Source: Rhodospirillaceae bacterium (GTDB taxonomy: Bacteria; Pseudomonadota; Alphaproteobacteria; CACIAM-22H2). Taken from it: 64,000 nucleotides of DNA. Shown here one piece after another: positions 1-64,000 of this stretch (the first letter of the stretch is position 1; each line of letters opens with the position of its first letter). The DNA lies in contig JAIXXA010000145.1 of the NCBI GenBank assembly GCA_027490975.1, positions 5,723 to 69,722 on the forward strand, in the 5' to 3' direction. A program made the translations under genes and the position numbers. The notes beneath the pieces were generated by a model that saw nothing but the letters and a program-made list of their open reading frames with translations, had not been told where the DNA came from and did no database searches.

Positions 1-943
1 CGAGCGGCAGGCATTTCTCGTGCGCAAGCACGGCCTCGACAATCTGGTGCTGCTCGAAAAGAACATTCTCGACGTGGCGGAACTCGGCCGCGATTTCGAT
101 CTCATCGTCTCGACAGGCGTTCTGCACCATATGGGCGACCCGGACTCGGGCTTGCGCGCCCTTGCGGGCTGCCTGCGGCCCGAAGGCGTGCTCGACCTGA
201 TGGTCTACGGCAAGGGCTTGCGCGTGGGTGTCTACATGCTGCAAGAGGCGTTTCGCCTGCTCGGGCTCGATCAGTCCGCGCAGTCGGTCGAGATGGTCAA
301 GGCGGTGATCGGTGCCCTCCCCGCCCACCACACGGCCAACACCTACATCAACTCGACCAAGGACATGAAATTCGACGCCGGTATTGTCGACAGTTTTCTC
401 AATCCGGTGGACCGCGCCTACAGCGTGCCCGAGATCTACGCGTTTTGCGAAAACAACGGTCTCGCCTTCATGGCGTGGCAGGAGGGCTTCCGCTACAGCC
501 TTGCGGCGCGCTTTGCCGCCGATCATCCGATTCAGCGTCTCGCGGCAACGCTCGATGCGCGCACCGAAGCGCATGTGTGCGACCTGCTCACGCAAAGCCA
601 AGGCACCCACAGTTTCGTGGCAGCCCGGCCTGGCTATGTGGCGCGGACTCAGTTTGACATCGACGCAGCCGACTGGGCAAAAACGATCCCTGTCCGCCAT
701 CCGAGCCTTGTCGGTCCAACGGCCGAGGGCAACGCGCTGGCCTATGCGCGCGAGGGCCACCGGTTTTTCACGCCGAACGAAATCGGCCGCATCTTGGCGC
801 TGGTCGACGGGCAGCGCACGCTTGCCGACATCGAGATGCGCGCGGTCGCCGACGGCATCGTCGGGGCCGACGCCGCGCGCAAAATCGTGCATGCAGCGAT
901 CGCTCCCATGCTCGTCTACGGCCACGTCTTTGCGCTGTTCTAG
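1..943 (+). CDS. Class I SAM-dependent methyltransferase, 5'-truncated at window edge
   Basis: ORF open to position 1; post-motif-I methyltransferase motifs (DLIVSTGVLHHM, LRPEGVL); motif I missing so N-terminus lies upstream of the window. Confidence 0.6.
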   Translation, partial: ERQAFLVRKHGLDNLVLLEKNILDVAELGRDFDLIVSTGVLHHMGDPDSGLRALAGCLRPEGVLDLMVYGKGLRVGVYMLQEAFRLLGLDQSAQSVEMVKAVIGALPAHHTANTYINSTKDMKFDAGIVDSFLNPVDRAYSVPEIYAFCENNGLAFMAWQEGFRYSLAARFAADHPIQRLAATLDARTEAHVCDLLTQSQGTHSFVAARPGYVARTQFDIDAADWAKTIPVRHPSLVGPTAEGNALAYAREGHRFFTPNEIGRILALVDGQRTLADIEMRAVADGIVGADAARKIVHAAIAPMLVYGHVFALF

Positions 944-1977
944 AACTTCACCGACAGCGACACGGCCCCGAAGCGGTCGGCGTTGCGCTGGGTTTCGAAC
1001 TCGCGCGTGCGCACCACGTAGGTGAAGGTTGCGCGCACCGGTGCGACGATGGCGGCAAAACCGAACTGGATGTCGCCGACAAGCGGTCGCCGATCGACCG
1101 AATGGCTGTTCGCAAAACTGTTGCCGTCGAGCGTGATGTCGCGTGCGACCGCCCGCCCCTCGATGCCGACGAACCCGTAGAACGCGTAGGGCCGCTCGCG
1201 CGGCGTATCGAAATGCATCGAGCCCGCGAGGCCCGGGCGAATGCGCGGAGCGCCGTAGTCGGTCGACAGATTGTGGCCGATGCGCAGCGTGAGACCGGTG
1301 CCGGCATAGGTGAAGACGTTGCCGAGCGAAGCGCCGACATGCGGCGAGAAATCGCCCTCAATGCCGAGCAGCAGATCGGAGCGGCCGATATTGCGCCATT
1401 TGCGCTCGTAGAACAGCACCGCACCGGGCTCGTTGCGCAGCTGGTTGTTCCAGCCCTGCGGCACTTGTGCGCCGATCAGGCGATGGTATTCGCGTTGCGT
1501 TTCGCCGGCATAGCTTTGCGGGCCGACGATGCCGACATTGAGTTCGAGCGTGTCGAGGCGACCTTTGCCATCGTCGTCGCGGTCGCTGGTGATCGCCGCC
1601 CCCAGATAAGTCCAACCCGAATAGGGCCGGTCGCGCAGCTGCAGATCGCGCGCGACGATGTTTTCGGGCGTGTACATGTTCTGCCCTAGCGCATAGCCGA
1701 CGCGGGTGGTTCCGCCGTCCGGAAACATCGGGACCCAGGCTGCGAGCTCGCGGCCCCAGCGCGGCGTGGCACGCGGTTCGGAGATCCAGTTGAGGCGAAT
1801 GCCGTTGGTGAAGTTGCGGTCGGTCTGCTTGCTCTGGTCGAATGAGCCGAATTTGTCGTTCTCGACCACAATCGAAAGCGTTCCGGCTTGGGCGTCGGGC
1901 GCATTTTGGGCGCCCGCAAGCCCGGGTATCGTCAGGAACAACGCCGCTGTCGGCAAGAGACGGAAGAAAAAGCGCAT
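940..1977 (-). CDS. Outer-membrane beta-barrel protein, LpxR/DUF2219-like (possible lipid A deacylase)
   Basis: Internal Met followed by signal peptide (MRFFFRLLPTAALFLTIPGLAGA); C-terminal aromatic residue (…SVKF); alternating beta-strand pattern; the 555-aa track ORF is an upstream run-on. Confidence 0.5.
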   Translation of the reverse strand: MRFFFRLLPTAALFLTIPGLAGAQNAPDAQAGTLSIVVENDKFGSFDQSKQTDRNFTNGIRLNWISEPRATPRWGRELAAWVPMFPDGGTTRVGYALGQNMYTPENIVARDLQLRDRPYSGWTYLGAAITSDRDDDGKGRLDTLELNVGIVGPQSYAGETQREYHRLIGAQVPQGWNNQLRNEPGAVLFYERKWRNIGRSDLLLGIEGDFSPHVGASLGNVFTYAGTGLTLRIGHNLSTDYGAPRIRPGLAGSMHFDTPRERPYAFYGFVGIEGRAVARDITLDGNSFANSHSVDRRPLVGDIQFGFAAIVAPVRATFTYVVRTREFETQRNADRFGAVSLSVKF

Positions 1978-2024
1978 ATCGACCTTGCCGAGCGAACGCG
2001 CCAGGCGTTGGATTTGTTCCCGCA

Positions 2025-3128
2025 CTAGGCTTGCGCCGCGCTCTGGAGCGTCGTGAAGGCCGATATCAGCACGGCCTTGCGGTCGAGATTGAGCCCTTCG
2101 CCTGCGCTGCCGAGGCGCCCAAGCTTGTCCCACGCCTCGACCCACGGCAACGGCCCGCGGCGTGCACAGCGGGCGGCAAGCTGGGCTTCGGCCGCGAGGC
2201 TGCGTGCGTCGCCGGCGGCAATTCGCGCAAGACGATGGACGATGCCGCCCATCAGGTCGAGCGCGGTGCGCAAGCCCGTTTGCGCTTCCTCGCCTTTGCG
2301 GCCGAGCCCGTCGGCAAAACCCTGCACGGCCCCGTAATCGAGCTGCGGCAGTCCTGCCAAAAGATCGAGAAGCTTCTGGTAGAGGGCAGCCCCACCGCGA
2401 TCGGCAAGCTCGATCGCACGACCGATCGAGCCCTCGCACAAACCCATCAGCAAAGCCCGTTCGTCGGCCGCCAACGCCGGGCGATAAAGCTGCAGCAGCC
2501 GATCGACCTCGTCGCTCGGCAGGGGCTGCAGAAAAAGAGCACGGCAGCGCGAGCGGATCGTCGGCAGCAAGCGGCCCGGCGCGTTCGACACCAGGATCAG
2601 CAGGCAATTGGGCGACGGCTCTTCGAGCGCTTTAAGGAGCGCGTTGGCGGCCGGCATATTCATGTCTTCGGCCGTATCGACCACGACGACGCGCCAACCC
2701 CCTTCGGCAGCCGTGCGATGCAAAAGATCGACCGCACGCCGTACCCAGTAGACGGTGATGTCTTCGGACGGTTTGTTCTGCCGCTCAGGCTGCGCCATGC
2801 CCGAGGTGAGAGTCATCATGTCGGCATGGCCCTCGGCTGCCACGCGGCGGAAAACCGGATGGTCGGGCGCAAGGGCGAGCGTCGTCGGTTTGGCGGGCGG
2901 GCCGCCGAACAGGCCGCCGCTTTCGCCTCCCCCTTGCGCCAGTGCGAAGCGCGCGAACCGGAAGGCGAGCGTGGCCTTGCCCACGCCGCGCGGGCCTGCG
3001 ATCAGCCAAGCATGCGGCAGGCGCCCCGAATTCCACGCCGACAGCAAGGTTGCTTCGGCAGCCGGATGGCCGCGCAAATCGGGATTGGCCCGGGGATCGG
3101 GCGACTGGGTTTGGTTTTCGGGATTCAC
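2025..3128 (-). CDS. holB: DNA polymerase III subunit delta'
   Basis: AAA+ clamp-loader N-terminus (LIAGPRGVGKATLAFRFARFAL); 4-nt overlap with tmk. Confidence 0.85.
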   Translation of the reverse strand: MNPENQTQSPDPRANPDLRGHPAAEATLLSAWNSGRLPHAWLIAGPRGVGKATLAFRFARFALAQGGGESGGLFGGPPAKPTTLALAPDHPVFRRVAAEGHADMMTLTSGMAQPERQNKPSEDITVYWVRRAVDLLHRTAAEGGWRVVVVDTAEDMNMPAANALLKALEEPSPNCLLILVSNAPGRLLPTIRSRCRALFLQPLPSDEVDRLLQLYRPALAADERALLMGLCEGSIGRAIELADRGGAALYQKLLDLLAGLPQLDYGAVQGFADGLGRKGEEAQTGLRTALDLMGGIVHRLARIAAGDARSLAAEAQLAARCARRGPLPWVEAWDKLGRLGSAGEGLNLDRKAVLISAFTTLQSAAQA

Positions 3129-3793
3129 GGCGCGAGCTTAACCCCAAACCGCTTGCCCACCAGCATGGCAATACGGGCCGCCACCTGGTTTTCGCTGCCG
3201 CTTGCATCGACAAGCGCGCAGCGCTTGGGGGCTGCCCGTGCAATTGCCCGAAATCCTTGGCGCAGTCGCTTGTGGAACGCGATGTCCATGCGCTCGTACC
3301 GCGTTTCGGCGCCGGCGCGCGACAGTGCCCGCTTGAGCCCGATTTCGACCGGCAGGTCGAACATCAAGGTGAGGTCGGGTTGCAGGTTTCCCAGCACAAG
3401 ACGATGCAGTTTTCGGACAAATTCGGGCCCCAACCGGTGCCCATAGCCCTGATACGCCATCGTTGAATCGGCAAAGCGGTCGCACAGCACCCAGCGCCCG
3501 GCTGCGAGTGCAGGCGCGATCGCACGGCGCACATGCTCGAGGCGCTGCGCATAGTTGAGAAGTGCCTCGCTCTCGGGCTGCCAAGTGCCCGGCTCGCCTT
3601 CGACCAGCAATTGTCGGATCGCGTTTGCTTGGGCGAGCAGCCCCGGCGCTGCGCCTGGCTCGCGTGTGACAAGTACATCGACCCCGGCCGCAGCAAGGGA
3701 GGCGGCAAGGCGGCGAATCTGCGTCGATTTGCCGACCCCTTCCCCGCCCTCGAATGTAACAAACCTTCCTTTATTGGAAGGCTTTAGGGTCAT
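3125..3793 (-). CDS. tmk: Thymidylate kinase
   Basis: P-loop FVTFEGGEGVGKST, LID region, conserved tmk-holB order. Confidence 0.9.
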   Translation of the reverse strand: MTLKPSNKGRFVTFEGGEGVGKSTQIRRLAASLAAAGVDVLVTREPGAAPGLLAQANAIRQLLVEGEPGTWQPESEALLNYAQRLEHVRRAIAPALAAGRWVLCDRFADSTMAYQGYGHRLGPEFVRKLHRLVLGNLQPDLTLMFDLPVEIGLKRALSRAGAETRYERMDIAFHKRLRQGFRAIARAAPKRCALVDASGSENQVAARIAMLVGKRFGVKLAP

Positions 3794-5019
3794 TTCTTCG
3801 CACCGAATATGAGGTAATTGACCGCCGCTCCCAAACGCCCCGAATAGCCCAGCCGGTCAACGCCTTCCTGGGCCACCAGCGGCACTTCGACCGTCGGCAC
3901 GCCGGGTGCCGTCAGTGTGATACGGCCGATCTGTTGGCCCGGTAGAACCGGTGCTGGGACGGGCGAATCGTAGCTGATCTTGGCCTGCAGCTGGTTGCGC
4001 AAGCGCCGCGGCATGGTGATGGCCACGTCTTGGCCCGCGAGCAGCGGCACGCTCGATTTGAGGCCAAGCCAGATGTCGGCCCGGTCGATCTCCTGGCCGG
4101 CCGAAAACACGCGGTAGGTCTGGAACTCGCGGAACGCCCAATCGATCATGCGTTCGGACTCTTCGGCGCGCAGCCGCATCGACGCCCAGCCGTTGAACAC
4201 AGCGATCACGCGCCGGCCGTCGCGGGTGGCCGAGGCGGTGAGCCCGTAGCCGGCCGCTTCCGTATGGCCGGTCTTGATGCCGTCCGCCCCCATATTGCGG
4301 TAGAGCAGCGGATTGCGGTTGCCTTGCGTGATCTCGCGGCCCGTGCGCTCGTCGCGGCCGAAGGTGAAATTGAGCTGCCGGTAGTAGCCGTAATACTCGG
4401 GGTGGTCGTCGATGACGCGGCGCGCCAGCGTGGCAAGATCGCGCGCGGTTGTGTAGTGGTCGGGATCGGGCCAGCCGGTGGCGTTGCGGAAGTTCGTGTT
4501 GGCGAGGCCGAGATTGCGGCCGACCACGTTCATGCGTTCGGCAAATGCCTCTTCGCTGCCTGCCAGCGCTTCGGCCAGCACGATGCAGGCGTCGTTGCCG
4601 GACTGTATGATCATGCCCTTGATCAGGTCCTCGACCTTGACGCGCCCGTTGAGCGGTACGAACATTTTTGAGCCCTGCATGCGCCAGGCGCGTTCGGACA
4701 CGGGCAGCATGTCGTCGAGCGCAAGCTGCTTGTTCTTGAGCGCCTCGAAGACCATGTAGGCGGTCATGATCTTGCTCATCGACGACGGCGGCATGCGCTC
4801 GTCGGCGCTGCGCTCGAACATCACGAAGCCGGTCTGATAGTCGACCACGATCGCCTGCCGAGCGGTGATGTCGGGCATCGCATCCGGATTGACCGGCGCG
4901 CGCGGCTGGGCCGCAGGCGCCGCTGGGCGCGCATTTTGGCGCTGCTGCGCCGGATTCTGCGCAAGCGCCGCGCTCGAAACAAAAACAAGGCTTGCCGCGA
5001 CAACGAGATGCCGGATCAT
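3790..5019 (-). CDS. dacC: D-alanyl-D-alanine carboxypeptidase (PBP5/6 family)
   Basis: Signal peptide; SxxK active site (SMSKIMTAY), SGN and KTG motifs. Confidence 0.85.
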   Translation of the reverse strand: MIRHLVVAASLVFVSSAALAQNPAQQRQNARPAAPAAQPRAPVNPDAMPDITARQAIVVDYQTGFVMFERSADERMPPSSMSKIMTAYMVFEALKNKQLALDDMLPVSERAWRMQGSKMFVPLNGRVKVEDLIKGMIIQSGNDACIVLAEALAGSEEAFAERMNVVGRNLGLANTNFRNATGWPDPDHYTTARDLATLARRVIDDHPEYYGYYRQLNFTFGRDERTGREITQGNRNPLLYRNMGADGIKTGHTEAAGYGLTASATRDGRRVIAVFNGWASMRLRAEESERMIDWAFREFQTYRVFSAGQEIDRADIWLGLKSSVPLLAGQDVAITMPRRLRNQLQAKISYDSPVPAPVLPGQQIGRITLTAPGVPTVEVPLVAQEGVDRLGYSGRLGAAVNYLIFGAKK

Positions 5020-5031
5020 TTTTTTGCTCCG

Positions 5032-6318
5032 TCAATCGACGACGATGCGCGCTTCGGGCACATCGGCGGCCATCTGATCGAGGACTTTATCCGCTTCGCC
5101 GACATCGGCAAGCGGCCCCACGCGGACACGAAAGACCTGCGCGCCATTGACCGTTGCGGGCAGCACCCGCGCCGATCCGTAGCGCGACAGGCGCACCGAC
5201 AGACGATAGGCGTTTTCGTAGTTTCCGAAAGACCCGGCTTGTACCCACAGATTGGTGCGCAGGGCCTGGCCTTGCGTCAGCGTCGGGCGCGCGGTTGCCT
5301 GCTGCTCGACCGGCAGGGCGGCAACTTCGACCGAACCGCCCGCATTGCGCGGTACGGCGGGAACTGGCGGGCCAGCGACCGCTTGGTTGTTGCGGCCCGT
5401 CGCCGGCTGGGCCGGGCGGGCTGCCGGGGCGGCACTGGGTGCTGGCGGCACAGGATCGTTGGCCGCTTGCGTTTGGATCGGCGCCGCCTGGCGCGCCAAC
5501 GGGGCTTGGGTCTCGCGCGGGCGCCCCTGGCGCGTGGTCGGCTGGGCGGCGCGCGCTGGGTCGGTGCGCGCGCTCGGCAGGGTCGCCGAAGGCGGCGGAA
5601 GGGCCGCCGCTTGCGTGCGCGTTTCGCGCGCACCGGGCGGGGGCGGCAGCGCATCGGACACCACAGCCGTGCGCGGAACCGCGGCAACCGTCTGGTTTTC
5701 GTCGCGGCCCGTGAGGGCGGCCTTGAGGCGCTGGCTTTCCTCGGCCTGGATTTCGACGCGCACGCGCGCCGTCCCCTGCCCTTCGAAGCCCAGCAGCTGT
5801 GCGGCCCGGCGCGACACGTCGATGATACGACCGCGCGCAAACGGCCCGCGATCGTTGACGCGCAGCACGATCGAGCGGCCGTTTTCGAGATTGGTCACGC
5901 GCACGAGGCTCGGCATCGGCAAAGTGGTGTGGGCGGCCGTCAGCGCGTTCATGTCGTAAAGCTCGCCGTTGGCCGTGAGCCTGCCGTGGAAATCGATGCC
6001 GCTGCGTTCGCCGCCGTAGAACGACGCGATGCCGCTTTCGGCATAGGACCAATCCTCGGCCGGATAGTACCAGGTTCCGGCGATCTGGTAGGGCTCGCCG
6101 ACCTTGTACACGCCCTGCGGCCGTACGGGCGGCGAGGCGGCCTGATCGGTCGCGGGGCCCTGGATCTTTTTGACCGCATTCACGCCGAATTTGAGCTCGG
6201 CGCAAGCACCCAGCACCAGCGTTGCCGCTGACACGGCGAAAATCGCCCGAAGACGCTTGGCTGACGCAGTCACGATGCCCAAAACCCCTGGATCTGCGCC
6301 CGAATCGATGCGGCGCAA
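5032..6318 (-). CDS. rlpA: Septal ring lytic transglycosylase RlpA (DPBB + SPOR)
   Basis: Lipoprotein-like N-terminus, double-psi beta-barrel core (SFYGGE…NDRGPF), proline-rich linker, C-terminal SPOR. Confidence 0.8.
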   Translation of the reverse strand: MRRIDSGADPGVLGIVTASAKRLRAIFAVSAATLVLGACAELKFGVNAVKKIQGPATDQAASPPVRPQGVYKVGEPYQIAGTWYYPAEDWSYAESGIASFYGGERSGIDFHGRLTANGELYDMNALTAAHTTLPMPSLVRVTNLENGRSIVLRVNDRGPFARGRIIDVSRRAAQLLGFEGQGTARVRVEIQAEESQRLKAALTGRDENQTVAAVPRTAVVSDALPPPPGARETRTQAAALPPPSATLPSARTDPARAAQPTTRQGRPRETQAPLARQAAPIQTQAANDPVPPAPSAAPAARPAQPATGRNNQAVAGPPVPAVPRNAGGSVEVAALPVEQQATARPTLTQGQALRTNLWVQAGSFGNYENAYRLSVRLSRYGSARVLPATVNGAQVFRVRVGPLADVGEADKVLDQMAADVPEARIVVD

Positions 6319-6336
6319 GCGATACTCATCAAAAAG

Positions 6337-7323
6337 CTAAACTTCGCCAATCGCGTCGGCAAGCAGTCCGACGGAGGCGGCGAAATTGACCGAGCGGTTC
6401 CAACGCATGATCACGCGGAAATTCGGATAGACGAGGAAAGCGCGCGTCCCCTCGCCATCCGGCTGGGCGATCGCCGCGCGAAGATCGCGCGTCGGCAAGT
6501 CGCGTCCGTCCGGCAGGCGCACGCCGAGCGCCTGCCATTCGCCAAGCGGCTTCCAGACATTGTTGTGGTCGACGAGGGCGCGCTCGAAGCCTGCCGGCAG
6601 CTGCGCCTGGCGGCCCCAGGTTTCGTCGGACTTCCAACCGACTCTAACGAGATAATTGGCGATCGAGGCGAAAACGTCGGCGCGCGTGTTCCAGATATCG
6701 GCTTTGCCGTCGCCATCGAAATCGACCGCATAGGCCAGATACGACGACGGCATGAACTGGCTCTGCCCCATCGCCCCCGCCCACGAGCCGCGCATCTCCG
6801 ACGGGTTCATCACGCCTTTGTCGGCAATGCGCAACGCGTTGAGCAGCTCCTCGCGGAAAAACGCCGAGCGCCGCCCATCGTAGGCAAGCGTGGCAAGGGC
6901 CGCAAAAACGTTGTGCCCGCCGGTCAGGCGCCCGAAATCGGTCTCGACCGCCCACAGTGCGACGATGAAGCGCGGCTGCACAGGATAGCGCTGCACGACC
7001 TGCCCCAAAAGCGCGCTGTTTTCGGCCAAGCGACTGCGTCCGGTATCGATGCGCACGCGATTGACCACGCGCGCGAAATACTGCTCGAAGGTGAGGCGCA
7101 CCTCGGGCTGGGCGCGGTCGAGTTCGAGAATGCGCGGCAGCGGTGCGACCCCTGCGAAAGCCTGGTCGAGCGTGGTGCGTCTGAGGCCCTTCTGCAGCGC
7201 TTCCTCGCGAAAGCCGCGCAGCCACGCATCGAACGGCATGTCGTTGGCAAAGGCGTTCGTCGGCAGGGCAGCTGCAGCCGCCATTCCCGCCAGCACAGAA
7301 CGCCGACTCGTCGGGTAATCCAT
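6337..7323 (-). CDS. Lytic murein transglycosylase, MltB family
   Basis: Tat-like signal (SRRSVLAG) at internal Met; MltB family motifs; start moved from the track ORF to MDYPTS. Confidence 0.75.
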   Translation of the reverse strand: MDYPTSRRSVLAGMAAAAALPTNAFANDMPFDAWLRGFREEALQKGLRRTTLDQAFAGVAPLPRILELDRAQPEVRLTFEQYFARVVNRVRIDTGRSRLAENSALLGQVVQRYPVQPRFIVALWAVETDFGRLTGGHNVFAALATLAYDGRRSAFFREELLNALRIADKGVMNPSEMRGSWAGAMGQSQFMPSSYLAYAVDFDGDGKADIWNTRADVFASIANYLVRVGWKSDETWGRQAQLPAGFERALVDHNNVWKPLGEWQALGVRLPDGRDLPTRDLRAAIAQPDGEGTRAFLVYPNFRVIMRWNRSVNFAASVGLLADAIGEV

Positions 7324-7460
7324 GGCTATCAACTGCCATGCCGCAGCCACACGATGCAATCGACGAATTGTTGCCGTTTGCGACGGTGCTGCATGTTGCG
7401 CAAGTCATGGAAAAGAGGCACTTTCCGGACGTTTCGCGAAACTCGACAAGGTTGGTTCCC

Positions 7461-8270
7461 ATGGGTGTTGCCGTCGTTATCCCCGCCCGGTTTGCTTCGA
7501 CCCGCTTTCCGGGCAAGCCATTGGCCCTGGTCGCTGGCGTGCCGATGCTGGCGCGCGTCTGGGCGATCGCCAAGGCGGCAGCGGGTGTGGACCGCGTCGT
7601 GGTCGCAACGGACGATGCGCGCATCGCCCACGCTGTAGCGGCTTTCGGCGGCGAAGCGGTGATGACGCCCGAATCCTGCCGCAACGGCACCGAGCGCACG
7701 AAGGCGGCCGTCGATGCGCTCGATCTGCGCGCGGAAGCGATCGTCAATCTTCAGGGCGATGCCGTGCTCACCCCGCCCTGGGCGATCGGCGCCTTGGCCG
7801 CGGCGATGCTCTCGAACCCGCAGATTCGCATCGCCACTTTGGCCACGAAAATGTCGGCCGACGCCTATGCGGCCCTCAAGCGCCAGAAGGCCGACGGCCA
7901 AGCCGGCGGCACAACCGTGACCTTCGACCGTTTCGGCGACGCGATGTATTTTTCCAAAAGCCTGATCCCCTTCGTCAAGAAGACCGACGGCGATCCGCCG
8001 CTCTACCGCCATATCGGCATCTACGCCTACCGGCGCGACGCCCTTGCCGACTATGTCGGCTTTCCGATGGGCCCGTTCGAGCGCGCCGAAGAGCTCGAAC
8101 AGCTGCGCGCCCTCGAGAACGGCATGCGCATGCGCGTGGTGCAGTGCGACTATCGCGGCCGCACGCATTGGTCGATCGACAGCTCGAGCGATCTCGTCGA
8201 GGCCGAGGCGATCATCGCGCGCGAGGGCGAGCTTCTTGCCCGCTACGACGGCACGCAGAGGCTCGTCTGA
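7461..8270 (+). CDS. kdsB: 3-deoxy-manno-octulosonate cytidylyltransferase
   Basis: N-terminal VVIPARFASTRFPGKPL motif; start placed at internal ATG 7461. Confidence 0.85.
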   Translation: MGVAVVIPARFASTRFPGKPLALVAGVPMLARVWAIAKAAAGVDRVVVATDDARIAHAVAAFGGEAVMTPESCRNGTERTKAAVDALDLRAEAIVNLQGDAVLTPPWAIGALAAAMLSNPQIRIATLATKMSADAYAALKRQKADGQAGGTTVTFDRFGDAMYFSKSLIPFVKKTDGDPPLYRHIGIYAYRRDALADYVGFPMGPFERAEELEQLRALENGMRMRVVQCDYRGRTHWSIDSSSDLVEAEAIIAREGELLARYDGTQRLV

Positions 8271-8917
8271 TGCGCCGCCTGCTCCTCGTGCGCCACGGCA
8301 ACACGTTCGAAGACGGCGTAGTGCCCACGCGCGTCGGTTCGCGCTCCGACCTCGCACTCACGCAGAAGGGTGTAGCGCAAGCGCTGACGTTCGCCGCCGC
8401 CGTGCGTACGGCCGGTCTGTGCGTGGGACCGTTTTTGGCGGGGCCGCTCCAGCGCACGCGCGATTTTCTCGCACGCGGGTTCGACGCGACGCCGACGCTC
8501 GATGCGCGGCTGCGCGAAATCGACTACGGCGACTGGGAGGGACTGACCGACGCCGAGATCGCCGCCCGCGTTGGGGCCGCCATGCTCGAGGATTGGAACC
8601 GGCGATGCGTGTGGCCGCACGGACAGAACTGGGCGCCCGACGAAGCGGCACTTGCCGCCGGTGCGGCATTGCTGGTGCTGGAACTCGCGCATGGGTCGCC
8701 GCGGTGCCTGCCGATACTGTGCAGCTCGCAAGGGGTGCTGCGCTATTTCGCCAAACTCGACGCGACGTTCTTCGTGCAGGCCCAGCGCGACAGCAAACTT
8801 GGCGTTGCGACCGGCGCCTGTTGTGGCGTGCGCCTAGCGCCGTCGGGCGCGCTCACCGTCGATTTCTGGAACGACAAACCGGACGCCGCAAGACTTGCGG
8901 CGTGGGCGCATGCTTAG
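8270..8917 (+). CDS. Histidine phosphatase (phosphoglycerate mutase-like) family protein
   Basis: LLLVRHGNT RHG motif at start; ATG overlaps kdsB stop (TGATG). Confidence 0.75.
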   Translation: MRRLLLVRHGNTFEDGVVPTRVGSRSDLALTQKGVAQALTFAAAVRTAGLCVGPFLAGPLQRTRDFLARGFDATPTLDARLREIDYGDWEGLTDAEIAARVGAAMLEDWNRRCVWPHGQNWAPDEAALAAGAALLVLELAHGSPRCLPILCSSQGVLRYFAKLDATFFVQAQRDSKLGVATGACCGVRLAPSGALTVDFWNDKPDAARLAAWAHA

Positions 8918-8932
8918 GCGCGAACCGTAGCC

Positions 8933-10030
8933 CTATTTCGCCAATTGGAGTTTGAGGATCACGGCGGCACCGGTCCGTGTGTCGGCGAGCGACAGGTTGC
9001 CGCCCATGCGAGCTGCCAAGCGTTTGGAGATCGCGAGGCCAAGGCCCGTGCCCTTGTGCGTCGCGACAGCATCGGGATCCTGCGCATAGGCTTCGCCGAA
9101 TTTCGCGCGCATGAAATCCGAAAATCCCGGGCCCTGGTCGCGAACGGTGATGCAGGCGTGATGCGCTGTGCGCGCTGCGTCGAGCAGTACGGGCTTGCCG
9201 TTCGGGCTCATCTTGATTGCGTTCGAAAGCAAATTGAGAACGATCTGCAAAAGGCTGCGTCTTTCGCCGACGGCGCGCAGTCGTTGGTCCGCCGAATGGC
9301 GGACGATTTCCACGCCTGCAGCCGCGGCGATGGGGAGCACAGTCCGCGCCGCTTCGTCGAGCACCTCGTCGATTTCGACGATCTTGTCGCCGGTCGGATC
9401 CGCCCCGCTTTCGGCACGGCTGAGATCGAGCAGATCGTCGATCAGGCTCAGCAGATGGTGCGCCGATCTGCCGATGTCGCCCGCGTAGCTCTTGTAGCGT
9501 GCATTGCCGACGGGCCCGAAAAGCTCCATTGCCATGATATCGGAAAAGCCGATGATGGCGTTGAGCGGTGTGCGCATCTCGTGGCTCATCGAAGCGAAGA
9601 ACAGCGCTTTCGCGCGCTGTGCGGCTTCGGCGCGCTCGAGCGCATTTTGCGTGTCGCGTCGCGCGGTCTGGATCTCGCGCTCGAAACGGCGCCTTTCGCG
9701 GATCGCGAAAAACGAAAAGACGAACTCGTCCGATGGCGTCAGTTTTCCGTGCATCAAGCACGGAACTTCGACGCCCGCCCTGCCGACGAGATTGCACGCG
9801 ATCTCGTCGATCTTGCCGGCCGTCAACAGCACCGGCAGAACTCGGCTTTCGAGAAAAATCTTGCCGCCGACGTCGAAGAGATCGCCGATCGACATTTTTT
9901 CCACGATGTCGGTTTCTGCAAGTTCGACGAGATCGAGGAGCGTGCGGTTCACGCGCCGGATGATGCGGTCGTAGTTGCACACCACGTAGCCGCACGGCGC
10001 TTCGTTGAAATAGTCGAAGAGAGCGCTCAT
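8933..10030 (-). CDS. Cytoplasmic PAS-sensor histidine kinase
   Basis: N-terminal PAS-like fold, intact H-box (SHEMRTPLNAI), N-box (LLSNAIKMS), G1 (DQGPGF), G2 (GTGLGL); start at internal ATG (MSALFDYF). Confidence 0.8.
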   Translation of the reverse strand: MSALFDYFNEAPCGYVVCNYDRIIRRVNRTLLDLVELAETDIVEKMSIGDLFDVGGKIFLESRVLPVLLTAGKIDEIACNLVGRAGVEVPCLMHGKLTPSDEFVFSFFAIRERRRFEREIQTARRDTQNALERAEAAQRAKALFFASMSHEMRTPLNAIIGFSDIMAMELFGPVGNARYKSYAGDIGRSAHHLLSLIDDLLDLSRAESGADPTGDKIVEIDEVLDEAARTVLPIAAAAGVEIVRHSADQRLRAVGERRSLLQIVLNLLSNAIKMSPNGKPVLLDAARTAHHACITVRDQGPGFSDFMRAKFGEAYAQDPDAVATHKGTGLGLAISKRLAARMGGNLSLADTRTGAAVILKLQLAK

Positions 10031-10043
10031 CGCCGGCCGTCCT

Positions 10044-10844
10044 TCAGCTTTGCGCGAGGAACGCGCGCATGTGCGCTGCGACCTCGTCGGGTGCGGACTG
10101 GTGCGGGCAATGGCCGGTCGCGCGCAGGATCGCCAGCCGGCAGTTCGGCATCGTGCGCGCGACATAGTCGCCGACGAAAGCCGGCGCGATGGCGTCGTTG
10201 CTGCATTGCAGGGCGAGGCTGCGCACGCGCACGTTCGGCAGCATCGCGCGGCAATCGGACAGAAACGTCGCGTGGGCAAAGTCTTTGGCGATCTCCGGAT
10301 CCATGCGGCAGAAGCTTTCCCCGAGTTCCGCTGCTAGCTCGGGGCGCGCGGGATTGCCCATGATGACCGGGGCGTAGGCCGCACTCCAGCCGATATAGTT
10401 GCTCTCGAGATACTCCAGCAGCTGGTCGATGTCGTTGCGCGAGAAGCCGCCGCGATAGGCCCCGTCGTTGAGATAGCAGGGCGACGGCGCGATCATGACG
10501 AGATTGGCGACACGCTTCGGCGCCTCGGCGGCCGCCAGCATTGCGATCGTCGCTCCGACCGAGTGGCCGACGAGCGTCACCGTTCCGCCGCCGAAGGCTT
10601 CCACAATCTCGAGCATGTCTTGAGCGTAGCTGTCGAGCGTTGCGTAGCGGTCCTTGGCATAGGCGGAAACTTCCGACATGCCCGAGCCGACATGGTCGAA
10701 ACAGACGATCCTATGGCTCCCTTCGAAATACGGCACGAGCTGGCGCCAGACCGACTGGTCGCAGCCGAAGCCGTGCGCGAAGATGACCGTGTCCTCGCCG
10801 CTGCCCGCGACGTTCACGGCATTTCGCGAGGCGAGAGGGGCCAT
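10044..10844 (-). CDS. RsbQ-family alpha/beta-hydrolase
   Basis: Near-colinear match recalled to B. subtilis RsbQ (FAHGFGCDQSVW, GHSVGA nucleophile elbow, PSPCYLND, GHCPH); 13 nt upstream of the PAS-HK. Confidence 0.85.
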   Translation of the reverse strand: MAPLASRNAVNVAGSGEDTVIFAHGFGCDQSVWRQLVPYFEGSHRIVCFDHVGSGMSEVSAYAKDRYATLDSYAQDMLEIVEAFGGGTVTLVGHSVGATIAMLAAAEAPKRVANLVMIAPSPCYLNDGAYRGGFSRNDIDQLLEYLESNYIGWSAAYAPVIMGNPARPELAAELGESFCRMDPEIAKDFAHATFLSDCRAMLPNVRVRSLALQCSNDAIAPAFVGDYVARTMPNCRLAILRATGHCPHQSAPDEVAAHMRAFLAQS

Positions 10845-10927
10845 GGTGTCTCCCCAGTTTTGTCGTTCGTGGTAAGCGCAGGATGGCGCCGGAACGATTA
10901 AGGTCCGGTTAATCCGGCCTGTCTCCG

Positions 10928-11794
10928 CTAGCCTTCGTCGGCGGGCGGCGGTGCCGTTTCGCCTTGCGGCATTTCGGGCTCCGGGCTCGGGAACAGCGCG
11001 TCGGTGCGCCCGAGTTTGTAGTAATAGGCAAGGCCGATATATTCGCGGATCGCCTCGGACAGGAAATTGAGATTGTGCCCGAGACGGAAAGCGCTTTCGA
11101 AAGGCTGGTTGGGATCGGTCGCAAAATCGATCGGATATGCCAGAAGGTGCGGCCAGCCCGCCTTGCGGAACGTGCCGATCGCGCGCGGCATGTGGCGCGC
11201 CGACGTGATCAGGAGCCAGGTTTCTTCGGGCTCCGGCTTGATGAGGGCGAGGCTCAGCTTCGCGTTTTCGTAGGTGTTGCGCGACTGGTTTTCGAAGATG
11301 ATGCGCGTCGTGTCGAGGCCGATGCGCGCGAATATGCGCCGCACGACGTCGGCCTCGGTGTCCTTGCCGTCGATGAGTTCGATCGAACCGCCCGTGAAGA
11401 CGTGCCGGGCCGCCGGATAGCGGCGTGCCAGTTCGATGAACGCGTCGAGCCGCGGGCTGCCGGCGGCTAGCTGCGAGGATGGCACGCCGCGTTTGCCGAT
11501 CACGTAGTAGTCGATGACGCCGCCGAGCACGAGGATGCCGTCGATGCGCGGCGGCAGCGTGGCGCGCGGCGGAAAACGGTCTTCGATCGGGCGCAGCGCC
11601 ATCTGCCCGAGCGGGAACATTGCGACGGCGAGCGAGAACACGGCGGCGAGGCACACCAGCAACCGTCCGAGGCGCCACCACGGGGTCCACAGAACCAAAC
11701 AACCTGCAACCCACACCGACAGCAACAGGCTCGCCGGCTCGGCCACGAGCCAGAAGAGTTTGGAAAGATAGAGTTGGAAATCGCCGGCGCTCAT
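10928..11794 (-). CDS. YdcF/ElyC (DUF218) family membrane protein
   Basis: N-terminal TM helices plus DUF218-like core. Confidence 0.65.
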   Translation of the reverse strand: MSAGDFQLYLSKLFWLVAEPASLLLSVWVAGCLVLWTPWWRLGRLLVCLAAVFSLAVAMFPLGQMALRPIEDRFPPRATLPPRIDGILVLGGVIDYYVIGKRGVPSSQLAAGSPRLDAFIELARRYPAARHVFTGGSIELIDGKDTEADVVRRIFARIGLDTTRIIFENQSRNTYENAKLSLALIKPEPEETWLLITSARHMPRAIGTFRKAGWPHLLAYPIDFATDPNQPFESAFRLGHNLNFLSEAIREYIGLAYYYKLGRTDALFPSPEPEMPQGETAPPPADEG

Positions 11795-12147
11795 TTTTTA
11801 CGGCGTGCACTCTAGGCCGTCGCACGCTCGCAGCGCAACCGCGCCGACGCAAAATCGGCGGGATTATCAACGTCGTCGGCTCACGCCAGCACGGCGGCGA
11901 CAGGGAAAGCGTGTCTGGCGCGCAAGCTTCGCGCGCCGAAAGACTGCTTGATCTTGCCGTTCCAGTATCTGGCCGCACCCGAATACAAATCGACGGATCG
12001 CCCGCTTCGGGGCGGACTTCCCACCGGATCTTCTAAATCGAAACCGCCGCGCAAAAGAGCCGAACGGGCACCAAGCGGTCTCTAGCCTCCGTGCGCGTCG
12101 GCGGCTATAAGGCAGGGAACCGTTCTTGAGCGTCGGCGCGGCGATGC

Positions 12148-12237
12148 GGATGGGTGGCCGAGTGGTTTAAGGCAGCGGTCTTGAAAACCGCCGTCGGTGC
12201 AAGCCGACCGTGAGTTCGAATCTCACCCCATCCGCCA
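12148..12237 (+). tRNA. tRNA-Ser (anticodon UGA), 90 nt with long variable arm
   Basis: Acceptor GGATGGG/CCCATCC, anticodon loop cUUGAaa, long extra arm, T-arm GTTCGAATC, discriminator G plus CCA. Confidence 0.85.
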
Positions 12238-12340
12238 GCGGCCCGCAAGTTTGGCAAATGCCCTTCGTTTCCGCCCTGTTTCGTGACAGGATGATAGGCG
12301 TTGTTTAATCCATAGTTTCCGCAAATGAAATTGGACGAAA

Positions 12341-12904
12341 ATGCGTTTGGTTCTGGCAAGTCGGCGCAATGCGACGCTTTACGCCCATTGGGTGACGGCA
12401 AGCTTGCGCAAAGCAATGCCGACCAGCAAAGACATTGGACCCGCCACCCTGTCGCCGGATCTCATTCCCGATCTGCCGTATATTTACATCGCGCGCGTGA
12501 TGCGCGACGAACTCGGCACGTGGTTCAAATTCCGCCTGATGGGATCAAATCTGGGCGACAGACTGCAACAGGACGGCACGGGCCGCATGCTGCTCGACCT
12601 GCAGATCGGCGGCTGGGAAGAAGAATGGCGCCGCAACCTCGTCCAGACGGTGCAGATGAAACTGCCGGTCGTCGATGAAAGCATCATCAAGACCGAGGCT
12701 GGCTACGATCTCGACATCGAGCATCTGGCGCTGCCGATTTCCGAGGACGGCACGACCGTCGACCAGATATTCGGCTCGATCGATTTCATCGGGCAGACGG
12801 AAGCCGATCTTCAGAAGATGATCCCGCAGCTCGACTGGAAGAAGATCACTTCTGTCGAGCTTGCCAAGCGCATCATCATTTCGAACCTGCGCCTGCAGGT
12901 GTGA
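12341..12904 (+). CDS. PAS_5-type (alphaproteobacterial PAS-like) small protein, paralog 1
   Basis: About 180 aa; shares SRRNAxxYAHW…GGxE(D)EWRR…GSIDF blocks with the next gene. Confidence 0.6.
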   Translation: MRLVLASRRNATLYAHWVTASLRKAMPTSKDIGPATLSPDLIPDLPYIYIARVMRDELGTWFKFRLMGSNLGDRLQQDGTGRMLLDLQIGGWEEEWRRNLVQTVQMKLPVVDESIIKTEAGYDLDIEHLALPISEDGTTVDQIFGSIDFIGQTEADLQKMIPQLDWKKITSVELAKRIIISNLRLQV

Positions 12905-13025
12905 CTCAACGGCTCTGGTCTGTCGTGCCGCAGCGTCGCATCTATGCGGTAGTGCAAATGTCGGGGTTTTGCTACCATTCAGCGGCAAGGCGTTTCTGAG
13001 CGACATGTTCGTCGGCCCCCAATAG

Positions 13026-13604
13026 ATGGTGATGGCAGTGCGACCCGTGCTGACGAGCTCACGCAACGCGCATATCTACGCTCATTGGCTGTTGGCGCGC
13101 GGGGCCAAAAAAATGCCCTGTCGGCGCGAGTTCCAGCCCGACGTGATCCCTTTCGATCTCAGTCTCGAACTGCCGCAGATTTACATTGTCGAAATCCAAG
13201 GCAACGGCCCGCGTGCGGAATTCAGATTCAGCTTGATTGGCACGCTGCTCGCCGAACGCCTGAAACAGGACGCGACCGGCAAATATCTGTCGCAAATGAA
13301 GCTCGGCGGCTTCGAAGACGAATGGCGACGCAGCCTTACTTTTGCGCTCGAAACCAGGATGCCCGTCGTCTCCGAAAGCCAGATCGTCGCGGCGTCCGGC
13401 ATGCGGGTCGAGATCGAACATCTGCTCGTGCCGCTGTCCGAGAACGACGAGCATGTGGATCGGATTCTCGGTTCGATAGATTTCCTGAAAGCCGCCGACG
13501 TCGAAGCGCTGCGGCGCATACGCGAAATCGACTGGAACGCGATCGCCTCGCATGAACTCGCCAAACGCATCGTCGTCGCGAATTTGCGGATCGACGACGC
13601 GTGA
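13026..13604 (+). CDS. PAS_5-type small protein, paralog 2 (tandem)
   Basis: Colinear paralog of 12341..12904. Confidence 0.6.
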   Translation: MVMAVRPVLTSSRNAHIYAHWLLARGAKKMPCRREFQPDVIPFDLSLELPQIYIVEIQGNGPRAEFRFSLIGTLLAERLKQDATGKYLSQMKLGGFEDEWRRSLTFALETRMPVVSESQIVAASGMRVEIEHLLVPLSENDEHVDRILGSIDFLKAADVEALRRIREIDWNAIASHELAKRIVVANLRIDDA

Positions 13605-13634
13605 GGCTCGGCGACGAAGCTGCGGCTTTAGCCG

Positions 13635-13796
13635 TCAGGACTTATGGTCGCCGCTCTGCGCCTGCAGCTTGGCGAGAATTTTGCGCTGGTTCTCGAGCGT
13701 CTGGTTGATCTTGAAGTACCAGCAGAACGGCTCGCGAAAAACCAGCAAGGCAACGCCGAACATCGCGACGAGCAGGACTATAGTGACGTTGTCCAC
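13635..13796 (-). CDS. Small (53 aa) single-TM protein, GTG start; absent from ORF track
   Basis: GGAGA Shine-Dalgarno 6 nt upstream of GTG; hydrophobic helix (IVLLVAMFGVALLVF) then basic/amphipathic tail; below track size cutoff. Confidence 0.35.
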   Translation of the reverse strand: MDNVTIVLLVAMFGVALLVFREPFCWYFKINQTLENQRKILAKLQAQSGDHKS

Positions 13797-14103
13797 TTAA
13801 ATCTCCATTTTGACTTTGCGACTGCCTCGTAGAATTCGAACGATACTCCAGTTGGGCACTCGATTTGAAGGGGAAGGTTGGCGGCGCATGCGGCGCAACG
13901 CAGAAATCGCCGTTCTCGGATACCGAGTTTCCGTCAACAAAGGCAGTCCGCGACGTTGCTGTCGAGGCGAAGGAAAGGATAGCAATAGGGCTGGGCTGGT
14001 GAACGAAGTGAAGTCGCGCGCCGCGGCCGAAGTCGCCAACCGCGCCAAATCGAGTTTTGCGGCGGCAATGCTTAACTGAAATGCTTGACTGAAAGGATCG
14101 AAA

Positions 14104-14868
14104 TTGAGCGACGACAGCCGAATGGCGACGGGCGGCAAGCCGCTCTACGGAGCAAGGCTCGGGATTCTGATGCTGGAAGCACGCTTCCCGCGGATCCCGG
14201 GCGATATGGGCAATGCCGCGACTTGGCCGTTCCCGGTGCTCTATCGGCTCGTCAAAGACGCCTCGCCCGAGCGCGTCGTGCGCAACCGCGCCGAGGGCCT
14301 GCTCGATGCGTTCAAGCAGGCCGCCGCCGACTTGGTCGCGCAAGGGGCGGACGGCATCACGACGAATTGCGGTTTTCTGTCGCTGTTCCAGCGCGAGCTT
14401 GCGGCACATGCGGGCGTGCCGGTCGCAACGTCGAGCCTCATGCAGGCCCAGGCCATCCAAGCCCTGCTGCCGCCCGGCAAGCGCGTGGGCATCCTCACGA
14501 TCGACGCGGCGGCACTCACGCACGCGCATCTGGCCGCCGCCAATGTGCCCGCCGATACGCCCGTGATGGGGACCGAAGGCGGGCGCGAGTTCACGCGCGC
14601 CATTCTCGGCAACGAAGAGCGGCTCGATTGTGCGGCAGCCGAAGCCGACATGATCGATGCCGGGCGCGCCCTCGTTGCGCGCGATCCGTCGGTCGGTGCA
14701 GTGCTGCTCGAATGCACGAACATGGCGCCCTATTCGCGCGCGCTTGCGCAGGCGATCAAGCGGCCTGTGTTCGACATCTACGCGTTCGTGAACTGGTTCC
14801 ACGCCGGACTCGCGCCGCGCGATTTCGGGCCGCCCGGATCGGCCCCGCGCCCGTGGTCCGACCGGTAG
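14104..14868 (+). CDS. Asp/Glu/hydantoin racemase family protein
   Basis: Two-domain racemase-like pattern (GITTNCGFL … LLECTNMAPY). Confidence 0.65.
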   Translation: MSDDSRMATGGKPLYGARLGILMLEARFPRIPGDMGNAATWPFPVLYRLVKDASPERVVRNRAEGLLDAFKQAAADLVAQGADGITTNCGFLSLFQRELAAHAGVPVATSSLMQAQAIQALLPPGKRVGILTIDAAALTHAHLAAANVPADTPVMGTEGGREFTRAILGNEERLDCAAAEADMIDAGRALVARDPSVGAVLLECTNMAPYSRALAQAIKRPVFDIYAFVNWFHAGLAPRDFGPPGSAPRPWSDR

Positions 14869-14875
14869 TTCAGGG

Positions 14876-17800
14876 TCAATCGTCGGCGCTCGAGGCGGTT
14901 TTGGCTTCAGGGGCGGCGCGCAACGTGCGCTCGGGCGGAAACACGAGTGTGGCGACCGCGCCCTCGCCGATCCGGCTCGTAAGCTTGAGTTCGGCCCCGT
15001 GCAGTTTTGCGAGCGTCTGCACGAGCGCAAGGCTGCGGCCGCCGTCGCGCTCCACGTCGCGGCCGCCGCCGCTTTTCGACTTGGCAAGTCCCGCCTGGCG
15101 TCGTTTGAGAACTTCGTCGGCCGAAAAGCCGGGGCCGCCGTCGCGTACCGAAATCTCGATCTGGCCGTCGCGTTCGCGGATATGGATCGACACCAGCGAG
15201 TCGGGCGGCGAAAACCGCACGGCATTGCCCACGAGATTGAGCAGCATCTGGCGCACAAGCCCGGTGTCGCAGCGCAGGCGCGGCAGATCGCGCGCGATCG
15301 CGGCCGACAGACGGTGCCCGCGCCGGCCCGCATCGGCCTCGAGCATGCGCACGACCGAGCGCGCGATTTCGCCGGGATTGCCGTCGCTTTCGCGCAACAG
15401 GCCGGGGCCCGCATCGAGCTGCGAGAGATCGAACATGCGTGCGACGAAATCGAGAAGGTGTTCGGCGCTGTCGTGGATGTCGTGGGCACCGGCAGCGATG
15501 CTCGCCCCCCCTGCCCGCTCGAGCGCTTCGGAAATGCCGAGGATCGTGTCGAGCGGTGCGCGCATCTCGCGGCTCGCGTCGGCAAGGAAGCGCTCGCGGA
15601 ACGCCGCCTCTTCGCGCGCCTTGCTCTCGGCGGCACGCTGGGTGATCTCGGCGAGCTTGCGGTCGGAAATATCGATGTGGCTCACCACCGCCGCGCGCGC
15701 GCCGTCGAGCCAAACGGGCCGGCACGTGCAGCGGTACCAGCGCTGCAGGTCCGGCGAATGGCACGGATATTCGATGCTGAATTCGGCAAGTTCGCCCGCC
15801 AGCACGCGCGACAGCCCGCTTGCCACGTCGTGCGCCTCTTCGGCGCAGTCGCCGGTCGAGCTGCGGCACACTTCGATGTAGTTGGACCCCGCCCCGAAGC
15901 CTTCGCCCACCAGGCCGTTGAGGCGCGCGAAATCGTCCCAGGCTTTGTTGGTGGCGACGATGCGGCCGACGGCGTCGACAAGGGCCAGATGCGCGGGAAC
16001 CCCGTCGAGGGCCGCACTCTGCGCGCCCGCGAGCGCGCGCAACGCGGTTTCCTGCTCCTTGAGCACGCGCTGCGAGCGCACCGCTTCGGTGTTTTCGTAG
16101 AAAAACAGCAGAGCGCCGATCGTGGCCTCGCTGTCGTCGCGATTGGCGACGATGCTGAGCTGGTAGTCGCGGTCGGCGAGCGAAACCTGGCGCTCGAAGG
16201 CGCGGCCGCGCTGCAGCACGTTGTCGATGCGGCCGGCCAGATCGTCGAAGCCCGTCGCCTGGCGGATGCGCGATACGCCGTCGGCAAGATTTTCGACCGT
16301 GAGACCGAACGCTGCCCCCGCCGCCGAGTTGAAGCGCCGCACGCGGCCCACCCGATCCACCACGACAAGCGGAGCCGCGATCGAGTTCTGGATGTTCACG
16401 AGGTCGGTGTTGGCTTCGTGCAGCTCCGAGCTTTTCTGCTCGAGCTCTTCGTTGATCGTCTGCAGCTCCTCGTTGGTCGACTGCAGCTCTTCGTTCGAGG
16501 TTTCGAGTTCCTCGTTGGTGGATTGCAGTTCTTCGTTTGCCGATTGCAGCTCTTCGTTGGCCGACTGCAGCTCTTCGTTGGCGGTCTCGAGCTCCTCGGT
16601 CACCGTCTGCAGATGCTCGCGCGCGGCTGCAAGTTCGTGGCGGATTTCGACCACCACCTGCTCGGCACCCGGCTCGGGTGCTGCAAGATTGGCGGCAAGG
16701 GTCGATGCCGTGTCGAGGAAACTCACCAGATAATACTGGAGATTTTCGCCCGGCACCGGCACGAGGCGCACGGCCACGCGCACGCCCTTGCCGGTTTCGG
16801 GGTCGATGTCTGTCGCCTCGACCGCGATGTTTTCGCGCCGCGCCTTGTGCACGAGCATGCGGATCATCGTTCCGAGTTGTCGCGTGACGAGGCCCGCGAG
16901 CGTGAGATCGGGTTTGCCCGCCGTGATCTGCAGCACGCGCGCGACGTCGCCGTGCGCCTGCAGCAGGGTCAGGTTCTCATCCACGAGCACGGATTTCGGC
17001 GCAAACGCCTCGGCGAGGGCGCGCTCGATCAGCGTCTGGGTGGAGAAGCGCGGCGGGATTTCGACGCGCGGGCGAGCGGTCGGATAGGCCGCCCCGATCT
17101 GCACGAGATTGCGGATGCTGGGTTCGGCCCCGGCCGGCACGTCGCGGCGGCGCGACAATTTGGCCTTGCGGTCGATGGGCTCGAACAGGTCCGAATGCGC
17201 CCCCAGCGTTTCGGATTTGCCGAGCAGCAAGAGGCCGTTCACGCGCAGCGCCCGATGGAACAACGCGATCAGCTGCGCGTTCACTTCGGCCTTGAAATAG
17301 ATCAACAGATTGCGGCACGACACGATGTCGATGCGCAGGAAGGGCGGCTGGCGCAGCAGATTGTGCTTGGCGAAAACCAGGCGCTCGCGCACGTCTTTGG
17401 CGACCTGGTAGGCCTCGCCCGTATCGACGAAGTATTTCTGCACGAGATGCGGATCGACCGTCGTCAGCGCGTCGTACGGGTAGATGCCGCGCCGCCCGAC
17501 CGCGATCGCTTCCTCGTCGATGTCGGTCGCGAAAATCTGGACCTTGCGCGCGGTCTTGGCGCGCTCGAGCGCTTCGACGATCGAGATCGCGATCGAATAG
17601 GCTTCCTCGCCGGTCGAACAGCCTGGGATCCAGACGCGCAACGGTGCCGTTCGGTCGCCGACGGTCAGCAGCGAGTCGAGGGCGCTCGAGAACGCGTCGA
17701 ACACTTCCGGATCGCGGAAGAACGACGTGACCGGAATCATGATCGCCTGCGCCAGCCTGTCGAGTTCGTTGGGCTTGGCGCGCAGCAAGGCAAGGAAGGC

Positions 17801-18565
17801 GGCCGTGTCGGCCATGCGCGACGCGGCCATGCGCGATTCCACGCGCCGCTGCACCGTGCCGGGTTTGTAGTTCTTGAGGTCGATGCCGTGGCGCTCGTTG
17901 AGCAACGAGAAAATCTCGTCGATGTCCGAGAGCTGAACAACCGGCGGGGCCGGCGGGGCGAAGTCGCGCGGCGCATCGGCGATCTTGGGCAACTGCGCGC
18001 CGATCGCGTCGGGCGGCAGGATCACGTCGATCACGCCTGTATCGATCGCCGCCTGCGGCATGCCGTTGTACTTGGCGCTCTCCTCGTTCTGGACGATCGC
18101 GAGGCCGCCCGCCGCCTTGATCGCGCGAATGCCGGCTGCACCGTCGGTGCCGGTCCCCGACAGCACAATCGCGATCGCGCGCGGGCCGTAGGCTTTGGCG
18201 AGGCTCTCGAACAGAACGTTGACTGACGGTTTGGGACCGCGGTCGGCATGCGGTCGCTGCAGCACGATGGCATCGCCGCGCACCGATATGTCGCAATTGG
18301 GAGGCGTGATGTAGATCCGGTTGGCGGCAAGCCGCACCCCGTCGCGCGCCTCTTCAATGGGCACGCGGCTTTCGCGAGAGAGCAAGGCAGCCAGCATGCT
18401 GGCATGCTGTGGGGCAAGATGCTGGGCCACGACCACGGCAAAGCCGGTGTCGCTGGGCAGATTGCCGATGAGGGCGCGCAACGCTTCCAAGCCGCCGGCC
18501 GAGGCCCCGATCGCCACATAGGCGCGCGGCGCGTCACTTTCAGCAGGCTTGGCGTTGTCGCTCAT
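14876..18565 (-). CDS. CheB methylesterase-CheR methyltransferase-coiled coil-PAS-HisKA/HATPase fusion protein (1229 aa), H-box His replaced by Arg
   Basis: N-terminal CheB catalytic domain (GASAGG, GTDG), CheR SAM-MTase domain, about 10 heptad repeats (NEELQS), PAS region, kinase core with SREMRAPL in place of SHELRTPL and weakened G2 box. Confidence 0.85.
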   Translation of the reverse strand: MSDNAKPAESDAPRAYVAIGASAGGLEALRALIGNLPSDTGFAVVVAQHLAPQHASMLAALLSRESRVPIEEARDGVRLAANRIYITPPNCDISVRGDAIVLQRPHADRGPKPSVNVLFESLAKAYGPRAIAIVLSGTGTDGAAGIRAIKAAGGLAIVQNEESAKYNGMPQAAIDTGVIDVILPPDAIGAQLPKIADAPRDFAPPAPPVVQLSDIDEIFSLLNERHGIDLKNYKPGTVQRRVESRMAASRMADTAAFLALLRAKPNELDRLAQAIMIPVTSFFRDPEVFDAFSSALDSLLTVGDRTAPLRVWIPGCSTGEEAYSIAISIVEALERAKTARKVQIFATDIDEEAIAVGRRGIYPYDALTTVDPHLVQKYFVDTGEAYQVAKDVRERLVFAKHNLLRQPPFLRIDIVSCRNLLIYFKAEVNAQLIALFHRALRVNGLLLLGKSETLGAHSDLFEPIDRKAKLSRRRDVPAGAEPSIRNLVQIGAAYPTARPRVEIPPRFSTQTLIERALAEAFAPKSVLVDENLTLLQAHGDVARVLQITAGKPDLTLAGLVTRQLGTMIRMLVHKARRENIAVEATDIDPETGKGVRVAVRLVPVPGENLQYYLVSFLDTASTLAANLAAPEPGAEQVVVEIRHELAAAREHLQTVTEELETANEELQSANEELQSANEELQSTNEELETSNEELQSTNEELQTINEELEQKSSELHEANTDLVNIQNSIAAPLVVVDRVGRVRRFNSAAGAAFGLTVENLADGVSRIRQATGFDDLAGRIDNVLQRGRAFERQVSLADRDYQLSIVANRDDSEATIGALLFFYENTEAVRSQRVLKEQETALRALAGAQSAALDGVPAHLALVDAVGRIVATNKAWDDFARLNGLVGEGFGAGSNYIEVCRSSTGDCAEEAHDVASGLSRVLAGELAEFSIEYPCHSPDLQRWYRCTCRPVWLDGARAAVVSHIDISDRKLAEITQRAAESKAREEAAFRERFLADASREMRAPLDTILGISEALERAGGASIAAGAHDIHDSAEHLLDFVARMFDLSQLDAGPGLLRESDGNPGEIARSVVRMLEADAGRRGHRLSAAIARDLPRLRCDTGLVRQMLLNLVGNAVRFSPPDSLVSIHIRERDGQIEISVRDGGPGFSADEVLKRRQAGLAKSKSGGGRDVERDGGRSLALVQTLAKLHGAELKLTSRIGEGAVATLVFPPERTLRAAPEAKTASSADD
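16435..16615. repeat. Tandem 21-nt coding repeats (about 8-9 units) encoding NEELQ(S/T) heptads
   Basis: Repeated ctgcagctcttcgttgg-like units visible directly in the DNA. Confidence 0.8.
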
Positions 18566-18616
18566 TTGGACGGTATTCTAGCGCCCTTTCCGGTGCCGTC
18601 CACCCCTTCCCTGACC

Positions 18617-18655
18617 TGTTCCCGGCATTGGGTTTGTTCCCGGCATGGGGTTTGC
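18617..18655. promoter_or_regulatory. Tandem direct repeat (2 x 19 bp GTTCCCGGCAT(T)GGGTTTG) in divergent intergenic region
   Basis: Seen in sequence between the CheB/CheR fusion gene (-) and the monooxygenase gene (+). Confidence 0.4.
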
Positions 18656-18702
18656 TTTTGTCTCAAGGGCATGTCCGCCCCGCGCCACCGCCAGAAATCC
18701 AA

Positions 18703-19908
18703 ATGAAGCGCCGTCCGCGCATTGCGATCGCGGGGGCTGGGGTTGCGGGCGCCTTGCTGGCGGGGCTTCTCAAGGATCATGCAGGGCTCGATGTGATCGT
18801 CTATGAGCGCGTGGGCGAAGACGACCATTCGCAGTCGGGCACGGGGCTCAATGTTGGGCCCAACGCGCTGAAAGCGCTTGCGGCATCGAGCCCCTACCTC
18901 GAACGCTCCATACGCGCCGATAGCTTTGCGTGGGCACGCTGGACCGTCGCGCTAGTCGACGGCACGAATCTTATGGATCTCGACCTCGCGCGCGTCGCCG
19001 ACAATCCGGGCATCCGCATTCGGTGGTCGCAGCTCTACCGCTTGCTGCGCGCCCACGCGGGCCCGGCCATCCGCTATCGCCGTAGCATTGCGGGTGCTGT
19101 CCCGCATGAAAGTGGGGTCGATCTAAGCATCGTCGATGCGACGAGCGGTGCCGAGATCGGGCGCGACACGGTCGATCTTTTGGTGGTCGCCGAAGGACGT
19201 TTTTCGCCCCTGCGCGATAGCCTGTTCGGCCCAATGGCGACGAACTATGTGGGGGCCGCGACGTTCCGCGTGCTGATCGACGGCATTGCCGATCCCGCTG
19301 CGTGCCCGATCGGCGACTACGGCCAATGGTTCAACGGGCCCAACCGCATCTTGGCGTTCCAGGTGCCCGGCAATGCGGTTTACGGCTCTGGCTCGTTTCC
19401 GCTTGGCATCGATGCCAAGCTCACGGACGATCTCAAGCAGCCCGATTTCCTGCGCGCCCTCTATACGCCGGCATGCGGCACGCTGTGCCCGGGCGTTGCC
19501 TTCATGGTCGAGCATATCGTGCGCAACACCGGGCGCATCCATTGGGCGCGCCTGCAGGAGGGCGAACTCGTCTATGCGCATCCCTCGCGGCGCGTGCTGG
19601 CCCTTGGCGATGCCGCCCATCCGATGGTGCCGACCTTGGGCCAAGGGGCCACGCAAGCGGTCGAAGATGCGTGTGCGACCGCACGCCTCATTCGCGACGC
19701 GTTGCGCGACGCGCGCCCGCTCGCCGAGATTCCCGACGCGGTCGCAGCATTGCGCACCGCGCGCGTGCAGACTTGCATGGAATTCTCGCGCCAAGCTTCG
19801 GATACGATGCTGGCCGGTTCCGATCCGGTCGTCGGCACGCGCTGGAAGACGCAGCCGGAATTTTTGGCGCGCTTGTCCAATCTCTATCGCGACGTTGCGT
19901 TCCAGTAG
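18703..19908 (+). CDS. FAD-dependent aromatic-ring monooxygenase (salicylate/3-hydroxybenzoate hydroxylase-like)
   Basis: GxGxxG FAD fold (IAIAGAGVAGA), DG and GDAAH motifs; start at internal ATG. Confidence 0.8.
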   Translation: MKRRPRIAIAGAGVAGALLAGLLKDHAGLDVIVYERVGEDDHSQSGTGLNVGPNALKALAASSPYLERSIRADSFAWARWTVALVDGTNLMDLDLARVADNPGIRIRWSQLYRLLRAHAGPAIRYRRSIAGAVPHESGVDLSIVDATSGAEIGRDTVDLLVVAEGRFSPLRDSLFGPMATNYVGAATFRVLIDGIADPAACPIGDYGQWFNGPNRILAFQVPGNAVYGSGSFPLGIDAKLTDDLKQPDFLRALYTPACGTLCPGVAFMVEHIVRNTGRIHWARLQEGELVYAHPSRRVLALGDAAHPMVPTLGQGATQAVEDACATARLIRDALRDARPLAEIPDAVAALRTARVQTCMEFSRQASDTMLAGSDPVVGTRWKTQPEFLARLSNLYRDVAFQ

Positions 19909-19929
19909 CGCGCCTGCACGTCGGCCGCC

Positions 19930-20266
19930 TCCGTCTCGAAACAGGGGCCGTGGCTCTCCATCGGTGCGGCGGCATGCGCCAGCACTTCGCGGCACGAAAA
20001 ACCGAGCCCGGTCGTCTCGGCGCGCGTCGCCGTACGCGGCTACTTCGTCTTCCAGGCAAGGCCCCACCACCGCAAAGCCCGGCATGGCGGCCGATCCGGT
20101 GCTCGTCGATCTCGCCGATCTTGCCTACCAGCCCTTCAACAGTGCGGTGCGCCAGCTCGTCTATTGCGAGACCGGGCGCGGCGGGGACACCGTTCTCGTC
20201 GGCGGCGAGATCGTCGTTGCGGGCGGGCGCAACCAACGCATCGACGAAGCCGCGATGCGCTTCTAG
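19930..20266 (+). pseudogene. Relic of the C-terminus of an amidohydrolase (TRZ/ATZ or guanine/cytosine-deaminase-like), frameshifted
   Basis: Terminal about 60 aa (PGMAADPVLVDL…LVYCETGRGGDTVLVGGEIVVAGGR…) matches the amidohydrolase C-terminal beta-sandwich; a further EPGRLGA fragment upstream is in another frame; no N-terminal catalytic domain. Confidence 0.45.
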
Positions 20267-21243
20267 CGATGGTCCTGGACGGCGTGCGGCTTGTAAGGCG
20301 CTTCGAGCGCAGCGACCTCGTCGGCCGTCAGCGCAATCTTGAGCGCGCCCAACGCGTCGTCGAGCTGTTCGAGCTTCGAGGTCCCGATAATCGGCGCCGT
20401 GACGCCGGGCTTGGCGAGCAGCCAGGCGAGTGCGATCTGGGCGGGTTTGACGCCGCGCTTGGCTGCGACTGCTTCGACCGCCGCGACGACCGCAAAATCG
20501 TCGTCCTGGAAATAGTAGCGGTGCGCGATGTCGTCGGTCTTGGCGCGCGGGGTTTCGCCGTAGCCCTGCTTGTGGCGATTGCCGGCAAGGAAACCGCGCG
20601 CGAGTGGGCTCCACGGGATCACGCCGATGCCCTCCTCGCGGCACAGCGGCAGCATCTCGCGCTCTTCTTCGCGATAGACGAGATTGTACTGGTTCTGCAT
20701 CGACACGAACTTGGCGTAGCCGTGGCGTTCGCTGACGGCGAGCGCCTTGGCGAACTGCCAGGCCCACATCGACGACGCGCCGATATAGCGCGCCTTGCCC
20801 GCGCGCACGACAGCGTCGAGCGCGTCCATCGTCTCTTCGATCGGCGTTTCGGCATCGAAACGGTGGATCTGGTAGAGATCGACATGGTCGGTCTTGAGAC
20901 GGCGCAGGGAGCCGTCGATCGACGCAAGAATATGCTTGCGCGACAGGCCGCGGTCGTTCGGGCCCGGCCCCATTGCGTTGTAGACTTTGGTGGCAAGCAC
21001 CATCTGGTCGCGCGGCAGCAGCGCGGCGAGGCACCGTCCGACAACCTCTTCGCTCACGCCGAGCGAATACATGTCGGCCGTATCGAAGAAATTGATGCCG
21101 GCTTCGACCGCCTTGCGGAAGAACGGCACGCTGGCCGTCTCGTCCAGCACCCAGGGCCGCCAGGTCGGCGTGCCGTAGGTCATGGTGCCGAGGCAAAGGC
21201 GCGAAACTTTAAGGCCGCTGCGGCCAAGACGCACGTACTCCAT
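20263..21243 (-). CDS. Aldo/keto reductase
   Basis: AKR signature (GINFFDTADMY, catalytic Y/K/H, IPWSPLARG); start at MEYVRLG. Confidence 0.85.
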   Translation of the reverse strand: MEYVRLGRSGLKVSRLCLGTMTYGTPTWRPWVLDETASVPFFRKAVEAGINFFDTADMYSLGVSEEVVGRCLAALLPRDQMVLATKVYNAMGPGPNDRGLSRKHILASIDGSLRRLKTDHVDLYQIHRFDAETPIEETMDALDAVVRAGKARYIGASSMWAWQFAKALAVSERHGYAKFVSMQNQYNLVYREEEREMLPLCREEGIGVIPWSPLARGFLAGNRHKQGYGETPRAKTDDIAHRYYFQDDDFAVVAAVEAVAAKRGVKPAQIALAWLLAKPGVTAPIIGTSKLEQLDDALGALKIALTADEVAALEAPYKPHAVQDHR

Positions 21244-21367
21244 CCGTTCACCCCGCTTGCATTTCAACTATTTGGTACTGTAGCTAATTTGGGCGATCTT
21301 AACCGTAGATTCCCATTACAAAACGTCATCCTCCTGTCTAGAATCCGAATCGGTAACAGGAACGCGA

Positions 21368-22618
21368 ATGGACACAGTCAACCAACGCACCGACGAGGAA
21401 GCGCTGCTTTCCGATCTCGACCGCATCAAGCGGACGGGAAACACTGTGCCGCGCATGGCCGTCGTCATATCGATGCAGCGCCAAGCATGGTTCAATCGGC
21501 GGCGCGAGAATTTCTACGTGATCTTCCATGCGATCCGCGAAATGGTCCAGCGGGCCGAAGGGACCGTGTATTCGCAGGCCAATTTCGACATCGTCTTCGT
21601 TTTCCGCGTCGACAACCCGCAGCAGTTCGAAAACATCGTGACCGAGCTCGACGAGCTCTTGCGCCGCCATTCGGTTGCGACTGGCATGCCGGACGAAAAC
21701 ATCGAAGAAGCCTGCACCTGGTTCAGCTTCGAAACGCAGTTCAACGATTTCTACGACTACGCCAAGCGGGCGCTGGAAGACCAGAAGAGCCAGCAAGAGC
21801 AGCGCCAGCGCGCCGCCCAGCGGGCCGCAGGTGCCGCGCAGCAGGGCGGCATCGGCCCAGTGTTCCAGCCTTTCACGCCTGCAATTCTGAGCACGTTCGA
21901 CGAGCTCATTGCCAAGACCGACGTTAAATCGCTCGTGCGCAACCAACCGATCGCGATAGCGCTCACGGCCAACCAGCTGCGCCCGATTTTCCGCGAGTAC
22001 CATTTTTCGGTCAACGATCTGCGCAACATGATCGTGCCGCGCGTCAATATGCGCGGCCAGCGCGGCCTGTTCCAGATTCTGTCGCGCAGCTTCGACCAGC
22101 GCATGCTGCGCGCGCTTTCCGAGGGGTTCCTCACGAAGGCTGCGGGCAACATCTCGATCAATCTCAATGTCGAGACGATCCTGTCGGACCGGTTCCGCGA
22201 ATTCGACCAGCGCATCCCCAATTTCATTCCCAAGGGCAGCATCATCGTCGAGATTCCGCGCCACGACGTGTTTGCGGATTTCGAGGGCTACAATCGCGCC
22301 CTCGACACGCTGCAGAAATCCGGCTTCCGCACGCTGCTCGACGGTCTCACGCCCGATACGCTGACCTTCTTCCGGCGCGCCGAATTGCGCGCCGATCTCG
22401 TCAAGATGTTCTTCTACAAAGACCATGCTGAAGACTGGCGCATGAAGGGGCTGGCCGCGATGCTGGCCGAGGCGGACATCAACCGCATCATCATGGGGCG
22501 CTGCGAAACGCCCATGGCCTTCGAACTCGGCCAGGCGGTCGGCATTCGCATGTTCCAAGGCTGGCATGTCGACGCTCTTCTGCGCGCGATGACGCCGGCC
22601 ACACCGCCTGGCCGCTGA
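21368..22618 (+). CDS. Protein with unknown N-terminal domain and a degenerate EAL-like C-terminal domain
   Basis: EAL-fold landmarks retained (ISINLNV, Lys, final Q in MFQGW) but DDFGTGYSS replaced by DGLTPDTLT and other metal ligands lost. Confidence 0.5.
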   Translation: MDTVNQRTDEEALLSDLDRIKRTGNTVPRMAVVISMQRQAWFNRRRENFYVIFHAIREMVQRAEGTVYSQANFDIVFVFRVDNPQQFENIVTELDELLRRHSVATGMPDENIEEACTWFSFETQFNDFYDYAKRALEDQKSQQEQRQRAAQRAAGAAQQGGIGPVFQPFTPAILSTFDELIAKTDVKSLVRNQPIAIALTANQLRPIFREYHFSVNDLRNMIVPRVNMRGQRGLFQILSRSFDQRMLRALSEGFLTKAAGNISINLNVETILSDRFREFDQRIPNFIPKGSIIVEIPRHDVFADFEGYNRALDTLQKSGFRTLLDGLTPDTLTFFRRAELRADLVKMFFYKDHAEDWRMKGLAAMLAEADINRIIMGRCETPMAFELGQAVGIRMFQGWHVDALLRAMTPATPPGR

Positions 22619-22632
22619 GCGGCCGAGCGCCG

Positions 22633-23778
22633 ATGCGCCTTCGCGACCTGCCAACGCCCTGCCTCGTGCTCGACCGCGCGCGCCTCAAGCGCAACGTTGC
22701 CCGCATGCGCGACCGTGCCCGCGAACTCGGCGTCGCGCTGCGCCCGCATCTCAAGACCGCGAAGTCGGTCGACGTCGCCTTGCTCGTGCATGGCGGCACG
22801 CCCGGCCCGATCACGGTTTCGACGCTTGCGGAAGCGGCGCATTTCGCGGCCGCGGGTTTCGCCGACATTCTCTACGCCGTGGGCATCGTTCCCGCGAAGC
22901 TCGCGCGCGTTGCAGCAATGATGGCGCAAGCGCCTTCCCTCAAGATCGTCCTCGACGAAATCGACACGGCGCGCGCGGTGGTGGCCCAGGGGCGCGCACT
23001 TGGATGCCGCTTCAACGTCGCGATCGAAATCGACACGGGCGGCGGGCGCGCCGGCATTGCCCCCGACGATCCGGCGCTTGTCGAGATCGGTGCCGTGTTG
23101 AGCGGCGCCGGCATGCTCGCGGGCGTGATGGCGCATGCGGGCCATTCCTACGGCTGTAAGAGCCTCGACGAAATCGTCGAGGTCGCCGAGGCCGAACGCG
23201 TCGGCGTCGTCGCCGCTGCCGAACGGCTGCGCGCGGCCGGCTGTGCGGTCGGGCTTGTCAGCGTCGGTTCGACGCCGACGGCGCTGCATGCGCGCCATCT
23301 CGAAGGTGTGGGCGAAATGCGGCCCGGCAATTTCGTGTTTTTCGACCTGTTCCAGCACGGGCTCGGCATGTGTGCGGCCGAAGACGTCGCGGTGAGCGTG
23401 CTCGCAAGCGTGATCGGCCACCACAAAGGCCGCAACCATGTGCTGCTCGATGCGGGCGCGCTAGCCCTGTCGAAAGACGTCGGGGCGAACGCGGTCACGC
23501 CGCAGATCGGCTACGGCCTTGTGCGTGCGCCGGCCGAGGCCGCGCCACGGGCGGACGTGGCCGTGCTCGACGTGCACCAGGAGCACGGCATCGTCAGTGC
23601 GCGCAAAGGGCTCGACGCGATCGCCCCGCTGCCCTTCGGGGATTTTGCGATCGGCGACCGGCTGCTCGTCTTGCCCAATCACGTGTGCATGACGGCCGCC
23701 ATGCACGATCGCTATTACGTGGTCGAAGGGCTCGACGACACGATCGTGGCTGAATGGCCGCGCATCGCGGGCTGGTAG
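22633..23778 (+). CDS. PLP-dependent DSD1/alanine-racemase-N family enzyme (D-serine dehydratase / D-threonine aldolase-like)
   Basis: PLP-lysine motif (RPHLKTAKS), barrel plus C-terminal beta-domain. Confidence 0.75.
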   Translation: MRLRDLPTPCLVLDRARLKRNVARMRDRARELGVALRPHLKTAKSVDVALLVHGGTPGPITVSTLAEAAHFAAAGFADILYAVGIVPAKLARVAAMMAQAPSLKIVLDEIDTARAVVAQGRALGCRFNVAIEIDTGGGRAGIAPDDPALVEIGAVLSGAGMLAGVMAHAGHSYGCKSLDEIVEVAEAERVGVVAAAERLRAAGCAVGLVSVGSTPTALHARHLEGVGEMRPGNFVFFDLFQHGLGMCAAEDVAVSVLASVIGHHKGRNHVLLDAGALALSKDVGANAVTPQIGYGLVRAPAEAAPRADVAVLDVHQEHGIVSARKGLDAIAPLPFGDFAIGDRLLVLPNHVCMTAAMHDRYYVVEGLDDTIVAEWPRIAGW

Positions 23779-23779
23779 T

Positions 23780-25126
23780 TCAGAACGGATATTTCGGATT
23801 GAACAGCAGCGTTCGCGCTTTGGCGTCGTCGCGCAAAGCGCCGTGCAGGCCGCGCTCCGAATCGTGGGCGCCCTTGCGGATCGCCGCTGCAAGTGCCCGA
23901 TTGCCGTCGCCTTGGTTGCGCGGCTCGAGCGCCAGCGTACGCGCCACAATGCCGAGCGCATTGGCGAGCATCAGCCCTTTGAGGCGCGCGCCCTCGGCCA
24001 TCTGCTGCAGGAGTTCGCCCGTCAGCACGTCGCGCGCAAGGGCGGCGAGCTCGGCAGCGTCCGCGCGGTCGTGCGGCAGGCCCGGCGGCAGTTCGCCCGC
24101 GGGCGCGTGTGCGTCGATTGCGGCGAGCAATTCGTATTCAAGCTCGGCAATGCGCCGTCCGGTCAAAGCCAGATCGAGCGAAGCTTCGCCCCCGGCCACG
24201 AAGCGTTCGTTCTGCTGGAGGGCGATCACCGCCCAGCGCGCATGCGCCATGATCTCCCAATAGCGCAGTTTTGCGGGATCGATCGCGCCGCCGCCTGCAC
24301 CTCCATAGCCGCGCAGAAAATCCTCGCGCGCACCAATGCCACCCGCCTCGCGCGCAACCTGGCCGAAACGCCAGCATTTTGCGCAGAACCACCCGATATC
24401 CTCGTGCCGGTCGCCCCAGCCCGCGAACTCCCAATCGAGAATGCCCGCCAGGCCCGTTTCGTCGGCCATGAAATTGCCGGTGCGAAAGTCGCGATGGCAC
24501 AGAACCAGCGTGTCGGTCGTGGGCGCATTGACCTCGAGCCAGCGCAATGCCAGCTCGAGGGCGGGGCGCGCCACACGATAGCCGTCGAGCCATGTGCGAT
24601 AGGCTGCGACCGCAGCCAATGCCGGCGACGCGGGCGGCGCGTCCAAGAAGCCGAGGGCTGCTTGCGGCGGTCGGATCTTGTGCAGCTTGGCCAGTTCGTT
24701 GCCGAGGCTTGCAACCAACGCCGAACGGTCGCCGGTCCATTTGGCGTCGTTGACGAGAATATGGCCGAGTGCGGTGCCCTCGAGCCGCCGCATCACGTAG
24801 AAGGGTTTGCCGATCACGCTCGGATCGGCGCACACGGCAAGCGGTTCGGGCACTTTGACGCCGGCTTTGTGCGCGGCATCGAGAATCGCGTATTCGGCAA
24901 GGCGGCCGTGGCTTGCCGCGACACCTGTGGGCGCGTCGGTGCGCAAGACGGCGTCGAGCGTGCCGGCATGAGGTCCGCCGCGCAGGCGCGCTTGGAACGC
25001 CCAGTTTTCCTGGATCGCACCGCCCGACAATTGCCGCCACGCCAGAACCTGGACCTGGGCAGCACCGAGAGCGCTCACAAGCCAACCCGCCAGTCCCGGC
25101 GGGGCCGCATGCGCGTTCAGCGCCAT
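23780..25126 (-). CDS. APH/CHK-family phosphotransferase (LvaA-like)
   Basis: Kinase Brenner motif HRDFRTGNF, DWE motif; start at MALNAHAAPP overlapping the ACAD stop. Confidence 0.8.
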   Translation of the reverse strand: MALNAHAAPPGLAGWLVSALGAAQVQVLAWRQLSGGAIQENWAFQARLRGGPHAGTLDAVLRTDAPTGVAASHGRLAEYAILDAAHKAGVKVPEPLAVCADPSVIGKPFYVMRRLEGTALGHILVNDAKWTGDRSALVASLGNELAKLHKIRPPQAALGFLDAPPASPALAAVAAYRTWLDGYRVARPALELALRWLEVNAPTTDTLVLCHRDFRTGNFMADETGLAGILDWEFAGWGDRHEDIGWFCAKCWRFGQVAREAGGIGAREDFLRGYGGAGGGAIDPAKLRYWEIMAHARWAVIALQQNERFVAGGEASLDLALTGRRIAELEYELLAAIDAHAPAGELPPGLPHDRADAAELAALARDVLTGELLQQMAEGARLKGLMLANALGIVARTLALEPRNQGDGNRALAAAIRKGAHDSERGLHGALRDDAKARTLLFNPKYPF

Positions 25127-26313
25127 CCCCAGAACTCCGTGCCCTCGTTCGCAAGGAAGCGCGCCAGCACCATCTTGTGCACTTCGGAAGCGCCGTCCAC
25201 GAGGCGCGCCTGGCGCGCATAGCGGTACATCCATTCGAGCGGCGTGTCCTTGGAGTAGCCACGCGCGCCCATAAGCTGGATCGCCGTATCGATCGATTTG
25301 TGCAGCACGTCGGCGACCGCGACCTTGGCCATCGACACCTCCTTGCGCGCGAAATCGCCCTGGTCGAGCTTCCAGGCCGCACGCATCGTGAGCAGGCGGC
25401 CGATCTCGATCTGCATGGCGGCTTCGCCCAGCATCCACTGCACGCCTTCGTGGTCGATCAGGTTGTGGCCGAAGCTCTTGCGCGCCTTCACGTAGGGCAA
25501 CGCGATCTCGAGTGCGCGGCGCGCCATGCCGAGCCAGCGCATGCAGTGCGTAAGGCGCGCAGGGCCCAAACGGATCTGCGTGACCTTGAGCCCGTCGCCG
25601 ACCTCCATGAGCCGGTCGGCATCGTCGATCTCGAGCCCGTCGAATTCGATCTCGCAATGCCCGCCGTGTTCTTCGGGGCCCATGATCGGGATGCGTCGCT
25701 TGATGCGCCAGCCCGGCTGGTCGGCATGGAAAAGGAAAGCGCTGAGGCCCTTGCGCGCATCCTTCGAGGTGCGCGCGATCAGGATGAAATGTTTCGCCTC
25801 GCCCGCCCCGGTGATGAACCATTTGCGGCCCGAAATGCGCCATGTGTTGCGCCGCTTGGTGGCGGTCGTCAGCATCATGCCGGGATCCGAGCCGGAGCCC
25901 GGATCGGGCTCGGTCATCGCAAAGGCCGAGCGCACGTCGCCGTTGGCGATGGGTGCGAGCCATTTTTTCTGCTGGGCGATAGTCGCGACTTTCGCCAGCA
26001 CCATCATGTTGCCGTCGTCGGGGGCGGCCGAGTTGAAACAAACCGGCCCGAACAAAGCGCGGCCCATCTCCTCGTAGCACGCGGCCATGCCGACCATGTC
26101 GAGCCCGCCGCCGCCATGGGCAGCAGGCAATTGCAGCGACCACAGCTTCGCCTTCTTGGCCTTGTTGCGCAGCTTTGCGAGCGTGTCGAGGCGCACGTTT
26201 TCGCCGTCGCCCCAACTCGCAAGATCGGCTTCGGCCGGGAACAATTCGCGCTCGACGAAGGCACGTACCGCAAGGCGCGTGCGCTCCGCCTTCGGCGACA
26301 GCGTGAAATCCAT
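25117..26313 (-). CDS. Acyl-CoA dehydrogenase family protein (LvaC-like)
   Basis: ACAD N/M/C domains (FAMTEPDPGSGSD; C-terminal helical domain). Confidence 0.85.
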   Translation of the reverse strand: MDFTLSPKAERTRLAVRAFVERELFPAEADLASWGDGENVRLDTLAKLRNKAKKAKLWSLQLPAAHGGGGLDMVGMAACYEEMGRALFGPVCFNSAAPDDGNMMVLAKVATIAQQKKWLAPIANGDVRSAFAMTEPDPGSGSDPGMMLTTATKRRNTWRISGRKWFITGAGEAKHFILIARTSKDARKGLSAFLFHADQPGWRIKRRIPIMGPEEHGGHCEIEFDGLEIDDADRLMEVGDGLKVTQIRLGPARLTHCMRWLGMARRALEIALPYVKARKSFGHNLIDHEGVQWMLGEAAMQIEIGRLLTMRAAWKLDQGDFARKEVSMAKVAVADVLHKSIDTAIQLMGARGYSKDTPLEWMYRYARQARLVDGASEVHKMVLARFLANEGTEFWGWR

Positions 26314-26324
26314 GGGGGCGGCTC

Positions 26325-26969
26325 TCAGGGTTTGAAGAACGGCGCGTTGACGAGCAGCTGCACGTCCATGCGCTGCAACAGCGGCGTGCCGCGCTTGAGA
26401 TAGTCGCCCCAGGCCGGATCGGCCGCCATCGCGGCGCGCTTGGCTTGGCGCTCGCCCATGTCCTTGTAGCCCCACATATGCAGAACCTGGTTGAGACCGC
26501 CAATGTCCGACTGGTACCAGCCCACGCAATTGCCGAGATATTTGAGCTGCAGCTGCAGCGCCATGTCGCGATAGACGGCAAGGAACTCCGGCAGCTTGCT
26601 GTGGTGGGCGGTGTAGACGCGGAAATCGAGCACGCCGTAGCTGCCCGAAGGCTGACCCGCGATCGGCCAGAACGGGGCGGGCTTCATGATGCGGTTTTCC
26701 TGCGAGATGAAGGTGCCCGCCGATTTGCCGAGCCACGCCGCCCAAGCAGGATCGGCCTGCATCGCGTCGCGTTTGGCTTGGCGCTCGGCAATGTCCTTGT
26801 AGCCCCAAATATGGATCGCCGTGTTCATGGCGCCGATTTCCACGCCGTAATAGCCGAGCGGATTGCCAAGATGGCGCTTCTGCACCTCGAACCCTTCGGC
26901 CGCGTAGCCTACAAAATAACCCGGCAGCTTGCCGGGCTGGGCCGTGTAGCTGCGCACATCGACGATCAT
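26325..26969 (-). CDS. Tandem NIPSNAP-domain protein
   Basis: Two repeats of the HIWGYKD…ERQAKR…ADPAW pattern. Confidence 0.7.
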   Translation of the reverse strand: MIVDVRSYTAQPGKLPGYFVGYAAEGFEVQKRHLGNPLGYYGVEIGAMNTAIHIWGYKDIAERQAKRDAMQADPAWAAWLGKSAGTFISQENRIMKPAPFWPIAGQPSGSYGVLDFRVYTAHHSKLPEFLAVYRDMALQLQLKYLGNCVGWYQSDIGGLNQVLHMWGYKDMGERQAKRAAMAADPAWGDYLKRGTPLLQRMDVQLLVNAPFFKP

Positions 26970-26986
26970 GGAACCCGCTCCGTCCT

Positions 26987-27751
26987 CTAGAGAAAAGCCA
27001 ACGTATGGCCGCCATCGACGACGAGCGTGGTCCCCGTCATGAAGCGGCCCGCATCCGATGCCAACAGCAGCAAGGCGCCGTCGAGATCGCTCGCCTGGCC
27101 GAAGCGGCCAAGGGCAATGCGCTCGACCAACCTAGCACCTGCGGCAGAGCGCAGATAGTCGCGGTTGAGATCGGTTTCGATATAGCCGGGTGCGATCGCG
27201 TTCACGCGGATTCCATGCGGCGCGTAAGCCAATGCCAGCGACTGGGTGAGGCTCACGATCGCGGCCTTTGCAGCCGAATAAGCGGGGACGCGCACGCTCG
27301 GGCGCAAGCCGAGGATCGACGCGATATTGACGATGGCGCCGCCCTTGCCCTGCGCGCGCATAATGGCGGCGGCGTTGCGCGCAACCAGATTCGCACCGTC
27401 GAGATTGGTCGCCATCGTGTCGCGCCAGCCCGCATCGTCGGCGATGTCGGGCGATTCCTTGCGCACGATGCCGGCATTGTTGACGCAGATGTCGAGCGCC
27501 CCAAGTTCTGTCTGGGCGCGCGCAAAACCCTGGGCCACGCTCGCCGCATCGGTCACGTCCATGGCGACGGCAAGGGCGCGCCCGTCGAAAGCCGCGATCT
27601 CGGCGCACAGGCTTTCGAGCCGGTCGACGCGGCGGGCGGCCACCGCCACTTTCGCACCGGCGCGCGCAAGCGTGACGGCCATCGACCGGCCGAGCCCCGA
27701 CGAAGCGCCCGTCACGAGGGCGGTCTTGTCCGACAGATCGAACGGGCCCAT
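26987..27751 (-). CDS. SDR-family oxidoreductase (LvaD-like)
   Basis: TGASSGLG cofactor motif, NNAG, YSAAK catalytic motif; ATGA overlap with upstream synthetase. Confidence 0.85.
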   Translation of the reverse strand: MGPFDLSDKTALVTGASSGLGRSMAVTLARAGAKVAVAARRVDRLESLCAEIAAFDGRALAVAMDVTDAASVAQGFARAQTELGALDICVNNAGIVRKESPDIADDAGWRDTMATNLDGANLVARNAAAIMRAQGKGGAIVNIASILGLRPSVRVPAYSAAKAAIVSLTQSLALAYAPHGIRVNAIAPGYIETDLNRDYLRSAAGARLVERIALGRFGQASDLDGALLLLASDAGRFMTGTTLVVDGGHTLAFL

Positions 27752-29391
27752 CAGCCAATCTCCTGCGCGCGTTGGCGCAAAACGAATTTCTGGATCTTGC
27801 CGGTCGAGGTTTTGGGCAAGGCGCCAAACACGACATAGCGCGGGCACTTGAAGCCCGCAATGCGCCCGCGCAGCCAGGCGATGATCTCAGGCCCCGAAAT
27901 GCCGACCGCGTCGGGCTTGAGGGCCACAAACGCGCACGGCGTTTCGCCCCATTTGGGATCGGGTTTGGCGACGACGGCCGCTTCCATCACCGCCGGATGG
28001 CGATAGAGCGCTTCTTCGACCTCGAGCGAGGAGATGTTTTCGCCGCCCGAGATGATGATGTCCTTGCTGCGGTCTTTGACCTCGATATAGCCGTCCTTGT
28101 GGCGCACGGCGAGGTCGCCCGTGCGGAACCAGCCGTTTTTGAAGGCGCGCTTCGTGGCTTTGGGGTTCTTGAGATAGCCTTTCATCACGGTGTTGCCCTT
28201 GAGGGCGATTTCGCCGAGCGTCGCCCCGTCCGACGGCACCGGGCTTCCTGTTTCGACGTCGAGTACGGCGAGTTCGCCCAAGGTCGGATAGGCCACACCC
28301 TGGCGCGACATGAGGCGCGCACGCTCTTCGAGCGGCAGATCGGGCCAGCCCGGCTGCCATTCGCACAAGGTGGCCGGACCGTAGCTTTCGGTAAGGCCGT
28401 AGGCGTGCGTCACGCGAAAGCCGAGTTCTTCCATCGCCGCAATGATGGCCGAGGGCGGGGCTGCCCCACCCGTCATCACCTCCACGCGATGCGGCAATTT
28501 GCGGCGCAGATTCGCCGGCGCATGGGCAAGCGTGTTCAGCACGATGGGGGCGCCGCACATATGCGTGACGGCGTTTGCCGCGATCGACGCGAAAATGGCA
28601 CCCGGCTCCACCTTGCGCAGGCACACATGCGTGCCGCCGACCGACGTAACCGCCCACGTATAGGACCAGCCCGAGCAATGGAACATCGGCAAGGTCCACA
28701 GATACACGCTCTCGGGCCTGAGTCCGAAGGTCAGTGCATTGCCGAGCGCGTTCAGGAATGCGCCGCGATGGTGGTAGACGACCCCCTTGGGATCGCCCGT
28801 GGTGCCGGACGTGTAGAGCAGGCAGATCGCCTGCCATTCGTCGGAAGGCCAGCGGCCGGCATAATCGGGCGTGCCTTCGGCCAAAAACGATTCGTAGTCG
28901 AGCGCCGACAGACGCGGCCCCTCGCCCGTATAGGCGCGGTCGTCGATGTCGATGACCGTCGGCTTGCTTTTGCAAAGCGCCAAAGCCGCCTGAAGCGTGG
29001 CGGCAAATTCGCGATCGGCGAGCACGAATTTGGCTTCGCCATGGTCGAGGATGAAGGCGATCGTCGCGGCATCGAGCCGGTAGTTCAGCGCGTTCAGCAC
29101 GCCGCCTGCGAGCGGCACGGCGTAATGCGCTTCGAGCATGGCCGGGATGTTGGGCGCAAGGATTGCCACCGTCTGGCCCTGCTTCAAGCCGCGCCTCACC
29201 AGCGCATGGGCAAAACAGCGCACGCGCGCCGCGAAGCGCGCATAGCTGGTGCGCGTCTCCCCGTGCACGATCGCGGTCTTGGTCGGATAGACCGCCGCCG
29301 CGCGGAACAGGAATCCGAGCGGCGTGAGGGCCGCGAAATTGGCCGCCGTCTGGGGCAGATCGGTTTCGAAGATCGAGCGCTTTGGCGCCAT
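27751..29391 (-). CDS. Acyl-CoA synthetase, AMP-binding (LvaE-like)
   Basis: AMP motif YTSGTTGDPKGV, TGD and SGGENI motifs, terminal K; start at MAPKRSIFE. Confidence 0.85.
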   Translation of the reverse strand: MAPKRSIFETDLPQTAANFAALTPLGFLFRAAAVYPTKTAIVHGETRTSYARFAARVRCFAHALVRRGLKQGQTVAILAPNIPAMLEAHYAVPLAGGVLNALNYRLDAATIAFILDHGEAKFVLADREFAATLQAALALCKSKPTVIDIDDRAYTGEGPRLSALDYESFLAEGTPDYAGRWPSDEWQAICLLYTSGTTGDPKGVVYHHRGAFLNALGNALTFGLRPESVYLWTLPMFHCSGWSYTWAVTSVGGTHVCLRKVEPGAIFASIAANAVTHMCGAPIVLNTLAHAPANLRRKLPHRVEVMTGGAAPPSAIIAAMEELGFRVTHAYGLTESYGPATLCEWQPGWPDLPLEERARLMSRQGVAYPTLGELAVLDVETGSPVPSDGATLGEIALKGNTVMKGYLKNPKATKRAFKNGWFRTGDLAVRHKDGYIEVKDRSKDIIISGGENISSLEVEEALYRHPAVMEAAVVAKPDPKWGETPCAFVALKPDAVGISGPEIIAWLRGRIAGFKCPRYVVFGALPKTSTGKIQKFVLRQRAQEIG

Positions 29392-29467
29392 TGGCATTTC
29401 CCTCCCTGCCCCATTCTCGGGAACCGCCCCTAGCCGCGTCAATGGCGACGATGCTACACTGCATTTC

Positions 29468-30097
29468 ATGATCCGCATCGACATCGTCTCCGACGTGATC
29501 TGCCCCTGGTGCTTCATCGGCAAGCGCCGCCTCGAACGCGCTTTGGCCGCCGAAGCGCCGGGCAGCATCGTCGTGGGCTGGCGCCCCTTCCAGCTCAATC
29601 CCGACATGCCGGTCGAGGGCATGTCGCGCAAAGACTATCTGCGCGCCAAATTCGGCACCGACGACGGCGGCGAGCGCTACAAGCACGTGGTCGCCGCCGG
29701 CCTCGAAGAAGGCATTCCGTTTGCGTTCGAGCGCATGCAGCGCACGCCCAACACCGTGCGCGCCCATCGCCTGATACGCTTTGCGGAACGCTTCGGCGCT
29801 GCCGATGCGACTGTCGAAGCCTTGTTCGTGGCATATTTCGCAGGCGCGCGCGACGTGGGCGATCTCGACGTGCTCGTCGATGTCGCAGGCTCGGCCGGGC
29901 TCGATGCAAGCGAAGCGCGCCGCTATCTTGCCTCCGACGAAGACGACGCGCTGATCCGCGCGGAAGACAAGTACGCGCGCGAACTCGGCATCCAGGGCGT
30001 GCCGTGTTTCGTCATCGAGCGCAAATACATGGTCTCGGGCGCGCAGCCCGCCGAATTGTTCGCCGACGTGTTCCGCCAGGTGCGCGAAGCGGCCTGA
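29468..30097 (+). CDS. DsbA-family thiol oxidoreductase (FrnE/HCCA-isomerase-like)
   Basis: N-terminal CPWC thioredoxin motif. Confidence 0.75.
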   Translation: MIRIDIVSDVICPWCFIGKRRLERALAAEAPGSIVVGWRPFQLNPDMPVEGMSRKDYLRAKFGTDDGGERYKHVVAAGLEEGIPFAFERMQRTPNTVRAHRLIRFAERFGAADATVEALFVAYFAGARDVGDLDVLVDVAGSAGLDASEARRYLASDEDDALIRAEDKYARELGIQGVPCFVIERKYMVSGAQPAELFADVFRQVREAA

Positions 30098-30104
30098 CGC
30101 GTCC

Positions 30105-30806
30105 ATGGCTTGTTCCTGCCTGTCGCGACGCGTTTTCCTGCGCGGCCTTTGCGCCGCCGCCGCAACACCGCTTGTCGCGCCTCCCGCAGCCGCCCAAATG
30201 CGCGAATGTTTCGGCGCGCCCGCGCGCTTCGTGGTACGCACGAAGCCGCTTGGGGCGGCCGTCGACTATTCGCTGCAGGTGGCCGATCTTGCGCGCGTCG
30301 CGGGCGCGCGCGAAGGGCTGTTCGGCACGCGCACGCAGCACGGCCAGCGTCCGGCCGGCCTCACGCTCGCCGACATCAAACTCGATTGGAGTGTGGGCGT
30401 CGTGGCGCGCGGCCAGGGGCGCCAAGCCTGCATCGAGCCCGAACGCGTCGAGGTCACAGTGTCGATGGATCGCCATCGCATCTACGTAGCGCGCGATGCA
30501 ACGCGCTCGGGCACGTGCCAGCGCGACGTGGTGCTCGAACACGAAAGCCGCCATGTGCGCATCAATCTCGACCTGCTCGAGGATGCCAAGCAGCGCATCG
30601 AACGCAGCTTGGCCGATCTCGTGCCGCAGCTCGGGCCCACCGACGGCGGGCGCGAAGTTGCCAATGCCGCGCTCGCCCGCTACCGCGCGATATTGCGCAA
30701 ACCCATCGAAGGCGGTTTCGAGCGCGCTTTTGCCACGGCGAATGCGCGCCATGCCGAGATGGACACGGCTCAAGCCTATGCGCGCGACTGGGGCCGCTGT
30801 GCCTGA
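30105..30806 (+). CDS. Tat-signal secreted protein with HExxH motif (DUF922-like putative Zn-metallopeptidase)
   Basis: SRRVFLRGLCAAAA twin-arginine signal; LEHESRHV HExxH motif. Confidence 0.45.
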   Translation: MACSCLSRRVFLRGLCAAAATPLVAPPAAAQMRECFGAPARFVVRTKPLGAAVDYSLQVADLARVAGAREGLFGTRTQHGQRPAGLTLADIKLDWSVGVVARGQGRQACIEPERVEVTVSMDRHRIYVARDATRSGTCQRDVVLEHESRHVRINLDLLEDAKQRIERSLADLVPQLGPTDGGREVANAALARYRAILRKPIEGGFERAFATANARHAEMDTAQAYARDWGRCA

Positions 30807-30809
30807 GCG

Positions 30810-33800
30810 TCAGGCCGCGATCTTGGCGAGTTCGCCGAGCAGGCGGCGAATGCCTTTGACGCGGTCGCCCGCATCGTCCCAGGCACGCAAGTACACAAGC
30901 CGATGGTCGGGGCGCAGTTTTAGCAAAGTCGGCTGCTTGAACACCATCTGGATCAGCTTGTCGGGGTTCGCAAATTTGTTCTTGCGGAAGCCCAGCACGG
31001 TGCCCTTGGGCCCCGCATCGACCTTGTCCACACCCGCAAGCTTGCACAGCCGCTTGAGTTCGATGATGTCGAGAAGGTTCTGCACCTCGCTCGGCAATGG
31101 CCCGAAACGGTCGATGAGCTCGGCCGCAAACGCGTCGATCTCGCTGCGTTCGACGAGGCCCGACAGACGGCGATAGAGGCCCAAGCGCACATTGAGGTCG
31201 CGCACATAGTCTTCCGGGATCAGCACCGGCGTGCCGAGCCCGATCTGGGGCGCCCATTCCTCCGCCCCCTGCTTGGGACCGGCCGTGCGGGCGGCGCGCA
31301 CGGCGTCTTCAAGCATCTGCTGGTAAAGCTCGCCGCCGACCTCGCGGATATGGCCGGACTGTTCTTGGCCCAGAAGATTGCCCGCCCCGCGAATGTCGAG
31401 ATCGTAAGAGGCGAGCTGGAAACCAGCTCCGAGACTGTCGAGCGTTTGCATCACTTCGAGGCGCTTCTGGGCACCGGCCGTCAGCACGCGATCGCCGGGC
31501 ACGGTGAAATAAGCGTAAGCGCGCAGCTTGCCGCGCCCGACGCGCCCGCGCAGCTGGTAGAGCTGGGCAAGGCCGAACATGTCGGCGCGATGGATGATCA
31601 TCGTATTGGCACTCGGGATGTCGAGGCCGCTTTCGATGATGTTGGTGGACAAGAGAATGTCGAAGCGGCCTTCGACGAAACCGACCATCACGTCTTCGAT
31701 CTGGGCGGGCGTGAGCTGGCCGTGGGCCACGGCGAGTTTGCATTCAGGGACAAGCTGAACGAGCCGTTCGCGCACGGCGCCCAGATCCTCGATGCGCGGA
31801 ACCACGTAGAACGTCTGCCCGCCGCGGAATTTCTCGCGCATGATCGCTTCGCGGATCACGACCGGATCGAACGGCAGGATGAAGCTGCGCACCGCCAAGC
31901 GGTCGACCGGCGGGCTTGCGATCAGCGACAGGTCGCGCACGCCCGCAAGCGCCATCTGCAAGGTGCGCGGGATCGGCGTCGCCGAGAGCGTGAGCACGTG
32001 CACGTCGGCGCGCAGCTCTTTGAGGCGTTCTTTCTGCGCCACGCCGAAATGCTGCTCCTCGTCCACGATCACGAGGCCGAGCTGCTTGAACTTGACCGCT
32101 TTGGCGAGCAGCGCCGTGGTGCCGACTACGATCTCGACGTGGCCGGCTTCCGCATCGATGCGCGTCTGCGCTTGGTCCTTGGCGGGGACGAGGCGCGAAA
32201 GCTGGGCCACGCGCACGGGGAAGCCATCGAAGCGCGCTTTGAAATTGCGGTAGTGCTGGCGCGCGAGCAGCGTTGTGGGCACCACGACCGCGACCTGCAC
32301 GCCCGCCATGGCAGCGACAAACGCCGCGCGCAACGCGACTTCGGTTTTGCCGAAACCGACGTCGCCGCACACAAGCCGGTCCATCGGCTTTCCGGCGGCG
32401 AGATCGTCGAGCGTTTCCACGATCGCGCGCGCCTGGTCCTCGGTTTCGACGAAGGGGAAGCGCGCGCAGAATTCGTCGAACAGGCCTTCGGCGGGCGCCA
32501 GACGCTCGCCCTCGCGCAACTGGCGTTCGGCCGCGAGCTTGATGAGGTGGTCGGCGATTTCGAGCACGCGCTTTTTGACGCGCGCCTTGCGCGCCTGCCA
32601 GCCTGCCCCGCCGAGCTTGTCGAGCTGCGCGCCGGCATCCTCCGAGCCGTAGCGCGACAGCATCTCGATGTTTTCGACAGGCACAAAGAGCTTGTCGTTG
32701 TCGGCATAGACAATGCGCACGCAATCGTGCGGCGCCCCGGCCACTTCGATCGTCACAAGCCCGTCGTAGCGGCCGATCCCGTGGTCGACATGCACGACGA
32801 GATCGCCCTCGCCGAGGGCCGCCGCCTCGGTCAGGAAATTGTCGGAGCGCCGCCGCTTGCGCGCCGCGCGCACCAGCCGATCGCCGAGAATGTCCTGTTC
32901 GGTGATCGCGGCAAGGTCGGGCGTGGTGAAACCGTTGTCGAGCGACAGGACGGTCGTTGCCACGATCTGCGGCGCCAGCTTTTCCGCCTCCGCCCAGTCG
33001 CGCACGACCGCCGTTTCGGTGAGGCCATGTTCTTTCAGGAGATGCGCAAGTCGTTCGCGCGAGCCCGGCGAATAGGCGCAGACCAGCACGCGGCGGCCGG
33101 CCGCGCGCTCCGCCGCCACGCGCACGCGCACGGCGTCGAACAGATTGGCGTCCGCCTTGGCGCGTTCGGACGTAAAATCCACGCCCGTGCGCCCGCCCGC
33201 ATCGATGCAGTCGGCCCCCACGGGGCGCGCAAATGGTGTGAGCGCAACAACCGCGCGCTTGGCCAGGATGCCGCGCCATTCGCTCGGCTTCAGATAAAGC
33301 AATTCGTTCGGCAGCGGATTGTAGCTTGAGGCGGCCTCGCCGAACTGGTCGGCGGCCTTGCCTTTGGCGAAAGCTTGGCGCGCGAGCACGCGCGCCTCGT
33401 AGAACTCGTCGATCTGTTCGAAGCGCGCGGCGGCCGCCTCGTCGATCTGGTCGTCGAGCGAGACGACCGCGTTGGGCAGATAGTCGAACAGCGTCTCGAG
33501 TCCGTTGTGGAACAAGGGCAGCCAATGTTCGAGGCCCGCATAGCGCTGGCCCGCCGACACGGCCGCGTAGAGCGCGTCGCGCGCATCGACGGCCCCGAAC
33601 TGGGCGCGGTAGCCCAAACGGAAATTCTCGATCGAATCCGGATCGAGCAGCACTTCGCTGACGGGCTTGAGCGCGAACGCATCGAGCGTGCCGGTACTTT
33701 TCTGCGTCATCGGATCGAACCGGCGGATCTGCTCGATCGCGTCGCCGAACAGGTCGAGCCGCACAGGCTCGGCCAAGCCCGGCGGGAAAAGATCGACGAT

Positions 33801-34310
33801 GCCGCCGCGCAACGCGTATTCGCCGGGCTCGCGCACAGTCTCGGCCCGCCGGTATCCGTCGCGCACCAGGAAGGCCGAGAGCGCGTCGAGCTTCAGCGCA
33901 GCACCGCGCTTGGCCTCGAACACGGCTTGCGCGAATTTGGCGCGCGGCACCACGCGCTGCGAGATCGCGTTCACGGTCGTAAGCACGATGCGCCTGCCGC
34001 CGGTGGCCATGGGCCGCGCGAGATCGACAAGCGCGTCGAGGCGGCGGCTCACGACCTCGCTGTTCGGCGAGACGCGGTCATAGGGCAAGCAGTCCCAGGC
34101 CGGGAAGCTCAGCACCTGCGCGCGGGCACCGGCAAAGGCGAGCGCTTCGGCAAGTTGGCTCAGCCTGGCGTCGTCGCGCGCGACATGCAGCACGTCGTGG
34201 CCGTGGCGCACGAGGGCCGCCAAAACGGCACCGTCCACGCCAGCCGGCGCCCCGGCAATTTCAAGCCTTTTTCCGGAGGCAATTCGGCTCTGAAGATTTA
34301 TATTTAACAA
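30810..34310 (-). CDS. mfd: Transcription-repair coupling factor
   Basis: UvrB-like N-terminus, RNAP-interaction domain, SF2 helicase motifs (GDVGFGKTEVA, DEEQHFG), TRG motif; TTG start. Confidence 0.9.
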   Translation of the reverse strand: MLNINLQSRIASGKRLEIAGAPAGVDGAVLAALVRHGHDVLHVARDDARLSQLAEALAFAGARAQVLSFPAWDCLPYDRVSPNSEVVSRRLDALVDLARPMATGGRRIVLTTVNAISQRVVPRAKFAQAVFEAKRGAALKLDALSAFLVRDGYRRAETVREPGEYALRGGIVDLFPPGLAEPVRLDLFGDAIEQIRRFDPMTQKSTGTLDAFALKPVSEVLLDPDSIENFRLGYRAQFGAVDARDALYAAVSAGQRYAGLEHWLPLFHNGLETLFDYLPNAVVSLDDQIDEAAAARFEQIDEFYEARVLARQAFAKGKAADQFGEAASSYNPLPNELLYLKPSEWRGILAKRAVVALTPFARPVGADCIDAGGRTGVDFTSERAKADANLFDAVRVRVAAERAAGRRVLVCAYSPGSRERLAHLLKEHGLTETAVVRDWAEAEKLAPQIVATTVLSLDNGFTTPDLAAITEQDILGDRLVRAARKRRRSDNFLTEAAALGEGDLVVHVDHGIGRYDGLVTIEVAGAPHDCVRIVYADNDKLFVPVENIEMLSRYGSEDAGAQLDKLGGAGWQARKARVKKRVLEIADHLIKLAAERQLREGERLAPAEGLFDEFCARFPFVETEDQARAIVETLDDLAAGKPMDRLVCGDVGFGKTEVALRAAFVAAMAGVQVAVVVPTTLLARQHYRNFKARFDGFPVRVAQLSRLVPAKDQAQTRIDAEAGHVEIVVGTTALLAKAVKFKQLGLVIVDEEQHFGVAQKERLKELRADVHVLTLSATPIPRTLQMALAGVRDLSLIASPPVDRLAVRSFILPFDPVVIREAIMREKFRGGQTFYVVPRIEDLGAVRERLVQLVPECKLAVAHGQLTPAQIEDVMVGFVEGRFDILLSTNIIESGLDIPSANTMIIHRADMFGLAQLYQLRGRVGRGKLRAYAYFTVPGDRVLTAGAQKRLEVMQTLDSLGAGFQLASYDLDIRGAGNLLGQEQSGHIREVGGELYQQMLEDAVRAARTAGPKQGAEEWAPQIGLGTPVLIPEDYVRDLNVRLGLYRRLSGLVERSEIDAFAAELIDRFGPLPSEVQNLLDIIELKRLCKLAGVDKVDAGPKGTVLGFRKNKFANPDKLIQMVFKQPTLLKLRPDHRLVYLRAWDDAGDRVKGIRRLLGELAKIAA

Positions 34311-34314
34311 TGTT

Positions 34315-34578
34315 TTATCTTGCTATTTTAAAGCTTTGAAGGAGTTTCATGACAGGGCCATCATAGGCCGGCGGCGGGGCAGCACGCCCAAGCGCCCAAT
34401 CGAGGATATTGGGGTCGCCTGCCGCCAGCAGATTTTCGTATTCGCCAAGCTGAGCGGCGTCGAAATCCGGCACGTGCGCGCGCGCAAACGCCCCCAGCAG
34501 GATGTCGGTTTCCTTCATGCCGGTATAGACGCTGCGATGGATCAGGCGCTTGCGGCGGACTTCGAGGGATTCGGACAT
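34315..34578 (-). CDS. sdhE: Succinate dehydrogenase FAD-assembly factor SdhE (DUF339)
   Basis: 87 aa with RxxxRxxxRGxxExD-like pattern; directly upstream of mfd. Confidence 0.75.
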   Translation of the reverse strand: MSESLEVRRKRLIHRSVYTGMKETDILLGAFARAHVPDFDAAQLGEYENLLAAGDPNILDWALGRAAPPPAYDGPVMKLLQSFKIAR

Positions 34579-34663
34579 AGCGGCCTTGCTGGAATCGGGG
34601 CATGGATATAGCGCCGCACGCCCCTCCTGTCACGGACCCCGAAAAAGGCCCTGCCGCCGCCCG

Positions 34664-36760
34664 ATGCGCCCCGCGATCCTGTTCCCGCTTTTTGCCGATA
34701 TCCGCACCTTGCCTGGCATCGGCCCCAAGATCGCCCCGCTGCTCGAACGCGCGGCGGGGCCGGCGGTCGTCGACGTGCTGTGGCATCTGCCGACGGGCCT
34801 CGTCGATCGGCGCTTCAGCCCGAGCGTGGCGCAAGCGCCCGAGGGTACGGTCGTAACCCTCAAACTGCAGGTGCTGAGCCACGAGCCGGGACGTACGCCG
34901 CGCCTGCCCTATCGCGTGCATTGCCGGGACGAGTCCGGCCCGATCGATCTCGTGTTCTTCCGCGTCAAGGGCGACTATCTCGAGCGGCAATTGCCGACGG
35001 GCGAGATGTGCGCGGTCAGCGGCCGGGTCGAGCGCTATCGCGACGATGTGCAGATGGCGCATCCAGACCATATCGTGCCGCTCGCGCGCTTCGACGAGAT
35101 CGCGATCGTCGAGCCGGTCTACGGGCTCACGGCGGGTCTGTCGCCCAAGACCGTCGCCAAAGCCGCCAAGTCGGCGGTGGCGGCCGCACCCATGCTGCCG
35201 GAGTGGGCCGATCCGCATCTTGTGGCGAAAAACGATTGGCCAGACTGGCACACCGCAATCGGCCGTGCTCATGCGCCAGGCGACCAGGCCGATACCGCAC
35301 TCGACACCAAGTGGCGCTGCCGCCTTGCCTACGACGAATTGCTTGCCAATCAATTGGCTTTGGCGTTGGTGCGCGCGAACCAGAAGCGCCGCAAGGGCCG
35401 CGCGCTGAAAGGCGACGGACGCCTGCGGGAGAAAGCGCTGAAGGCCCTGCCCTTCGATCTTACCGGCGCGCAAAAAATGGCGCTGGCCGAAATCCTCGGC
35501 GATATGGCGCTGGCCGGCCGCATGCAGCGGCTGCTGCAGGGCGATGTCGGCAGCGGCAAAACGGTCGTGGCGCTGCTCGCGATGCTCAACGCGGTCGAAT
35601 GCGGCCTGCAGGCCGCCTTGATGGCGCCGACCGAGATCCTGGCGCGCCAGCATTTCGAAACCATAAAACCTTTGGCCGAGGCGGCCGGCGTGCGGTTTGC
35701 CGTGCTCACGGGCCGCGACAAGGGCAAAGCCCGCCAAGCTATCCTCGACAGGCTCGCGTCGGGCGAACTCGATCTTGTGGTCGGCACGCATGCTTTGTTC
35801 GAAGACGAAGTCGAATTCAAAGAACTCGGCTTCGTCGTCGTGGACGAGCAGCACCGGTTCGGCGTGCATCAGCGCGTGGCGTTTTCGGCCAAGGGCCTGT
35901 CCGAGGCGGGCGAAGTGGACACGCTGATCATGACCGCAACGCCGATCCCGCGCACGCTGGTCATGTGCGCCTACGGCGACATGGACGTGTCGAAGCTCGG
36001 CGAAAAACCGCCGGGACGCAAACCGGTAAAAACCGTCGCGGTCCCGCTCGAACGGCTCGACGACATCGTGGAAGCCGTGCGCCGGCAGATCGCCAAGGGT
36101 GCCCGCGTCTATTGGGTGTGCCCGATCGTCGAAGAGTCGGAAGTGCTCGATCTTGCGGCGGCAACCCAGCGCCATGCAGCCTTGACCGAAGCGCTGGGCG
36201 AGACGCGCGTCCATCTGATCCACGGCAAGCTCAAACCTGCCCAGAAAGACGCCGCGATGGCCGCCTTCGTCGACGGCCCGCCCGGCGTGCTTGTGGCGAC
36301 CACGGTCATCGAGGTCGGAGTCAATGTGCCGAGCGCAACCGTTATGGTCGTCGAGCATGCCGAGCGTTTCGGCCTCGCCCAGCTGCACCAGCTGCGCGGC
36401 CGCGTGGGCCGCGGGGCGGACGAAAGCAGCTGCGTGCTGCTCTATGCGCAGCCGCTGGGGGCGACCGCCAAAGCGCGCATCGAGATCCTGCGCGAGACCG
36501 AAGACGGTTTTCGCATTGCCGAGGAAGACTTGCGCCTGCGCGGCGCCGGCGAAGTACTGGGCACCAAACAATCGGGCCTGCCGCAGTTCCGCTTGGCCGA
36601 TTTGGCCGTCCACGCCGATTTGGTCGAGATCGCGCGCAGCGATGCGACGGCCGTGCTCGAGCGCGATCCCAAACTCGAAAGCGAACGCGGAAGCGCTTTG
36701 CGCACGCTGCTCTATCTGTTCGCGCGCGACGAAGCGTTCAAGCTCGCGCGGTTCGGCTAG
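34664..36760 (+). CDS. recG: ATP-dependent DNA helicase RecG
   Basis: Wedge domain plus helicase motifs (GDVGSGKTVVA, DEQHRFG); start at internal ATG. Confidence 0.9.
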   Translation: MRPAILFPLFADIRTLPGIGPKIAPLLERAAGPAVVDVLWHLPTGLVDRRFSPSVAQAPEGTVVTLKLQVLSHEPGRTPRLPYRVHCRDESGPIDLVFFRVKGDYLERQLPTGEMCAVSGRVERYRDDVQMAHPDHIVPLARFDEIAIVEPVYGLTAGLSPKTVAKAAKSAVAAAPMLPEWADPHLVAKNDWPDWHTAIGRAHAPGDQADTALDTKWRCRLAYDELLANQLALALVRANQKRRKGRALKGDGRLREKALKALPFDLTGAQKMALAEILGDMALAGRMQRLLQGDVGSGKTVVALLAMLNAVECGLQAALMAPTEILARQHFETIKPLAEAAGVRFAVLTGRDKGKARQAILDRLASGELDLVVGTHALFEDEVEFKELGFVVVDEQHRFGVHQRVAFSAKGLSEAGEVDTLIMTATPIPRTLVMCAYGDMDVSKLGEKPPGRKPVKTVAVPLERLDDIVEAVRRQIAKGARVYWVCPIVEESEVLDLAAATQRHAALTEALGETRVHLIHGKLKPAQKDAAMAAFVDGPPGVLVATTVIEVGVNVPSATVMVVEHAERFGLAQLHQLRGRVGRGADESSCVLLYAQPLGATAKARIEILRETEDGFRIAEEDLRLRGAGEVLGTKQSGLPQFRLADLAVHADLVEIARSDATAVLERDPKLESERGSALRTLLYLFARDEAFKLARFG

Positions 36761-37632
36761 GTGCCGAGAAATTCTTCGAGCGCTTGGGCCGTGGCGTCCG
36801 GCGCTTCTTCGGGCAGGAAATGGCCGCACGGCACGGCGTGGCCGCTGACCTCGATCGCCCATTGGCGCCAGATCGCAAGCGGGTCATCGACGCGTTTGGC
36901 TAGGCCCCCCTCGCCCCACAGCACGAGCGTGGGGGCGACGATCTTCCGACGGCCGAAATCTTCGCCGTCGTTCGCATCGTCGGTCGTCGCGCCCGCGCGG
37001 TAGTCCGCACAGGTCGCCGCGACCGAGGCCGGATCGCGGAACGCAATTTTGTAGGCTTCGAGCGCTTCGGGCGCGAAAGCAGAAAAATCCTTCGACCAGC
37101 GCTTGAGCTTTTCGAGCAGATAATAGTCGGGATCGGCACCGATCATCTTCTCGGGCAACCCGCCGCCCTGCGCCAGAAACTGCCAATGGTACATGCCGAG
37201 CGCCAAGCCCTTCTCCATCCGCCGCCAGGTCGAATAGGTCGGCAGAATGTCGAGCACGCAAAGTTTTTCGACGGCGTCGGGATGGTCGAGAGCAAGCCGA
37301 TAAGCCACTCGCGCGCCGCGATCGTGGCCGCAAACGGCGAATTTTTCGAAGCCGAGGCCGCGCATGAGGCCAGCCATGTCTTTGGCCATCGTGCGCTTGG
37401 AATAGACCATGCCCTCGGCATCGGCCGCCGGTTTGCCGGACGCCCCGTAGCCGCGTGTATCCGGGCACACGACCGTGAAACGCTGGGCAAGGCGTGGCGC
37501 GATCTTGTGCCACATCGCATGCGTCTGCGGGTAGCCGTGCAGCAGCAGCAGAGGCGCGCCGGCACCCGCTTTGCGATAATGGATGGAAACCCCCTCGGGG
37601 GATGCGGTGCCGACGTTGAAATTCTCGAACAT
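36757..37632 (-). CDS. Alpha/beta-hydrolase, haloacetate dehalogenase H-1 / epoxide-hydrolase-like
   Basis: Nucleophile Asp in GHDRGARVAYR, HW motif, C-terminal catalytic His. Confidence 0.7.
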   Translation of the reverse strand: MFENFNVGTASPEGVSIHYRKAGAGAPLLLLHGYPQTHAMWHKIAPRLAQRFTVVCPDTRGYGASGKPAADAEGMVYSKRTMAKDMAGLMRGLGFEKFAVCGHDRGARVAYRLALDHPDAVEKLCVLDILPTYSTWRRMEKGLALGMYHWQFLAQGGGLPEKMIGADPDYYLLEKLKRWSKDFSAFAPEALEAYKIAFRDPASVAATCADYRAGATTDDANDGEDFGRRKIVAPTLVLWGEGGLAKRVDDPLAIWRQWAIEVSGHAVPCGHFLPEEAPDATAQALEEFLGT

Positions 37633-37692
37633 TGCGGCAGTTAGCCACGAAATCTTTGCGCTGGCCAGGGCGAGGCTTTAGACTCGCTCCGC

Positions 37693-38379
37693 ATGATCGA
37701 CAAACAAAAAGCCACGCTAGGCGACGCGATGGCCGGGATCAAAGACGGCGCTGTCGTGCTGATCGCGGGCTTCGGCAATTCCGGCATTCCGGTCGAGCTC
37801 ATCGACGCGCTGATCGACCAGGGCGCCAAAGACCTCACGGTCGTTTCGAACAACGCGGGCTCGGGCCGCACGGATGTGGCGAAGCTGCTGGCTTCGGGCC
37901 ATGTGCGCAAGCTCGTATGTTCGTATCCGCGCACCTCGGGCTCGGTCGTATTCGAGGAGATGTACAGTGCCGGCCGCCTCGAGCTTGAGCTCGTGCCGCA
38001 GGGCACGCTCAGCGAGCGCCTGCGTGCCGCGGCCGCCGGGATCGGCGGCTTCTACACGCCCACGGCCGCCGGCACCAAACTCGCCGCCGGCAAGGAGACC
38101 CGCACGATCAACGGGCGCGACTACGTGCTCGAAATGCCGCTCAAAGGCGATGTGGCGCTGGTCAAGGCCGAGCGGGCAGACCGCTGGGGCAATCTCACCT
38201 ACCGGCTGGCCGCGCGCAATTTCGGGCCGACCATGGCTGCGGCGGCCGATCTCACGATCGTGCAGGCGCGCCACATCGTCGAGCTCGGCGGCATCGATCC
38301 CGAACAGGTCGTAACCCCCGGCCTGTTCGTCGATCGCGTCGTGCATGTGCCCAACCCCAAACAAGCAGGCACGCCGTGA
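37693..38379 (+). CDS. scoA: 3-oxoacid CoA-transferase subunit A
   Basis: Family I CoA-transferase alpha-subunit motifs. Confidence 0.85.
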   Translation: MIDKQKATLGDAMAGIKDGAVVLIAGFGNSGIPVELIDALIDQGAKDLTVVSNNAGSGRTDVAKLLASGHVRKLVCSYPRTSGSVVFEEMYSAGRLELELVPQGTLSERLRAAAAGIGGFYTPTAAGTKLAAGKETRTINGRDYVLEMPLKGDVALVKAERADRWGNLTYRLAARNFGPTMAAAADLTIVQARHIVELGGIDPEQVVTPGLFVDRVVHVPNPKQAGTP

Positions 38380-39056
38380 TGAAACCGCTCGCCCTGAAAG
38401 GTCTGGATCGCGAAGCCATCGCGCGACGCGCGGCCCAAGATCTGTGGGACGGTGCCGTCGTCAATCTCGGCATCGGTCTGCCGACTTTGGTCGCCAACTA
38501 CGTGCCCGCCGGCCGCGAGATCGTCTACCACTCCGAGAACGGCGTGCTCGGCGTTGGTCCCTCGCCGCTGGCAAACGACGTCGACCCCGATCTCATCAAC
38601 GCGTCGAAAACGCCGATCACGCTGGTGCCCGGTGCGTCGATCTTCCACCACACCGACGCGTTCGTCATGATTCGTGGCGGGCATATCGATCTGGCCTTGC
38701 TCGGCGCCATGCAGGTCTCGGAAGCGGGCGATCTTGCCAATTGGTCGACCGGCGACGAGAAGATGCCGCCGGCCGTGGGCGGCGCCATGGATTTGGCGGC
38801 CGGGGCCAAGGGCGTTTACGTGCTGATGGAGCACACGACCAAAGACGGGGCGCCCAAAATCGTTCCTTCCTGCACCTATCCGCTGACGGCCGCGCGTGTC
38901 GTCACGCGGATTTTCACCAATTTGGCCGTCATCGACGTGACCGATGGCGGGCTTGTGGTGCGCGAAATGGCGCCCGGAGTCGATTTCGAAGCGCTTTGCG
39001 CCCGAACTGGCGCCAAACTTCATCTGGCGTCGGATTGGCGGCAGATAGGGGCTTGA
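38376..39056 (+). CDS. scoB: 3-oxoacid CoA-transferase subunit B
   Basis: Beta-subunit with SENG catalytic Glu motif; ATGA overlap with scoA. Confidence 0.85.
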   Translation: MMKPLALKGLDREAIARRAAQDLWDGAVVNLGIGLPTLVANYVPAGREIVYHSENGVLGVGPSPLANDVDPDLINASKTPITLVPGASIFHHTDAFVMIRGGHIDLALLGAMQVSEAGDLANWSTGDEKMPPAVGGAMDLAAGAKGVYVLMEHTTKDGAPKIVPSCTYPLTAARVVTRIFTNLAVIDVTDGGLVVREMAPGVDFEALCARTGAKLHLASDWRQIGA

Positions 39057-39193
39057 TTTTGGTTAATTTTGCATTTATCTCTTGACGGCTGACTGCGATG
39101 GCGAATTTGAACACGCCGCGGGCGAGAACTGGCCCCGTTGTCCGAGCATAACTTGACACGGCCCCTGCTTGCGGGCGCGTTGTGGAGGTTGTC

Positions 39194-40036
39194 TTGGTCG
39201 CTTCGCTGTCCACCTCGGTCAATACGAATCTGGGCGCCATTTCGGCACTTGCGTCGCTGCGCAAGATCAATGCCGAACTGCTGGTCGCCAACAAGCAACT
39301 GCAGACCGGCTACCGGGTCGCGGACGCGAGCGACGACGCCTCGACCTTCTCGGTTGCGCAAGGCCTGCGCGGCGATCTGCAGGCTTTCTCGGCCGTGCAG
39401 AGCTCGCTTGCCAACGGCGTCGGCCTCGGGGCCGTAACGCAAGCCGCGCTGACCTCGATCTCGGACACGGCCGGCAACATCCAAGCCAAGCTCGTGCAGC
39501 TGTCCGACGGTTCGATCACGGCCGCTCAGCGCACGATCTACACGGCCGACTACAATACGCTCACGTCCCAGATCAACAATTTCATCGCGCAGGCGAACTA
39601 CAACGGCACCAACCTGATTTCGTCGGGCTCGACCGCGCGCACCTATCTTTCGAGCATAACCGGCAGCACGCTGAGCCTGTCGGGCCTGGGCGCGACGGCA
39701 ACGGCGCTGACGACCTTCACCGGTGCCGTGAACGTCTCGACCGCTTCGGACGCCGCGAACTCGCTGACCGCACTCACGACCTTCCAGAACGCGATCGCGT
39801 CGTCGCTTTCGACGAGCGCGACGGAGTCGCGCACGCTCTCGGTGCAGTCGAGCTTCCAATCGGCCGTGACCGATGCCGTCACGACGGGCCTTGGCGCTCT
39901 CATCGACGCCGATATCGGCAAGGCCTCGGCGCAGAGCCAGTCGCTGCAGGTGCGCCAGCAATTGGCCGTGCAGTCGCTGGCGATCGCCAACCAGCAGCCG
40001 GGCGTGCTGCTCGGCCTGTTCAACAACAGCCGCTGA
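39194..40036 (+). CDS. fliC: Flagellin (about 280 aa, short alphaproteobacterial type)
   Basis: Conserved D0/D1 N- and C-terminal flagellin segments; TTG start with GGAGG Shine-Dalgarno 5 nt upstream. Confidence 0.8.
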   Translation: MVASLSTSVNTNLGAISALASLRKINAELLVANKQLQTGYRVADASDDASTFSVAQGLRGDLQAFSAVQSSLANGVGLGAVTQAALTSISDTAGNIQAKLVQLSDGSITAAQRTIYTADYNTLTSQINNFIAQANYNGTNLISSGSTARTYLSSITGSTLSLSGLGATATALTTFTGAVNVSTASDAANSLTALTTFQNAIASSLSTSATESRTLSVQSSFQSAVTDAVTTGLGALIDADIGKASAQSQSLQVRQQLAVQSLAIANQQPGVLLGLFNNSR

Positions 40037-40053
40037 ACCTTCGTCCCTAAAGC

Positions 40054-41001
40054 CTAATTGACGGGCGTCAGCTTCGGGCGCCCTTCGAGATGCGCCACGA
40101 GATTGTCGACCGTGAGGTCGCCCATCGCTTTGCGCGTCTCGACCGTAGCCGAGCCGACATGCGGGGCCAGCGCCACGTTGTCGAGCGCGAAAAACGCCGG
40201 CGGAACGCGCGGCTCGTCGTCGAACACGTCGAGCCCCGCCCCTGCGATCGTGCCGTTCTGCAAGGCCGCCAGCAGGGCCGTTTCGTCCACGACCGAACCG
40301 CGCGCCACGTTCACGAGATAGCCGCGCGGGCCCAGCGCCTTCAGCACATCGGCGTTCACGAGATGGCGCGTCGCCGCGCCGCCCGGCGTGATTACGACCA
40401 GCACGTCGCACCAGCTGGCAAGATCGACGAGTTTGTCGAAATAGCGCAGCGACACGTCCGCCTGCTTGGTGCGGCCGTGATACGCCACTTCCATGTCGAA
40501 TCCGCCCGCGCGTTTGGCGATCGTTTTGCCGATGCGCCCGAAGCCCAGAATGCCGAGTTTCTTGTGGTGCACCGACGTGGTCAGCGCCTGCGCGCCTTTG
40601 AGCCAGGAACCGTCGCGCACGAAACGGTCGGCCTGCGGCAATCTGCGCATTGCCCCCAGGATCAGGCCGAACGTCGTGTCGGCGACGCAGTCGTTGAGCA
40701 CGTCGGGCGTATTGGTCACGACGATGCCGCGCGCCGAGGCTGCCGCCACGTCGATCCCGTCGTACCCGACGCCGTTGCTCGCGATGATTTCAAGCTTCGG
40801 CAAAGCCGCGATCATCGCCGCCGGCACGATGCTGCCGCCGCTCGCCTGCATGAAACGGACATTGGCGGCGTGCGCCGCGAGGAACGCGTCGCGCTCCGCA
40901 CCGGCAGGCGGCAGCAGATGCGCCGTGAACCGCTCCTGCAGCCGCGCCCAGCTGCTGTCGGGAAGTTTGGCGGTCGAGATCAGATCGGGCTTGGCGGCCA
41001 T
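40054..41001 (-). CDS. D-isomer-specific 2-hydroxyacid dehydrogenase (glyoxylate/hydroxypyruvate reductase-like)
   Basis: GFGRIG NAD motif; catalytic R/E/H pattern. Confidence 0.85.
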   Translation of the reverse strand: MAAKPDLISTAKLPDSSWARLQERFTAHLLPPAGAERDAFLAAHAANVRFMQASGGSIVPAAMIAALPKLEIIASNGVGYDGIDVAAASARGIVVTNTPDVLNDCVADTTFGLILGAMRRLPQADRFVRDGSWLKGAQALTTSVHHKKLGILGFGRIGKTIAKRAGGFDMEVAYHGRTKQADVSLRYFDKLVDLASWCDVLVVITPGGAATRHLVNADVLKALGPRGYLVNVARGSVVDETALLAALQNGTIAGAGLDVFDDEPRVPPAFFALDNVALAPHVGSATVETRKAMGDLTVDNLVAHLEGRPKLTPVN

Positions 41002-41020
41002 GGCGGCAACCCTTTCGGCT

Positions 41021-41785
41021 TCAGGATTTGAAACGCTGGGCGAGCGCGTCGGTGTTCTTGAGCAGCACGCCGTTGTCGGAACCGACGGCGACGAACTGGT
41101 AGCCTTCGGCCAAACGCTTTTTGGCCTCGTCTTCCACGCCCGTGAGATAGCCGCCGGCCTTGCCCGCCGCGCGAATTTCGCCGATCGCGGCCGTGATCAC
41201 CTTCTGCACGTCCGCATGCTGGAAGTTGCCGAGATGACCCATCGAGGCCGCAAGGTCCGACGGGCCGATGAACACGCCGTCCACGCCGTCGACCGATGCG
41301 ATCTCGCGCAGGCGGCCGATCGCTTCCATGGTTTCGACCTGCACCAGCACGCAGATCTCGTCGTTGGCCTTCTTGAGATAGTCCTTGACGCGCCCGAAAT
41401 TCGAGGCGCGCGCCGTGGTGGCGACGCCGCGAATGCCGTGCGGCGGATAGCGCGTTGCCGCAACCGCGCGTTTGGCCTCTTCGGGCGTCTGCACGAACGG
41501 AAACAACAGGCTCTGAACGCCGATGTCGAGCAGGCGCTTTACGAGCACGGCGTCGTTCCAGGCCGGGCGCACGATCGGCGTGGCCGTACCGCCCTTCATG
41601 GCCTGCAGCTGCGAGACGAGGCCCGGCAATTCGTTGGGCGAATGTTCGGTGTCGAGCAGGATCCAGTCGAAGCCCGAATGCGCAATGCCCTCGGCGACCA
41701 TGTTCGAGCCCAGGCTCGACCACAGGCCGATCTGCGGCTTGCCTTCTTTGAGCGCTTTCTTGAAGGCGTTGACTGGCAATTCCAT
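41021..41785 (-). CDS. HpcH/HpaI-family 2-keto-3-deoxy-acid aldolase
   Basis: TIM-barrel aldolase motifs (LLDTEHSP, VQVET). Confidence 0.8.
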   Translation of the reverse strand: MELPVNAFKKALKEGKPQIGLWSSLGSNMVAEGIAHSGFDWILLDTEHSPNELPGLVSQLQAMKGGTATPIVRPAWNDAVLVKRLLDIGVQSLLFPFVQTPEEAKRAVAATRYPPHGIRGVATTARASNFGRVKDYLKKANDEICVLVQVETMEAIGRLREIASVDGVDGVFIGPSDLAASMGHLGNFQHADVQKVITAAIGEIRAAGKAGGYLTGVEDEAKKRLAEGYQFVAVGSDNGVLLKNTDALAQRFKS

Positions 41786-41829
41786 GGCGACGTTCTCCCC
41801 CTCGTCTTTCGCGTGTTGTTGATAGCGTC

Positions 41830-42948
41830 TTAAGCCGGTCCGTCCTGTTGTGCAACAAGATCGGCGACATGGGCCCCGATCGCGCCCGATGCCGTGAGGC
41901 CGGGCGATTCGATGCCGTAGAGCGCGAAATAGCCCGCAACGCCGTGCGTTTCGGGCCCCTGGATCAGGAAATCCGGGTTGCTTGCCCCTTGCGGCACGAT
42001 CTTGGGCCGGATGCCCGAGTAGGAGGGTTGGATCGCCCCGTCTTTGAGGCCGGGCCAATAGCGGCGCACTTCGGCATAGAAGGATTCGCTGCGCTTGGGA
42101 TCGACGTCGTAGTCGATCGCGTCGATCCATTCGACGTCGGGGCCAAAACGCGCCTGGCCTGCAAGGTCGATCGTGATGTGCACGCCGAGCCCGCCCGGAG
42201 CGGGAACCGGGTAGATGAGCCGCGAAAACGGCGGGCGGCCCTGGAGTGCGAAGTAGTTGCCCTTGGCGTAATAGAGGGGCGGCACATCGGTTTGCTTGAT
42301 GCCGTCGATCGCATTGGCGATCTTCTGGGCGCCCAAGCCTGCGGCATTCACGAAAGTGCGCGCTTTGATCTGCATCGGCGACGCCCCCCCGGTCGCGAGC
42401 ACGATGCCGTCATTGGCGACGTAGCCGCCCACGACTGGCGTTTCGAAGGCGAGCATGGCGCCGCGATCCTCGGCCTCGCCCTGATAGGCCAGCATCAGCG
42501 CATGGCTGTCGACGATGCCGGTGGAGGGCGAGAGCAGCGCCGCAACGCACGTGAGCTCGGGCTCGATTGCGCGGGCGGCAGCGCCGTCGATGAGTTCGAG
42601 GTCGTCGACGCCGTTGGCAGCAGCCTGGGCGCGCAGTTTTTCGAGCGACGGAATCTGGCCGGCGTCGGTCGCGACGATCAGTTTCGTGCAGCGCCGATGC
42701 GCAAGCCCGCGCGCGGCGCAATAGTCGTAGATGAAGTGTTTGCCCGCCACGCACAGGCGCGCTTTGAGGCTGCCGGTCGGGTAGTAGATGCCGGCGTGGA
42801 TCACTTCGCTGTTGCGCGACGAGGTTTCCGTGCCGATCGCGTCGGCGGCTTCGAGCACGATCACGTCGCGCCCGGCAAGGGCGAGCGCGCACGCAACGGC
42901 AAGTCCCACCACGCCTGCCCCCGCGACGACGCAATCGGCCGTTTCCAA
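41830..42948 (-). CDS. FAD-dependent oxidoreductase (L-2-hydroxyglutarate oxidase/dehydrogenase-like)
   Basis: N-terminal GAGVVG FAD motif; LhgO/YgaF-like length and C-terminus. Confidence 0.7.
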   Translation of the reverse strand: METADCVVAGAGVVGLAVACALALAGRDVIVLEAADAIGTETSSRNSEVIHAGIYYPTGSLKARLCVAGKHFIYDYCAARGLAHRRCTKLIVATDAGQIPSLEKLRAQAAANGVDDLELIDGAAARAIEPELTCVAALLSPSTGIVDSHALMLAYQGEAEDRGAMLAFETPVVGGYVANDGIVLATGGASPMQIKARTFVNAAGLGAQKIANAIDGIKQTDVPPLYYAKGNYFALQGRPPFSRLIYPVPAPGGLGVHITIDLAGQARFGPDVEWIDAIDYDVDPKRSESFYAEVRRYWPGLKDGAIQPSYSGIRPKIVPQGASNPDFLIQGPETHGVAGYFALYGIESPGLTASGAIGAHVADLVAQQDGPA

Positions 42949-42960
42949 GCGCAGGCCCTT

Positions 42961-43227
42961 TTATTCGCCGTAGGGGCTGGGGCGCGCGTCGAGCATCGCG
43001 TTCCAGATCGGCATCACGACGTCGCCGGGCCGCTTGGTGCCGTAGACGATGGCCTTGACGGCCGCGTCGAACATCGGGCGCGACGGCACGGCCGGCACGA
43101 TATGGTAGCCGGCGCGCTCGAGCGCTTGGATCGCGGCCTGCGCCTGGACGCTGTAGTTCTCGAAAAAATAGCGCGTGTCGGCTTCGCGGATAGCGCGCGC
43201 GAGGATGAGATCGGGCGTTTCGGGCAT
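42961..43227 (-). CDS. Small (88 aa) hypothetical protein translationally coupled to cheZ-like gene
   Basis: ATGA overlap with upstream gene; no recognisable family. Confidence 0.45.
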   Translation of the reverse strand: MPETPDLILARAIREADTRYFFENYSVQAQAAIQALERAGYHIVPAVPSRPMFDAAVKAIVYGTKRPGDVVMPIWNAMLDARPSPYGE

Positions 43228-44000
43228 CAGTCGAAGAGCTTGTCGATGTCGGACTGCGAGTTGGTTTTGTCGACGTCCTGCGGCCCGTGCAGCACCACGC
43301 CGCCGACGTCCTTGATGTGGATGCTGTCGGCGTCCGACACCGGCAGCAGCTTGATCTCTTCGGTGCCCCAGATTTCCATCATCTTCTGCACGCGCTCTTC
43401 GATGAAGGCGAGCGTGCGCACGACCTTGTTGATGCGCTGGCCGGTCAGATCCTGGAACGAGCAGGCCTCGATGATCGCGGTGCACATGTCCGAGATTTCG
43501 GCGATGCGCTGCTGGCCGTATTCGTCGATCTTCATCGTGCGCAGCTCGCGCGCGATCTCCTCGATCTTTTCCACGCCGTCGAAAATCTGCGAGGTTGCGG
43601 TTTCGGTCTGCGAGACGACCGAAGACAGTTCCATCGATGCGCTCGCGAGTTTGTCTTCGGTCGCAAGCGGATGCTTGAGGGCGCCGATTTCGCGTTTGGT
43701 CTGCGCGATGCGCGCGGCGATGCCGTGCACCTCGTCGCGGATCTTGTTGATCTCCGTCATGTCGAACCCGGGGGCCGCAGCGGCCGCCGTGCCGATGCCG
43801 TCGATCTTCTTGCCGAGATCGGCGATGTCGGCCCGCAAGGCCGCGATCGCGGCGGCCGCATCACCGCCCAGCGCTGCCGCCGGCAGCGCAAGCGCGCCCG
43901 TTTTGGCGAGCGGGGCCGCCGTATGGCCGTTCGCAGGCATCTTGCCTTCGCGGATCAGCAGCTTTTCGGCCGTGAATACGGATCTTTGCAGCGGCGGCAT
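43227..44000 (-). CDS. cheZ: CheZ-like CheY-P phosphatase
   Basis: Catalytic CheZ motif FQDLTGQRI and acidic C-terminal CheA-binding-like tail (SQSDIDKLFD). Confidence 0.65.
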   Translation of the reverse strand: MPPLQRSVFTAEKLLIREGKMPANGHTAAPLAKTGALALPAAALGGDAAAAIAALRADIADLGKKIDGIGTAAAAAPGFDMTEINKIRDEVHGIAARIAQTKREIGALKHPLATEDKLASASMELSSVVSQTETATSQIFDGVEKIEEIARELRTMKIDEYGQQRIAEISDMCTAIIEACSFQDLTGQRINKVVRTLAFIEERVQKMMEIWGTEEIKLLPVSDADSIHIKDVGGVVLHGPQDVDKTNSQSDIDKLFD

Positions 44001-44078
44001 GGCGTCATGACCTCACGTTTGGGCATCCCCGGAAACGGCCGTTTTTATCACGAACGACTCGCCGAAATCCCGAGATAA

Positions 44079-44999
44079 TTAAGGACGGGCCAGCGAGGCT
44101 TCGATGCCGTTTTTAACCACCACATTCAGCACGTCCGGGGCCACGCCGGCAAGCCAGCGCAGATATTCGAGCGCTTGCAAGGCGCGCCCTGCCCCCACCC
44201 GCACGCCGTGATTCAGGCTTATGCTCGTAAGGCCGGCCAAAATGCGCAGATCGAGGATCTGGGCGGGGGTCTGGGCTAGCACCGTGTTGGCGGGCAGGCC
44301 CGCAAGCGGCAGGAGATCGGTCGCAATGTCGAGATTGACGATATTCTGGGCATCACCCCAGCCCGGATGGGACGGCCCCCAGATCCCGGCAAATCGAGCA
44401 AAGTCGCCGGCCGCGCTGCCGCGGCTTTTGTCGGGCGCTTGGCCGGCCCCGCCGCGATCGGCGACAGCGCGGATGATCGCACCGGGGGCGAATTCGCAGC
44501 GCCCGCCGGCCTTCCAGATGCGCAAACCCAGATCCGGGTCGGCGTGGAATTTGACGTATCCCTCGTCGAATCCGCCGCCGACAGTCGCAAGGGTCGTGCG
44601 ACGCAGCATGAAAAAATACGGGTAGTAGCGCCCATAGACGCTGCCGACGGCCGTAATCCCGCGCACCCCGAGCGGAAATCCGACCGCAAGCAGCGGCACT
44701 TCGGGCTCGCGCGTCTGCAGATGCGCAAGCGCGAGGCGCAAAGCGCCGGGATCGAGCCGGTTGTCGTCGGCCAGCAGCACCAGAATGTCGCCACTCGCAG
44801 CCGCAAAACCGAGATTGCAGGCGGCGATCGATCCGCGCGGGTTTTCCTCTTTGACCCATCGCAGGTGCGGGCCTGCGATTTCGAACGGCGAGACGACGAC
44901 GATTTCATGGTCGAGGCCGGCTGCCTCGGCGCGGGCCGCGTCGATCGCCCCGGCCACGAGCGTGGGAAAGATCGAGGGCAGCACGAAGCTGATTTTCAT
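44079..44999 (-). CDS. Glycosyltransferase family 2-like protein
   Basis: GT-A N-terminal fold with DD acidic motif; ATGA overlap with epimerase. Confidence 0.5.
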   Translation of the reverse strand: MKISFVLPSIFPTLVAGAIDAARAEAAGLDHEIVVVSPFEIAGPHLRWVKEENPRGSIAACNLGFAAASGDILVLLADDNRLDPGALRLALAHLQTREPEVPLLAVGFPLGVRGITAVGSVYGRYYPYFFMLRRTTLATVGGGFDEGYVKFHADPDLGLRIWKAGGRCEFAPGAIIRAVADRGGAGQAPDKSRGSAAGDFARFAGIWGPSHPGWGDAQNIVNLDIATDLLPLAGLPANTVLAQTPAQILDLRILAGLTSISLNHGVRVGAGRALQALEYLRWLAGVAPDVLNVVVKNGIEASLARP

Positions 45000-45982
45000 G
45001 GCACAGCGGCCGGCGCAAGATCGGGCCGATTCTGTCGCCACCAGGCAAGCGTGCGCTTGATGCCGTCGTCGAGAGCGACCTGCGGCGTCCAGCCAAACTC
45101 CGTGGCGAAACGGCTGCAATCGAGCGCTGTACGCGTGTCGATCGTCGGCCGGCTCGGGTCGAGTTCGATCGCCAGCGTGCGGCCCGAAAGCGCAATGATG
45201 CGTTCGGCCAACGCCAGCGTCGAGATCGTTTTTCCGCTCCCCAAATTGTAGAGCCCGAACGCTGCGCGCTGGCGCTCGACCGCAAGCTTGACGGCCGCGC
45301 AAAGATCGTCGGCATGCAAGAGATCGCGTTCGGCAAGCCCCGTGCCCCAATGCACGAGTTTGCCGTTGGTCGCGGTCAGCGCCTTGGTGACCGTGGCGCC
45401 GAAAACGTGGCTGCGCGCGAGGTCGAACTTGTCGTAAGGACCGTAAACATTGGTGTGGCGAAAGGCCGTGAAGCGCGTGCGCCCGAGGCTCGCGTACCAG
45501 GCGCACATGCGTTCGAAATAGACCTTTGTCGTCGCCGCCCCCACATAGGCCGGGTGGAGCGGCAGCGCGGGATCGTAGTCGTCCTCGCGCTGCGGCTCGG
45601 GCGTATCGGCATACATGACGGCGCACGAGAACCAGACCACATGCGCCACTCCCGCCTTGTGGGCCGTCGCGAAGATCCGTGCGGTCATCACTTGGTTGTC
45701 GACCACAAGCGACAGCGGATCGTGCAGATTGGCGGCCGACCCTGCGGTTGCAGCCGCCGCGTGGATCGCGAGCGCAGCCCCCTTGAGGGCCGCGTCCACG
45801 CCTGCCTGCGTGGTGAGATCGGCCGACCGCCACGCAATGCGCGGATGCTCGAAGGCCGGACGGCGATGGCAGATCGCCGTCACGCGGTAGGCGGGATCGG
45901 CCGCAAAAAACTCGGCGATATTGCGACCGACGAACCCGGTGGCGCCGAGGACGACGACGTCGGTCACGGCCAGGTCAGCCAA
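44996..45982 (-). CDS. NAD-dependent sugar epimerase/dehydratase (extended SDR)
   Basis: GATGFVG Rossmann motif, YxxxK. Confidence 0.8.
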   Translation of the reverse strand: MADLAVTDVVVLGATGFVGRNIAEFFAADPAYRVTAICHRRPAFEHPRIAWRSADLTTQAGVDAALKGAALAIHAAAATAGSAANLHDPLSLVVDNQVMTARIFATAHKAGVAHVVWFSCAVMYADTPEPQREDDYDPALPLHPAYVGAATTKVYFERMCAWYASLGRTRFTAFRHTNVYGPYDKFDLARSHVFGATVTKALTATNGKLVHWGTGLAERDLLHADDLCAAVKLAVERQRAAFGLYNLGSGKTISTLALAERIIALSGRTLAIELDPSRPTIDTRTALDCSRFATEFGWTPQVALDDGIKRTLAWWRQNRPDLAPAAVP

Positions 45983-46033
45983 GACAGAACGCGCCGCCGC
46001 ACCGCCTTGCGCATGGCAAGCGACGCGGCCGAC

Positions 46034-46255
46034 TTACGCGAGCAGATTGATTTCGGTGCCGCGGCTCTGCAGGGCCGTGGTCGAAACGTCCGACGTTTCG
46101 CCGGCAGCTGCCTGGATGCCGCGCTGCACTCGCGTTGCGACAACCTGGGCAACCTGCTGGGTGGTGTCGTTGTAAAGCTCGCCGCGATTAAGGGCCGCTT
46201 TTTGGACAGGCAGAAAACTGGCCGTAAGGCCGGACGCACCAATTGCTGACGCCAT
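46034..46255 (-). CDS. Small (73 aa) hypothetical protein with strong RBS
   Basis: GGAGAA 7 nt upstream of ATG; Ala/Thr/Gln-rich. Confidence 0.45.
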   Translation of the reverse strand: MASAIGASGLTASFLPVQKAALNRGELYNDTTQQVAQVVATRVQRGIQAAAGETSDVSTTALQSRGTEINLLA

Positions 46256-46337
46256 CGGGATTCTCCATGGACAAAAATTCGTTAACCTTTTTTAACCCAA
46301 CGGCGCCCAATCTGTCGAGGTCCTTGAAGGGGTCCGC

Positions 46338-46892
46338 CTATTTGCGGGTCTTTTTGGCCTTTTTCGCCTTTTTGGCGCGATCGATGCCCTCGGCGATCAG
46401 CTTTTCGGCGCCTTTGGCATCGACCCACTTTACGATCGTGACCCACTTGCCCTTCTCGAGATCCTTGTAATGCTTGAAGAAATGCGCGATCTGCTCGATC
46501 AGGATTTCGGGCAGATCGGTGTAGTTTTTGACGCCCGTGTAGAACGGATGCAGTTTGTCGACCGGGACCGCGACGATTTTCTCGTCGGGCCCGCCCTCGT
46601 CTTCCATCAGGAGCGCGCCGATCGGGCGCGAGCGGATCACAGCACCGGGAACGACCGGCACGTGGCCGACGACGATCACGTCGACCGGGTCGCCGTCGCC
46701 CGACAGCGTGTGCGGGATGAAGCCGTAATTGGCGGGATAGCGCATGGCCGTGTGCAGGAAGCGGTCGACGAACAAGGCGCCCGAGGCCTTGTCGATTTCG
46801 TATTTGACCGGTTCGCCGCCGAGCGGAATTTCGATGAGCACGTTGACGTCGTGCGGCGGCTTGGCACCGATCGAGATTTTTTGGATGTCCAT
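46338..46892 (-). CDS. ppa: Inorganic pyrophosphatase
   Basis: Family I PPase signature (DGDPVDV, EIP motif); start at MDIQKIS, frame-derived coordinate. Confidence 0.9.
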
Positions 46893-46899
46893 TGCGATT

Positions 46900-47193
46900 C
46901 TAACCCTTGCGTTTGGCGCCGTTGAGGCGGTCGGACGTGATGTGGTAGCCGAGTTTGGGATCCATTTCGCCGGCCGCGTACATGACCGAGGCGAGTTTGT
47001 GGATGCGCGCCATGTTCGAGCGGTAGATCGAAACAAGCGCGCCCGGCGAGGTGCTGGAGATGCCTTCAAGATCGGCCAAAGCGCGCTGATCCACCGTGAA
47101 CTGCACGATTTTGGCGCCGTCGCGCGCCTCGATGACGACGCCGCCCTTCATATTGTCGAATTGGGCGCGTGCCCCTCCGAAATCCAACGGCAT
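46900..47193 (-). CDS. DUF1488-family small protein
   Basis: 97 aa from internal Met ([13 protein letters not shown]…); resembles DUF1488 N-terminus. Confidence 0.55.
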
Positions 47194-47320
47194 TTTCGTC
47201 TCCGAATCCTGCAGCTCGAAGCTTTCGCAACGCCGCCGACCGACGGCGCGCGTTTTGTAGCGAGTTTCCGGGCGCGGCGCTAGCCGCGCCAAAGCTCGAC
47301 GACAAACCGGCCGAGGATCG

Positions 47321-47366
47321 AAAAACAGCCGCCCCAAAGCCGCGCACGCGTGGGGCGGCGCTTTTG
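47321..47366. terminator. GC-rich hairpin (GCCGCCCCA…TGGGGCGGC) with flanking T-runs
   Basis: Inverted repeat with 9-bp stem; T-run on plus side (GCTTTTG) and on minus side (TGTTTTTCG); no upstream gene on either strand. Confidence 0.3.
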
Positions 47367-47908
47367 ACCCTCACGAAGCGCCAAGGCTGGCAGTTGCCGA
47401 CCGACGCTGCATGCCAAGCGATCGCCAGAATTCTGTCGTGCACGGTTTCGGCACGGGGCGTGTCGCGGCAGTGCGTAACTTCCCGCCACCAGACGAACAG
47501 ATCCGCGAGGTACAAGCAAAGGCCCGCGTCGATTCCCGGTGCGCCGCTGGGCCCGGAAACTTCCGTATCGCATTGCGCGGGGCTGCGTCGGCGGAGACCC
47601 GTGCCGCTTTCGGCATGCGCCGATCGAAAGCATTTTGGTCGCAATCAAAAGACATTGCAGCACGCCGAATCATCGACGAAAAAACCGAATTAAATCAGCG
47701 CTTTATCTGCATGTATACGAAGGTCTTCTTGTAATATGGTTAATTGGCATCATATCAGGATGAGTTGTCGTACAACTCGCTCCTCACTACGATTGTAGCG
47801 AAAGACATCGTCGCAAACGAAACAACGAGATCACGCAGAACTGGCCCACCCATCGCCAAAAAGTCCGCAAAAATTGCGGCGGGCAACTTGCCTCCTGGAG
47901 CATCCCGA

Positions 47909-49933
47909 ATGTCGTTTTTTGCCTCGCTCAACAGCAATTTTCGTATCGGAACGCGTATCGGCGCCGGGTCCGCTCTCATTCTGGCCCTTCTCGCCGCCGT
48001 GGCTCTATTCGGCTGGAAAGGCTTGACCGACACCGAAGCGCTCTTCCTGCGCTACAATACCGTGAGCGGCAACACGATCCGCATGGGCGACGTCGATGCC
48101 GACTTCCAAAGGTTGCGGCGCTTTGTTCTGCGCTACGCCGACGGCGGCGCCAGCGCCGACCGCGCCGGCATCGAAAAGACCGCAGCATCGATCCGCGAGG
48201 CTCTCGCCGCATCGATCGCTGCGATCATTTCCGAAGAACGCCGCGCGATCGCGCGCGAAGCACAGGCGGCCTTCGAAGAATACATGCGCAATCTCGACCG
48301 GCTCTACCAGCTGCGCGACGCACGCGAAGCTGCCGTCGAGCGCGGCATGAACGAGCTCGGCCTGCAGGCGCGTACGGCGCTCACAAATGCGATCGACGGC
48401 GCCATTGCGGCCGGCGAATACCGCGCAGCTTCCTATACCGGAAAAGCGCAAGAGCAGCTCGGCCTGTTCCGCCTCAACGCGCTGCGTTACCTGATCAAGC
48501 CGGACCCGGCCTTGATCCAGACGGCCGAGCGCCAGATGAACGCGCTGAACCTGCATCTGGCGCAGGCGCGCGACGCGGCAACGGGCGAGCGCCGCGCGCT
48601 GGTCGAGCAGGCCGCCGCAATCGTCCCGCGCTATCTCGCTTCTTTCCGCCAAGCGACGGAGGCGGTGCGCGCGATGGACGAACTCGTAAACACGACCAAT
48701 GCGCAGGTTGCCGCGCGCGTGGGCGAGCGCATCGACACGCTGAAGGAGCGCCAGAAAACCGCGACGACGCAGATCGCTGCCGACGCAGCCGATGCGGTGC
48801 ATGCGAGCGTTACGACGATGCTGACTCTGTCGGTCGCGGCCCTCGTTCTGGGGCTGCTGGCCGCGTATGCGATCGCCAAAGGCATCACGGGGCCAGTCGG
48901 CGCCATGACGGCGGCGATGGAGCGTCTCGCGGGCGGCGATCTCGGCACCGAAGTTCCGGCCAAGGCCAACAAAGACGAACTCGGCACGATGGCGCAGGCG
49001 GTGCAGGTGTTCAAAGACAACGCCATCCGCGTCAAAGCGCTCGAAGACGCGCAAGCGGCCCTCGAAGCCAAAGCTGCGGCCGAGAAAAAAGCCGCCATGG
49101 CCGCCCTCGCCGACCGTTTCGAGGCCGAAGTGGGCACCGTCGTCGCCGGCGTGTCGCATGCGGCCGAACAGCTGCAGGCATCGGCCGGTGCGATGTCGGC
49201 CATCGCCGAAGAAACAAGCCGGCAGGCGACCGCCGTTGCCGCCGCATCCGAGCAGGCTTCCAGCAACGTGCAGACGGTCGCCTCGGCGGCCGAGGAGCTG
49301 TCGAGCTCGATCACGGAGATTTCGCGCCAGGTCGCTGAATCGAGCCGCATCACGGCCCAAGCGGTCGAAGATGTCCGCCACACCGGCGAAACGGTCGAAA
49401 CGCTGGCCTTGGCGGCGCAGAAGATCGGCGACGTCGTGAAGCTCATCTCCAGCATCGCCTCCCAGACAAACCTGCTCGCGCTCAACGCCACGATCGAAGC
49501 GGCGCGCGCGGGCGACGCCGGCAAGGGTTTTGCCGTCGTCGCGTCGGAGGTCAAAAACCTCGCGAGCCAGACGGCAAAGGCGACCGACGAAATCGGCGGC
49601 CAGATCGCCGAGATCCAGACGGCGACGGGTGCCTCGGTCGAAGCGATGCGCGCGATCGGCCAGACGATCGCCAAGATGAACGAGATCGCCACCGGCATTG
49701 CCTCGGCCGTCGAAGAACAAGGGGCGGCGACGCAGGAGATTGCGCGCAACGTTCAGCAGGCGGCCGCCGGCACAAACGACGTGTCGTCGAACATCGCGGG
49801 CGTGACGCAGGCCGCCAGCGAAACCGGTGCGTCCGCAAGCCAGGTCAAAGACGCGGCTTCGACGCTGGGCACGCAGTCCAGCGATCTGCGCCGTTCGGTT
49901 GCGGGCTTCCTCACGGAGGTGCGCGCGGCCTGA
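47909..49933 (+). CDS. Methyl-accepting chemotaxis protein (periplasmic helical sensor, HAMP, MCP signalling domain)
   Basis: TM1, about 290-aa periplasmic region, TM2, HAMP, signalling hairpin ([15 protein letters not shown]); start at internal ATG MSFFASL. Confidence 0.85.
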
Positions 49934-50244
49934 GGCGCCGAGCCGTCGCCGTCGCGATCGCGTATTCGTCGGCGCTTTATACGGAACATCCACGTCCGCA
50001 AAGAGACCAGTTCTTTACAGAGAGTTAACGCGGATACCTTTGATCGAATTCGAACATATTCTTCTTGCAATTCGATCCAAGAGCGGAAATAACTTAGCTC
50101 TCTCTGACTGCATTAGAATATCATACACACCCAGAAAGTAGCCGCAATGGTTGGCCAGTCGGTACCCGCCAGGTCGCCGAGCAGTCGCCAGAAAATGGCG
50201 ACGCCTATCCGGCGTGCGCTGGGAACCGCGCGGTACTGCGTTGT

Positions 50245-52380
<2,136 letters not shown>

Positions 52381-52507
52381 CCGCGCGCCGTTCGGCACCT
52401 GCCGCAGCATGCGAATGTATGCTGCACGCGCCGGAAAAGTCTGGCGCGGCGCGCGTCGGGGAGGCTAAGAATGTCTCTTTGCCGAGACATCTCCGAGAGA
52501 GCGGCAC

Positions 52508-53026
52508 GTGGAGTTCGACGACGTCATCGACCATCCGGATCTGCTGGCGCTTTACCGCCATTGGCGGGCGCTTGCCCGCGGCGCCACACCGCCGCGTGCG
52601 GCCTTCGACCCCTTCGCGATGCCACGCTTGATGCCGAATCTGTTTCTGATGGATGTTCTGCCGGACGGCGGCTTCCGGTACCGGCTGGTCGGAACCGCCA
52701 TCGACGCGCATCTGGGCGTTTCGTTCACCGGGCGACGGCTCGACGAAGTGCGCGCGGGCAAAACGCGCGACGACCTTGCCCATCTCTTCGCAACCGTGGC
52801 GAACGAACGCCGCCCCGGCTACTACGCCTCGCGCCTTGCGAGCGAGACGAACGCCCATGCCAGCTACCGACGGCTCGTGCTGCCGCTTGCGGCAGCCGAC
52901 GGCTCGGTGGCCGTGCTGCTCGGCGGCTTCTGCGTCGTATGGGCGAACGAGAGTTTGGATCCGATGCGCATCACGTCGTTCGCCAACGCGCCCGAAATCG
53001 GCGGCACGCTGATGTTTCGGCGGTAG
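52508..53026 (+). CDS. PAS_5-type small protein, paralog 3
   Basis: GTG start; same family as 12341/13026/60733. Confidence 0.55.
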   Translation: MEFDDVIDHPDLLALYRHWRALARGATPPRAAFDPFAMPRLMPNLFLMDVLPDGGFRYRLVGTAIDAHLGVSFTGRRLDEVRAGKTRDDLAHLFATVANERRPGYYASRLASETNAHASYRRLVLPLAAADGSVAVLLGGFCVVWANESLDPMRITSFANAPEIGGTLMFRR

Positions 53027-53091
53027 GCGTCGACGCGTCCGCGCAGCCGAAAACAACAAAATTTTTTCGTATAAATCAGCCGCACATCGAC

Positions 53092-53547
53092 ATGCATCTT
53101 TGGCCGATGGGGGCATTGAATCTGCCGATCTCGAACCACATATACAGCGATGTTCGAGAAAACACCGTCGAGGGTCCCTCTTCCCTCTGGCATACGCGAA
53201 ACGGGAATTGGGTGCCGATGTTCGAAGCTTTTTTTGGCGCGCTCGACGCGTCGCTGCCTTGGCTCATGGCGATCGCCGCAGCGGCGATACTGACCGGAAA
53301 CCATTTTGCGCGCGCCGTTCTCGTCGATTACGGCCTGTCGCTGCGCGCGCGCCAATATGCCGGCCTGGGATGCGCGACGGCCGCTTTGGCGATGTGGTCG
53401 GGCATCACGTCGTGCCATGCGACGACGGGTTTGATCGCCGTTCTGATCGGCTTGAGCGTCAATGCGATCCGCCTCAATCGCTTTGCACATGCGACCGCTT
53501 CGAGCGTGTTTGCGGCCACCCTCGTGCCTGTCGTGGCCGTGTCGTGA
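53092..53547 (+). CDS. Hypothetical membrane protein (3-4 TM)
   Basis: Hydrophobic segments; TATAAAT-like -10 in AT-rich upstream DNA; competing out-of-frame ORF 53100..54317. Confidence 0.35.
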   Translation: MHLWPMGALNLPISNHIYSDVRENTVEGPSSLWHTRNGNWVPMFEAFFGALDASLPWLMAIAAAAILTGNHFARAVLVDYGLSLRARQYAGLGCATAALAMWSGITSCHATTGLIAVLIGLSVNAIRLNRFAHATASSVFAATLVPVVAVS

Positions 53548-54317
53548 ACGGCGCGCGTCTCTTCTTCCCGGCCGCCTGGCCGCTCGATTCCTTCGCCGTG
53601 CTCGATGCGATGCGCCCGCTTTACCAGGCCGGCGCCAAAAAAATTACGCGCTATCCGCTCAAGCATCTTCGCTACTGGTTCATGCGCCACCTGCTCGAGC
53701 AGAAGGCGGCGAAACTGGGGCGTCCGCTCTCGGTCCTCGAAGTGGGCGTCGATCGCGGGCAGATGCTCGCTTTCATGGGCGGCCCGGCGCGCAAAGCCGC
53801 GCTGATCGAACGGTGGGACGCGATCGACGTCGCGCCCGCGCACGAGATGCTGGCGCGCGTCGGTTACGACGACGTTCGCACCATGAACGTCGATGCCGGC
53901 GCCGATCCGCATCTCGAGCGGCGCTACGACGTCATGATCTTTCTGCATCTGCTGGAACATCTGCATGCGCCCGAGCAATGCTTGGCGCGTTTCCAGCAGT
54001 ATCTCCCGCGCGGCGGCACGATGATCGGCGGCAGCCCGACAATGCCGCGCTTGGTTGCCGATGCGGGCTACGAGCAGCGCCTTGCCCGTCGGGCGCGGCC
54101 TTTCGGGCACGTGAGCGTCCTGTCGCCCGAACGCATCGACAGCTTCGCCGAACAGGCCGGCCTGCGCGTGGCTTTCATGTCGGGAGCGTTCTTCATGCGG
54201 CGCCAGGGCAGCCGGCTCGAAAATTCGCGGCTGTGGCTGCGCGCGAACCTGGCTTTTGGCGGACTTTTTCCGTCGCTCGGCAGCGAAATCTATTTTGCGC
54301 TCGAGCGCGCCGAATAG
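53544..54317 (+). CDS. SAM-dependent methyltransferase-like protein
   Basis: LEVGVDRGQ motif-I-like; GTGA overlap with preceding ORF; start uncertain. Confidence 0.5.
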   Translation: MNGARLFFPAAWPLDSFAVLDAMRPLYQAGAKKITRYPLKHLRYWFMRHLLEQKAAKLGRPLSVLEVGVDRGQMLAFMGGPARKAALIERWDAIDVAPAHEMLARVGYDDVRTMNVDAGADPHLERRYDVMIFLHLLEHLHAPEQCLARFQQYLPRGGTMIGGSPTMPRLVADAGYEQRLARRARPFGHVSVLSPERIDSFAEQAGLRVAFMSGAFFMRRQGSRLENSRLWLRANLAFGGLFPSLGSEIYFALERAE

Positions 54318-54330
54318 CGCCGGAACCGGC

Positions 54331-54376
54331 TGCCAAGCCCGCCGGGGCTCGAACCCGGAACCTCGACCTAAAAGAG
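54331..54376 (-). repeat. Diverged copy of tRNA 3'-end segment (T-arm + acceptor, no CCA)
   Basis: agcccgccggggctcgaacccggaacc… aligns with copies at 60451 and 63985. Confidence 0.5.
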
Positions 54377-54394
54377 CAATTGCCGCGGCAACGG

Positions 54395-55300
54395 TCAGGC
54401 CTCGCTGGCGGTGCGATCGAGAAGCTGGTTGAGCCGCTCATTCGCCTCGGTCGTGAGGTTGATGTGCGAGCGTCGCTTGTCGCGCGGATCCTCGTGGCGC
54501 ACGATCAGCCCTGCTTCGACCATGTCCTGCACCCGGCGCAGCGCCGTCGTCTGGCTGATGTTCGCTGACATGCACAAGCCCGACACCGACGTCGCCTTGC
54601 CGCTTCTTTCGAGAAGTGCGAGCTCCAGAAACATGAACCAAGCAGGATCCCCGAACATCTCCTGCGGCAGCAGCTCCGATCGCTGGTTGCGGAAACGGAG
54701 CAGCGATCTGAGGGTATCTATCCGACGTCGCTCGCGGCTCTCCGGCGTCTCCGCGCCGCGGCCCGACTTGGCGAGGCCCGACTTGGCGAGGTCCGACTTG
54801 GCGAGGTCCGGCGCTGCGCTGCCCGGCGTCGGGGCAAGCAGAAGCGCGCGCAGTGCCGAAACCGCCGTATCGTTGGCGTTCGACGATTCGACGGCGCGTC
54901 GGTAGTTCGAAACGGCGGCGGCGACCACGGCAAGCGCCTCGTCGGGCTCGAACGGCTTTTGCAGATACCTTGCGACGCGCAGATCGATGGCCTCGATGGC
55001 GCTCGATATCTCCGGAAACCCCGTCATCAGGATCAGCGCGCACGCAGCGCCGCGATCGCCGCACCGCCGAATCTTCTGCAGAAAACCGATGCCGTCCTGC
55101 AGCGGCATTCGGATGTCGGAAACGACGACGCCGATGCGGTCGTCCTTGAGAAAACGTTCGAGTCCCTGCGAGGCGCTGATTGCGCCGACGGCGTCGAAAC
55201 CGGCAGCGCACAGCGCAAAGACGAGTTCTTCGACGGCCGACTCCTCGTCGTCGACAACGAGGATCTTTACGGCGTCGTCGGATTGCTGGCTTTTCTGCAT
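54395..55300 (-). CDS. Response regulator: REC domain, repeat linker, MarR-like winged-helix
   Basis: REC residues (VVDDEE, VVVSDIRMP, ILMTG, LQKPF); C-terminal wHTH (…CMSANISQTTALRRVQDMVEAGLIVRH…). Confidence 0.75.
   Translation of the reverse strand: MQKSQQSDDAVKILVVDDEESAVEELVFALCAAGFDAVGAISASQGLERFLKDDRIGVVVSDIRMPLQDGIGFLQKIRRCGDRGAACALILMTGFPEISSAIEAIDLRVARYLQKPFEPDEALAVVAAAVSNYRRAVESSNANDTAVSALRALLLAPTPGSAAPDLAKSDLAKSGLAKSGRGAETPESRERRRIDTLRSLLRFRNQRSELLPQEMFGDPAWFMFLELALLERSGKATSVSGLCMSANISQTTALRRVQDMVEAGLIVRHEDPRDKRRSHINLTTEANERLNQLLDRTASEA
54762..54810. repeat. 3 x 15-nt tandem repeat (cccgacttggcgagg) inside the REC-wHTH gene, encoding LAKSD/LAKSG repeats
   Basis: Seen directly in the DNA. 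Confidence 0.7.
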
Positions 55301-55324
55301 GCTTCGAAACTCGTCGAGAGGATG

Positions 55325-57475
55325 CTATGAGGCAAGCGTTGCCGCACCGACGGCGGTGCGTATCGGCAGCGACACCACGAAACAGGCGCCGCGATCGCCA
55401 TTCGAAACTTCGATCGTTCCTTTCAGGCTTTCGACCGTCGCACGGCAGATGGCCAATCCAAGACCGGTGCCGCCGGTGCCGGACCGTGTGGTGAAAAACG
55501 GCTGAAAGACGTTCGCGATGATGTCGGCAGGAATGCCCCCGCCGCTGTCTTCGACGAAAATCCGCACGATCTCGGGCGCCAGCGGATCCGCTTCCATGCG
55601 GATTCCGACGATGTCCGGCGCGCGCGCGCGGGAACCGGGAATCGCCTTTCCTTCCGAGCGGCTTCTCAGAATGGCATCGTAGGCGTTTGCCAGCAGATTC
55701 ACGAAGACCTGTTCGAGTTCGATGCGGCTGCATTCCAGTTCGCACGCGACGTCCGTCTCGACGATCAGATGGATACCGTCGATCCGAAACTGCTCTTCGT
55801 ACATGCCGATGGCCGCGTGTATCGCATCCGACAGCTTGGCAAGCTCGACGACGTTTCTGTCCTGCCGAATGAGCGAACGAAAACGCGTGAGGATGCTTCC
55901 CGTGCGATGGATGTTTTCGACCGCTTTGCCGGCGCGCGCGAGGAGGTCTTCCTTGGGCGCGCCCCGCTCGATAAGCGTGGTCAGGTTCGCAAGTCCGAGC
56001 CGGACCACGTTCAGCGGCTGGACCATCTCGTGGTTCAGCGTGGCCGCCAGCCGCCCGAGCGACGCCAGCTTTGCGGACTGGATGAACATCATCTCCTTGG
56101 CGCGCAATTCGGTGTTGTCGATGCCGACCCCGATGAATCGGACCGTCGAATCCACTGCTGTCTTGCTCTGCGTCCAGCTCCACATGATGTCGCGCCGCAG
56201 GCTCGAGGAATCGTTCGGGGTGAACGAAGACTCGAAACGCACCGGATACTCTTCGGCGGATCGAATTCGGCTGAAATGCCCGACCTGGTCGGCTGCGAGG
56301 CCGCCGGCCGCGACGACCGAGTCGAAGGGCCGCCCGACCAGATCGCCGCGATCCGCGACGCCGAACATCACGGCAAACGCCGAATTGCAGGCCGCAATCT
56401 GGCCGGCGGCGTCGGTCTGCACGAGGGCCGCACCGCAGCCGTCCATGATCCCGATGAGGTCCGCCGATTGCTGTTTCTGCAAGGCGGCAAGCGCATCGCC
56501 CACCCGGGCCCTGTCCTGCGCGCGCAAGAACTTCTCGAACAGAACGGCGAGGCCGATGACGAAGGCGGCCGAAAGGAAACCGATCGTCAGATAGAGACGG
56601 CGCTGCTCGTAGAAGTCGGCAAACACGGCATCGGTGTTCTTGCCGACGAGAACCGTCAGCGAAATGTCGTCCAAGCGTCGGAAGGCGAAGATCCGTTCCA
56701 CCGTGTCCAGGCGACTGACGGCTCGAAACGTCCCTTCCGACGCAACCTTGACCAACGCCTCGACTTCGAACCCGGCGATCGAGCCGCCGATGAACTGCCG
56801 CCCAGGACCGCTCGGCGCGCGCGCGCGGATGATGCCATCCAGCCCGAAAAGATTGACGAGCGTGTTGTTCGGCTCGCCCAGAACTTCGAGGAAGTTCGAA
56901 AAAAGCTGGGGGTCGACCGAAACGACGACCACGCCCAGAAACGGGCCGCCCGCGTAGCGCACCGGTCGGCTGATATTCAGCGACAAGCGCCCGGACGCGC
57001 GCCCGACAAGCGGTTTGCTGATGAACATGCGATCGGCGTCCGTGTCGCGATGCACGCTGAAATGCTCGCGATCCGACAGGTCGACGCCAATGCTCGAGGC
57101 GTTTTCGGTGGTGGCCAGCAGCTTGCCGTCCGCGCCGATCACGGCGATCTGGAACAAGGGCTCGCGCAGCACGCCCCGCCGCGCCGACCATGTCGAGATG
57201 TCGGCCGGCGGGCCGTCGTCGAGCACTTCCTCGCGAAGGAGCAGCAGCACCTGGTCGAAGCGCTGCAGCAGATTCCGGGTGAAAACCTCGAACAGCTGCG
57301 CCTCGTATTTCGCCTGAAGAACGGCGCGGCTTTCGAATTCGCTTTCGGCGCGCTTGGTCAACCCGATCGCGCCAAGCAGGATCGCGGCAGACAGCGACAC
57401 GGCGATCGCCAGCAACGTGAGCAGACGCCCCGATCCATTGGCCAAGGGTGCGAAGGATTTGTGCATTGCGTTCAT
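55325..57475 (-). CDS. Membrane sensor histidine kinase with periplasmic Cache-like domain and PAS
   Basis: TM-periplasmic-TM topology; H-box NHEMVQPL; N, G1, G2 boxes intact. Confidence 0.8.
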   Translation of the reverse strand: MNAMHKSFAPLANGSGRLLTLLAIAVSLSAAILLGAIGLTKRAESEFESRAVLQAKYEAQLFEVFTRNLLQRFDQVLLLLREEVLDDGPPADISTWSARRGVLREPLFQIAVIGADGKLLATTENASSIGVDLSDREHFSVHRDTDADRMFISKPLVGRASGRLSLNISRPVRYAGGPFLGVVVVSVDPQLFSNFLEVLGEPNNTLVNLFGLDGIIRARAPSGPGRQFIGGSIAGFEVEALVKVASEGTFRAVSRLDTVERIFAFRRLDDISLTVLVGKNTDAVFADFYEQRRLYLTIGFLSAAFVIGLAVLFEKFLRAQDRARVGDALAALQKQQSADLIGIMDGCGAALVQTDAAGQIAACNSAFAVMFGVADRGDLVGRPFDSVVAAGGLAADQVGHFSRIRSAEEYPVRFESSFTPNDSSSLRRDIMWSWTQSKTAVDSTVRFIGVGIDNTELRAKEMMFIQSAKLASLGRLAATLNHEMVQPLNVVRLGLANLTTLIERGAPKEDLLARAGKAVENIHRTGSILTRFRSLIRQDRNVVELAKLSDAIHAAIGMYEEQFRIDGIHLIVETDVACELECSRIELEQVFVNLLANAYDAILRSRSEGKAIPGSRARAPDIVGIRMEADPLAPEIVRIFVEDSGGGIPADIIANVFQPFFTTRSGTGGTGLGLAICRATVESLKGTIEVSNGDRGACFVVSLPIRTAVGAATLAS

Positions 57476-57701
57476 GGGGCCCCGGCCATCTCGATGCTGT
57501 TGTCTCTATCCCATGACAATAAAATCAACATCTTCTACCGGGACAGAACGACCCATGTCGATCCCCGTCAAAGTTCAGATTGGAATCCAAACTGAACCAG
57601 ACTGTTCTGTCGGCCGGTTCAAAGTGCGACTAGCGTGCTTAACAAGCGATTAACGGCGTGTCGGCGCGATTTGGCGCAACAAGCGGGATGGGCGTAGTCA
57701 G

Positions 57702-58640
57702 ATGTCGAAACAGATGCTGAAACCAGACACCGACGGCGCAAGCGGCCCAGGCGCAAACGGTGAAGCGCAATTGAAGCTTCGGATGGGCATCCGGCGCCTG
57801 CGCCCTGCGCTTTCGTCGGCCCGCGCCGGCGCACAGGCCAACGCCCGGGCGGCGCCCGCCCCTGTGTCCGACGAGGCGAATGCTGCGCTGATTGCCGCCA
57901 AGAATGCGGCCGAAGCCGCCAACCGAACCAAAGCAGCCCTGCTTGCCAACATGAACCACGAGCTTCGCGCGCCGCTGAACGCGATTCTCGGCTTCTCCGA
58001 AATTCTCGCCGACAACACCGTCGTCGCGCACGGACCGCTTCAGGTCGCCCGGCAAACCGAATTCGCCGGCCATCTGAACAACGCCGGCCACCAGCTTCTC
58101 GACATCGTCGAAAGCATCCTCGACCTTGCGACCATCGAAGACGAAGCGCGCGACATTCGTCCTTCGCCGACTTGCCTGGGCGGCCTCGTCGCGGATGTGG
58201 TGGCGCGGCTGCAGCCGCTCGCGTCGCAATTCGGCGTGCAGATTCGCACCGACCTCGATGCCGATCTGCCGAACTGCGCCATCGACGCCGCCCGCATCCG
58301 CCAGGCGCTTCGCAGCGTCGTCGACAACGCAATCAAGTTCTCGAACAGAAACGGCACGGTGACTGTCGCGGTCTCGCGCTCGAACGCGGCCAATGCCGTC
58401 GTCACCGTTTCGGATACCGGCGTCGGGATCGGCCCGGCGGACATCGCCGACGTCTTCCGCGAGTTTCACCATGGCGATTCGTCGTTCACGCGACGGTACG
58501 ACGGCGCCGGGCTCGGCTTGACCTATGCGAAGAAGTTCGTCGAACAGCACAAGGGCCGCATCACGCTGGCGAGCGAACGGAACGTCGGCACCACCGTGAC
58601 GATCGAATTGCCTTTCGTCGCCGCGACGCAAGAAGGATGA
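57702..58640 (+). CDS. Soluble histidine kinase (HisKA + HATPase)
   Basis: H-box NHELRAPLNAI; N, G1, G2 boxes intact; low-complexity N-terminus. Confidence 0.8.
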   Translation: MSKQMLKPDTDGASGPGANGEAQLKLRMGIRRLRPALSSARAGAQANARAAPAPVSDEANAALIAAKNAAEAANRTKAALLANMNHELRAPLNAILGFSEILADNTVVAHGPLQVARQTEFAGHLNNAGHQLLDIVESILDLATIEDEARDIRPSPTCLGGLVADVVARLQPLASQFGVQIRTDLDADLPNCAIDAARIRQALRSVVDNAIKFSNRNGTVTVAVSRSNAANAVVTVSDTGVGIGPADIADVFREFHHGDSSFTRRYDGAGLGLTYAKKFVEQHKGRITLASERNVGTTVTIELPFVAATQEG

Positions 58641-59071
58641 GCGAAATGGCGACGCCAAGCTGCAGAGTGCTGATCATCGACGACGACGCAAGCTGCGCCG
58701 AAGAATTGTGCCTGCTGCTCTCGGCCGCGGGCTTCCCCACCGAACACGAACTCAGCGCGGCCGACGGCATACGCCATTTTCTGCGCGATCCGAGCGTGCG
58801 GGTCGTCGTTTCGGACATTCGCATGCCGGATTGCGACGGGGTGCGGCTGCTCGACCAGATCCGCAGTTCGGGCGTGCGCGGCCTGGACGCGACCGTGATA
58901 CTGGTGACCGGACAGCCGGATCTCCACACCACGATCGACGCGCTCAATCTTGGCGCGTCTGCGATGCTGATGAAGCCGCTCGATCCGGTCGAGATCGTCA
59001 GCGCGGTTTCCAAGGCCGTCGACATCCAGATGGAGCTGGTGGACTCACTTCAGCCGAAGAAGGTCTCGTGA
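58637..59071 (+). CDS. Single-domain response regulator (CheY-like)
   Basis: ATGA overlap with HK; LIIDDD, VVVSDIRMP, ILVTG, LMKPL. Confidence 0.8.
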   Translation: MSEMATPSCRVLIIDDDASCAEELCLLLSAAGFPTEHELSAADGIRHFLRDPSVRVVVSDIRMPDCDGVRLLDQIRSSGVRGLDATVILVTGQPDLHTTIDALNLGASAMLMKPLDPVEIVSAVSKAVDIQMELVDSLQPKKVS

Positions 59072-59877
59072 TCTTGTCCGCGTCCGGGCCGAGACATGCC
59101 GCGCATTGCGATGCGCCATCCCAACTCGACGGCGGCGGGGACGCGCATGCGGACGTTTCGGCTTCCAAAGCGCGGCTTCTTTCGCGCTTGATCGACGAAT
59201 CGCAGGCGCCTCTGAACGCAATCATCCGGCTCTCGGCGGTCCTTCTGGACAAGGCCGACGCGCCGTCCGCAATCGGCAGTCTTTGCCGGACGGACGATCT
59301 GATCGCGCACATAAACACCGCCGGCAACCAGCTTCTCGACCTTCTCGAGAACGCCGCCGACATTGCGCAGATCGAAGACGGTCGATTGCCGCCCGCATTC
59401 AGGTCGCTGTGCGTAAACGACCTGATCTTGGATGTCGTCGGACGACTGGCGCCGATGTCCGAGCAGTTCGGGATTCCGGTTCAGATGTCGCTCGATCCCG
59501 ATCTGCCCTGCTGCATGATCGACGCGGTGCGCATGCGATGCGCGCTGCGAAGCGTGATCCGCAATGCGATCGAATTCTCGAAGCCCAATGGCGTCGTCGA
59601 CATCTGGACAACCCGGTCTGCCGAACGCGGAATTGTAGTTACCGTCGCCGATCGAGGCATCGGCATTCCCGATAAAGATCTCGAAGAAATCTTTCTGCCG
59701 CTTCATCGCCGTGTTCCTGCCGCCGCGGAATGTCCTCTCGGGCCGGGGAACGGGCTCGTTCTGGCGAAGAGGTACATCGAATACCATCGGGGAAACATCT
59801 GGTTGACGAGCAAGCCGGGGATCGGAACGACGGTCGAAATCGATCTGCCGCATGTCGCGCCGAAGCGCTGGGAGTGA
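59068..59877 (+). CDS. Histidine-kinase-like paralog with H-box His replaced by Asp (pseudo-HK)
   Basis: LIDESQAPLNAI versus MNHELRAPLNAI in the paralog 1.4 kb upstream; ATP-lid N and G1 boxes retained; GTGA overlap. Confidence 0.7.
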   Translation: MILSASGPRHAAHCDAPSQLDGGGDAHADVSASKARLLSRLIDESQAPLNAIIRLSAVLLDKADAPSAIGSLCRTDDLIAHINTAGNQLLDLLENAADIAQIEDGRLPPAFRSLCVNDLILDVVGRLAPMSEQFGIPVQMSLDPDLPCCMIDAVRMRCALRSVIRNAIEFSKPNGVVDIWTTRSAERGIVVTVADRGIGIPDKDLEEIFLPLHRRVPAAAECPLGPGNGLVLAKRYIEYHRGNIWLTSKPGIGTTVEIDLPHVAPKRWE

Positions 59878-59883
59878 CGTGCC

Positions 59884-60414
59884 GTGACCGCCGATTCCTG
59901 CAAGGTGCTTGTCGTCGACGACGATGCGAACTGCGCGGATGAGTTATGTCTTTTGCTTGCCGCAGTCGGCATCCAGACCATGAGCGCTCATTGCGCGGCA
60001 GACGGCATCATCAAATTTCTCGACGATTCGACAATCCGCGTCGTCGTGTCCGACGTTCGGATGCCCGATTGCGACGGCCTCGAACTTCTTGAGATGGTCC
60101 GCTTGTGCCGCGAACGCGGCGGCGGTGCCAGCTTCATTCTCGTCACCGGGCATCCCGAAAAGCTCACGAGCCGCGAGGCGTTGGAGCGCGGCGTGTCGGA
60201 TGTGCTGCTGAAACCGCTCGATCCGGTCCGTGTCGTCGACGCGGTCGCGCGCGCGGTCGCGCTGCAGACGGGGGCGACGCGCCGGACCGAAGACCGGGCT
60301 CGGACTGCGGAGATGGCGCGCGAGTTCCGCAATGCAGGAGCGGTCGACGATGTTCTGCTCGACGACGTCCTGGCCGCATTGAAAAAAATTCTGCGCGACG
60401 ACAAGCGCCACTGA
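59884..60414 (+). CDS. Response regulator (REC with about 50-aa C-terminal extension)
   Basis: GTG start; VLVVDDD, VVVSDVRMP, ILVTG, LLKPL. Confidence 0.75.
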   Translation: MTADSCKVLVVDDDANCADELCLLLAAVGIQTMSAHCAADGIIKFLDDSTIRVVVSDVRMPDCDGLELLEMVRLCRERGGGASFILVTGHPEKLTSREALERGVSDVLLKPLDPVRVVDAVARAVALQTGATRRTEDRARTAEMAREFRNAGAVDDVLLDDVLAALKKILRDDKRH

Positions 60415-60450
60415 GACGGGACAGCGCGCACCGGATATCCGAGCGAAGGT

Positions 60451-60495
60451 TGGTGAGCCCGCCGGGACTCGAACCCGGAATCCCTGCATCAAAAG
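60451..60495 (-). repeat. Copy of tRNA 3'-end segment (anticodon-loop-like to CCA) without the tRNA 5' half
   Basis: Reverse complement reads …cttttgatgcagggattCCGGGTTCGAGTCCCGGCGGGCTCACCA; lies in an AT-rich spacer. Confidence 0.6.
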
Positions 60496-60732
60496 TTTTG
60501 GAATTATCTATATATTTCAATGACGTTCTCCGCCTGAAACGTCAGAATCGCGCAGATTCTGTTAAGATCGTGCCGTGCTTGACCGCTCAGGCCGCCTGTA
60601 GCTTCCGGCGAACAATGCCACGCACATTCGAGATGCAGCACAAGCCGATCTGCTCGAAGGACAGATTTGACGGTTCATCGTCAGACGGCGGTCGCGTACG
60701 TTATGTAAATGCGGAACGGCGAAAAAGCGGGC

Positions 60733-61275
60733 TCAATCGTCTATCAGCGCAATGAAGTCATTCAAGAAGGGCTTCGCCGAATTTTGTAACCCGCTCTTGG
60801 CGTCAGCCGCCGGATGGATTGATATGCGCCGCAGAAAACACAGTATCGAGGTCACCTGTTCTGCGCCAAACGGGAGCAATAGCCGCTCGAATTCGACTGG
60901 ATACCCTTGCACGGCCTCACGATGAAGCTTCGAGTAAACCGGCTTTCCCGACGAAACAACCACACTGTAGTCCCGAAGGATAGAGTCGCTCATTTCCGGC
61001 GGGAGTACGTCGTCGAGCAGACGCCCGGTAAAGTTCCCGCCGTCGGATGCTACGGCATGTTCGCCGTGGACGCGGAACCGATAGCCAATTCGGCCGTCGC
61101 TCCTTTCCACATCGTACAAGATAATGTTCGGCCACCAACGCGCGATGTCTTCGGGGTAAAAATCCGTCCGACTTGGCCACCGGCGATCTCGACGCAACGC
61201 GATCCACCATTCCACCAGGTTCTTGGCTTCTCCCGGCTGGATTGCCGCAGCAATGGTGGCAATGGGATACGGCAT
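60733..61275 (-). CDS. PAS_5-type small protein, paralog 4
   Basis: Same family architecture as 12341, 13026 and 52508. Confidence 0.55.
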   Translation of the reverse strand: MPYPIATIAAAIQPGEAKNLVEWWIALRRDRRWPSRTDFYPEDIARWWPNIILYDVERSDGRIGYRFRVHGEHAVASDGGNFTGRLLDDVLPPEMSDSILRDYSVVVSSGKPVYSKLHREAVQGYPVEFERLLLPFGAEQVTSILCFLRRISIHPAADAKSGLQNSAKPFLNDFIALIDD

Positions 61276-61426
61276 CGATCGGTCCTGCTGGGTTTGTGCC
61301 GAGGTCAGAAATCGCGCACTTCAATCGAATACGTGTTGGACGTCTTGCTTGCCATGGCGCTGCTTTCCCAAGAGTTAGAGTCTCCGGCAACGCCGTAGCA
61401 GGTTAGAAAGGCGGTTCCGGACCGCC

Positions 61427-63778
61427 TCATGCCGCTTTGCTGCGCTCCACGAAGTTGAGCCAACCCGAATCCTCGGAGATCTCTAGAAACGCGACATGCG
61501 CATAGCCGTCCGCAATCGAGCGCGCAACAAACCTAATTGGTGCAAAGTATCCGTCGATCGTCAAAGTGTCGCTTTGCCCTGGAGTCAACGCAGCAGCACC
61601 AGTCAATTTTGCACCCGCAGCCGAGAGATCCACAAGCGACACGCTCGCACCGCTGCCCAGCCGCCCACGAAGCGAGACCTCGTGCCGAGTAAACATGCGC
61701 CTGTCCGCCTCGGCAGTTGATGTACGCACCACGCGAACCAGCGCTGCCCGCAAGTCCTCGATGTTCTGAGTGACCCCCGTCACCGCCGTCCGGATATCGA
61801 CGGATTGACGGCCGACAGAATCCGCGTCGTTCGAGACCAGCGCAATCCGTTCTGCGATCTCCCGCGCCGCGTTGCTGGTTTCCCCAACATTGCGCGCGAT
61901 CTCTTGGGTCGCAGCTCCCTGCTCTTCAATCGCGGCTGCCACGGCGCCAGAAACGCCGTCGATTGAAGAAATTCGCGCCCCAATAGCGCCCACCGCTTCG
62001 ACTGCGGCGTTCGTAGCGGCGCGGATCTCCGCCACTTGCCGGTCGATGTCTTCGGTCGAGCGCGACGTCTGGTTTGCGAGATTCTTCACTTCCGACGCGA
62101 CAACCGCAAATCCCTTTCCAGCATCGCCGGCCCTCGCCGCCTCGATCGTCGCGTTCAATGCAAGAAGATTTGTCTGCCTCGCAATATCGCCGATCAACTT
62201 TGCGACTTCGGCAATCTTGCCGACGGCCAAAGACAATTCTTCGATCTTTTGCCGCGCATTTTCGCTTGTCGATACTGCAGCACGCGTTTCGCCGCTGGCA
62301 CGGCTGATCTGCGAGGATATTTCATGGATCGCACCGGACAATTGCCCTGCCGACGACGACACGCTCTGGACATTTGCCAACGCTTCTTCGGAGGCAGCGG
62401 CAACGGACTGGGAATTCTCCCCGACCGCGACAGCGCGCGACGCCATTTCCGCCACGACACGATCCACGTCGCGAGCGGACTGGGCGATTGTCTCAATCAC
62501 CGAATTCGTTTCGCGCTCGACGGTCTCAGCCATCTCACGCAGCGCCTGCCGCTTCAAGCGTTCCGCCTTTGTCGCGGCGACGGTCTGTTCTGCCTTCAGG
62601 CGCTCGTTCTCGACGGCACTGGCTTTGAAGACATTGACTGCGCCGGCCATAATGCCGATTTCATCTCGTCGATCCCCACCCGGAATGGACGCATTATGGT
62701 CGCCATCGGCGAGGTTCCGCATCGCCGCCGCCATCGCGAGGAGAGGTCGCACGATTTGCGCGCCAACCACCCAAAAAGAAAACATCGCAAGACCTAGGAC
62801 GACAGCGGCAACAGCCCCGGACTCGGCCAGTTTTGCCTGAGCAACTCCACTTTCGCGTTCAATTACGCGCCGGGCAAGCTGCGTCGCGGTCCCTTGCGCC
62901 GCAATGATCCGTTCAATTGCCGTCGTCGATTGCGCAAACCACTCCGGCGCCGTGATCGGATAAGGCTGCGAGGCGTTTGCAGCTGAAAAAACGCGTGTCC
63001 GCAACTGTCCGAATGTATCAAAATATGCGGCGCGCATATCCCCCAGTACGGACGCCAGTTCCTGGGGCACGCTGTCCCGCAGGACGTCGAGCCGGTTCCA
63101 AGCCAAGCTTATCTGGCCACGATTTTCGCCCTGCAAAAGAAACTGCAGGCCACTCAGCGGCTTGCCAGTCGCGATAACGCCAGCTACGCCGCCACGTTCA
63201 CGCCCGGCATATTCGCTCATCGAAGCAAGCAGTCCCTTGACCTCGAACAATGCGCGGATTTCGGGCGGGACTTCCGCATCGATCTGGCGCTCGAGACGCA
63301 TGCGAATGTCGCTGCTCGCAACGATGACCGAACTGATGGCTGGGAACCAATCCCGGATCAGTGCTTCATCGGCTGCGGTCGCTGCATCGACCCGTCCCCG
63401 AAGCGCGCCCAATTCTGCGATTCGCTGCGACAGGCGAACATGCTCCTGCCCCAAGGATGGGGGGAGCCCAGGCAAGGCTTTCATCATTTCGCCGGCTTGA
63501 GCGAACGCAGCATCCCCGGATGTCCGACGCTGCGCGACAGTCTGTCGCTGTGCAGATGTCGCGGCAACGGGATTGGAAATGATCGTGTTCGCCGTCCCGC
63601 GCTCGACGGCCCAATCGGCTGCGGCAGCCAGAAAACGATCCGCAATCTCGTTGATCGCCTGCGCTTGCGCGAGTGCATCGCGATATTCGACTGCACTCAT
63701 TGCACGCAGACCGACAAACATGAGGGCGACGATGCTGAGAATTGCAGTAAGGGAGAAAACCTTGATGCGGAGCGTCAT
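61427..63778 (-). CDS. Methyl-accepting chemotaxis protein with C-terminal PilZ domain (Tlp1-like)
   Basis: TM1, about 300-aa periplasmic domain, TM2, HAMP, MCP signalling domain, C-terminal RxxxR (RRMFTRHE) and DxSxxG (DLSAAGAKL) PilZ motifs. Confidence 0.8.
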
Positions 63779-63984
63779 TTCTACTCTCCGTTTGTCGGTT
63801 TAGAATACGCGACGATAGCGACAGACAATTTAAGAGAACGTTAAAGCGATACCGCCTTGTCAGCAGCTACGGCCCTCCCGATAGCTGAGACGCGCCAGTG
63901 TCCCGCGCCGGTAAATGCAACCGGGCGAGACCGGCGTCAGCGAGAAGAGGCGGGCAATGGATGTACAACAAATATACAAATCGT

Positions 63985-64000
63985 TGGTGAGCCCGCCGGG
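63985..64000 (-). tRNA. 3' end (acceptor-CCA) of a minus-strand tRNA gene truncated by the window edge
   Basis: Window ends in tggtgagcccgccggg, identical to the start of the 60451 copy; body would lie beyond 64000. Confidence 0.45.

Follow-up and report, generated by a model that had tools for sequence, protein, structure and literature searches.

Histidine pseudokinases form a recognised, still small class, to which DivL, PsmA, RocA, and RetS-like modulators belong. In DivL of Caulobacter crescentus (PDB 4Q20) a HisKA-type core of DHp and CA domains lacks the acceptor histidine. This kinase core senses the single-domain receiver DivK~P instead of phosphorylating it, and DivK is phosphorylated by other kinases (PMC4211667). 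The H-box of PsmA (SCO4009) of Streptomyces is devoid of the histidine as well, with glutamate, aspartate, glutamine, valine, and tyrosine occurring among its orthologues; no autokinase activity was measured for it, and the D/ExxT/N motif, which is the phosphatase motif of HisKA proteins, is absent (PMC12963549). RetS of Pseudomonas aeruginosa and RocA of group A Streptococcus are kinase-like proteins which control signalling by binding to another histidine kinase and not through phosphorylation of their own. In Myxococcus xanthus the so-called four-component system RedCDEF, reportedly described by Jagadeesan and colleagues in 2009, is said to comprise two kinase-like and two receiver proteins in one operon, the second kinase-like protein, RedE, reportedly showing no autophosphorylation and modulating receiver phosphorylation.

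A tandem arrangement of two kinase and receiver pairs, the second of which contains a kinase without the acceptor histidine, was analysed in a stretch of 64,000 nucleotides from a Rhodospirillaceae bacterium (GCA_027490975.1, JAIXXA010000145.1:5723-69722), which is called the window in the following. The features of the locus are collected in Table 1.

Table 1. Features of the tandem kinase-receiver module and its neighbourhood, in positions of the window.
Feature	Position	Strand	Description
RR3	54395..55300	-	REC fused to a MarR-type winged helix, 301 aa
dCache-PAS histidine kinase	55325..57475	-	Membrane protein, 716 aa, divergently transcribed; Pfam
Palindrome GTTCAGATTGGAATCCAAACTGAAC	57573..57597		25-bp inverted repeat, divergent promoter region
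HK1	57702..58640	+	Soluble minimal histidine kinase, 312 aa; disordered N-terminal leader, then DHp and CA
RR1	58637..59071	+	Single-domain receiver, 144 aa; acceptor Asp60 at 58814-58816
HK2	59068..59877	+	HK paralogue, 269 aa; DHp hairpin and CA domain, without phospho-accepting His; GTG start
Asp43 codon GAC (HK2)	59194..59196	+	Site of the phospho-accepting His; pairwise and profile alignment, family column
Glu169 codon GAA (HK2)	59572..59574	+	N-box Lys position, NAxK to NAIE
RR2	59884..60414	+	Single-domain receiver, 176 aa; acceptor Asp57 at 60052-60054

The four reading frames of the module had been delimited in an initial annotation of the window and were recovered with the same coordinates, together with the overlaps by which they are translationally coupled. 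The stop codon of HK1 overlaps the start codon of RR1 in an ATGA (58637-58640), the stop codon of RR1 overlaps the start codon of HK2 in a GTGA (59068-59071), and between HK2 and RR2 there is a spacer of 6 nt. The same annotation had called the two pairs clear paralogs. This was borne out by a gapless alignment of HK1 with HK2 (42% identity over 232 residues, E = 4e-61) and by 56% identity between RR1 and RR2 (E = 2e-42), which is far above chance. HK1 is recognised by Pfam as HisKA (7.8e-13) plus HATPase_c (3.3e-25), its H-box reads NHELRAPLNAI, and in a motif table its N, G1, F, and G2 box residues all fit the consensus. Its orthologues at the equivalent position of the locus are 72-83% identical, and a Pfam search with its leader gave just one sub-threshold chance match. 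HK1 is predicted to be the active kinase of the module. In both receivers REC is the only domain detected (Response_reg, 7.7e-19 for RR1 and 9.3e-17 for RR2). As claimed initially, both retain the catalytic residues of this domain in the alignment, namely the DD acidic pocket, the acceptor aspartate, the switch threonine, and the lysine, and the alpha-1 helix of RR2, which serves in docking, is nearly identical to that of RR1. RR2 has in addition a C-terminal extension of about 50 amino acids, which found no match in a Pfam search; it ends in a conserved helix motif, DDVLAALKKILRD, present at the C-terminus of all orthologues of RR2 and of the single-pair receivers.

The four-gene synteny with the divergent operon of the dCache kinase and the REC-MarR regulator is conserved, and the dCache-PAS kinase was always found linked to the kinase-receiver module (L001, L003, L098, and outgroups). 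RR3 matches Response_reg (1.1e-17) and MarR_2 (3e-8), and in its REC part it is a paralogue of RR1 and RR2, with 40% identity to RR1, in agreement with the third paralogous REC-winged helix protein annotated at 54395. It is the sole DNA-binding output at the locus. The palindrome between the two divergent operons is unique within the window, where 0 chance matches are expected, and is kept in six of six four-gene loci which cover this intergenic region; it is a candidate operator for the REC-MarR regulator. An Rfam scan of 57400-60800 found no match, and a promoter and terminator scan yielded nothing exceeding the shuffled expectation and no internal terminators.

The segments MNHELRAPLNAI and LIDESQAPLNAI align column for column, and in a family alignment (n = 79) the column of Asp43 of HK2 contains a histidine in 72 of the 79 relatives. 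No other conserved histidine was found in DHp helix 1 of HK2 in the motif table. The initially noted exchanges in the H-box, histidine to aspartate and arginine to glutamine, were thus confirmed by the alignments and are accompanied by a change of asparagine to isoleucine; only the codon, which had been placed at about 59170, lies further downstream. Pairwise alignment, profile alignment, and the predicted model agree that this position is that of the H-box histidine. GAC is one base away from CAC, which would fit a sequencing or assembly error. Such an error can for all practical purposes be dismissed and was rejected, with aspartate found in five of five members of the 90% cluster, which are distinct near-identical variants from independent NCBI and Logan assemblies, with glutamate or glutamine in orthologues, and with several adjoining H-box residues changed too.

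The only above-threshold Pfam domain of HK2 is HATPase_c (1.2e-17). A HisKA match spans the full profile and yet stays sub-threshold, at 14.6 bits with a cut-off of 26.9 bits. The AF2 model (pLDDT 82) yielded helices at residues 24-63 and 73-103 and an alpha/beta CA domain, its best Foldseek matches are HK853 and DivL, and the modelled fold is that of a canonical DHp and CA kinase. Thirty residues precede the DHp; a PAS domain is absent, and there is no sensor or effector domain. The CA domain retains the N-box asparagine, the DxGxG motif, and the glycines of G1 and G2; all forms of HK2 share the N-box asparagine, G1, and most of the G2 residues without variation. Three residues of the domain are changed: the second F-box phenylalanine to leucine, the middle G2 leucine to asparagine, and the N-box lysine to glutamate, in a column occupied by lysine 67 times, arginine 5 times, alanine 3 times, and glutamate twice in the alignment of 79. 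This charge reversal at Glu169 is restricted to the HK2 lineage with aspartate or glutamate in the histidine position. The initial statement that the N and G1 boxes are preserved therefore holds for the asparagine and the G1 glycines, but not for the N-box lysine.

Kinase-dead HisKA proteins can retain phosphatase activity, and HK2 keeps the glutamate at position His+1 and the conserved docking segment of helix 1, APLNAIIRLSA, and is coupled with two receivers. A role as a phosphatase dedicated to RR2~P or RR1~P is nevertheless very unlikely, because the threonine or asparagine of the E/DxxT/N motif (PMC12963549) is absent from HK2 and likewise from HK1, both of which have alanine at His+4, where 65 of 79 relatives have threonine. 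For orthologues without a DHp this activity would be impossible.

A scan of genome contigs retrieved one close locus, of the DHp-deleted type, in a metagenome-assembled genome labelled Asaia bogorensis, the other matches being generic kinases, and a metagenome scan added two more loci. Long two-stretch matches in the representative search proved to be irrelevant, as they are membrane proteins with two complete histidine-bearing kinase cores. The comparison covers four or five independent lineages, all metagenomic. In the histidine position of HK2 glutamate is found in L001, L002, and L098, and glutamine in P0191/L100, a homologue of 50% identity in which the genes of HK2 and RR2 are arranged as in the window. 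The HK2 proteins of L003, L012, L092, L094, and P0192 have a clean deletion of about 70 residues comprising the DHp, which leaves a CA-only protein of 202 amino acids with retained coupling to RR1. Absence of the acceptor histidine was scored in the lineages which also carry HK1, plus L100, where HK1 is unreadable; the histidine is retained only in relatives which have this kinase alone at the locus. The GTGA coupling to RR1 is kept in the HK2 orthologues with a readable upstream gene, and the 6-nt spacer to RR2 and the start-codon coupling are conserved among the orthologues.

In trees HK1 and HK2 each form a clade with 100% bootstrap support, and these are sisters relative to the PAS-kinase outgroup, whose loci contain one pair of PAS-kinase and receiver. 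Some relatives have a single pair as well, and their histidine-bearing kinases group inside the HK2 clade. Branching of the Asp/Glu, Gln, deleted, and His types is supported by bootstrap values of only 36-60%, so that one to three independent losses of the histidine are possible; a route of single steps from histidine via glutamine and glutamate to aspartate exists. The single-pair kinase with histidine was also considered as a fusion of HK1 and HK2. This is unsupported, the DHp being nearer to HK2 (36-40 of 74 positions) than to HK1 (25-33 of 74) and the protein carrying HK2-specific helix-2 residues, and a short gene-conversion tract over its H-box is conceivable.

This variety of residues bears on the two readings offered by the initial annotation, a nonphosphorylatable pseudokinase or a constitutive phospho-mimic. 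In the latter case the carboxylate at position 43 would lock HK2 in a phosphorylated-like state which constitutively engages unphosphorylated RR2. An acidic residue is indeed present in both of the closest lineages (aspartate in the cluster of the window, glutamate in L001/L098), and the DHp of the Asp/Glu lineages is still constrained, with a dN/dS of 0.30. Aspartate and glutamate are, on the other hand, poor geometric mimics of phosphohistidine, the more distant P0191 has glutamine, the whole DHp is deleted in three lineages, and the surrounding H-box is eroding (arginine to glutamine, asparagine to isoleucine) rather than being held. A mixture of glutamate, aspartate, glutamine, valine, and tyrosine is also seen in PsmA, where it was read as simple loss (PMC12963549). 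Mimicry is thus quite unlikely and gains little from the comparison; the absence of the histidine, the purifying selection described below, and the conserved operon speak for a pseudokinase. To judge from the sequences the histidine of HK2 is lost rather than specifically swapped for a phospho-mimic, because orthologues carry glutamate, glutamine, or a DHp deletion, and no particular side chain appears to be needed at position 43, where all these states occur besides aspartate. Highly improbable is a further role of the carboxylate, in which Asp43, or glutamate in the orthologue, would itself be phosphorylated as an acyl-phosphate and pass the phosphate to RR2. Its location at the acceptor position beside an ATP-binding domain is all that favours this. 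Relatives with glutamine and with deleted DHp argue against it, as does the replacement of the N-box lysine by glutamate in exactly the Asp/Glu lineage, and we know of no precedent for an acyl-phosphate at the acceptor site of class I histidine kinases.

For the window and L001, the HK2 orthologue of which is 77% identical, dN/dS values are 0.19 for HK1, 0.11 for RR1, 0.31 for HK2, and 0.48 for RR2. No protein of the cluster is more conserved than RR1, which is almost invariant between lineages (dN/dS 0.11-0.17). Within HK2 the DHp and the CA domain yielded 0.30 and 0.27, respectively, and overall the values for HK2 range from 0.26 to 0.40. The upper one was obtained for the CA-only forms of L003 and L012 at a dS of 0.39, and HK1 has 0.41 in the same comparison. 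No frameshifts or stops were found in HK2 across lineages at a dS of 0.4-1.1. HK2 is thus under purifying selection, the constraint on it being looser than that on HK1 and RR1. Relaxation extends to module 2 as a whole, because its dN/dS values lie above those of module 1 and relatives have lesions in it: L094 has lost the REC domain of RR2 and the stop codon of HK2, in L100 the acceptor aspartate of RR2 is changed to glutamate, and in L012 and L092 its threonine is changed to alanine. The function of module 2 may be marginal. That HK2 is a redundant duplicate which decays slowly, without a function of its own, would fit these lineage-specific lesions, the faster evolution of module 2, and the occurrence of only a single pair in some relatives. 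We consider it improbable all the same in view of the intact reading frames, the dN/dS well under 1 and equal to that of HK1 in L003/L012, the conserved start-codon coupling and HK2-RR2 spacer, and the invariant glycines and asparagine of the ATP site.

The CA domain is the only part of HK2 kept in every lineage, and its CA-only form persists under selection in coupling with RR1. This could point to a CA domain acting in trans, which phosphorylates the histidine of HK1 either in an HK1:HK2 heterodimer or as a free domain. The invariance of the N-box asparagine, the G1 aspartate and glycines, and the G2 glycines is consistent with this, separate DHp and CA fragments of EnvZ reportedly restore kinase activity in vitro, and CheA3 and CheA4 of Rhodobacter sphaeroides are said to complement one another. 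HK1, however, is already equipped with a complete CA domain, the exchanges in the N-box, F-box, and G2 box in the lineage of the window argue for weakened catalysis, and the interaction between HK1 and HK2 is purely hypothetical, which leaves phosphorylation in trans doubtful. A natural split or heteromeric kinase, to which HK2 contributes the ATP-binding half and HK1 the histidine, is similarly unlikely; if it existed, the signalling output would depend on the ratio between the two paralogues, which are translationally coupled.

Taken together, HK2 is rather probably a histidine pseudokinase which arose by tandem duplication in uncultured Rhodospirillales and modulates HK1 or the receivers by binding. 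The ancestral locus would have consisted of a membrane dCache kinase and a REC-MarR protein, divergent from a single pair of PAS-kinase and single-domain receiver. The loss of the PAS domain from the soluble kinase and the tandem duplication of the kinase-receiver pair may then have taken place within one small clade of uncultured Rhodospirillales. The first copy, HK1-RR1, would have stayed canonical and evolved slowly, and the second kinase would have lost the acceptor histidine, with further erosion of the H-box and the change of the N-box lysine to glutamate in the lineage of the window. HK2 has presumably lost autophosphorylation and would be incapable of phosphorylating itself on histidine or of His-to-Asp transfer. 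As its reading frame is intact, coupled to both receivers, and under purifying selection, HK2 would have a role that is independent of His~P. RR2 probably receives its phosphate from HK1 or from the dCache kinase, because its acceptor aspartate is kept and its alpha-1 helix is near-identical to that of RR1. HK2 is probably a binding partner which tunes the flow of phosphate: it could dock RR2 or RR1 via DHp helix 1 without transfer, in a DivL-like manner, or, in a RetS-like manner, it could associate with HK1 and thereby lower or divert the activity of that kinase. Models based on binding by the DHp cannot hold for the DHp-deleted lineages, which implies a conserved function of the CA domain or else different functions in different lineages.

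Among the known systems DivL resembles HK2 in its DHp and CA core without the acceptor histidine and in its place among alphaproteobacterial, PleC/DivJ-like sequences. A sequence search of the PDB gave DivL as the best match of HK2 (1.4e-16), with its tyrosine aligned to Asp43; HK1 matches HK853 (1e-26) better than DivL (7e-19), and DivL tops the list for HK2 because the erosion of the H-box lowers the scores to real kinases. An orthology with DivL, which has an essential role in the cell cycle together with DivK and CckA, was rejected, since HK2 has aspartate instead of tyrosine, has no PAS, and matches DivL no better than generic kinases such as HK853. The HK2 family has aspartate, glutamate, or glutamine where DivL has tyrosine, and DivL is a large multi-PAS protein, in contrast to HK2 with neither sensor nor effector domain, and not a tandem duplicate of an active kinase. 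The pattern of aspartate, glutamate, and glutamine among HK2 orthologues is PsmA-like, but PsmA, a large hybrid kinase containing PAS and REC domains, binds DivIVA at hyphal tips and is unrelated to HK2 in lineage, context, and partners. RetS, the kinase core of which is among the PDB matches of HK2, is a hybrid membrane sensor which retains the histidine, RocA is a membrane protein whose CA domain is degenerate, and neither of the two combines tandem paralogy with a receiver of its own. RedE, unlike HK2, is said to retain its histidine and to act as an intermediate in phosphotransfer or as a phosphatase, and the Red proteins are reportedly not tandem paralogues, with RedD being a dual receiver. 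The phosphotransferases Spo0B and ChpT share with HK2 a histidine kinase-like fold which has lost one catalytic half. Their loss is the opposite one, with the histidine kept and a degenerate CA domain which does not bind ATP; a role of this kind was rejected for HK2, in which the histidine is absent and the CA domain keeps most of its ATP-site residues, including the asparagine and those of G1 and G2.

The locus opens no new category of mechanism. It is a handy minimal system for studying the effect of a kinase-dead paralogue on its active sibling, and the related loci form a natural series, from histidine in a kinase which is alone, to aspartate, glutamate, or glutamine, to a deleted DHp, and to a degenerate receiver, which shows a duplicated two-component pair losing its phosphotransfer chemistry while under selection. 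HK2 adds a member to the already known class of histidine pseudokinases rather than a new type of system, and within this class it is a very compact example, consisting of DHp and CA only, adjoining its active paralogue, and coupled to two single-domain receivers.

In the second kinase (HK2) of two tandem kinase and receiver pairs, HK1-RR1 (module 1) and HK2-RR2 (module 2), the position of the phospho-accepting histidine is taken by an aspartate, residue 43 (codon GAC), an exchange which the initial annotation had reported and located correctly. The boundaries it gave for the four reading frames proved exact, and both overlaps it described are present, ATGA joining the HK1 stop to the RR1 start and GTGA the RR1 stop to the HK2 start; a spacer of 6 nt separates HK2 from RR2. 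Neither internal terminators nor sigma-70-like promoters were detected in a scan of the four genes, which is consistent with a single transcript. The pairs are paralogues as proposed, since HK1 and HK2 align over 232 residues with zero gaps at 42% identity (E=4e-61) and RR1 and RR2 share 56% identity (E=2e-42). The REC pocket is intact in both receivers, with the acidic residues, the acceptor aspartate (D60 in RR1, D57 in RR2), the threonine and the lysine all in place, and a third REC fused to a winged helix was also found again.

Features of the signalling locus and its flanks in the window
Feature	Position	Strand	Description
PAS_5 protein	52508-53026	+	small, stand-alone, PF07310
REC-MarR regulator (RR3)	54395-55300	-	REC fused to MarR-type winged helix (Pfam)
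dCache kinase	55325-57475	-	membrane dCache-PAS histidine kinase
Palindrome	57573-57597		25 bp, promoter region between the divergent operons
HK1	57702-58640	+	312 aa; Pfam HisKA and HATPase_c
RR1	58637-59071	+	144 aa; REC-only (Pfam)
HK2	59068-59877	+	269 aa; GTG start; Pfam HATPase_c only
Asp43 codon of HK2	59194-59196	+	GAC
RR2	59884-60414	+	176 aa; GTG start; REC-only (Pfam)
RR2 C-terminal extension	60270-60414	+	roughly 50 residues
tRNA-Lys(UUU) 3' fragment	60451-60495	-	45 nt
PAS_5 gene	60733-61275	-	small, stand-alone, PF07310; on presumed tRNA-Lys island
Chemoreceptor gene	61427-63778	-	on presumed tRNA-Lys island

The H-box of HK1, MNHELRAPLNAI, aligns over LIDESQAPLNAI in HK2, where the H-box arginine is also changed to glutamine. 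Histidine fills the acceptor column in 72 of 79 aligned relatives, the remaining rows being HK2 with its orthologues and three sequences with proline, and HMMER places Tyr550 of DivL on Asp43. Against the whole HisKA profile HK2 scored 14.6 bits at a relaxed threshold (cut-off 26.9 bits). Its AlphaFold2 model (mean pLDDT 82, pTM 0.75) shows a canonical DHp hairpin (helices 24-63 and 73-103), the element which carries the acceptor histidine in HisKA domains, and after it an alpha/beta ATP-binding (CA) domain; the solved structures ranked highest by Foldseek were HK853 and DivL. The earlier statement that the N and G1 boxes are preserved stands for the N-box asparagine and the G1 glycines, as well as for those of G2, but fails for the N-box lysine, which is found in 67/79 relatives and is Glu169 in HK2. 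In addition the second phenylalanine of the F-box is leucine and the middle leucine of the G2 box asparagine. Because the acceptor is absent and motif comparison found no alternative conserved histidine on helix 1, HK2, judged by its sequence, cannot work as an autokinase or phosphodonor of the canonical kind.

A sequencing error at the histidine codon was ruled out, as the 90% cluster of HK2 contains five distinct members which all have Asp43 (5/5). The exact HK2 sequence is recorded in NCBI and Logan assemblies. It comes from an uncultured Rhodospirillales genome, and the genes next to it have cluster mates whose labels are those of MAGs of Rhodospirillales, Magnetospirillum or Azospirillum. 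Nei-Gojobori dN/dS ratios between the window and the homologous locus L001 (dS about 0.3-0.6) were 0.19 for HK1, 0.11 for RR1, 0.31 for HK2 and 0.48 for RR2, with similar treatment by domain yielding 0.30 (DHp) and 0.27 (CA) for HK2 and 0.13 and 0.17 for HK1. Between the loci L003 and L012, where HK2 is a CA-only form, the values were 0.41, 0.17, 0.40 (dS 0.39) and 0.35, respectively. These ratios indicate purifying selection on HK2, relaxed relative to module 1, and with 0.31 and 0.40 a pseudogene was rejected. The pseudokinase reading, one of two initially offered, is thus supported, the acceptor histidine being absent and the gene nevertheless maintained.

Related loci share one layout, with the dCache kinase and the REC-MarR regulator on one strand and HK1-RR1-HK2-RR2 on the opposite one. 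HK2 has aspartate in the window and L095, glutamate (RLVEESRAPLNAI) in L001, L002 and L098 (77% identical), and glutamine, together with Glu to Gln at H+1 and Pro to Ala at H+5, in P0191/L100 (50% identical). In L003, L012, L092, L094 and P0192 some 70 residues including both DHp helices are deleted, leaving a 202-aa CA-only protein whose start still lies in the GTGA shared with RR1. Such tolerance of Asp, Glu, Gln and deletion argues against a side chain which is specifically selected, and weakens the second initial reading, a constitutive phospho-mimic, which is not favoured. A histidine-bearing version (NLNHEARSPLNAI) occurs only in loci with a single pair adjoining the divergent operon (L005-L008, L011, L099), and more distant relatives have one PAS-kinase, with threonine at His+4, and one receiver at that position. 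Among the best distant matches of the representative search were also P0194-P0196, membrane proteins of ~900 aa with two complete histidine-bearing kinase cores per chain, which are unrelated to the HK2 finding.

In neighbour-joining trees rooted with the PAS-kinases of the more distant relatives HK1 and HK2 formed sister clades (100% bootstrap each), and single-pair kinases and receivers nested inside the HK2 and RR2 clades. The trees therefore indicate that the duplication is old and that single-pair genomes lost HK1-RR1 from this locus. The order in which the Asp/Glu, Gln, deleted and His types branched was poorly resolved (36-60% bootstrap), which places the loss of the histidine at between one and three events. 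Wherever HK1 was seen beside HK2, HK2 lacked the histidine, and where HK2 stood alone at the locus the histidine was kept; the Gln type L100 is not counted in this correlation, since its contig begins 117 nt upstream of HK2, short of where HK1 would stand.

As a pseudokinase HK2 probably acts through binding. Its helix-1 surface, where APLNAIIRLSA is common to the Asp and Glu types, could dock a receiver, or HK2 could alternatively bind HK1. As RR2 keeps its acceptor aspartate and its alpha-1 docking helix is almost identical to that of RR1, it is probably phosphorylated by HK1 or the dCache kinase. A dedicated phosphatase role of HK2 is unlikely, since it lacks, as does HK1, the Thr/Asn of the E/DxxT/N phosphatase motif, whose role has been described (PMC12963549). 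A CA domain working in trans is a rival of lower probability: the domain survives even without the DHp hairpin, but the exchange of the N-box lysine for glutamate in the lineage of the window argues against strong catalysis. HK1 and all its orthologues carry alanine at His+4 (HELRAP), where 65/79 relatives and the PAS-kinase outgroups have threonine, which predicts that HK1 has lost HisKA phosphatase activity. HK1 also lacks the PAS domain of the outgroups and keeps their N-terminal motif GIRRLRPxLSSxR.

Module 2 is eroded further in some relatives. In L100 (118-1470) the Gln of HK2 is paired with Asp to Glu at the RR2 acceptor, so that both phospho-sites are absent, in L012 and L092 the switch threonine of RR2 is alanine, and L094 (917-1713) has undergone deletion of the RR2 REC domain and loss of the stop codon of HK2. 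The C-terminal extension, present in all RR2-type receivers and absent from RR1, had no Pfam match; a conserved amphipathic helix (L.D[VI]LAAL[KR].[IL].R[DE]) closes the extension, which persists even where REC is degenerate or deleted. In the single-pair loci L005 (1486-1995) and L006-L008 the 716-aa dCache kinase has shrunk to a 169-aa reading frame with HATPase_c only, a second CA-only remnant in this locus family. In L009 and L010 a truncated (214 aa) histidine-bearing HK2-type kinase adjoins a phage-type integrase, which suggests that a mobile element relocated or interrupted part of the module.

The palindrome GTTCAGATTGGAATCCAAACTGAAC occurs once in the window and is conserved in 6/6 four-gene loci covering this region; it could plausibly serve the REC-MarR regulator as an operator, in which case the two operons would form a single circuit. 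After the palindrome comes another conserved block, CAAAGTGCGACTAGC...CTTAAC...GATTAAC. The REC-MarR fusion is probably an uncommon architecture, and both in this clade and in the outgroups its gene always adjoins the dCache kinase. Just past RR2 the 5' half of a tRNA-Lys is replaced by AT-rich DNA, the whole tRNA standing at this site in L001, L003 and L094, followed by coaD-gyrA in L001 and L003. GC falls to 0.59 from 60 kb onward, and the tRNA fragment with the adjoining DNA (60500-64000) probably marks where an island entered tRNA-Lys. The signalling locus has a PAS_5 protein on either side, of which one is kept in the same position in L001.

HisKA proteins without the histidine are already documented, and HK2 joins that class. 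RocA and RetS are kinase-like modulators. In DivL the kinase core is repurposed as a sensor of DivK~P (PMC4211667), PsmA, whose residue at the histidine position varies by species (Glu, Asp, Gln, Val or Tyr), has no autokinase activity and no phosphatase motif (PMC12963549), and the Caulobacter hybrid kinase CCNA_03265 was reported without the conserved histidine (PMC10760086). The locus makes a neat case study in evolution and would serve well as a minimal system for experiments; a specialist would not find it surprising. HK2 shares its functional class with DivL, PsmA, CCNA_03265, RocA and RetS but is the orthologue of none, as PAS and effector domains are absent from it and its similarity to DivL, which carries tyrosine where HK2 has aspartate, equals that to generic kinases; its sequence marks it instead as the tandem paralogue of a minimal kinase, HK1, predicted to be active.

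Follow-up and report, generated by a model that had tools for sequence, protein, structure and literature searches.

We identified, in a 64,000-nucleotide stretch of Rhodospirillaceae DNA (hereafter the window), a gene whose product is probably a nitrate/nitrite chemoreceptor tuned by c-di-GMP and acquired on a genomic islet, a reading built on sequence comparison, structural models and analogy with characterized receptors. The domain architecture, the folds predicted for its sensor and its C-terminal domain, the conservation of ligand-contact residues and the boundaries of the islet are all directly supported by the evidence below (Table 1).

Table 1 Coordinates of the chemoreceptor, its domains and the surrounding islet in the window
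Feature	Position	Strand	Details and basis
Chemoreceptor gene	61427–63778	−	783 aa plus stop; ORF list, HAMP and MCPsignal by Pfam
TM1	63698–63766	−	about aa 5–27; Kyte-Doolittle 19-residue window >1.8, starts at aa 3–13
NIT sensor	62822–63697	−	aa 28–319; Pfam match aa 57–295; putative ligand arginines R60, R195, R260
TM2	62750–62821	−	about aa 320–343; hydropathy peak, window starts at aa 317–325
HAMP domain	62624–62764	−	aa 339–385; PF00672, 43.7 bits (cutoff 25)
MCP signalling domain	61820–62296	−	aa 495–653; PF00015, 99.7 bits (cutoff 34.6), E 2e-28
PilZ domain	61430–61705	−	about aa 692–783; orthologue tails, tail profile, AF2 model, Foldseek
RRxxxR c-di-GMP switch motif	61685–61702	−	R693 R694 M F T R698; alignment
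DxSxxG motif	61613–61630	−	D717 L S719 A A G722; alignment
PAS_5 single-domain gene, second islet cargo gene	60733–61275	−	180 aa; PF07310, 38 bits (cutoff 22)
Islet	60499–63984		3,486 bp between tRNA-Lys and its repeat; no genes other than MCP and PAS_5
Direct repeat of 3' 48 nt of tRNA-Lys (att-like boundary)	60451–60498	−	
Last 16 nt of tRNA-Lys(UUU), other islet boundary	63985–64000	−	window ends inside the tRNA

Receptor architecture

The gene is an unbroken minus-strand ORF running from an ATG at 63778 to a stop codon at 61427–61429, with a ribosome-binding site (GGAGAG) upstream of the start codon and an N terminus that agrees with those of aligned orthologues. The encoded protein is ordered TM1, periplasmic sensor, TM2, HAMP, MCP signalling domain and C-terminal PilZ, and its first four elements give a class I topology in which the transmembrane segments were placed by a crude hydropathy test only. 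Its membership of the MCP family follows from the PF00015 match together with a conserved hairpin tip, where residues 536–565 are nearly all invariant among 30 orthologues. Approximately 900 homologues were recovered (E ≤ 1e-10), the closest of which are annotated only as HAMP plus MCPsignal. Relative to a 99%-identical strain, the codons of the gene show 9 synonymous and 6 non-synonymous differences, counts too small to prove constraint. A promoter and terminator scan around the gene performed no better than shuffled sequence, and inspection by eye of the 206-bp stretch separating tRNA-Lys from the start codon revealed no sigma-54 GG-N10-GC element with proper spacing.

We considered whether the receptor instead acts in a chemotaxis-like pathway that controls something other than motility, for example clumping, cell length or biofilm formation, a proposal that concerns output only and is compatible with the architecture described here. 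No che operon adjoins the gene, an unusual fusion of CheB, CheR, PAS and histidine kinase is encoded at 14876–18565 of the window, and Che pathways in Azospirillum also affect traits besides taxis (PMC13390405; PMC3604760). Against this, the hairpin tip is a canonical CheA/CheW-binding sequence and the closest characterized relatives, Tlp1 and Aer, act in taxis (PMC3604760; PMC6406031), so we regard a non-motility output as unlikely and favour a receptor that serves taxis.

C-terminal PilZ domain

The initial annotation had proposed an MCP with a C-terminal PilZ domain on the basis of an RxxxR plus D/NxSxxG signature, and the ORF, the HAMP and MCPsignal matches, the family-level PilZ matches and the predicted fold all agree with that proposal. 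The HMM search it suggested gave a divided answer. A whole-protein Pfam scan returned no PilZ match even at E ≤ 1, a whole-protein NCBIfam scan returned none either, and the isolated query tail scored 17.6 bits against PF07238 (E 0.005; profile positions 2–92 of 102), below the 22.5-bit gathering score; 24 of 25 orthologue tails, in contrast, matched PF07238 at E ≤ 0.01, the best at 9e-13. A phmmer search of PDB sequences with the single tail yielded only spurious alanine dehydrogenase matches, so a family profile was needed, and the tail-family profile matched the PilZ structures Lpg0364 (2e-7), VCA0042, Alg44, PA0012 and PA4608.

Structure prediction converged on the same assignment. The AF2 model of the tail (pLDDT 85, with the barrel itself above 90) shows the six-stranded beta-barrel of PilZ domains followed by a C-terminal helix, and its top 37 Foldseek matches in the PDB are all PilZ domains (TM up to 0.65), many of them solved with c-di-GMP. 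The predicted barrel superposes on c-di-GMP-bound Alg44, PA0012 and MapZ. Because the query alone is sub-threshold, the PilZ call draws on family-level and fold-level evidence, by which we consider the tail confirmed as a PilZ domain.

Both signature motifs are present in the query, and neither was lost on realignment with 30 orthologues that are 31–62% identical to it: R693, R694, R698, S719 and G722 do not vary, and position 717 is usually D or N and in a single case E. We took motif conservation from this alignment, as a regular-expression census caught some false upstream matches. D717 lies 18 residues after R698, just under the published spacing of 20–30, and this spacing is common to the closest clade. 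Because the tail is rich in arginine and alanine and belongs to a high-GC gene, a chance match might be suspected, given a genome of 65% GC with arginine-rich proteins, a query below the Pfam threshold on its own and the spurious single-sequence hits. However, the motif residues are invariant across the orthologues, and the family HMM matches, the profile matches to PilZ structures and the fold search have already refuted this explanation, which we hold to be vanishingly improbable.

Residues R693, R694, R698 and D717 align with R562, R563, R567 and N589 of Azospirillum brasilense Tlp1 (BLASTP against its orthologue P0071), four positions at which mutation abolished or weakened c-di-GMP binding (PMC3604760). 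From sequence and fold, we infer that the query receptor responds to c-di-GMP. It is nevertheless conceivable that the PilZ domain no longer binds the second messenger and persists as a structural or protein-interaction module, in keeping with the sub-threshold Pfam score, the lack of PF07238 in the precomputed annotation of most closest-clade members and a query motif of DLSAAG where the clade consensus is DLSEGG. The canonical contact residues (RRxxxR, D/N, S and G) are all retained, however, as are the four positions mutagenized in Tlp1, and the confidently predicted barrel superposes on ligand-bound structures, making loss of binding improbable and a c-di-GMP-responsive domain the preferred reading.

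A second element of the initial annotation, a c-di-GMP layer on chemotaxis suggested by an EAL-like protein at 21368, found no support. The EAL match is marginal and partial (33.5 bits; cutoff 31.3), and the gene lies about 40 kb from the chemoreceptor, outside the islet. Among the 37 of approximately 45 predicted window genes surveyed, this was the only EAL match and there was no GGDEF domain. Nothing links the EAL-like protein to the receptor, and we rejected it as part of the receptor system.

Periplasmic NIT sensor

The periplasmic region of about 300 aa, initially left unassigned, can be assigned to the NIT family. Scanned alone, the sensor matched PF08376 with 46.2 bits over aa 57–295 (cutoff 24.9), and aa 28–319 gave 41.8 bits; whole-protein Pfam and NCBIfam scans did not report the domain. 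A sensor-family profile matched NasR (4akk; E 8e-6), and 10 of 17 family sensors matched NIT (best E 5.5e-60), with 7 of 17 missing PF08376 at E ≤ 0.01. The AF2 model (pLDDT 95) comprises eight long helices arranged in the double four-helix-bundle fold of NasR, which was the sole significant fold match (TM 0.77 across some 295 columns; next matches TM ≤ 0.33) at a sequence identity of approximately 18%. By sequence and model, then, the sensor is a NIT domain.

Three groups of residues, E59/R60/G61, G192/E194/R195 and R260, are invariant in the 30 orthologues. In a profile alignment, R60, E194/R195 and R260 correspond to NasR R50, E175/R176 and R236 (numbering in the 4akk alignment is chain index minus 27), of which R50 and R176 are essential for the nitrate response and R236 has a partial effect (PMC9581486; PMC7496416). 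The NIT fold has been solved only for NasR of Klebsiella oxytoca, a NIT-ANTAR antiterminator that is soluble and cytoplasmic, whereas the query NIT is predicted to be periplasmic and to drive an MCP. Closer in configuration are PscN of Pectobacterium atrosepticum and Dd15070 of Dickeya dadantii, MCPs with a periplasmic NIT domain that, in isolation, has a micromolar Kd for nitrate and for nitrite (PMC12358799, citing Monteagudo-Cascales 2023 and Galvez-Roldan 2023). These proteins are gammaproteobacterial, and the review that lists them reports no PilZ tail (PMC12358799).

The failure of 7 of 17 family sensors to match PF08376 means that the divergent NIT domains of the query clade could have changed in ligand specificity. 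Accordingly, we weighed a c-di-GMP-tuned receptor of the same architecture whose NIT-like sensor binds another small anion or senses indirectly. The divergence of the query NIT (46 bits, against E 5.5e-60 for the best family member), the sub-threshold relatives and the low identity to NasR would all be consistent with such a shift. On the other hand, none of the three arginines of the NasR nitrate response varies within the clade (PMC9581486), the NIT domains tested so far (NasR, PscN and Dd15070) all bind nitrate and/or nitrite (PMC12358799), and the genes around the A. brasilense orthologue include Crp/Fnr regulators, cobA, hemA and a cytochrome c gene. We found no ligand-binding data for any member of the NIT-PilZ clade in the searchable literature. 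A different ligand is possible, at perhaps one chance in a few, and nitrate and/or nitrite remain the favoured stimulus.

Relationship to characterized receptors

Among the closest known systems is A. brasilense Tlp1 (AAT76671.1; orthologue P0071), which is likewise a transmembrane MCP with HAMP, signalling domain and C-terminal PilZ, and whose residues needed for c-di-GMP binding are all conserved in the query. Tlp1 binds c-di-GMP with a Kd of 6.9 uM, and binding modulates receptor sensitivity and swimming behaviour (PMC3604760). The HAMP-to-PilZ module of the query (TM2 to barrel) is 47% identical to P0071. The BLASTP alignment starts only at aa 313, with nothing N-terminal of it; the P0071 sensor carries PF12729/PF02203, a 4HB/TarH-type domain of about 170 aa, in contrast to the 290-aa NIT of the query. 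The initial comparison with Tlp1 therefore holds for the cytoplasmic half and fails for the sensor: with a different sensor type and no collinear full-length similarity, we rejected orthology to Tlp1, and by sequence the query is Tlp1-like only in its cytoplasmic half, the same module being mounted on a different sensor.

A full-length orthologue is encoded on plasmid p4 of A. brasilense Sp7 (WP_059399800.1, AMK58_RS31645; 791 aa). It is 41% identical over aa 1–764, its NIT-like sensor, HAMP, MCPsignal and PilZ are arranged as in the query, and its PilZ domain scores 28.5 bits, above the cutoff. Its gene resides on a 207-kb replicon beside the Crp/Fnr regulators, cobA, hemA and cytochrome c gene named above and an IS6 transposase; unlike the query gene, it is not at a tRNA and has no adjoining PAS_5 gene. 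A. brasilense is reported to have seven receptors with a PilZ domain (PMC6406031), of which this is probably one. No functional data on this protein were found in the searchable literature. An A. brasilense nitrate chemoreceptor was reportedly described by Ganusova et al. in 2024 under the name Tlp2, with R159 said to be essential. Under the annotated start, neither of the two Sp7 NIT-like MCPs (WP_059399800.1 and WP_059399498.1) has an arginine at position 159, and we therefore do not link them to that receptor.

PilZ domains also terminate A. brasilense Aer and Azorhizobium caulinodans Cbp1, neither of which is described as a NIT receptor. Aer senses through a cytoplasmic PAS/FAD domain and requires its PilZ domain for aerotaxis and root colonization (PMC6406031), and Cbp1 binds c-di-GMP with a Kd of about 15 uM (PMC12358799). 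In Pseudomonas aeruginosa, MapZ (PA4608), whose structure 5xly is among our fold matches, likewise gives c-di-GMP an input to chemoreceptor signalling. MapZ, however, consists of a PilZ domain alone and acts in trans on the methyltransferase CheR1, whereas the query PilZ is fused in cis. Across alphaproteobacterial species representatives, approximately 24 of 85 NIT-type MCP ORFs carry a PilZ tail. Because at least one orthologue, from Tardiphaga (L009), has no PilZ tail, the sequences indicate that the tail is dispensable in some lineages.

tRNA-Lys islet

The initial suggestion that the gene lies in an islet is borne out by a tRNA-Lys gene, a direct repeat of its 3' end and atypical GC content. 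The 3' end of tRNA-Lys (...CCCGGCGGGCTCACCA) can be read directly in the window; ARAGORN places the complete tRNA-Lys at 9719–9794 of the corresponding contig from the 99%-identical strain (L001), where blastn collinearity equates window position 64000 with L001 position 9779. The repeat at the far boundary matches the tRNA at 43 of 48 bases, including 30 of 30 at the 3' end, and occurs once in the window versus 0 expected in 100 shuffles. Islet GC is 0.587, compared with 0.649 in the rest of the window, and GC3 is 0.64 in both islet genes versus 0.79 ± 0.03 in 37 other window genes pre-filtered for GC3 > 0.72.

Both strains compared have the MCP/PAS_5 islet. Next to it, the sister strain carries a second, tandem islet (DLH plus peptidase S15; 2.58 kb) that is variable between the two strains. 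No integrase or other mobility gene was found in the query islet or in the second islet, no integrase family appeared among the genes called on L001, and no downstream repeat of the tRNA-Ser 3' end was found. Insertion at a tRNA 3' end, the direct repeat, the atypical GC and the tandem second islet resemble tRNA-targeted genomic islands, from which the query islet differs in being only 3.5 kb long and lacking an integrase. Because no integrase was found, we class the element as an islet or island remnant and not as an active integrative element; it is either a decayed remnant or is moved in trans. In other genera, the orthologues occupy sites other than tRNA-Lys.

The PAS_5 neighbour reported initially is present as a PF07310 gene 151 bp downstream of the MCP gene on the same strand, with no terminator-like site in the gap. 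Its score against the NCBIfam MopJ model, 49 bits versus a cutoff of 200, ruled out a MopJ equivalog. The 99%-identical strain and a Logan contig keep this adjacency, but other genera do not: only 1 of 80 related loci (L005) has a co-directional PAS_5 gene no more than 2 kb downstream, and we rejected PAS_5 as a conserved partner. With the MCP and the small PAS_5 gene as the whole cargo of a 3.5-kb, integrase-less islet at tRNA-Lys, the lineage has therefore probably acquired this sensory module horizontally.

Discussion

These results suggest a mechanism in which the periplasmic NIT domain, a pair of four-helix bundles, most likely takes up nitrate and/or nitrite in a pocket lined by R60, R195 and R260, and the ligand signal would pass through TM2 and HAMP to the MCP hairpin and on to a CheA/CheW complex whose genes lie elsewhere. 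On the cytoplasmic side, the PilZ domain at the C terminus would bind c-di-GMP through RRxxxR and DxSxxG, shifting signalling bias or sensitivity as in Azospirillum Tlp1, such that taxis toward or away from nitrate/nitrite would depend on the c-di-GMP level of the cell. Four parts of this scheme are inferences: what the periplasmic ligand is, the binding of c-di-GMP, which way that binding acts and which Che pathway is used.

For annotation, the case carries a practical warning, in that both NIT and PilZ were missed in a whole-protein Pfam scan. Because whole-protein scans miss the domain, censuses of PilZ receptors (52 of 20,681 in 2013) are probably undercounts.

Input of c-di-GMP into chemoreceptors has been studied in few proteins (Tlp1, Aer and Cbp1), none with a known periplasmic ligand. 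A PilZ receptor assignable to nitrate/nitrite would provide a defined stimulus for measuring the effect of c-di-GMP on gain, and the tractable A. brasilense Sp7 orthologue makes such a receptor-gain experiment feasible. More tentatively, and with somewhat less than even confidence, we propose that NIT-PilZ chemoreceptors form a distinct class in which nitrate/nitrite taxis is gated by c-di-GMP, and which here travels with PAS_5 as a horizontally transferable cassette. If so, the class would link the search for a nitrogen oxide, whether for respiration or assimilation, to the choice between motile and sessile life, and the whole device with its PAS_5 partner would be contained in a 3.5-kb integrase-less cassette between tRNA-Lys att repeats, a chemoreceptor cassette that would offer a clean example of sensory repertoire exchange.

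The sensor is a NIT domain

The receptor gene is an uninterrupted open reading frame of 783 codons that runs on the minus strand from an ATG at 63778, with a ribosome-binding site (GGAGAG) a few bases 5′, to a stop at 61427-61429, and its N terminus (MTLRIKVF...) agrees with those of its orthologues in alignment. A Pfam scan of the whole protein returned only two significant domains: HAMP (aa 339-385) and, with E 2e-28, the MCP signalling domain (aa 495-653). The initial annotation had left the sensor unassigned; scanned alone, however, aa 1-341 match the nitrate- and nitrite-sensing domain NIT (PF08376) over aa 57-295, scoring 46.2 bits (cutoff 24.9). Among 17 family sensors, 10 matched PF08376 singly (best 5.5e-60), and a profile built from all 17 matched Klebsiella oxytoca NasR (PDB 4akk), the only solved NIT structure, over most of the domain (E 8e-6). 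The AlphaFold2 model of the sensor has eight long helices (pLDDT 95, pTM 0.90), and NasR was its sole significant match in a fold search (TM 0.77 over ~295 columns; all others ≤0.33). Hydropathy peaks at ~aa 5-27 and ~aa 320-343, which places the NIT domain in the periplasm; the domain order is almost certainly TM1, NIT, TM2, HAMP, MCP hairpin and PilZ.

In the sensor-family profile alignment, two motifs invariant in the family (ERG, GRER) and an arginine further along fall on CERG, GQER and QLRR of NasR, pairing R60, E194, R195 and R260 of the query with NasR R50, E175, R176 and R236 (4akk chain index less 27, the crystallised chain being longer by that many residues at its N terminus). All four query residues are invariant in an alignment of 30 orthologues. 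A NasR-based biosensor no longer responds to nitrate when it carries R50A or R176A, and responds more weakly with R236A (PMC9581486). The proposed nitrate pocket has been described as including E175 and R176 (PMC7496416), and both nitrate and nitrite are bound by NIT-domain chemoreceptors from Pectobacterium and Dickeya (PMC12358799).

The tail is a divergent PilZ domain with Tlp1-like contacts

A C-terminal PilZ domain had been proposed from RxxxR and DxSxxG strings, which are present as R693-R694-M-F-T-R698 and D717-L-S719-A-A-G722, and had been staked on a PilZ HMM match. For the query alone that match is borderline: PilZ was absent from the whole-protein scan even at E ≤ 1, the isolated tail covered positions 2-92 of the 102-position PF07238 profile but reached 17.6 bits (E 0.005), short of the 22.5 gathering score, and a single-sequence search of the tail against PDB sequences was uninformative. 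We therefore sought evidence at the family level, where the assignment held. Many full-length relatives were recovered at 40-62% identity, a number of them with a precomputed PF07238 call, and PF07238 was matched by 24 of 25 orthologue tails scanned singly (E ≤ 0.01; best 9e-13). All 30 aligned relatives share R693, R694, R698, S719 and G722, and most have D or N at position 717. A tail-built profile matched the solved PilZ domains of Lpg0364 (2e-7), VCA0042/PlzD, Alg44, PA0012 and PA4608/MapZ. An AlphaFold2 model of the query tail, built with the orthologue-tail alignment (mean pLDDT 85, >90 across the core), shows six strands followed by a helix, and the 37 best PDB matches that Foldseek gave for it are without exception PilZ domains, many with c-di-GMP bound. 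Chance occurrence of the two motifs is excluded by the agreement of motif invariance, orthologue tails, tail profile and fold search: the tail is a real but divergent PilZ domain, overlooked by standard whole-protein annotation. At the level of predicted models, both accessory folds are confirmed.

The description of the receptor as Tlp1-like stands for its cytoplasmic half. The Azospirillum brasilense Tlp1 orthologue used for comparison (P0071; 4HB/TarH, HAMP, MCP, PilZ; numbering offset by one residue from published Tlp1) aligns with the query at 47% identity over aa 313-764, a stretch that begins shortly before TM2, whereas the two sensors do not align at all. Tlp1 binds c-di-GMP with a Kd of 6.9 uM; R562A/R563A, R567D and N589A abolish binding and R562A weakens it (Russell et al., PMC3604760). 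Alignment to P0071 places these residues (R562, R563, R567, N589) at query R693, R694, R698 and D717, which argues that the cytoplasmic half is Tlp1-like, with everything known to be required for c-di-GMP binding. We reject the query as a Tlp1 orthologue because the sensors differ. As judged from these alignments, the NasR nitrate-contact and Tlp1 c-di-GMP-contact residues are both conserved in the receptor.

NIT-PilZ receptors recur in Alphaproteobacteria

Scanning the sensor alignment against one genome per species returned 80 loci; all with a class-level label are alphaproteobacterial, mostly Rhodospirillales. The best sensor matches (Telmatospirillum, Tagaea and an 'Asaia' MAG) are just 58-62% identical, and the window's species is therefore missing among the surveyed representatives. 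The tail HMM was also matched by 24 of the 85 NIT-type MCP ORFs in these loci; the NIT-PilZ architecture is thus recurrent, yet a minority, and at least one close orthologue (Tardiphaga) lacks the tail. In a Bradyrhizobium MAG, the NIT-PilZ MCP is closely preceded by an ORF fragment that may be what is left of a duplicated receptor.

A. brasilense Sp7 carries on plasmid p4 a full-length orthologue, WP_059399800.1 (791 aa; 41% identity over aa 1-764), whose PilZ domain scores above the cutoff (28.5 bits). Its neighbours include cobA, hemA, a cytochrome c gene and genes for two Crp/Fnr-type regulators, a setting that hints at respiration under anaerobic conditions or with nitrogen oxides. Seven PilZ-containing receptors have been reported in A. 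brasilense, Tlp1 and Aer being the only two studied (O'Neal et al., PMC6406031). We found no description of a NIT-PilZ receptor in the searchable literature, outside which lies Ganusova et al. 2024 (A. brasilense nitrate chemoreceptor).

The receptor gene lies in a tRNA-Lys islet

The putative islet around the receptor was borne out and delimited by tRNA-Lys and a direct repeat of the tRNA 3′ end. The window ends within tRNA-Lys (last 16 bases, minus strand, ...CCCGGCGGGCTCACCA). In a 99%-identical sister strain (GCA_027483225.1), uvrA, a tautomerase gene, gyrA and a CTP_transf_like gene, probably coaD, precede tRNA-Lys(UUU), which lies 206 bp ahead of the MCP start; gyrA is just upstream of the islet in this lineage. 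Orthologous NIT-PilZ MCPs in an Azospirillum sp. MAG and A. griseum have gyrA ~2.5 kb downstream, either by chance or as a possible trace of an older common neighbourhood.

The repeat occurs once in the window against 0 expected (100 shuffles). The sister strain has two copies, each 48/48 identical to the tRNA, flanking an extra 2.58 kb with dienelactone hydrolase and peptidase S15 genes that are missing in the window. This segment looks like a second tandem islet, absent from or excised in the window, where its counterpart holds a single, slightly diverged repeat. The tRNA-Lys position and repeat copies therefore give the order tRNA-Lys, islet 1 (MCP and PAS_5, 3,486 bp), repeat, islet 2 (sister strain only), second repeat. 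GC content is 0.587 in islet 1 versus 0.649 in the rest of the window, and GC3 is 0.64 for its two genes versus 0.79 ± 0.03 for other genes in a comparison set pre-filtered at GC3 > 0.72. No integrase was found in islet 1 or the sister strain's islet 2, and MCP orthologues in other genera do not adjoin tRNA-Lys. The two strains' MCP copies differ at 9 synonymous and 6 non-synonymous codons, which is compatible with purifying selection, although these counts are small.

The reported PAS_5 neighbour is indeed present, 151 bp downstream on the same strand (180 aa; PF07310, 38 bits). We found no terminator-like site in the gap, so co-transcription appears possible; the adjacency is not conserved in other genera. 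The window holds four PAS_5 paralogues, three near a tRNA gene. Two of them (43% identical mutually) lie in a low-GC patch (0.49-0.59 versus 0.65) directly after tRNA-Ser(UGA), downstream of which a search for a repeat of the tRNA-Ser 3′ end was negative.

Coordinates of features in the window and in related loci
Sequence	Position	Strand	Feature	Remarks
Window	60451-60498	minus	Direct repeat of last 48 nt of tRNA-Lys	Downstream of PAS_5 gene; final 30 nt exact, 43/48 overall
Window	60415-60732		Counterpart of sister-strain extra segment
Window	60733-61275	minus	PAS_5 gene of islet 1
Window	52508-53026		PAS_5 gene
Window	12148-14103		tRNA-Ser and low-GC patch
Window	12148-12237		tRNA-Ser(UGA)
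Window	12341-12904		PAS_5 gene	In low-GC patch
Window	13026-13604		PAS_5 gene	In low-GC patch
Window	21368-22618	plus	EAL-like protein	416 aa
Window	14876-18565	minus	Hybrid protein	1229 aa; CheB methylesterase, CheR methyltransferase, two PAS, HisKA, HATPase
Window	47744-49933	plus	Second chemoreceptor	729 aa; HAMP, MCPsignal
Window	54395-60414		Two-component block
Window	41848-44010	plus	ORF	No Pfam family
Window	50113-52410	minus	ORF	No Pfam family
Window	23843-25222	plus	ORF	No Pfam family
Window	40493-41833	plus	ORF	No Pfam family
Sister strain (L001)	13329-15907		Extra 2.58-kb segment	Flanked by repeats
Bradyrhizobium MAG (L006)	3183-3416		ORF fragment	78 aa; matches C-terminal part of PilZ tail, 20 bits
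A. brasilense Sp7 p4 (L085, NZ_CP012918.1)	172491-179189		NIT-PilZ orthologue locus	One side: Crp/Fnr-type regulators, cobA, cytochrome c gene; other side: IS6 transposase, hemA

Signalling genes elsewhere in the window

An EAL-like protein had been taken to suggest a c-di-GMP layer on chemotaxis. Calling it a degenerate EAL is fair, as the DDFGTG and EGVE catalytic motifs are absent by eye, but nothing ties it to the receptor: its gene lies ~40 kb from the MCP, outside the islet, in native-composition DNA. The EAL match is partial (33.5 bits, cutoff 31.3; profile positions 66-233 of 236), the ~240-aa N-terminal region has no family, and the protein is possibly a degenerate EAL c-di-GMP sensor. 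It is the sole EAL match in a Pfam survey of 37 of ~45 predicted window genes, which detected no GGDEF domain.

The CheB-CheR-PAS-kinase hybrid is well removed from any che operon within the window. The second chemoreceptor (GC3 0.79, native) lacks PilZ, and its large periplasmic region has only a weak, sub-cutoff HBM-like match (17.5 bits). Directly beside the islet, a dense two-component block (REC-MarR regulator, dCache histidine kinase, HK-RR-HK-RR series) is collinear with the sister strain. Four ORFs of 446-765 aa with gene-like GC3 gave no Pfam match at E ≤ 1e-3 to 1e-4.

Proposed mechanism and significance

We propose that periplasmic nitrate and/or nitrite would set the signalling state of the MCP hairpin toward CheA/CheW, and that c-di-GMP at the PilZ domain would shift this state in the way described for Tlp1, so that nitrate/nitrite taxis would vary with the cellular c-di-GMP level. 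We regard this full two-input mechanism as somewhat favoured, its chief uncertainty being which periplasmic ligand is sensed. Both halves of the receptor are of known kinds, and their fusion is already in public genomes, generically annotated. The MCP islet cleanly illustrates a tRNA-targeted islet that has moved a chemoreceptor cassette, and the NIT-PilZ receptor provides a model that can be tested and that has an orthologue in a tractable organism.
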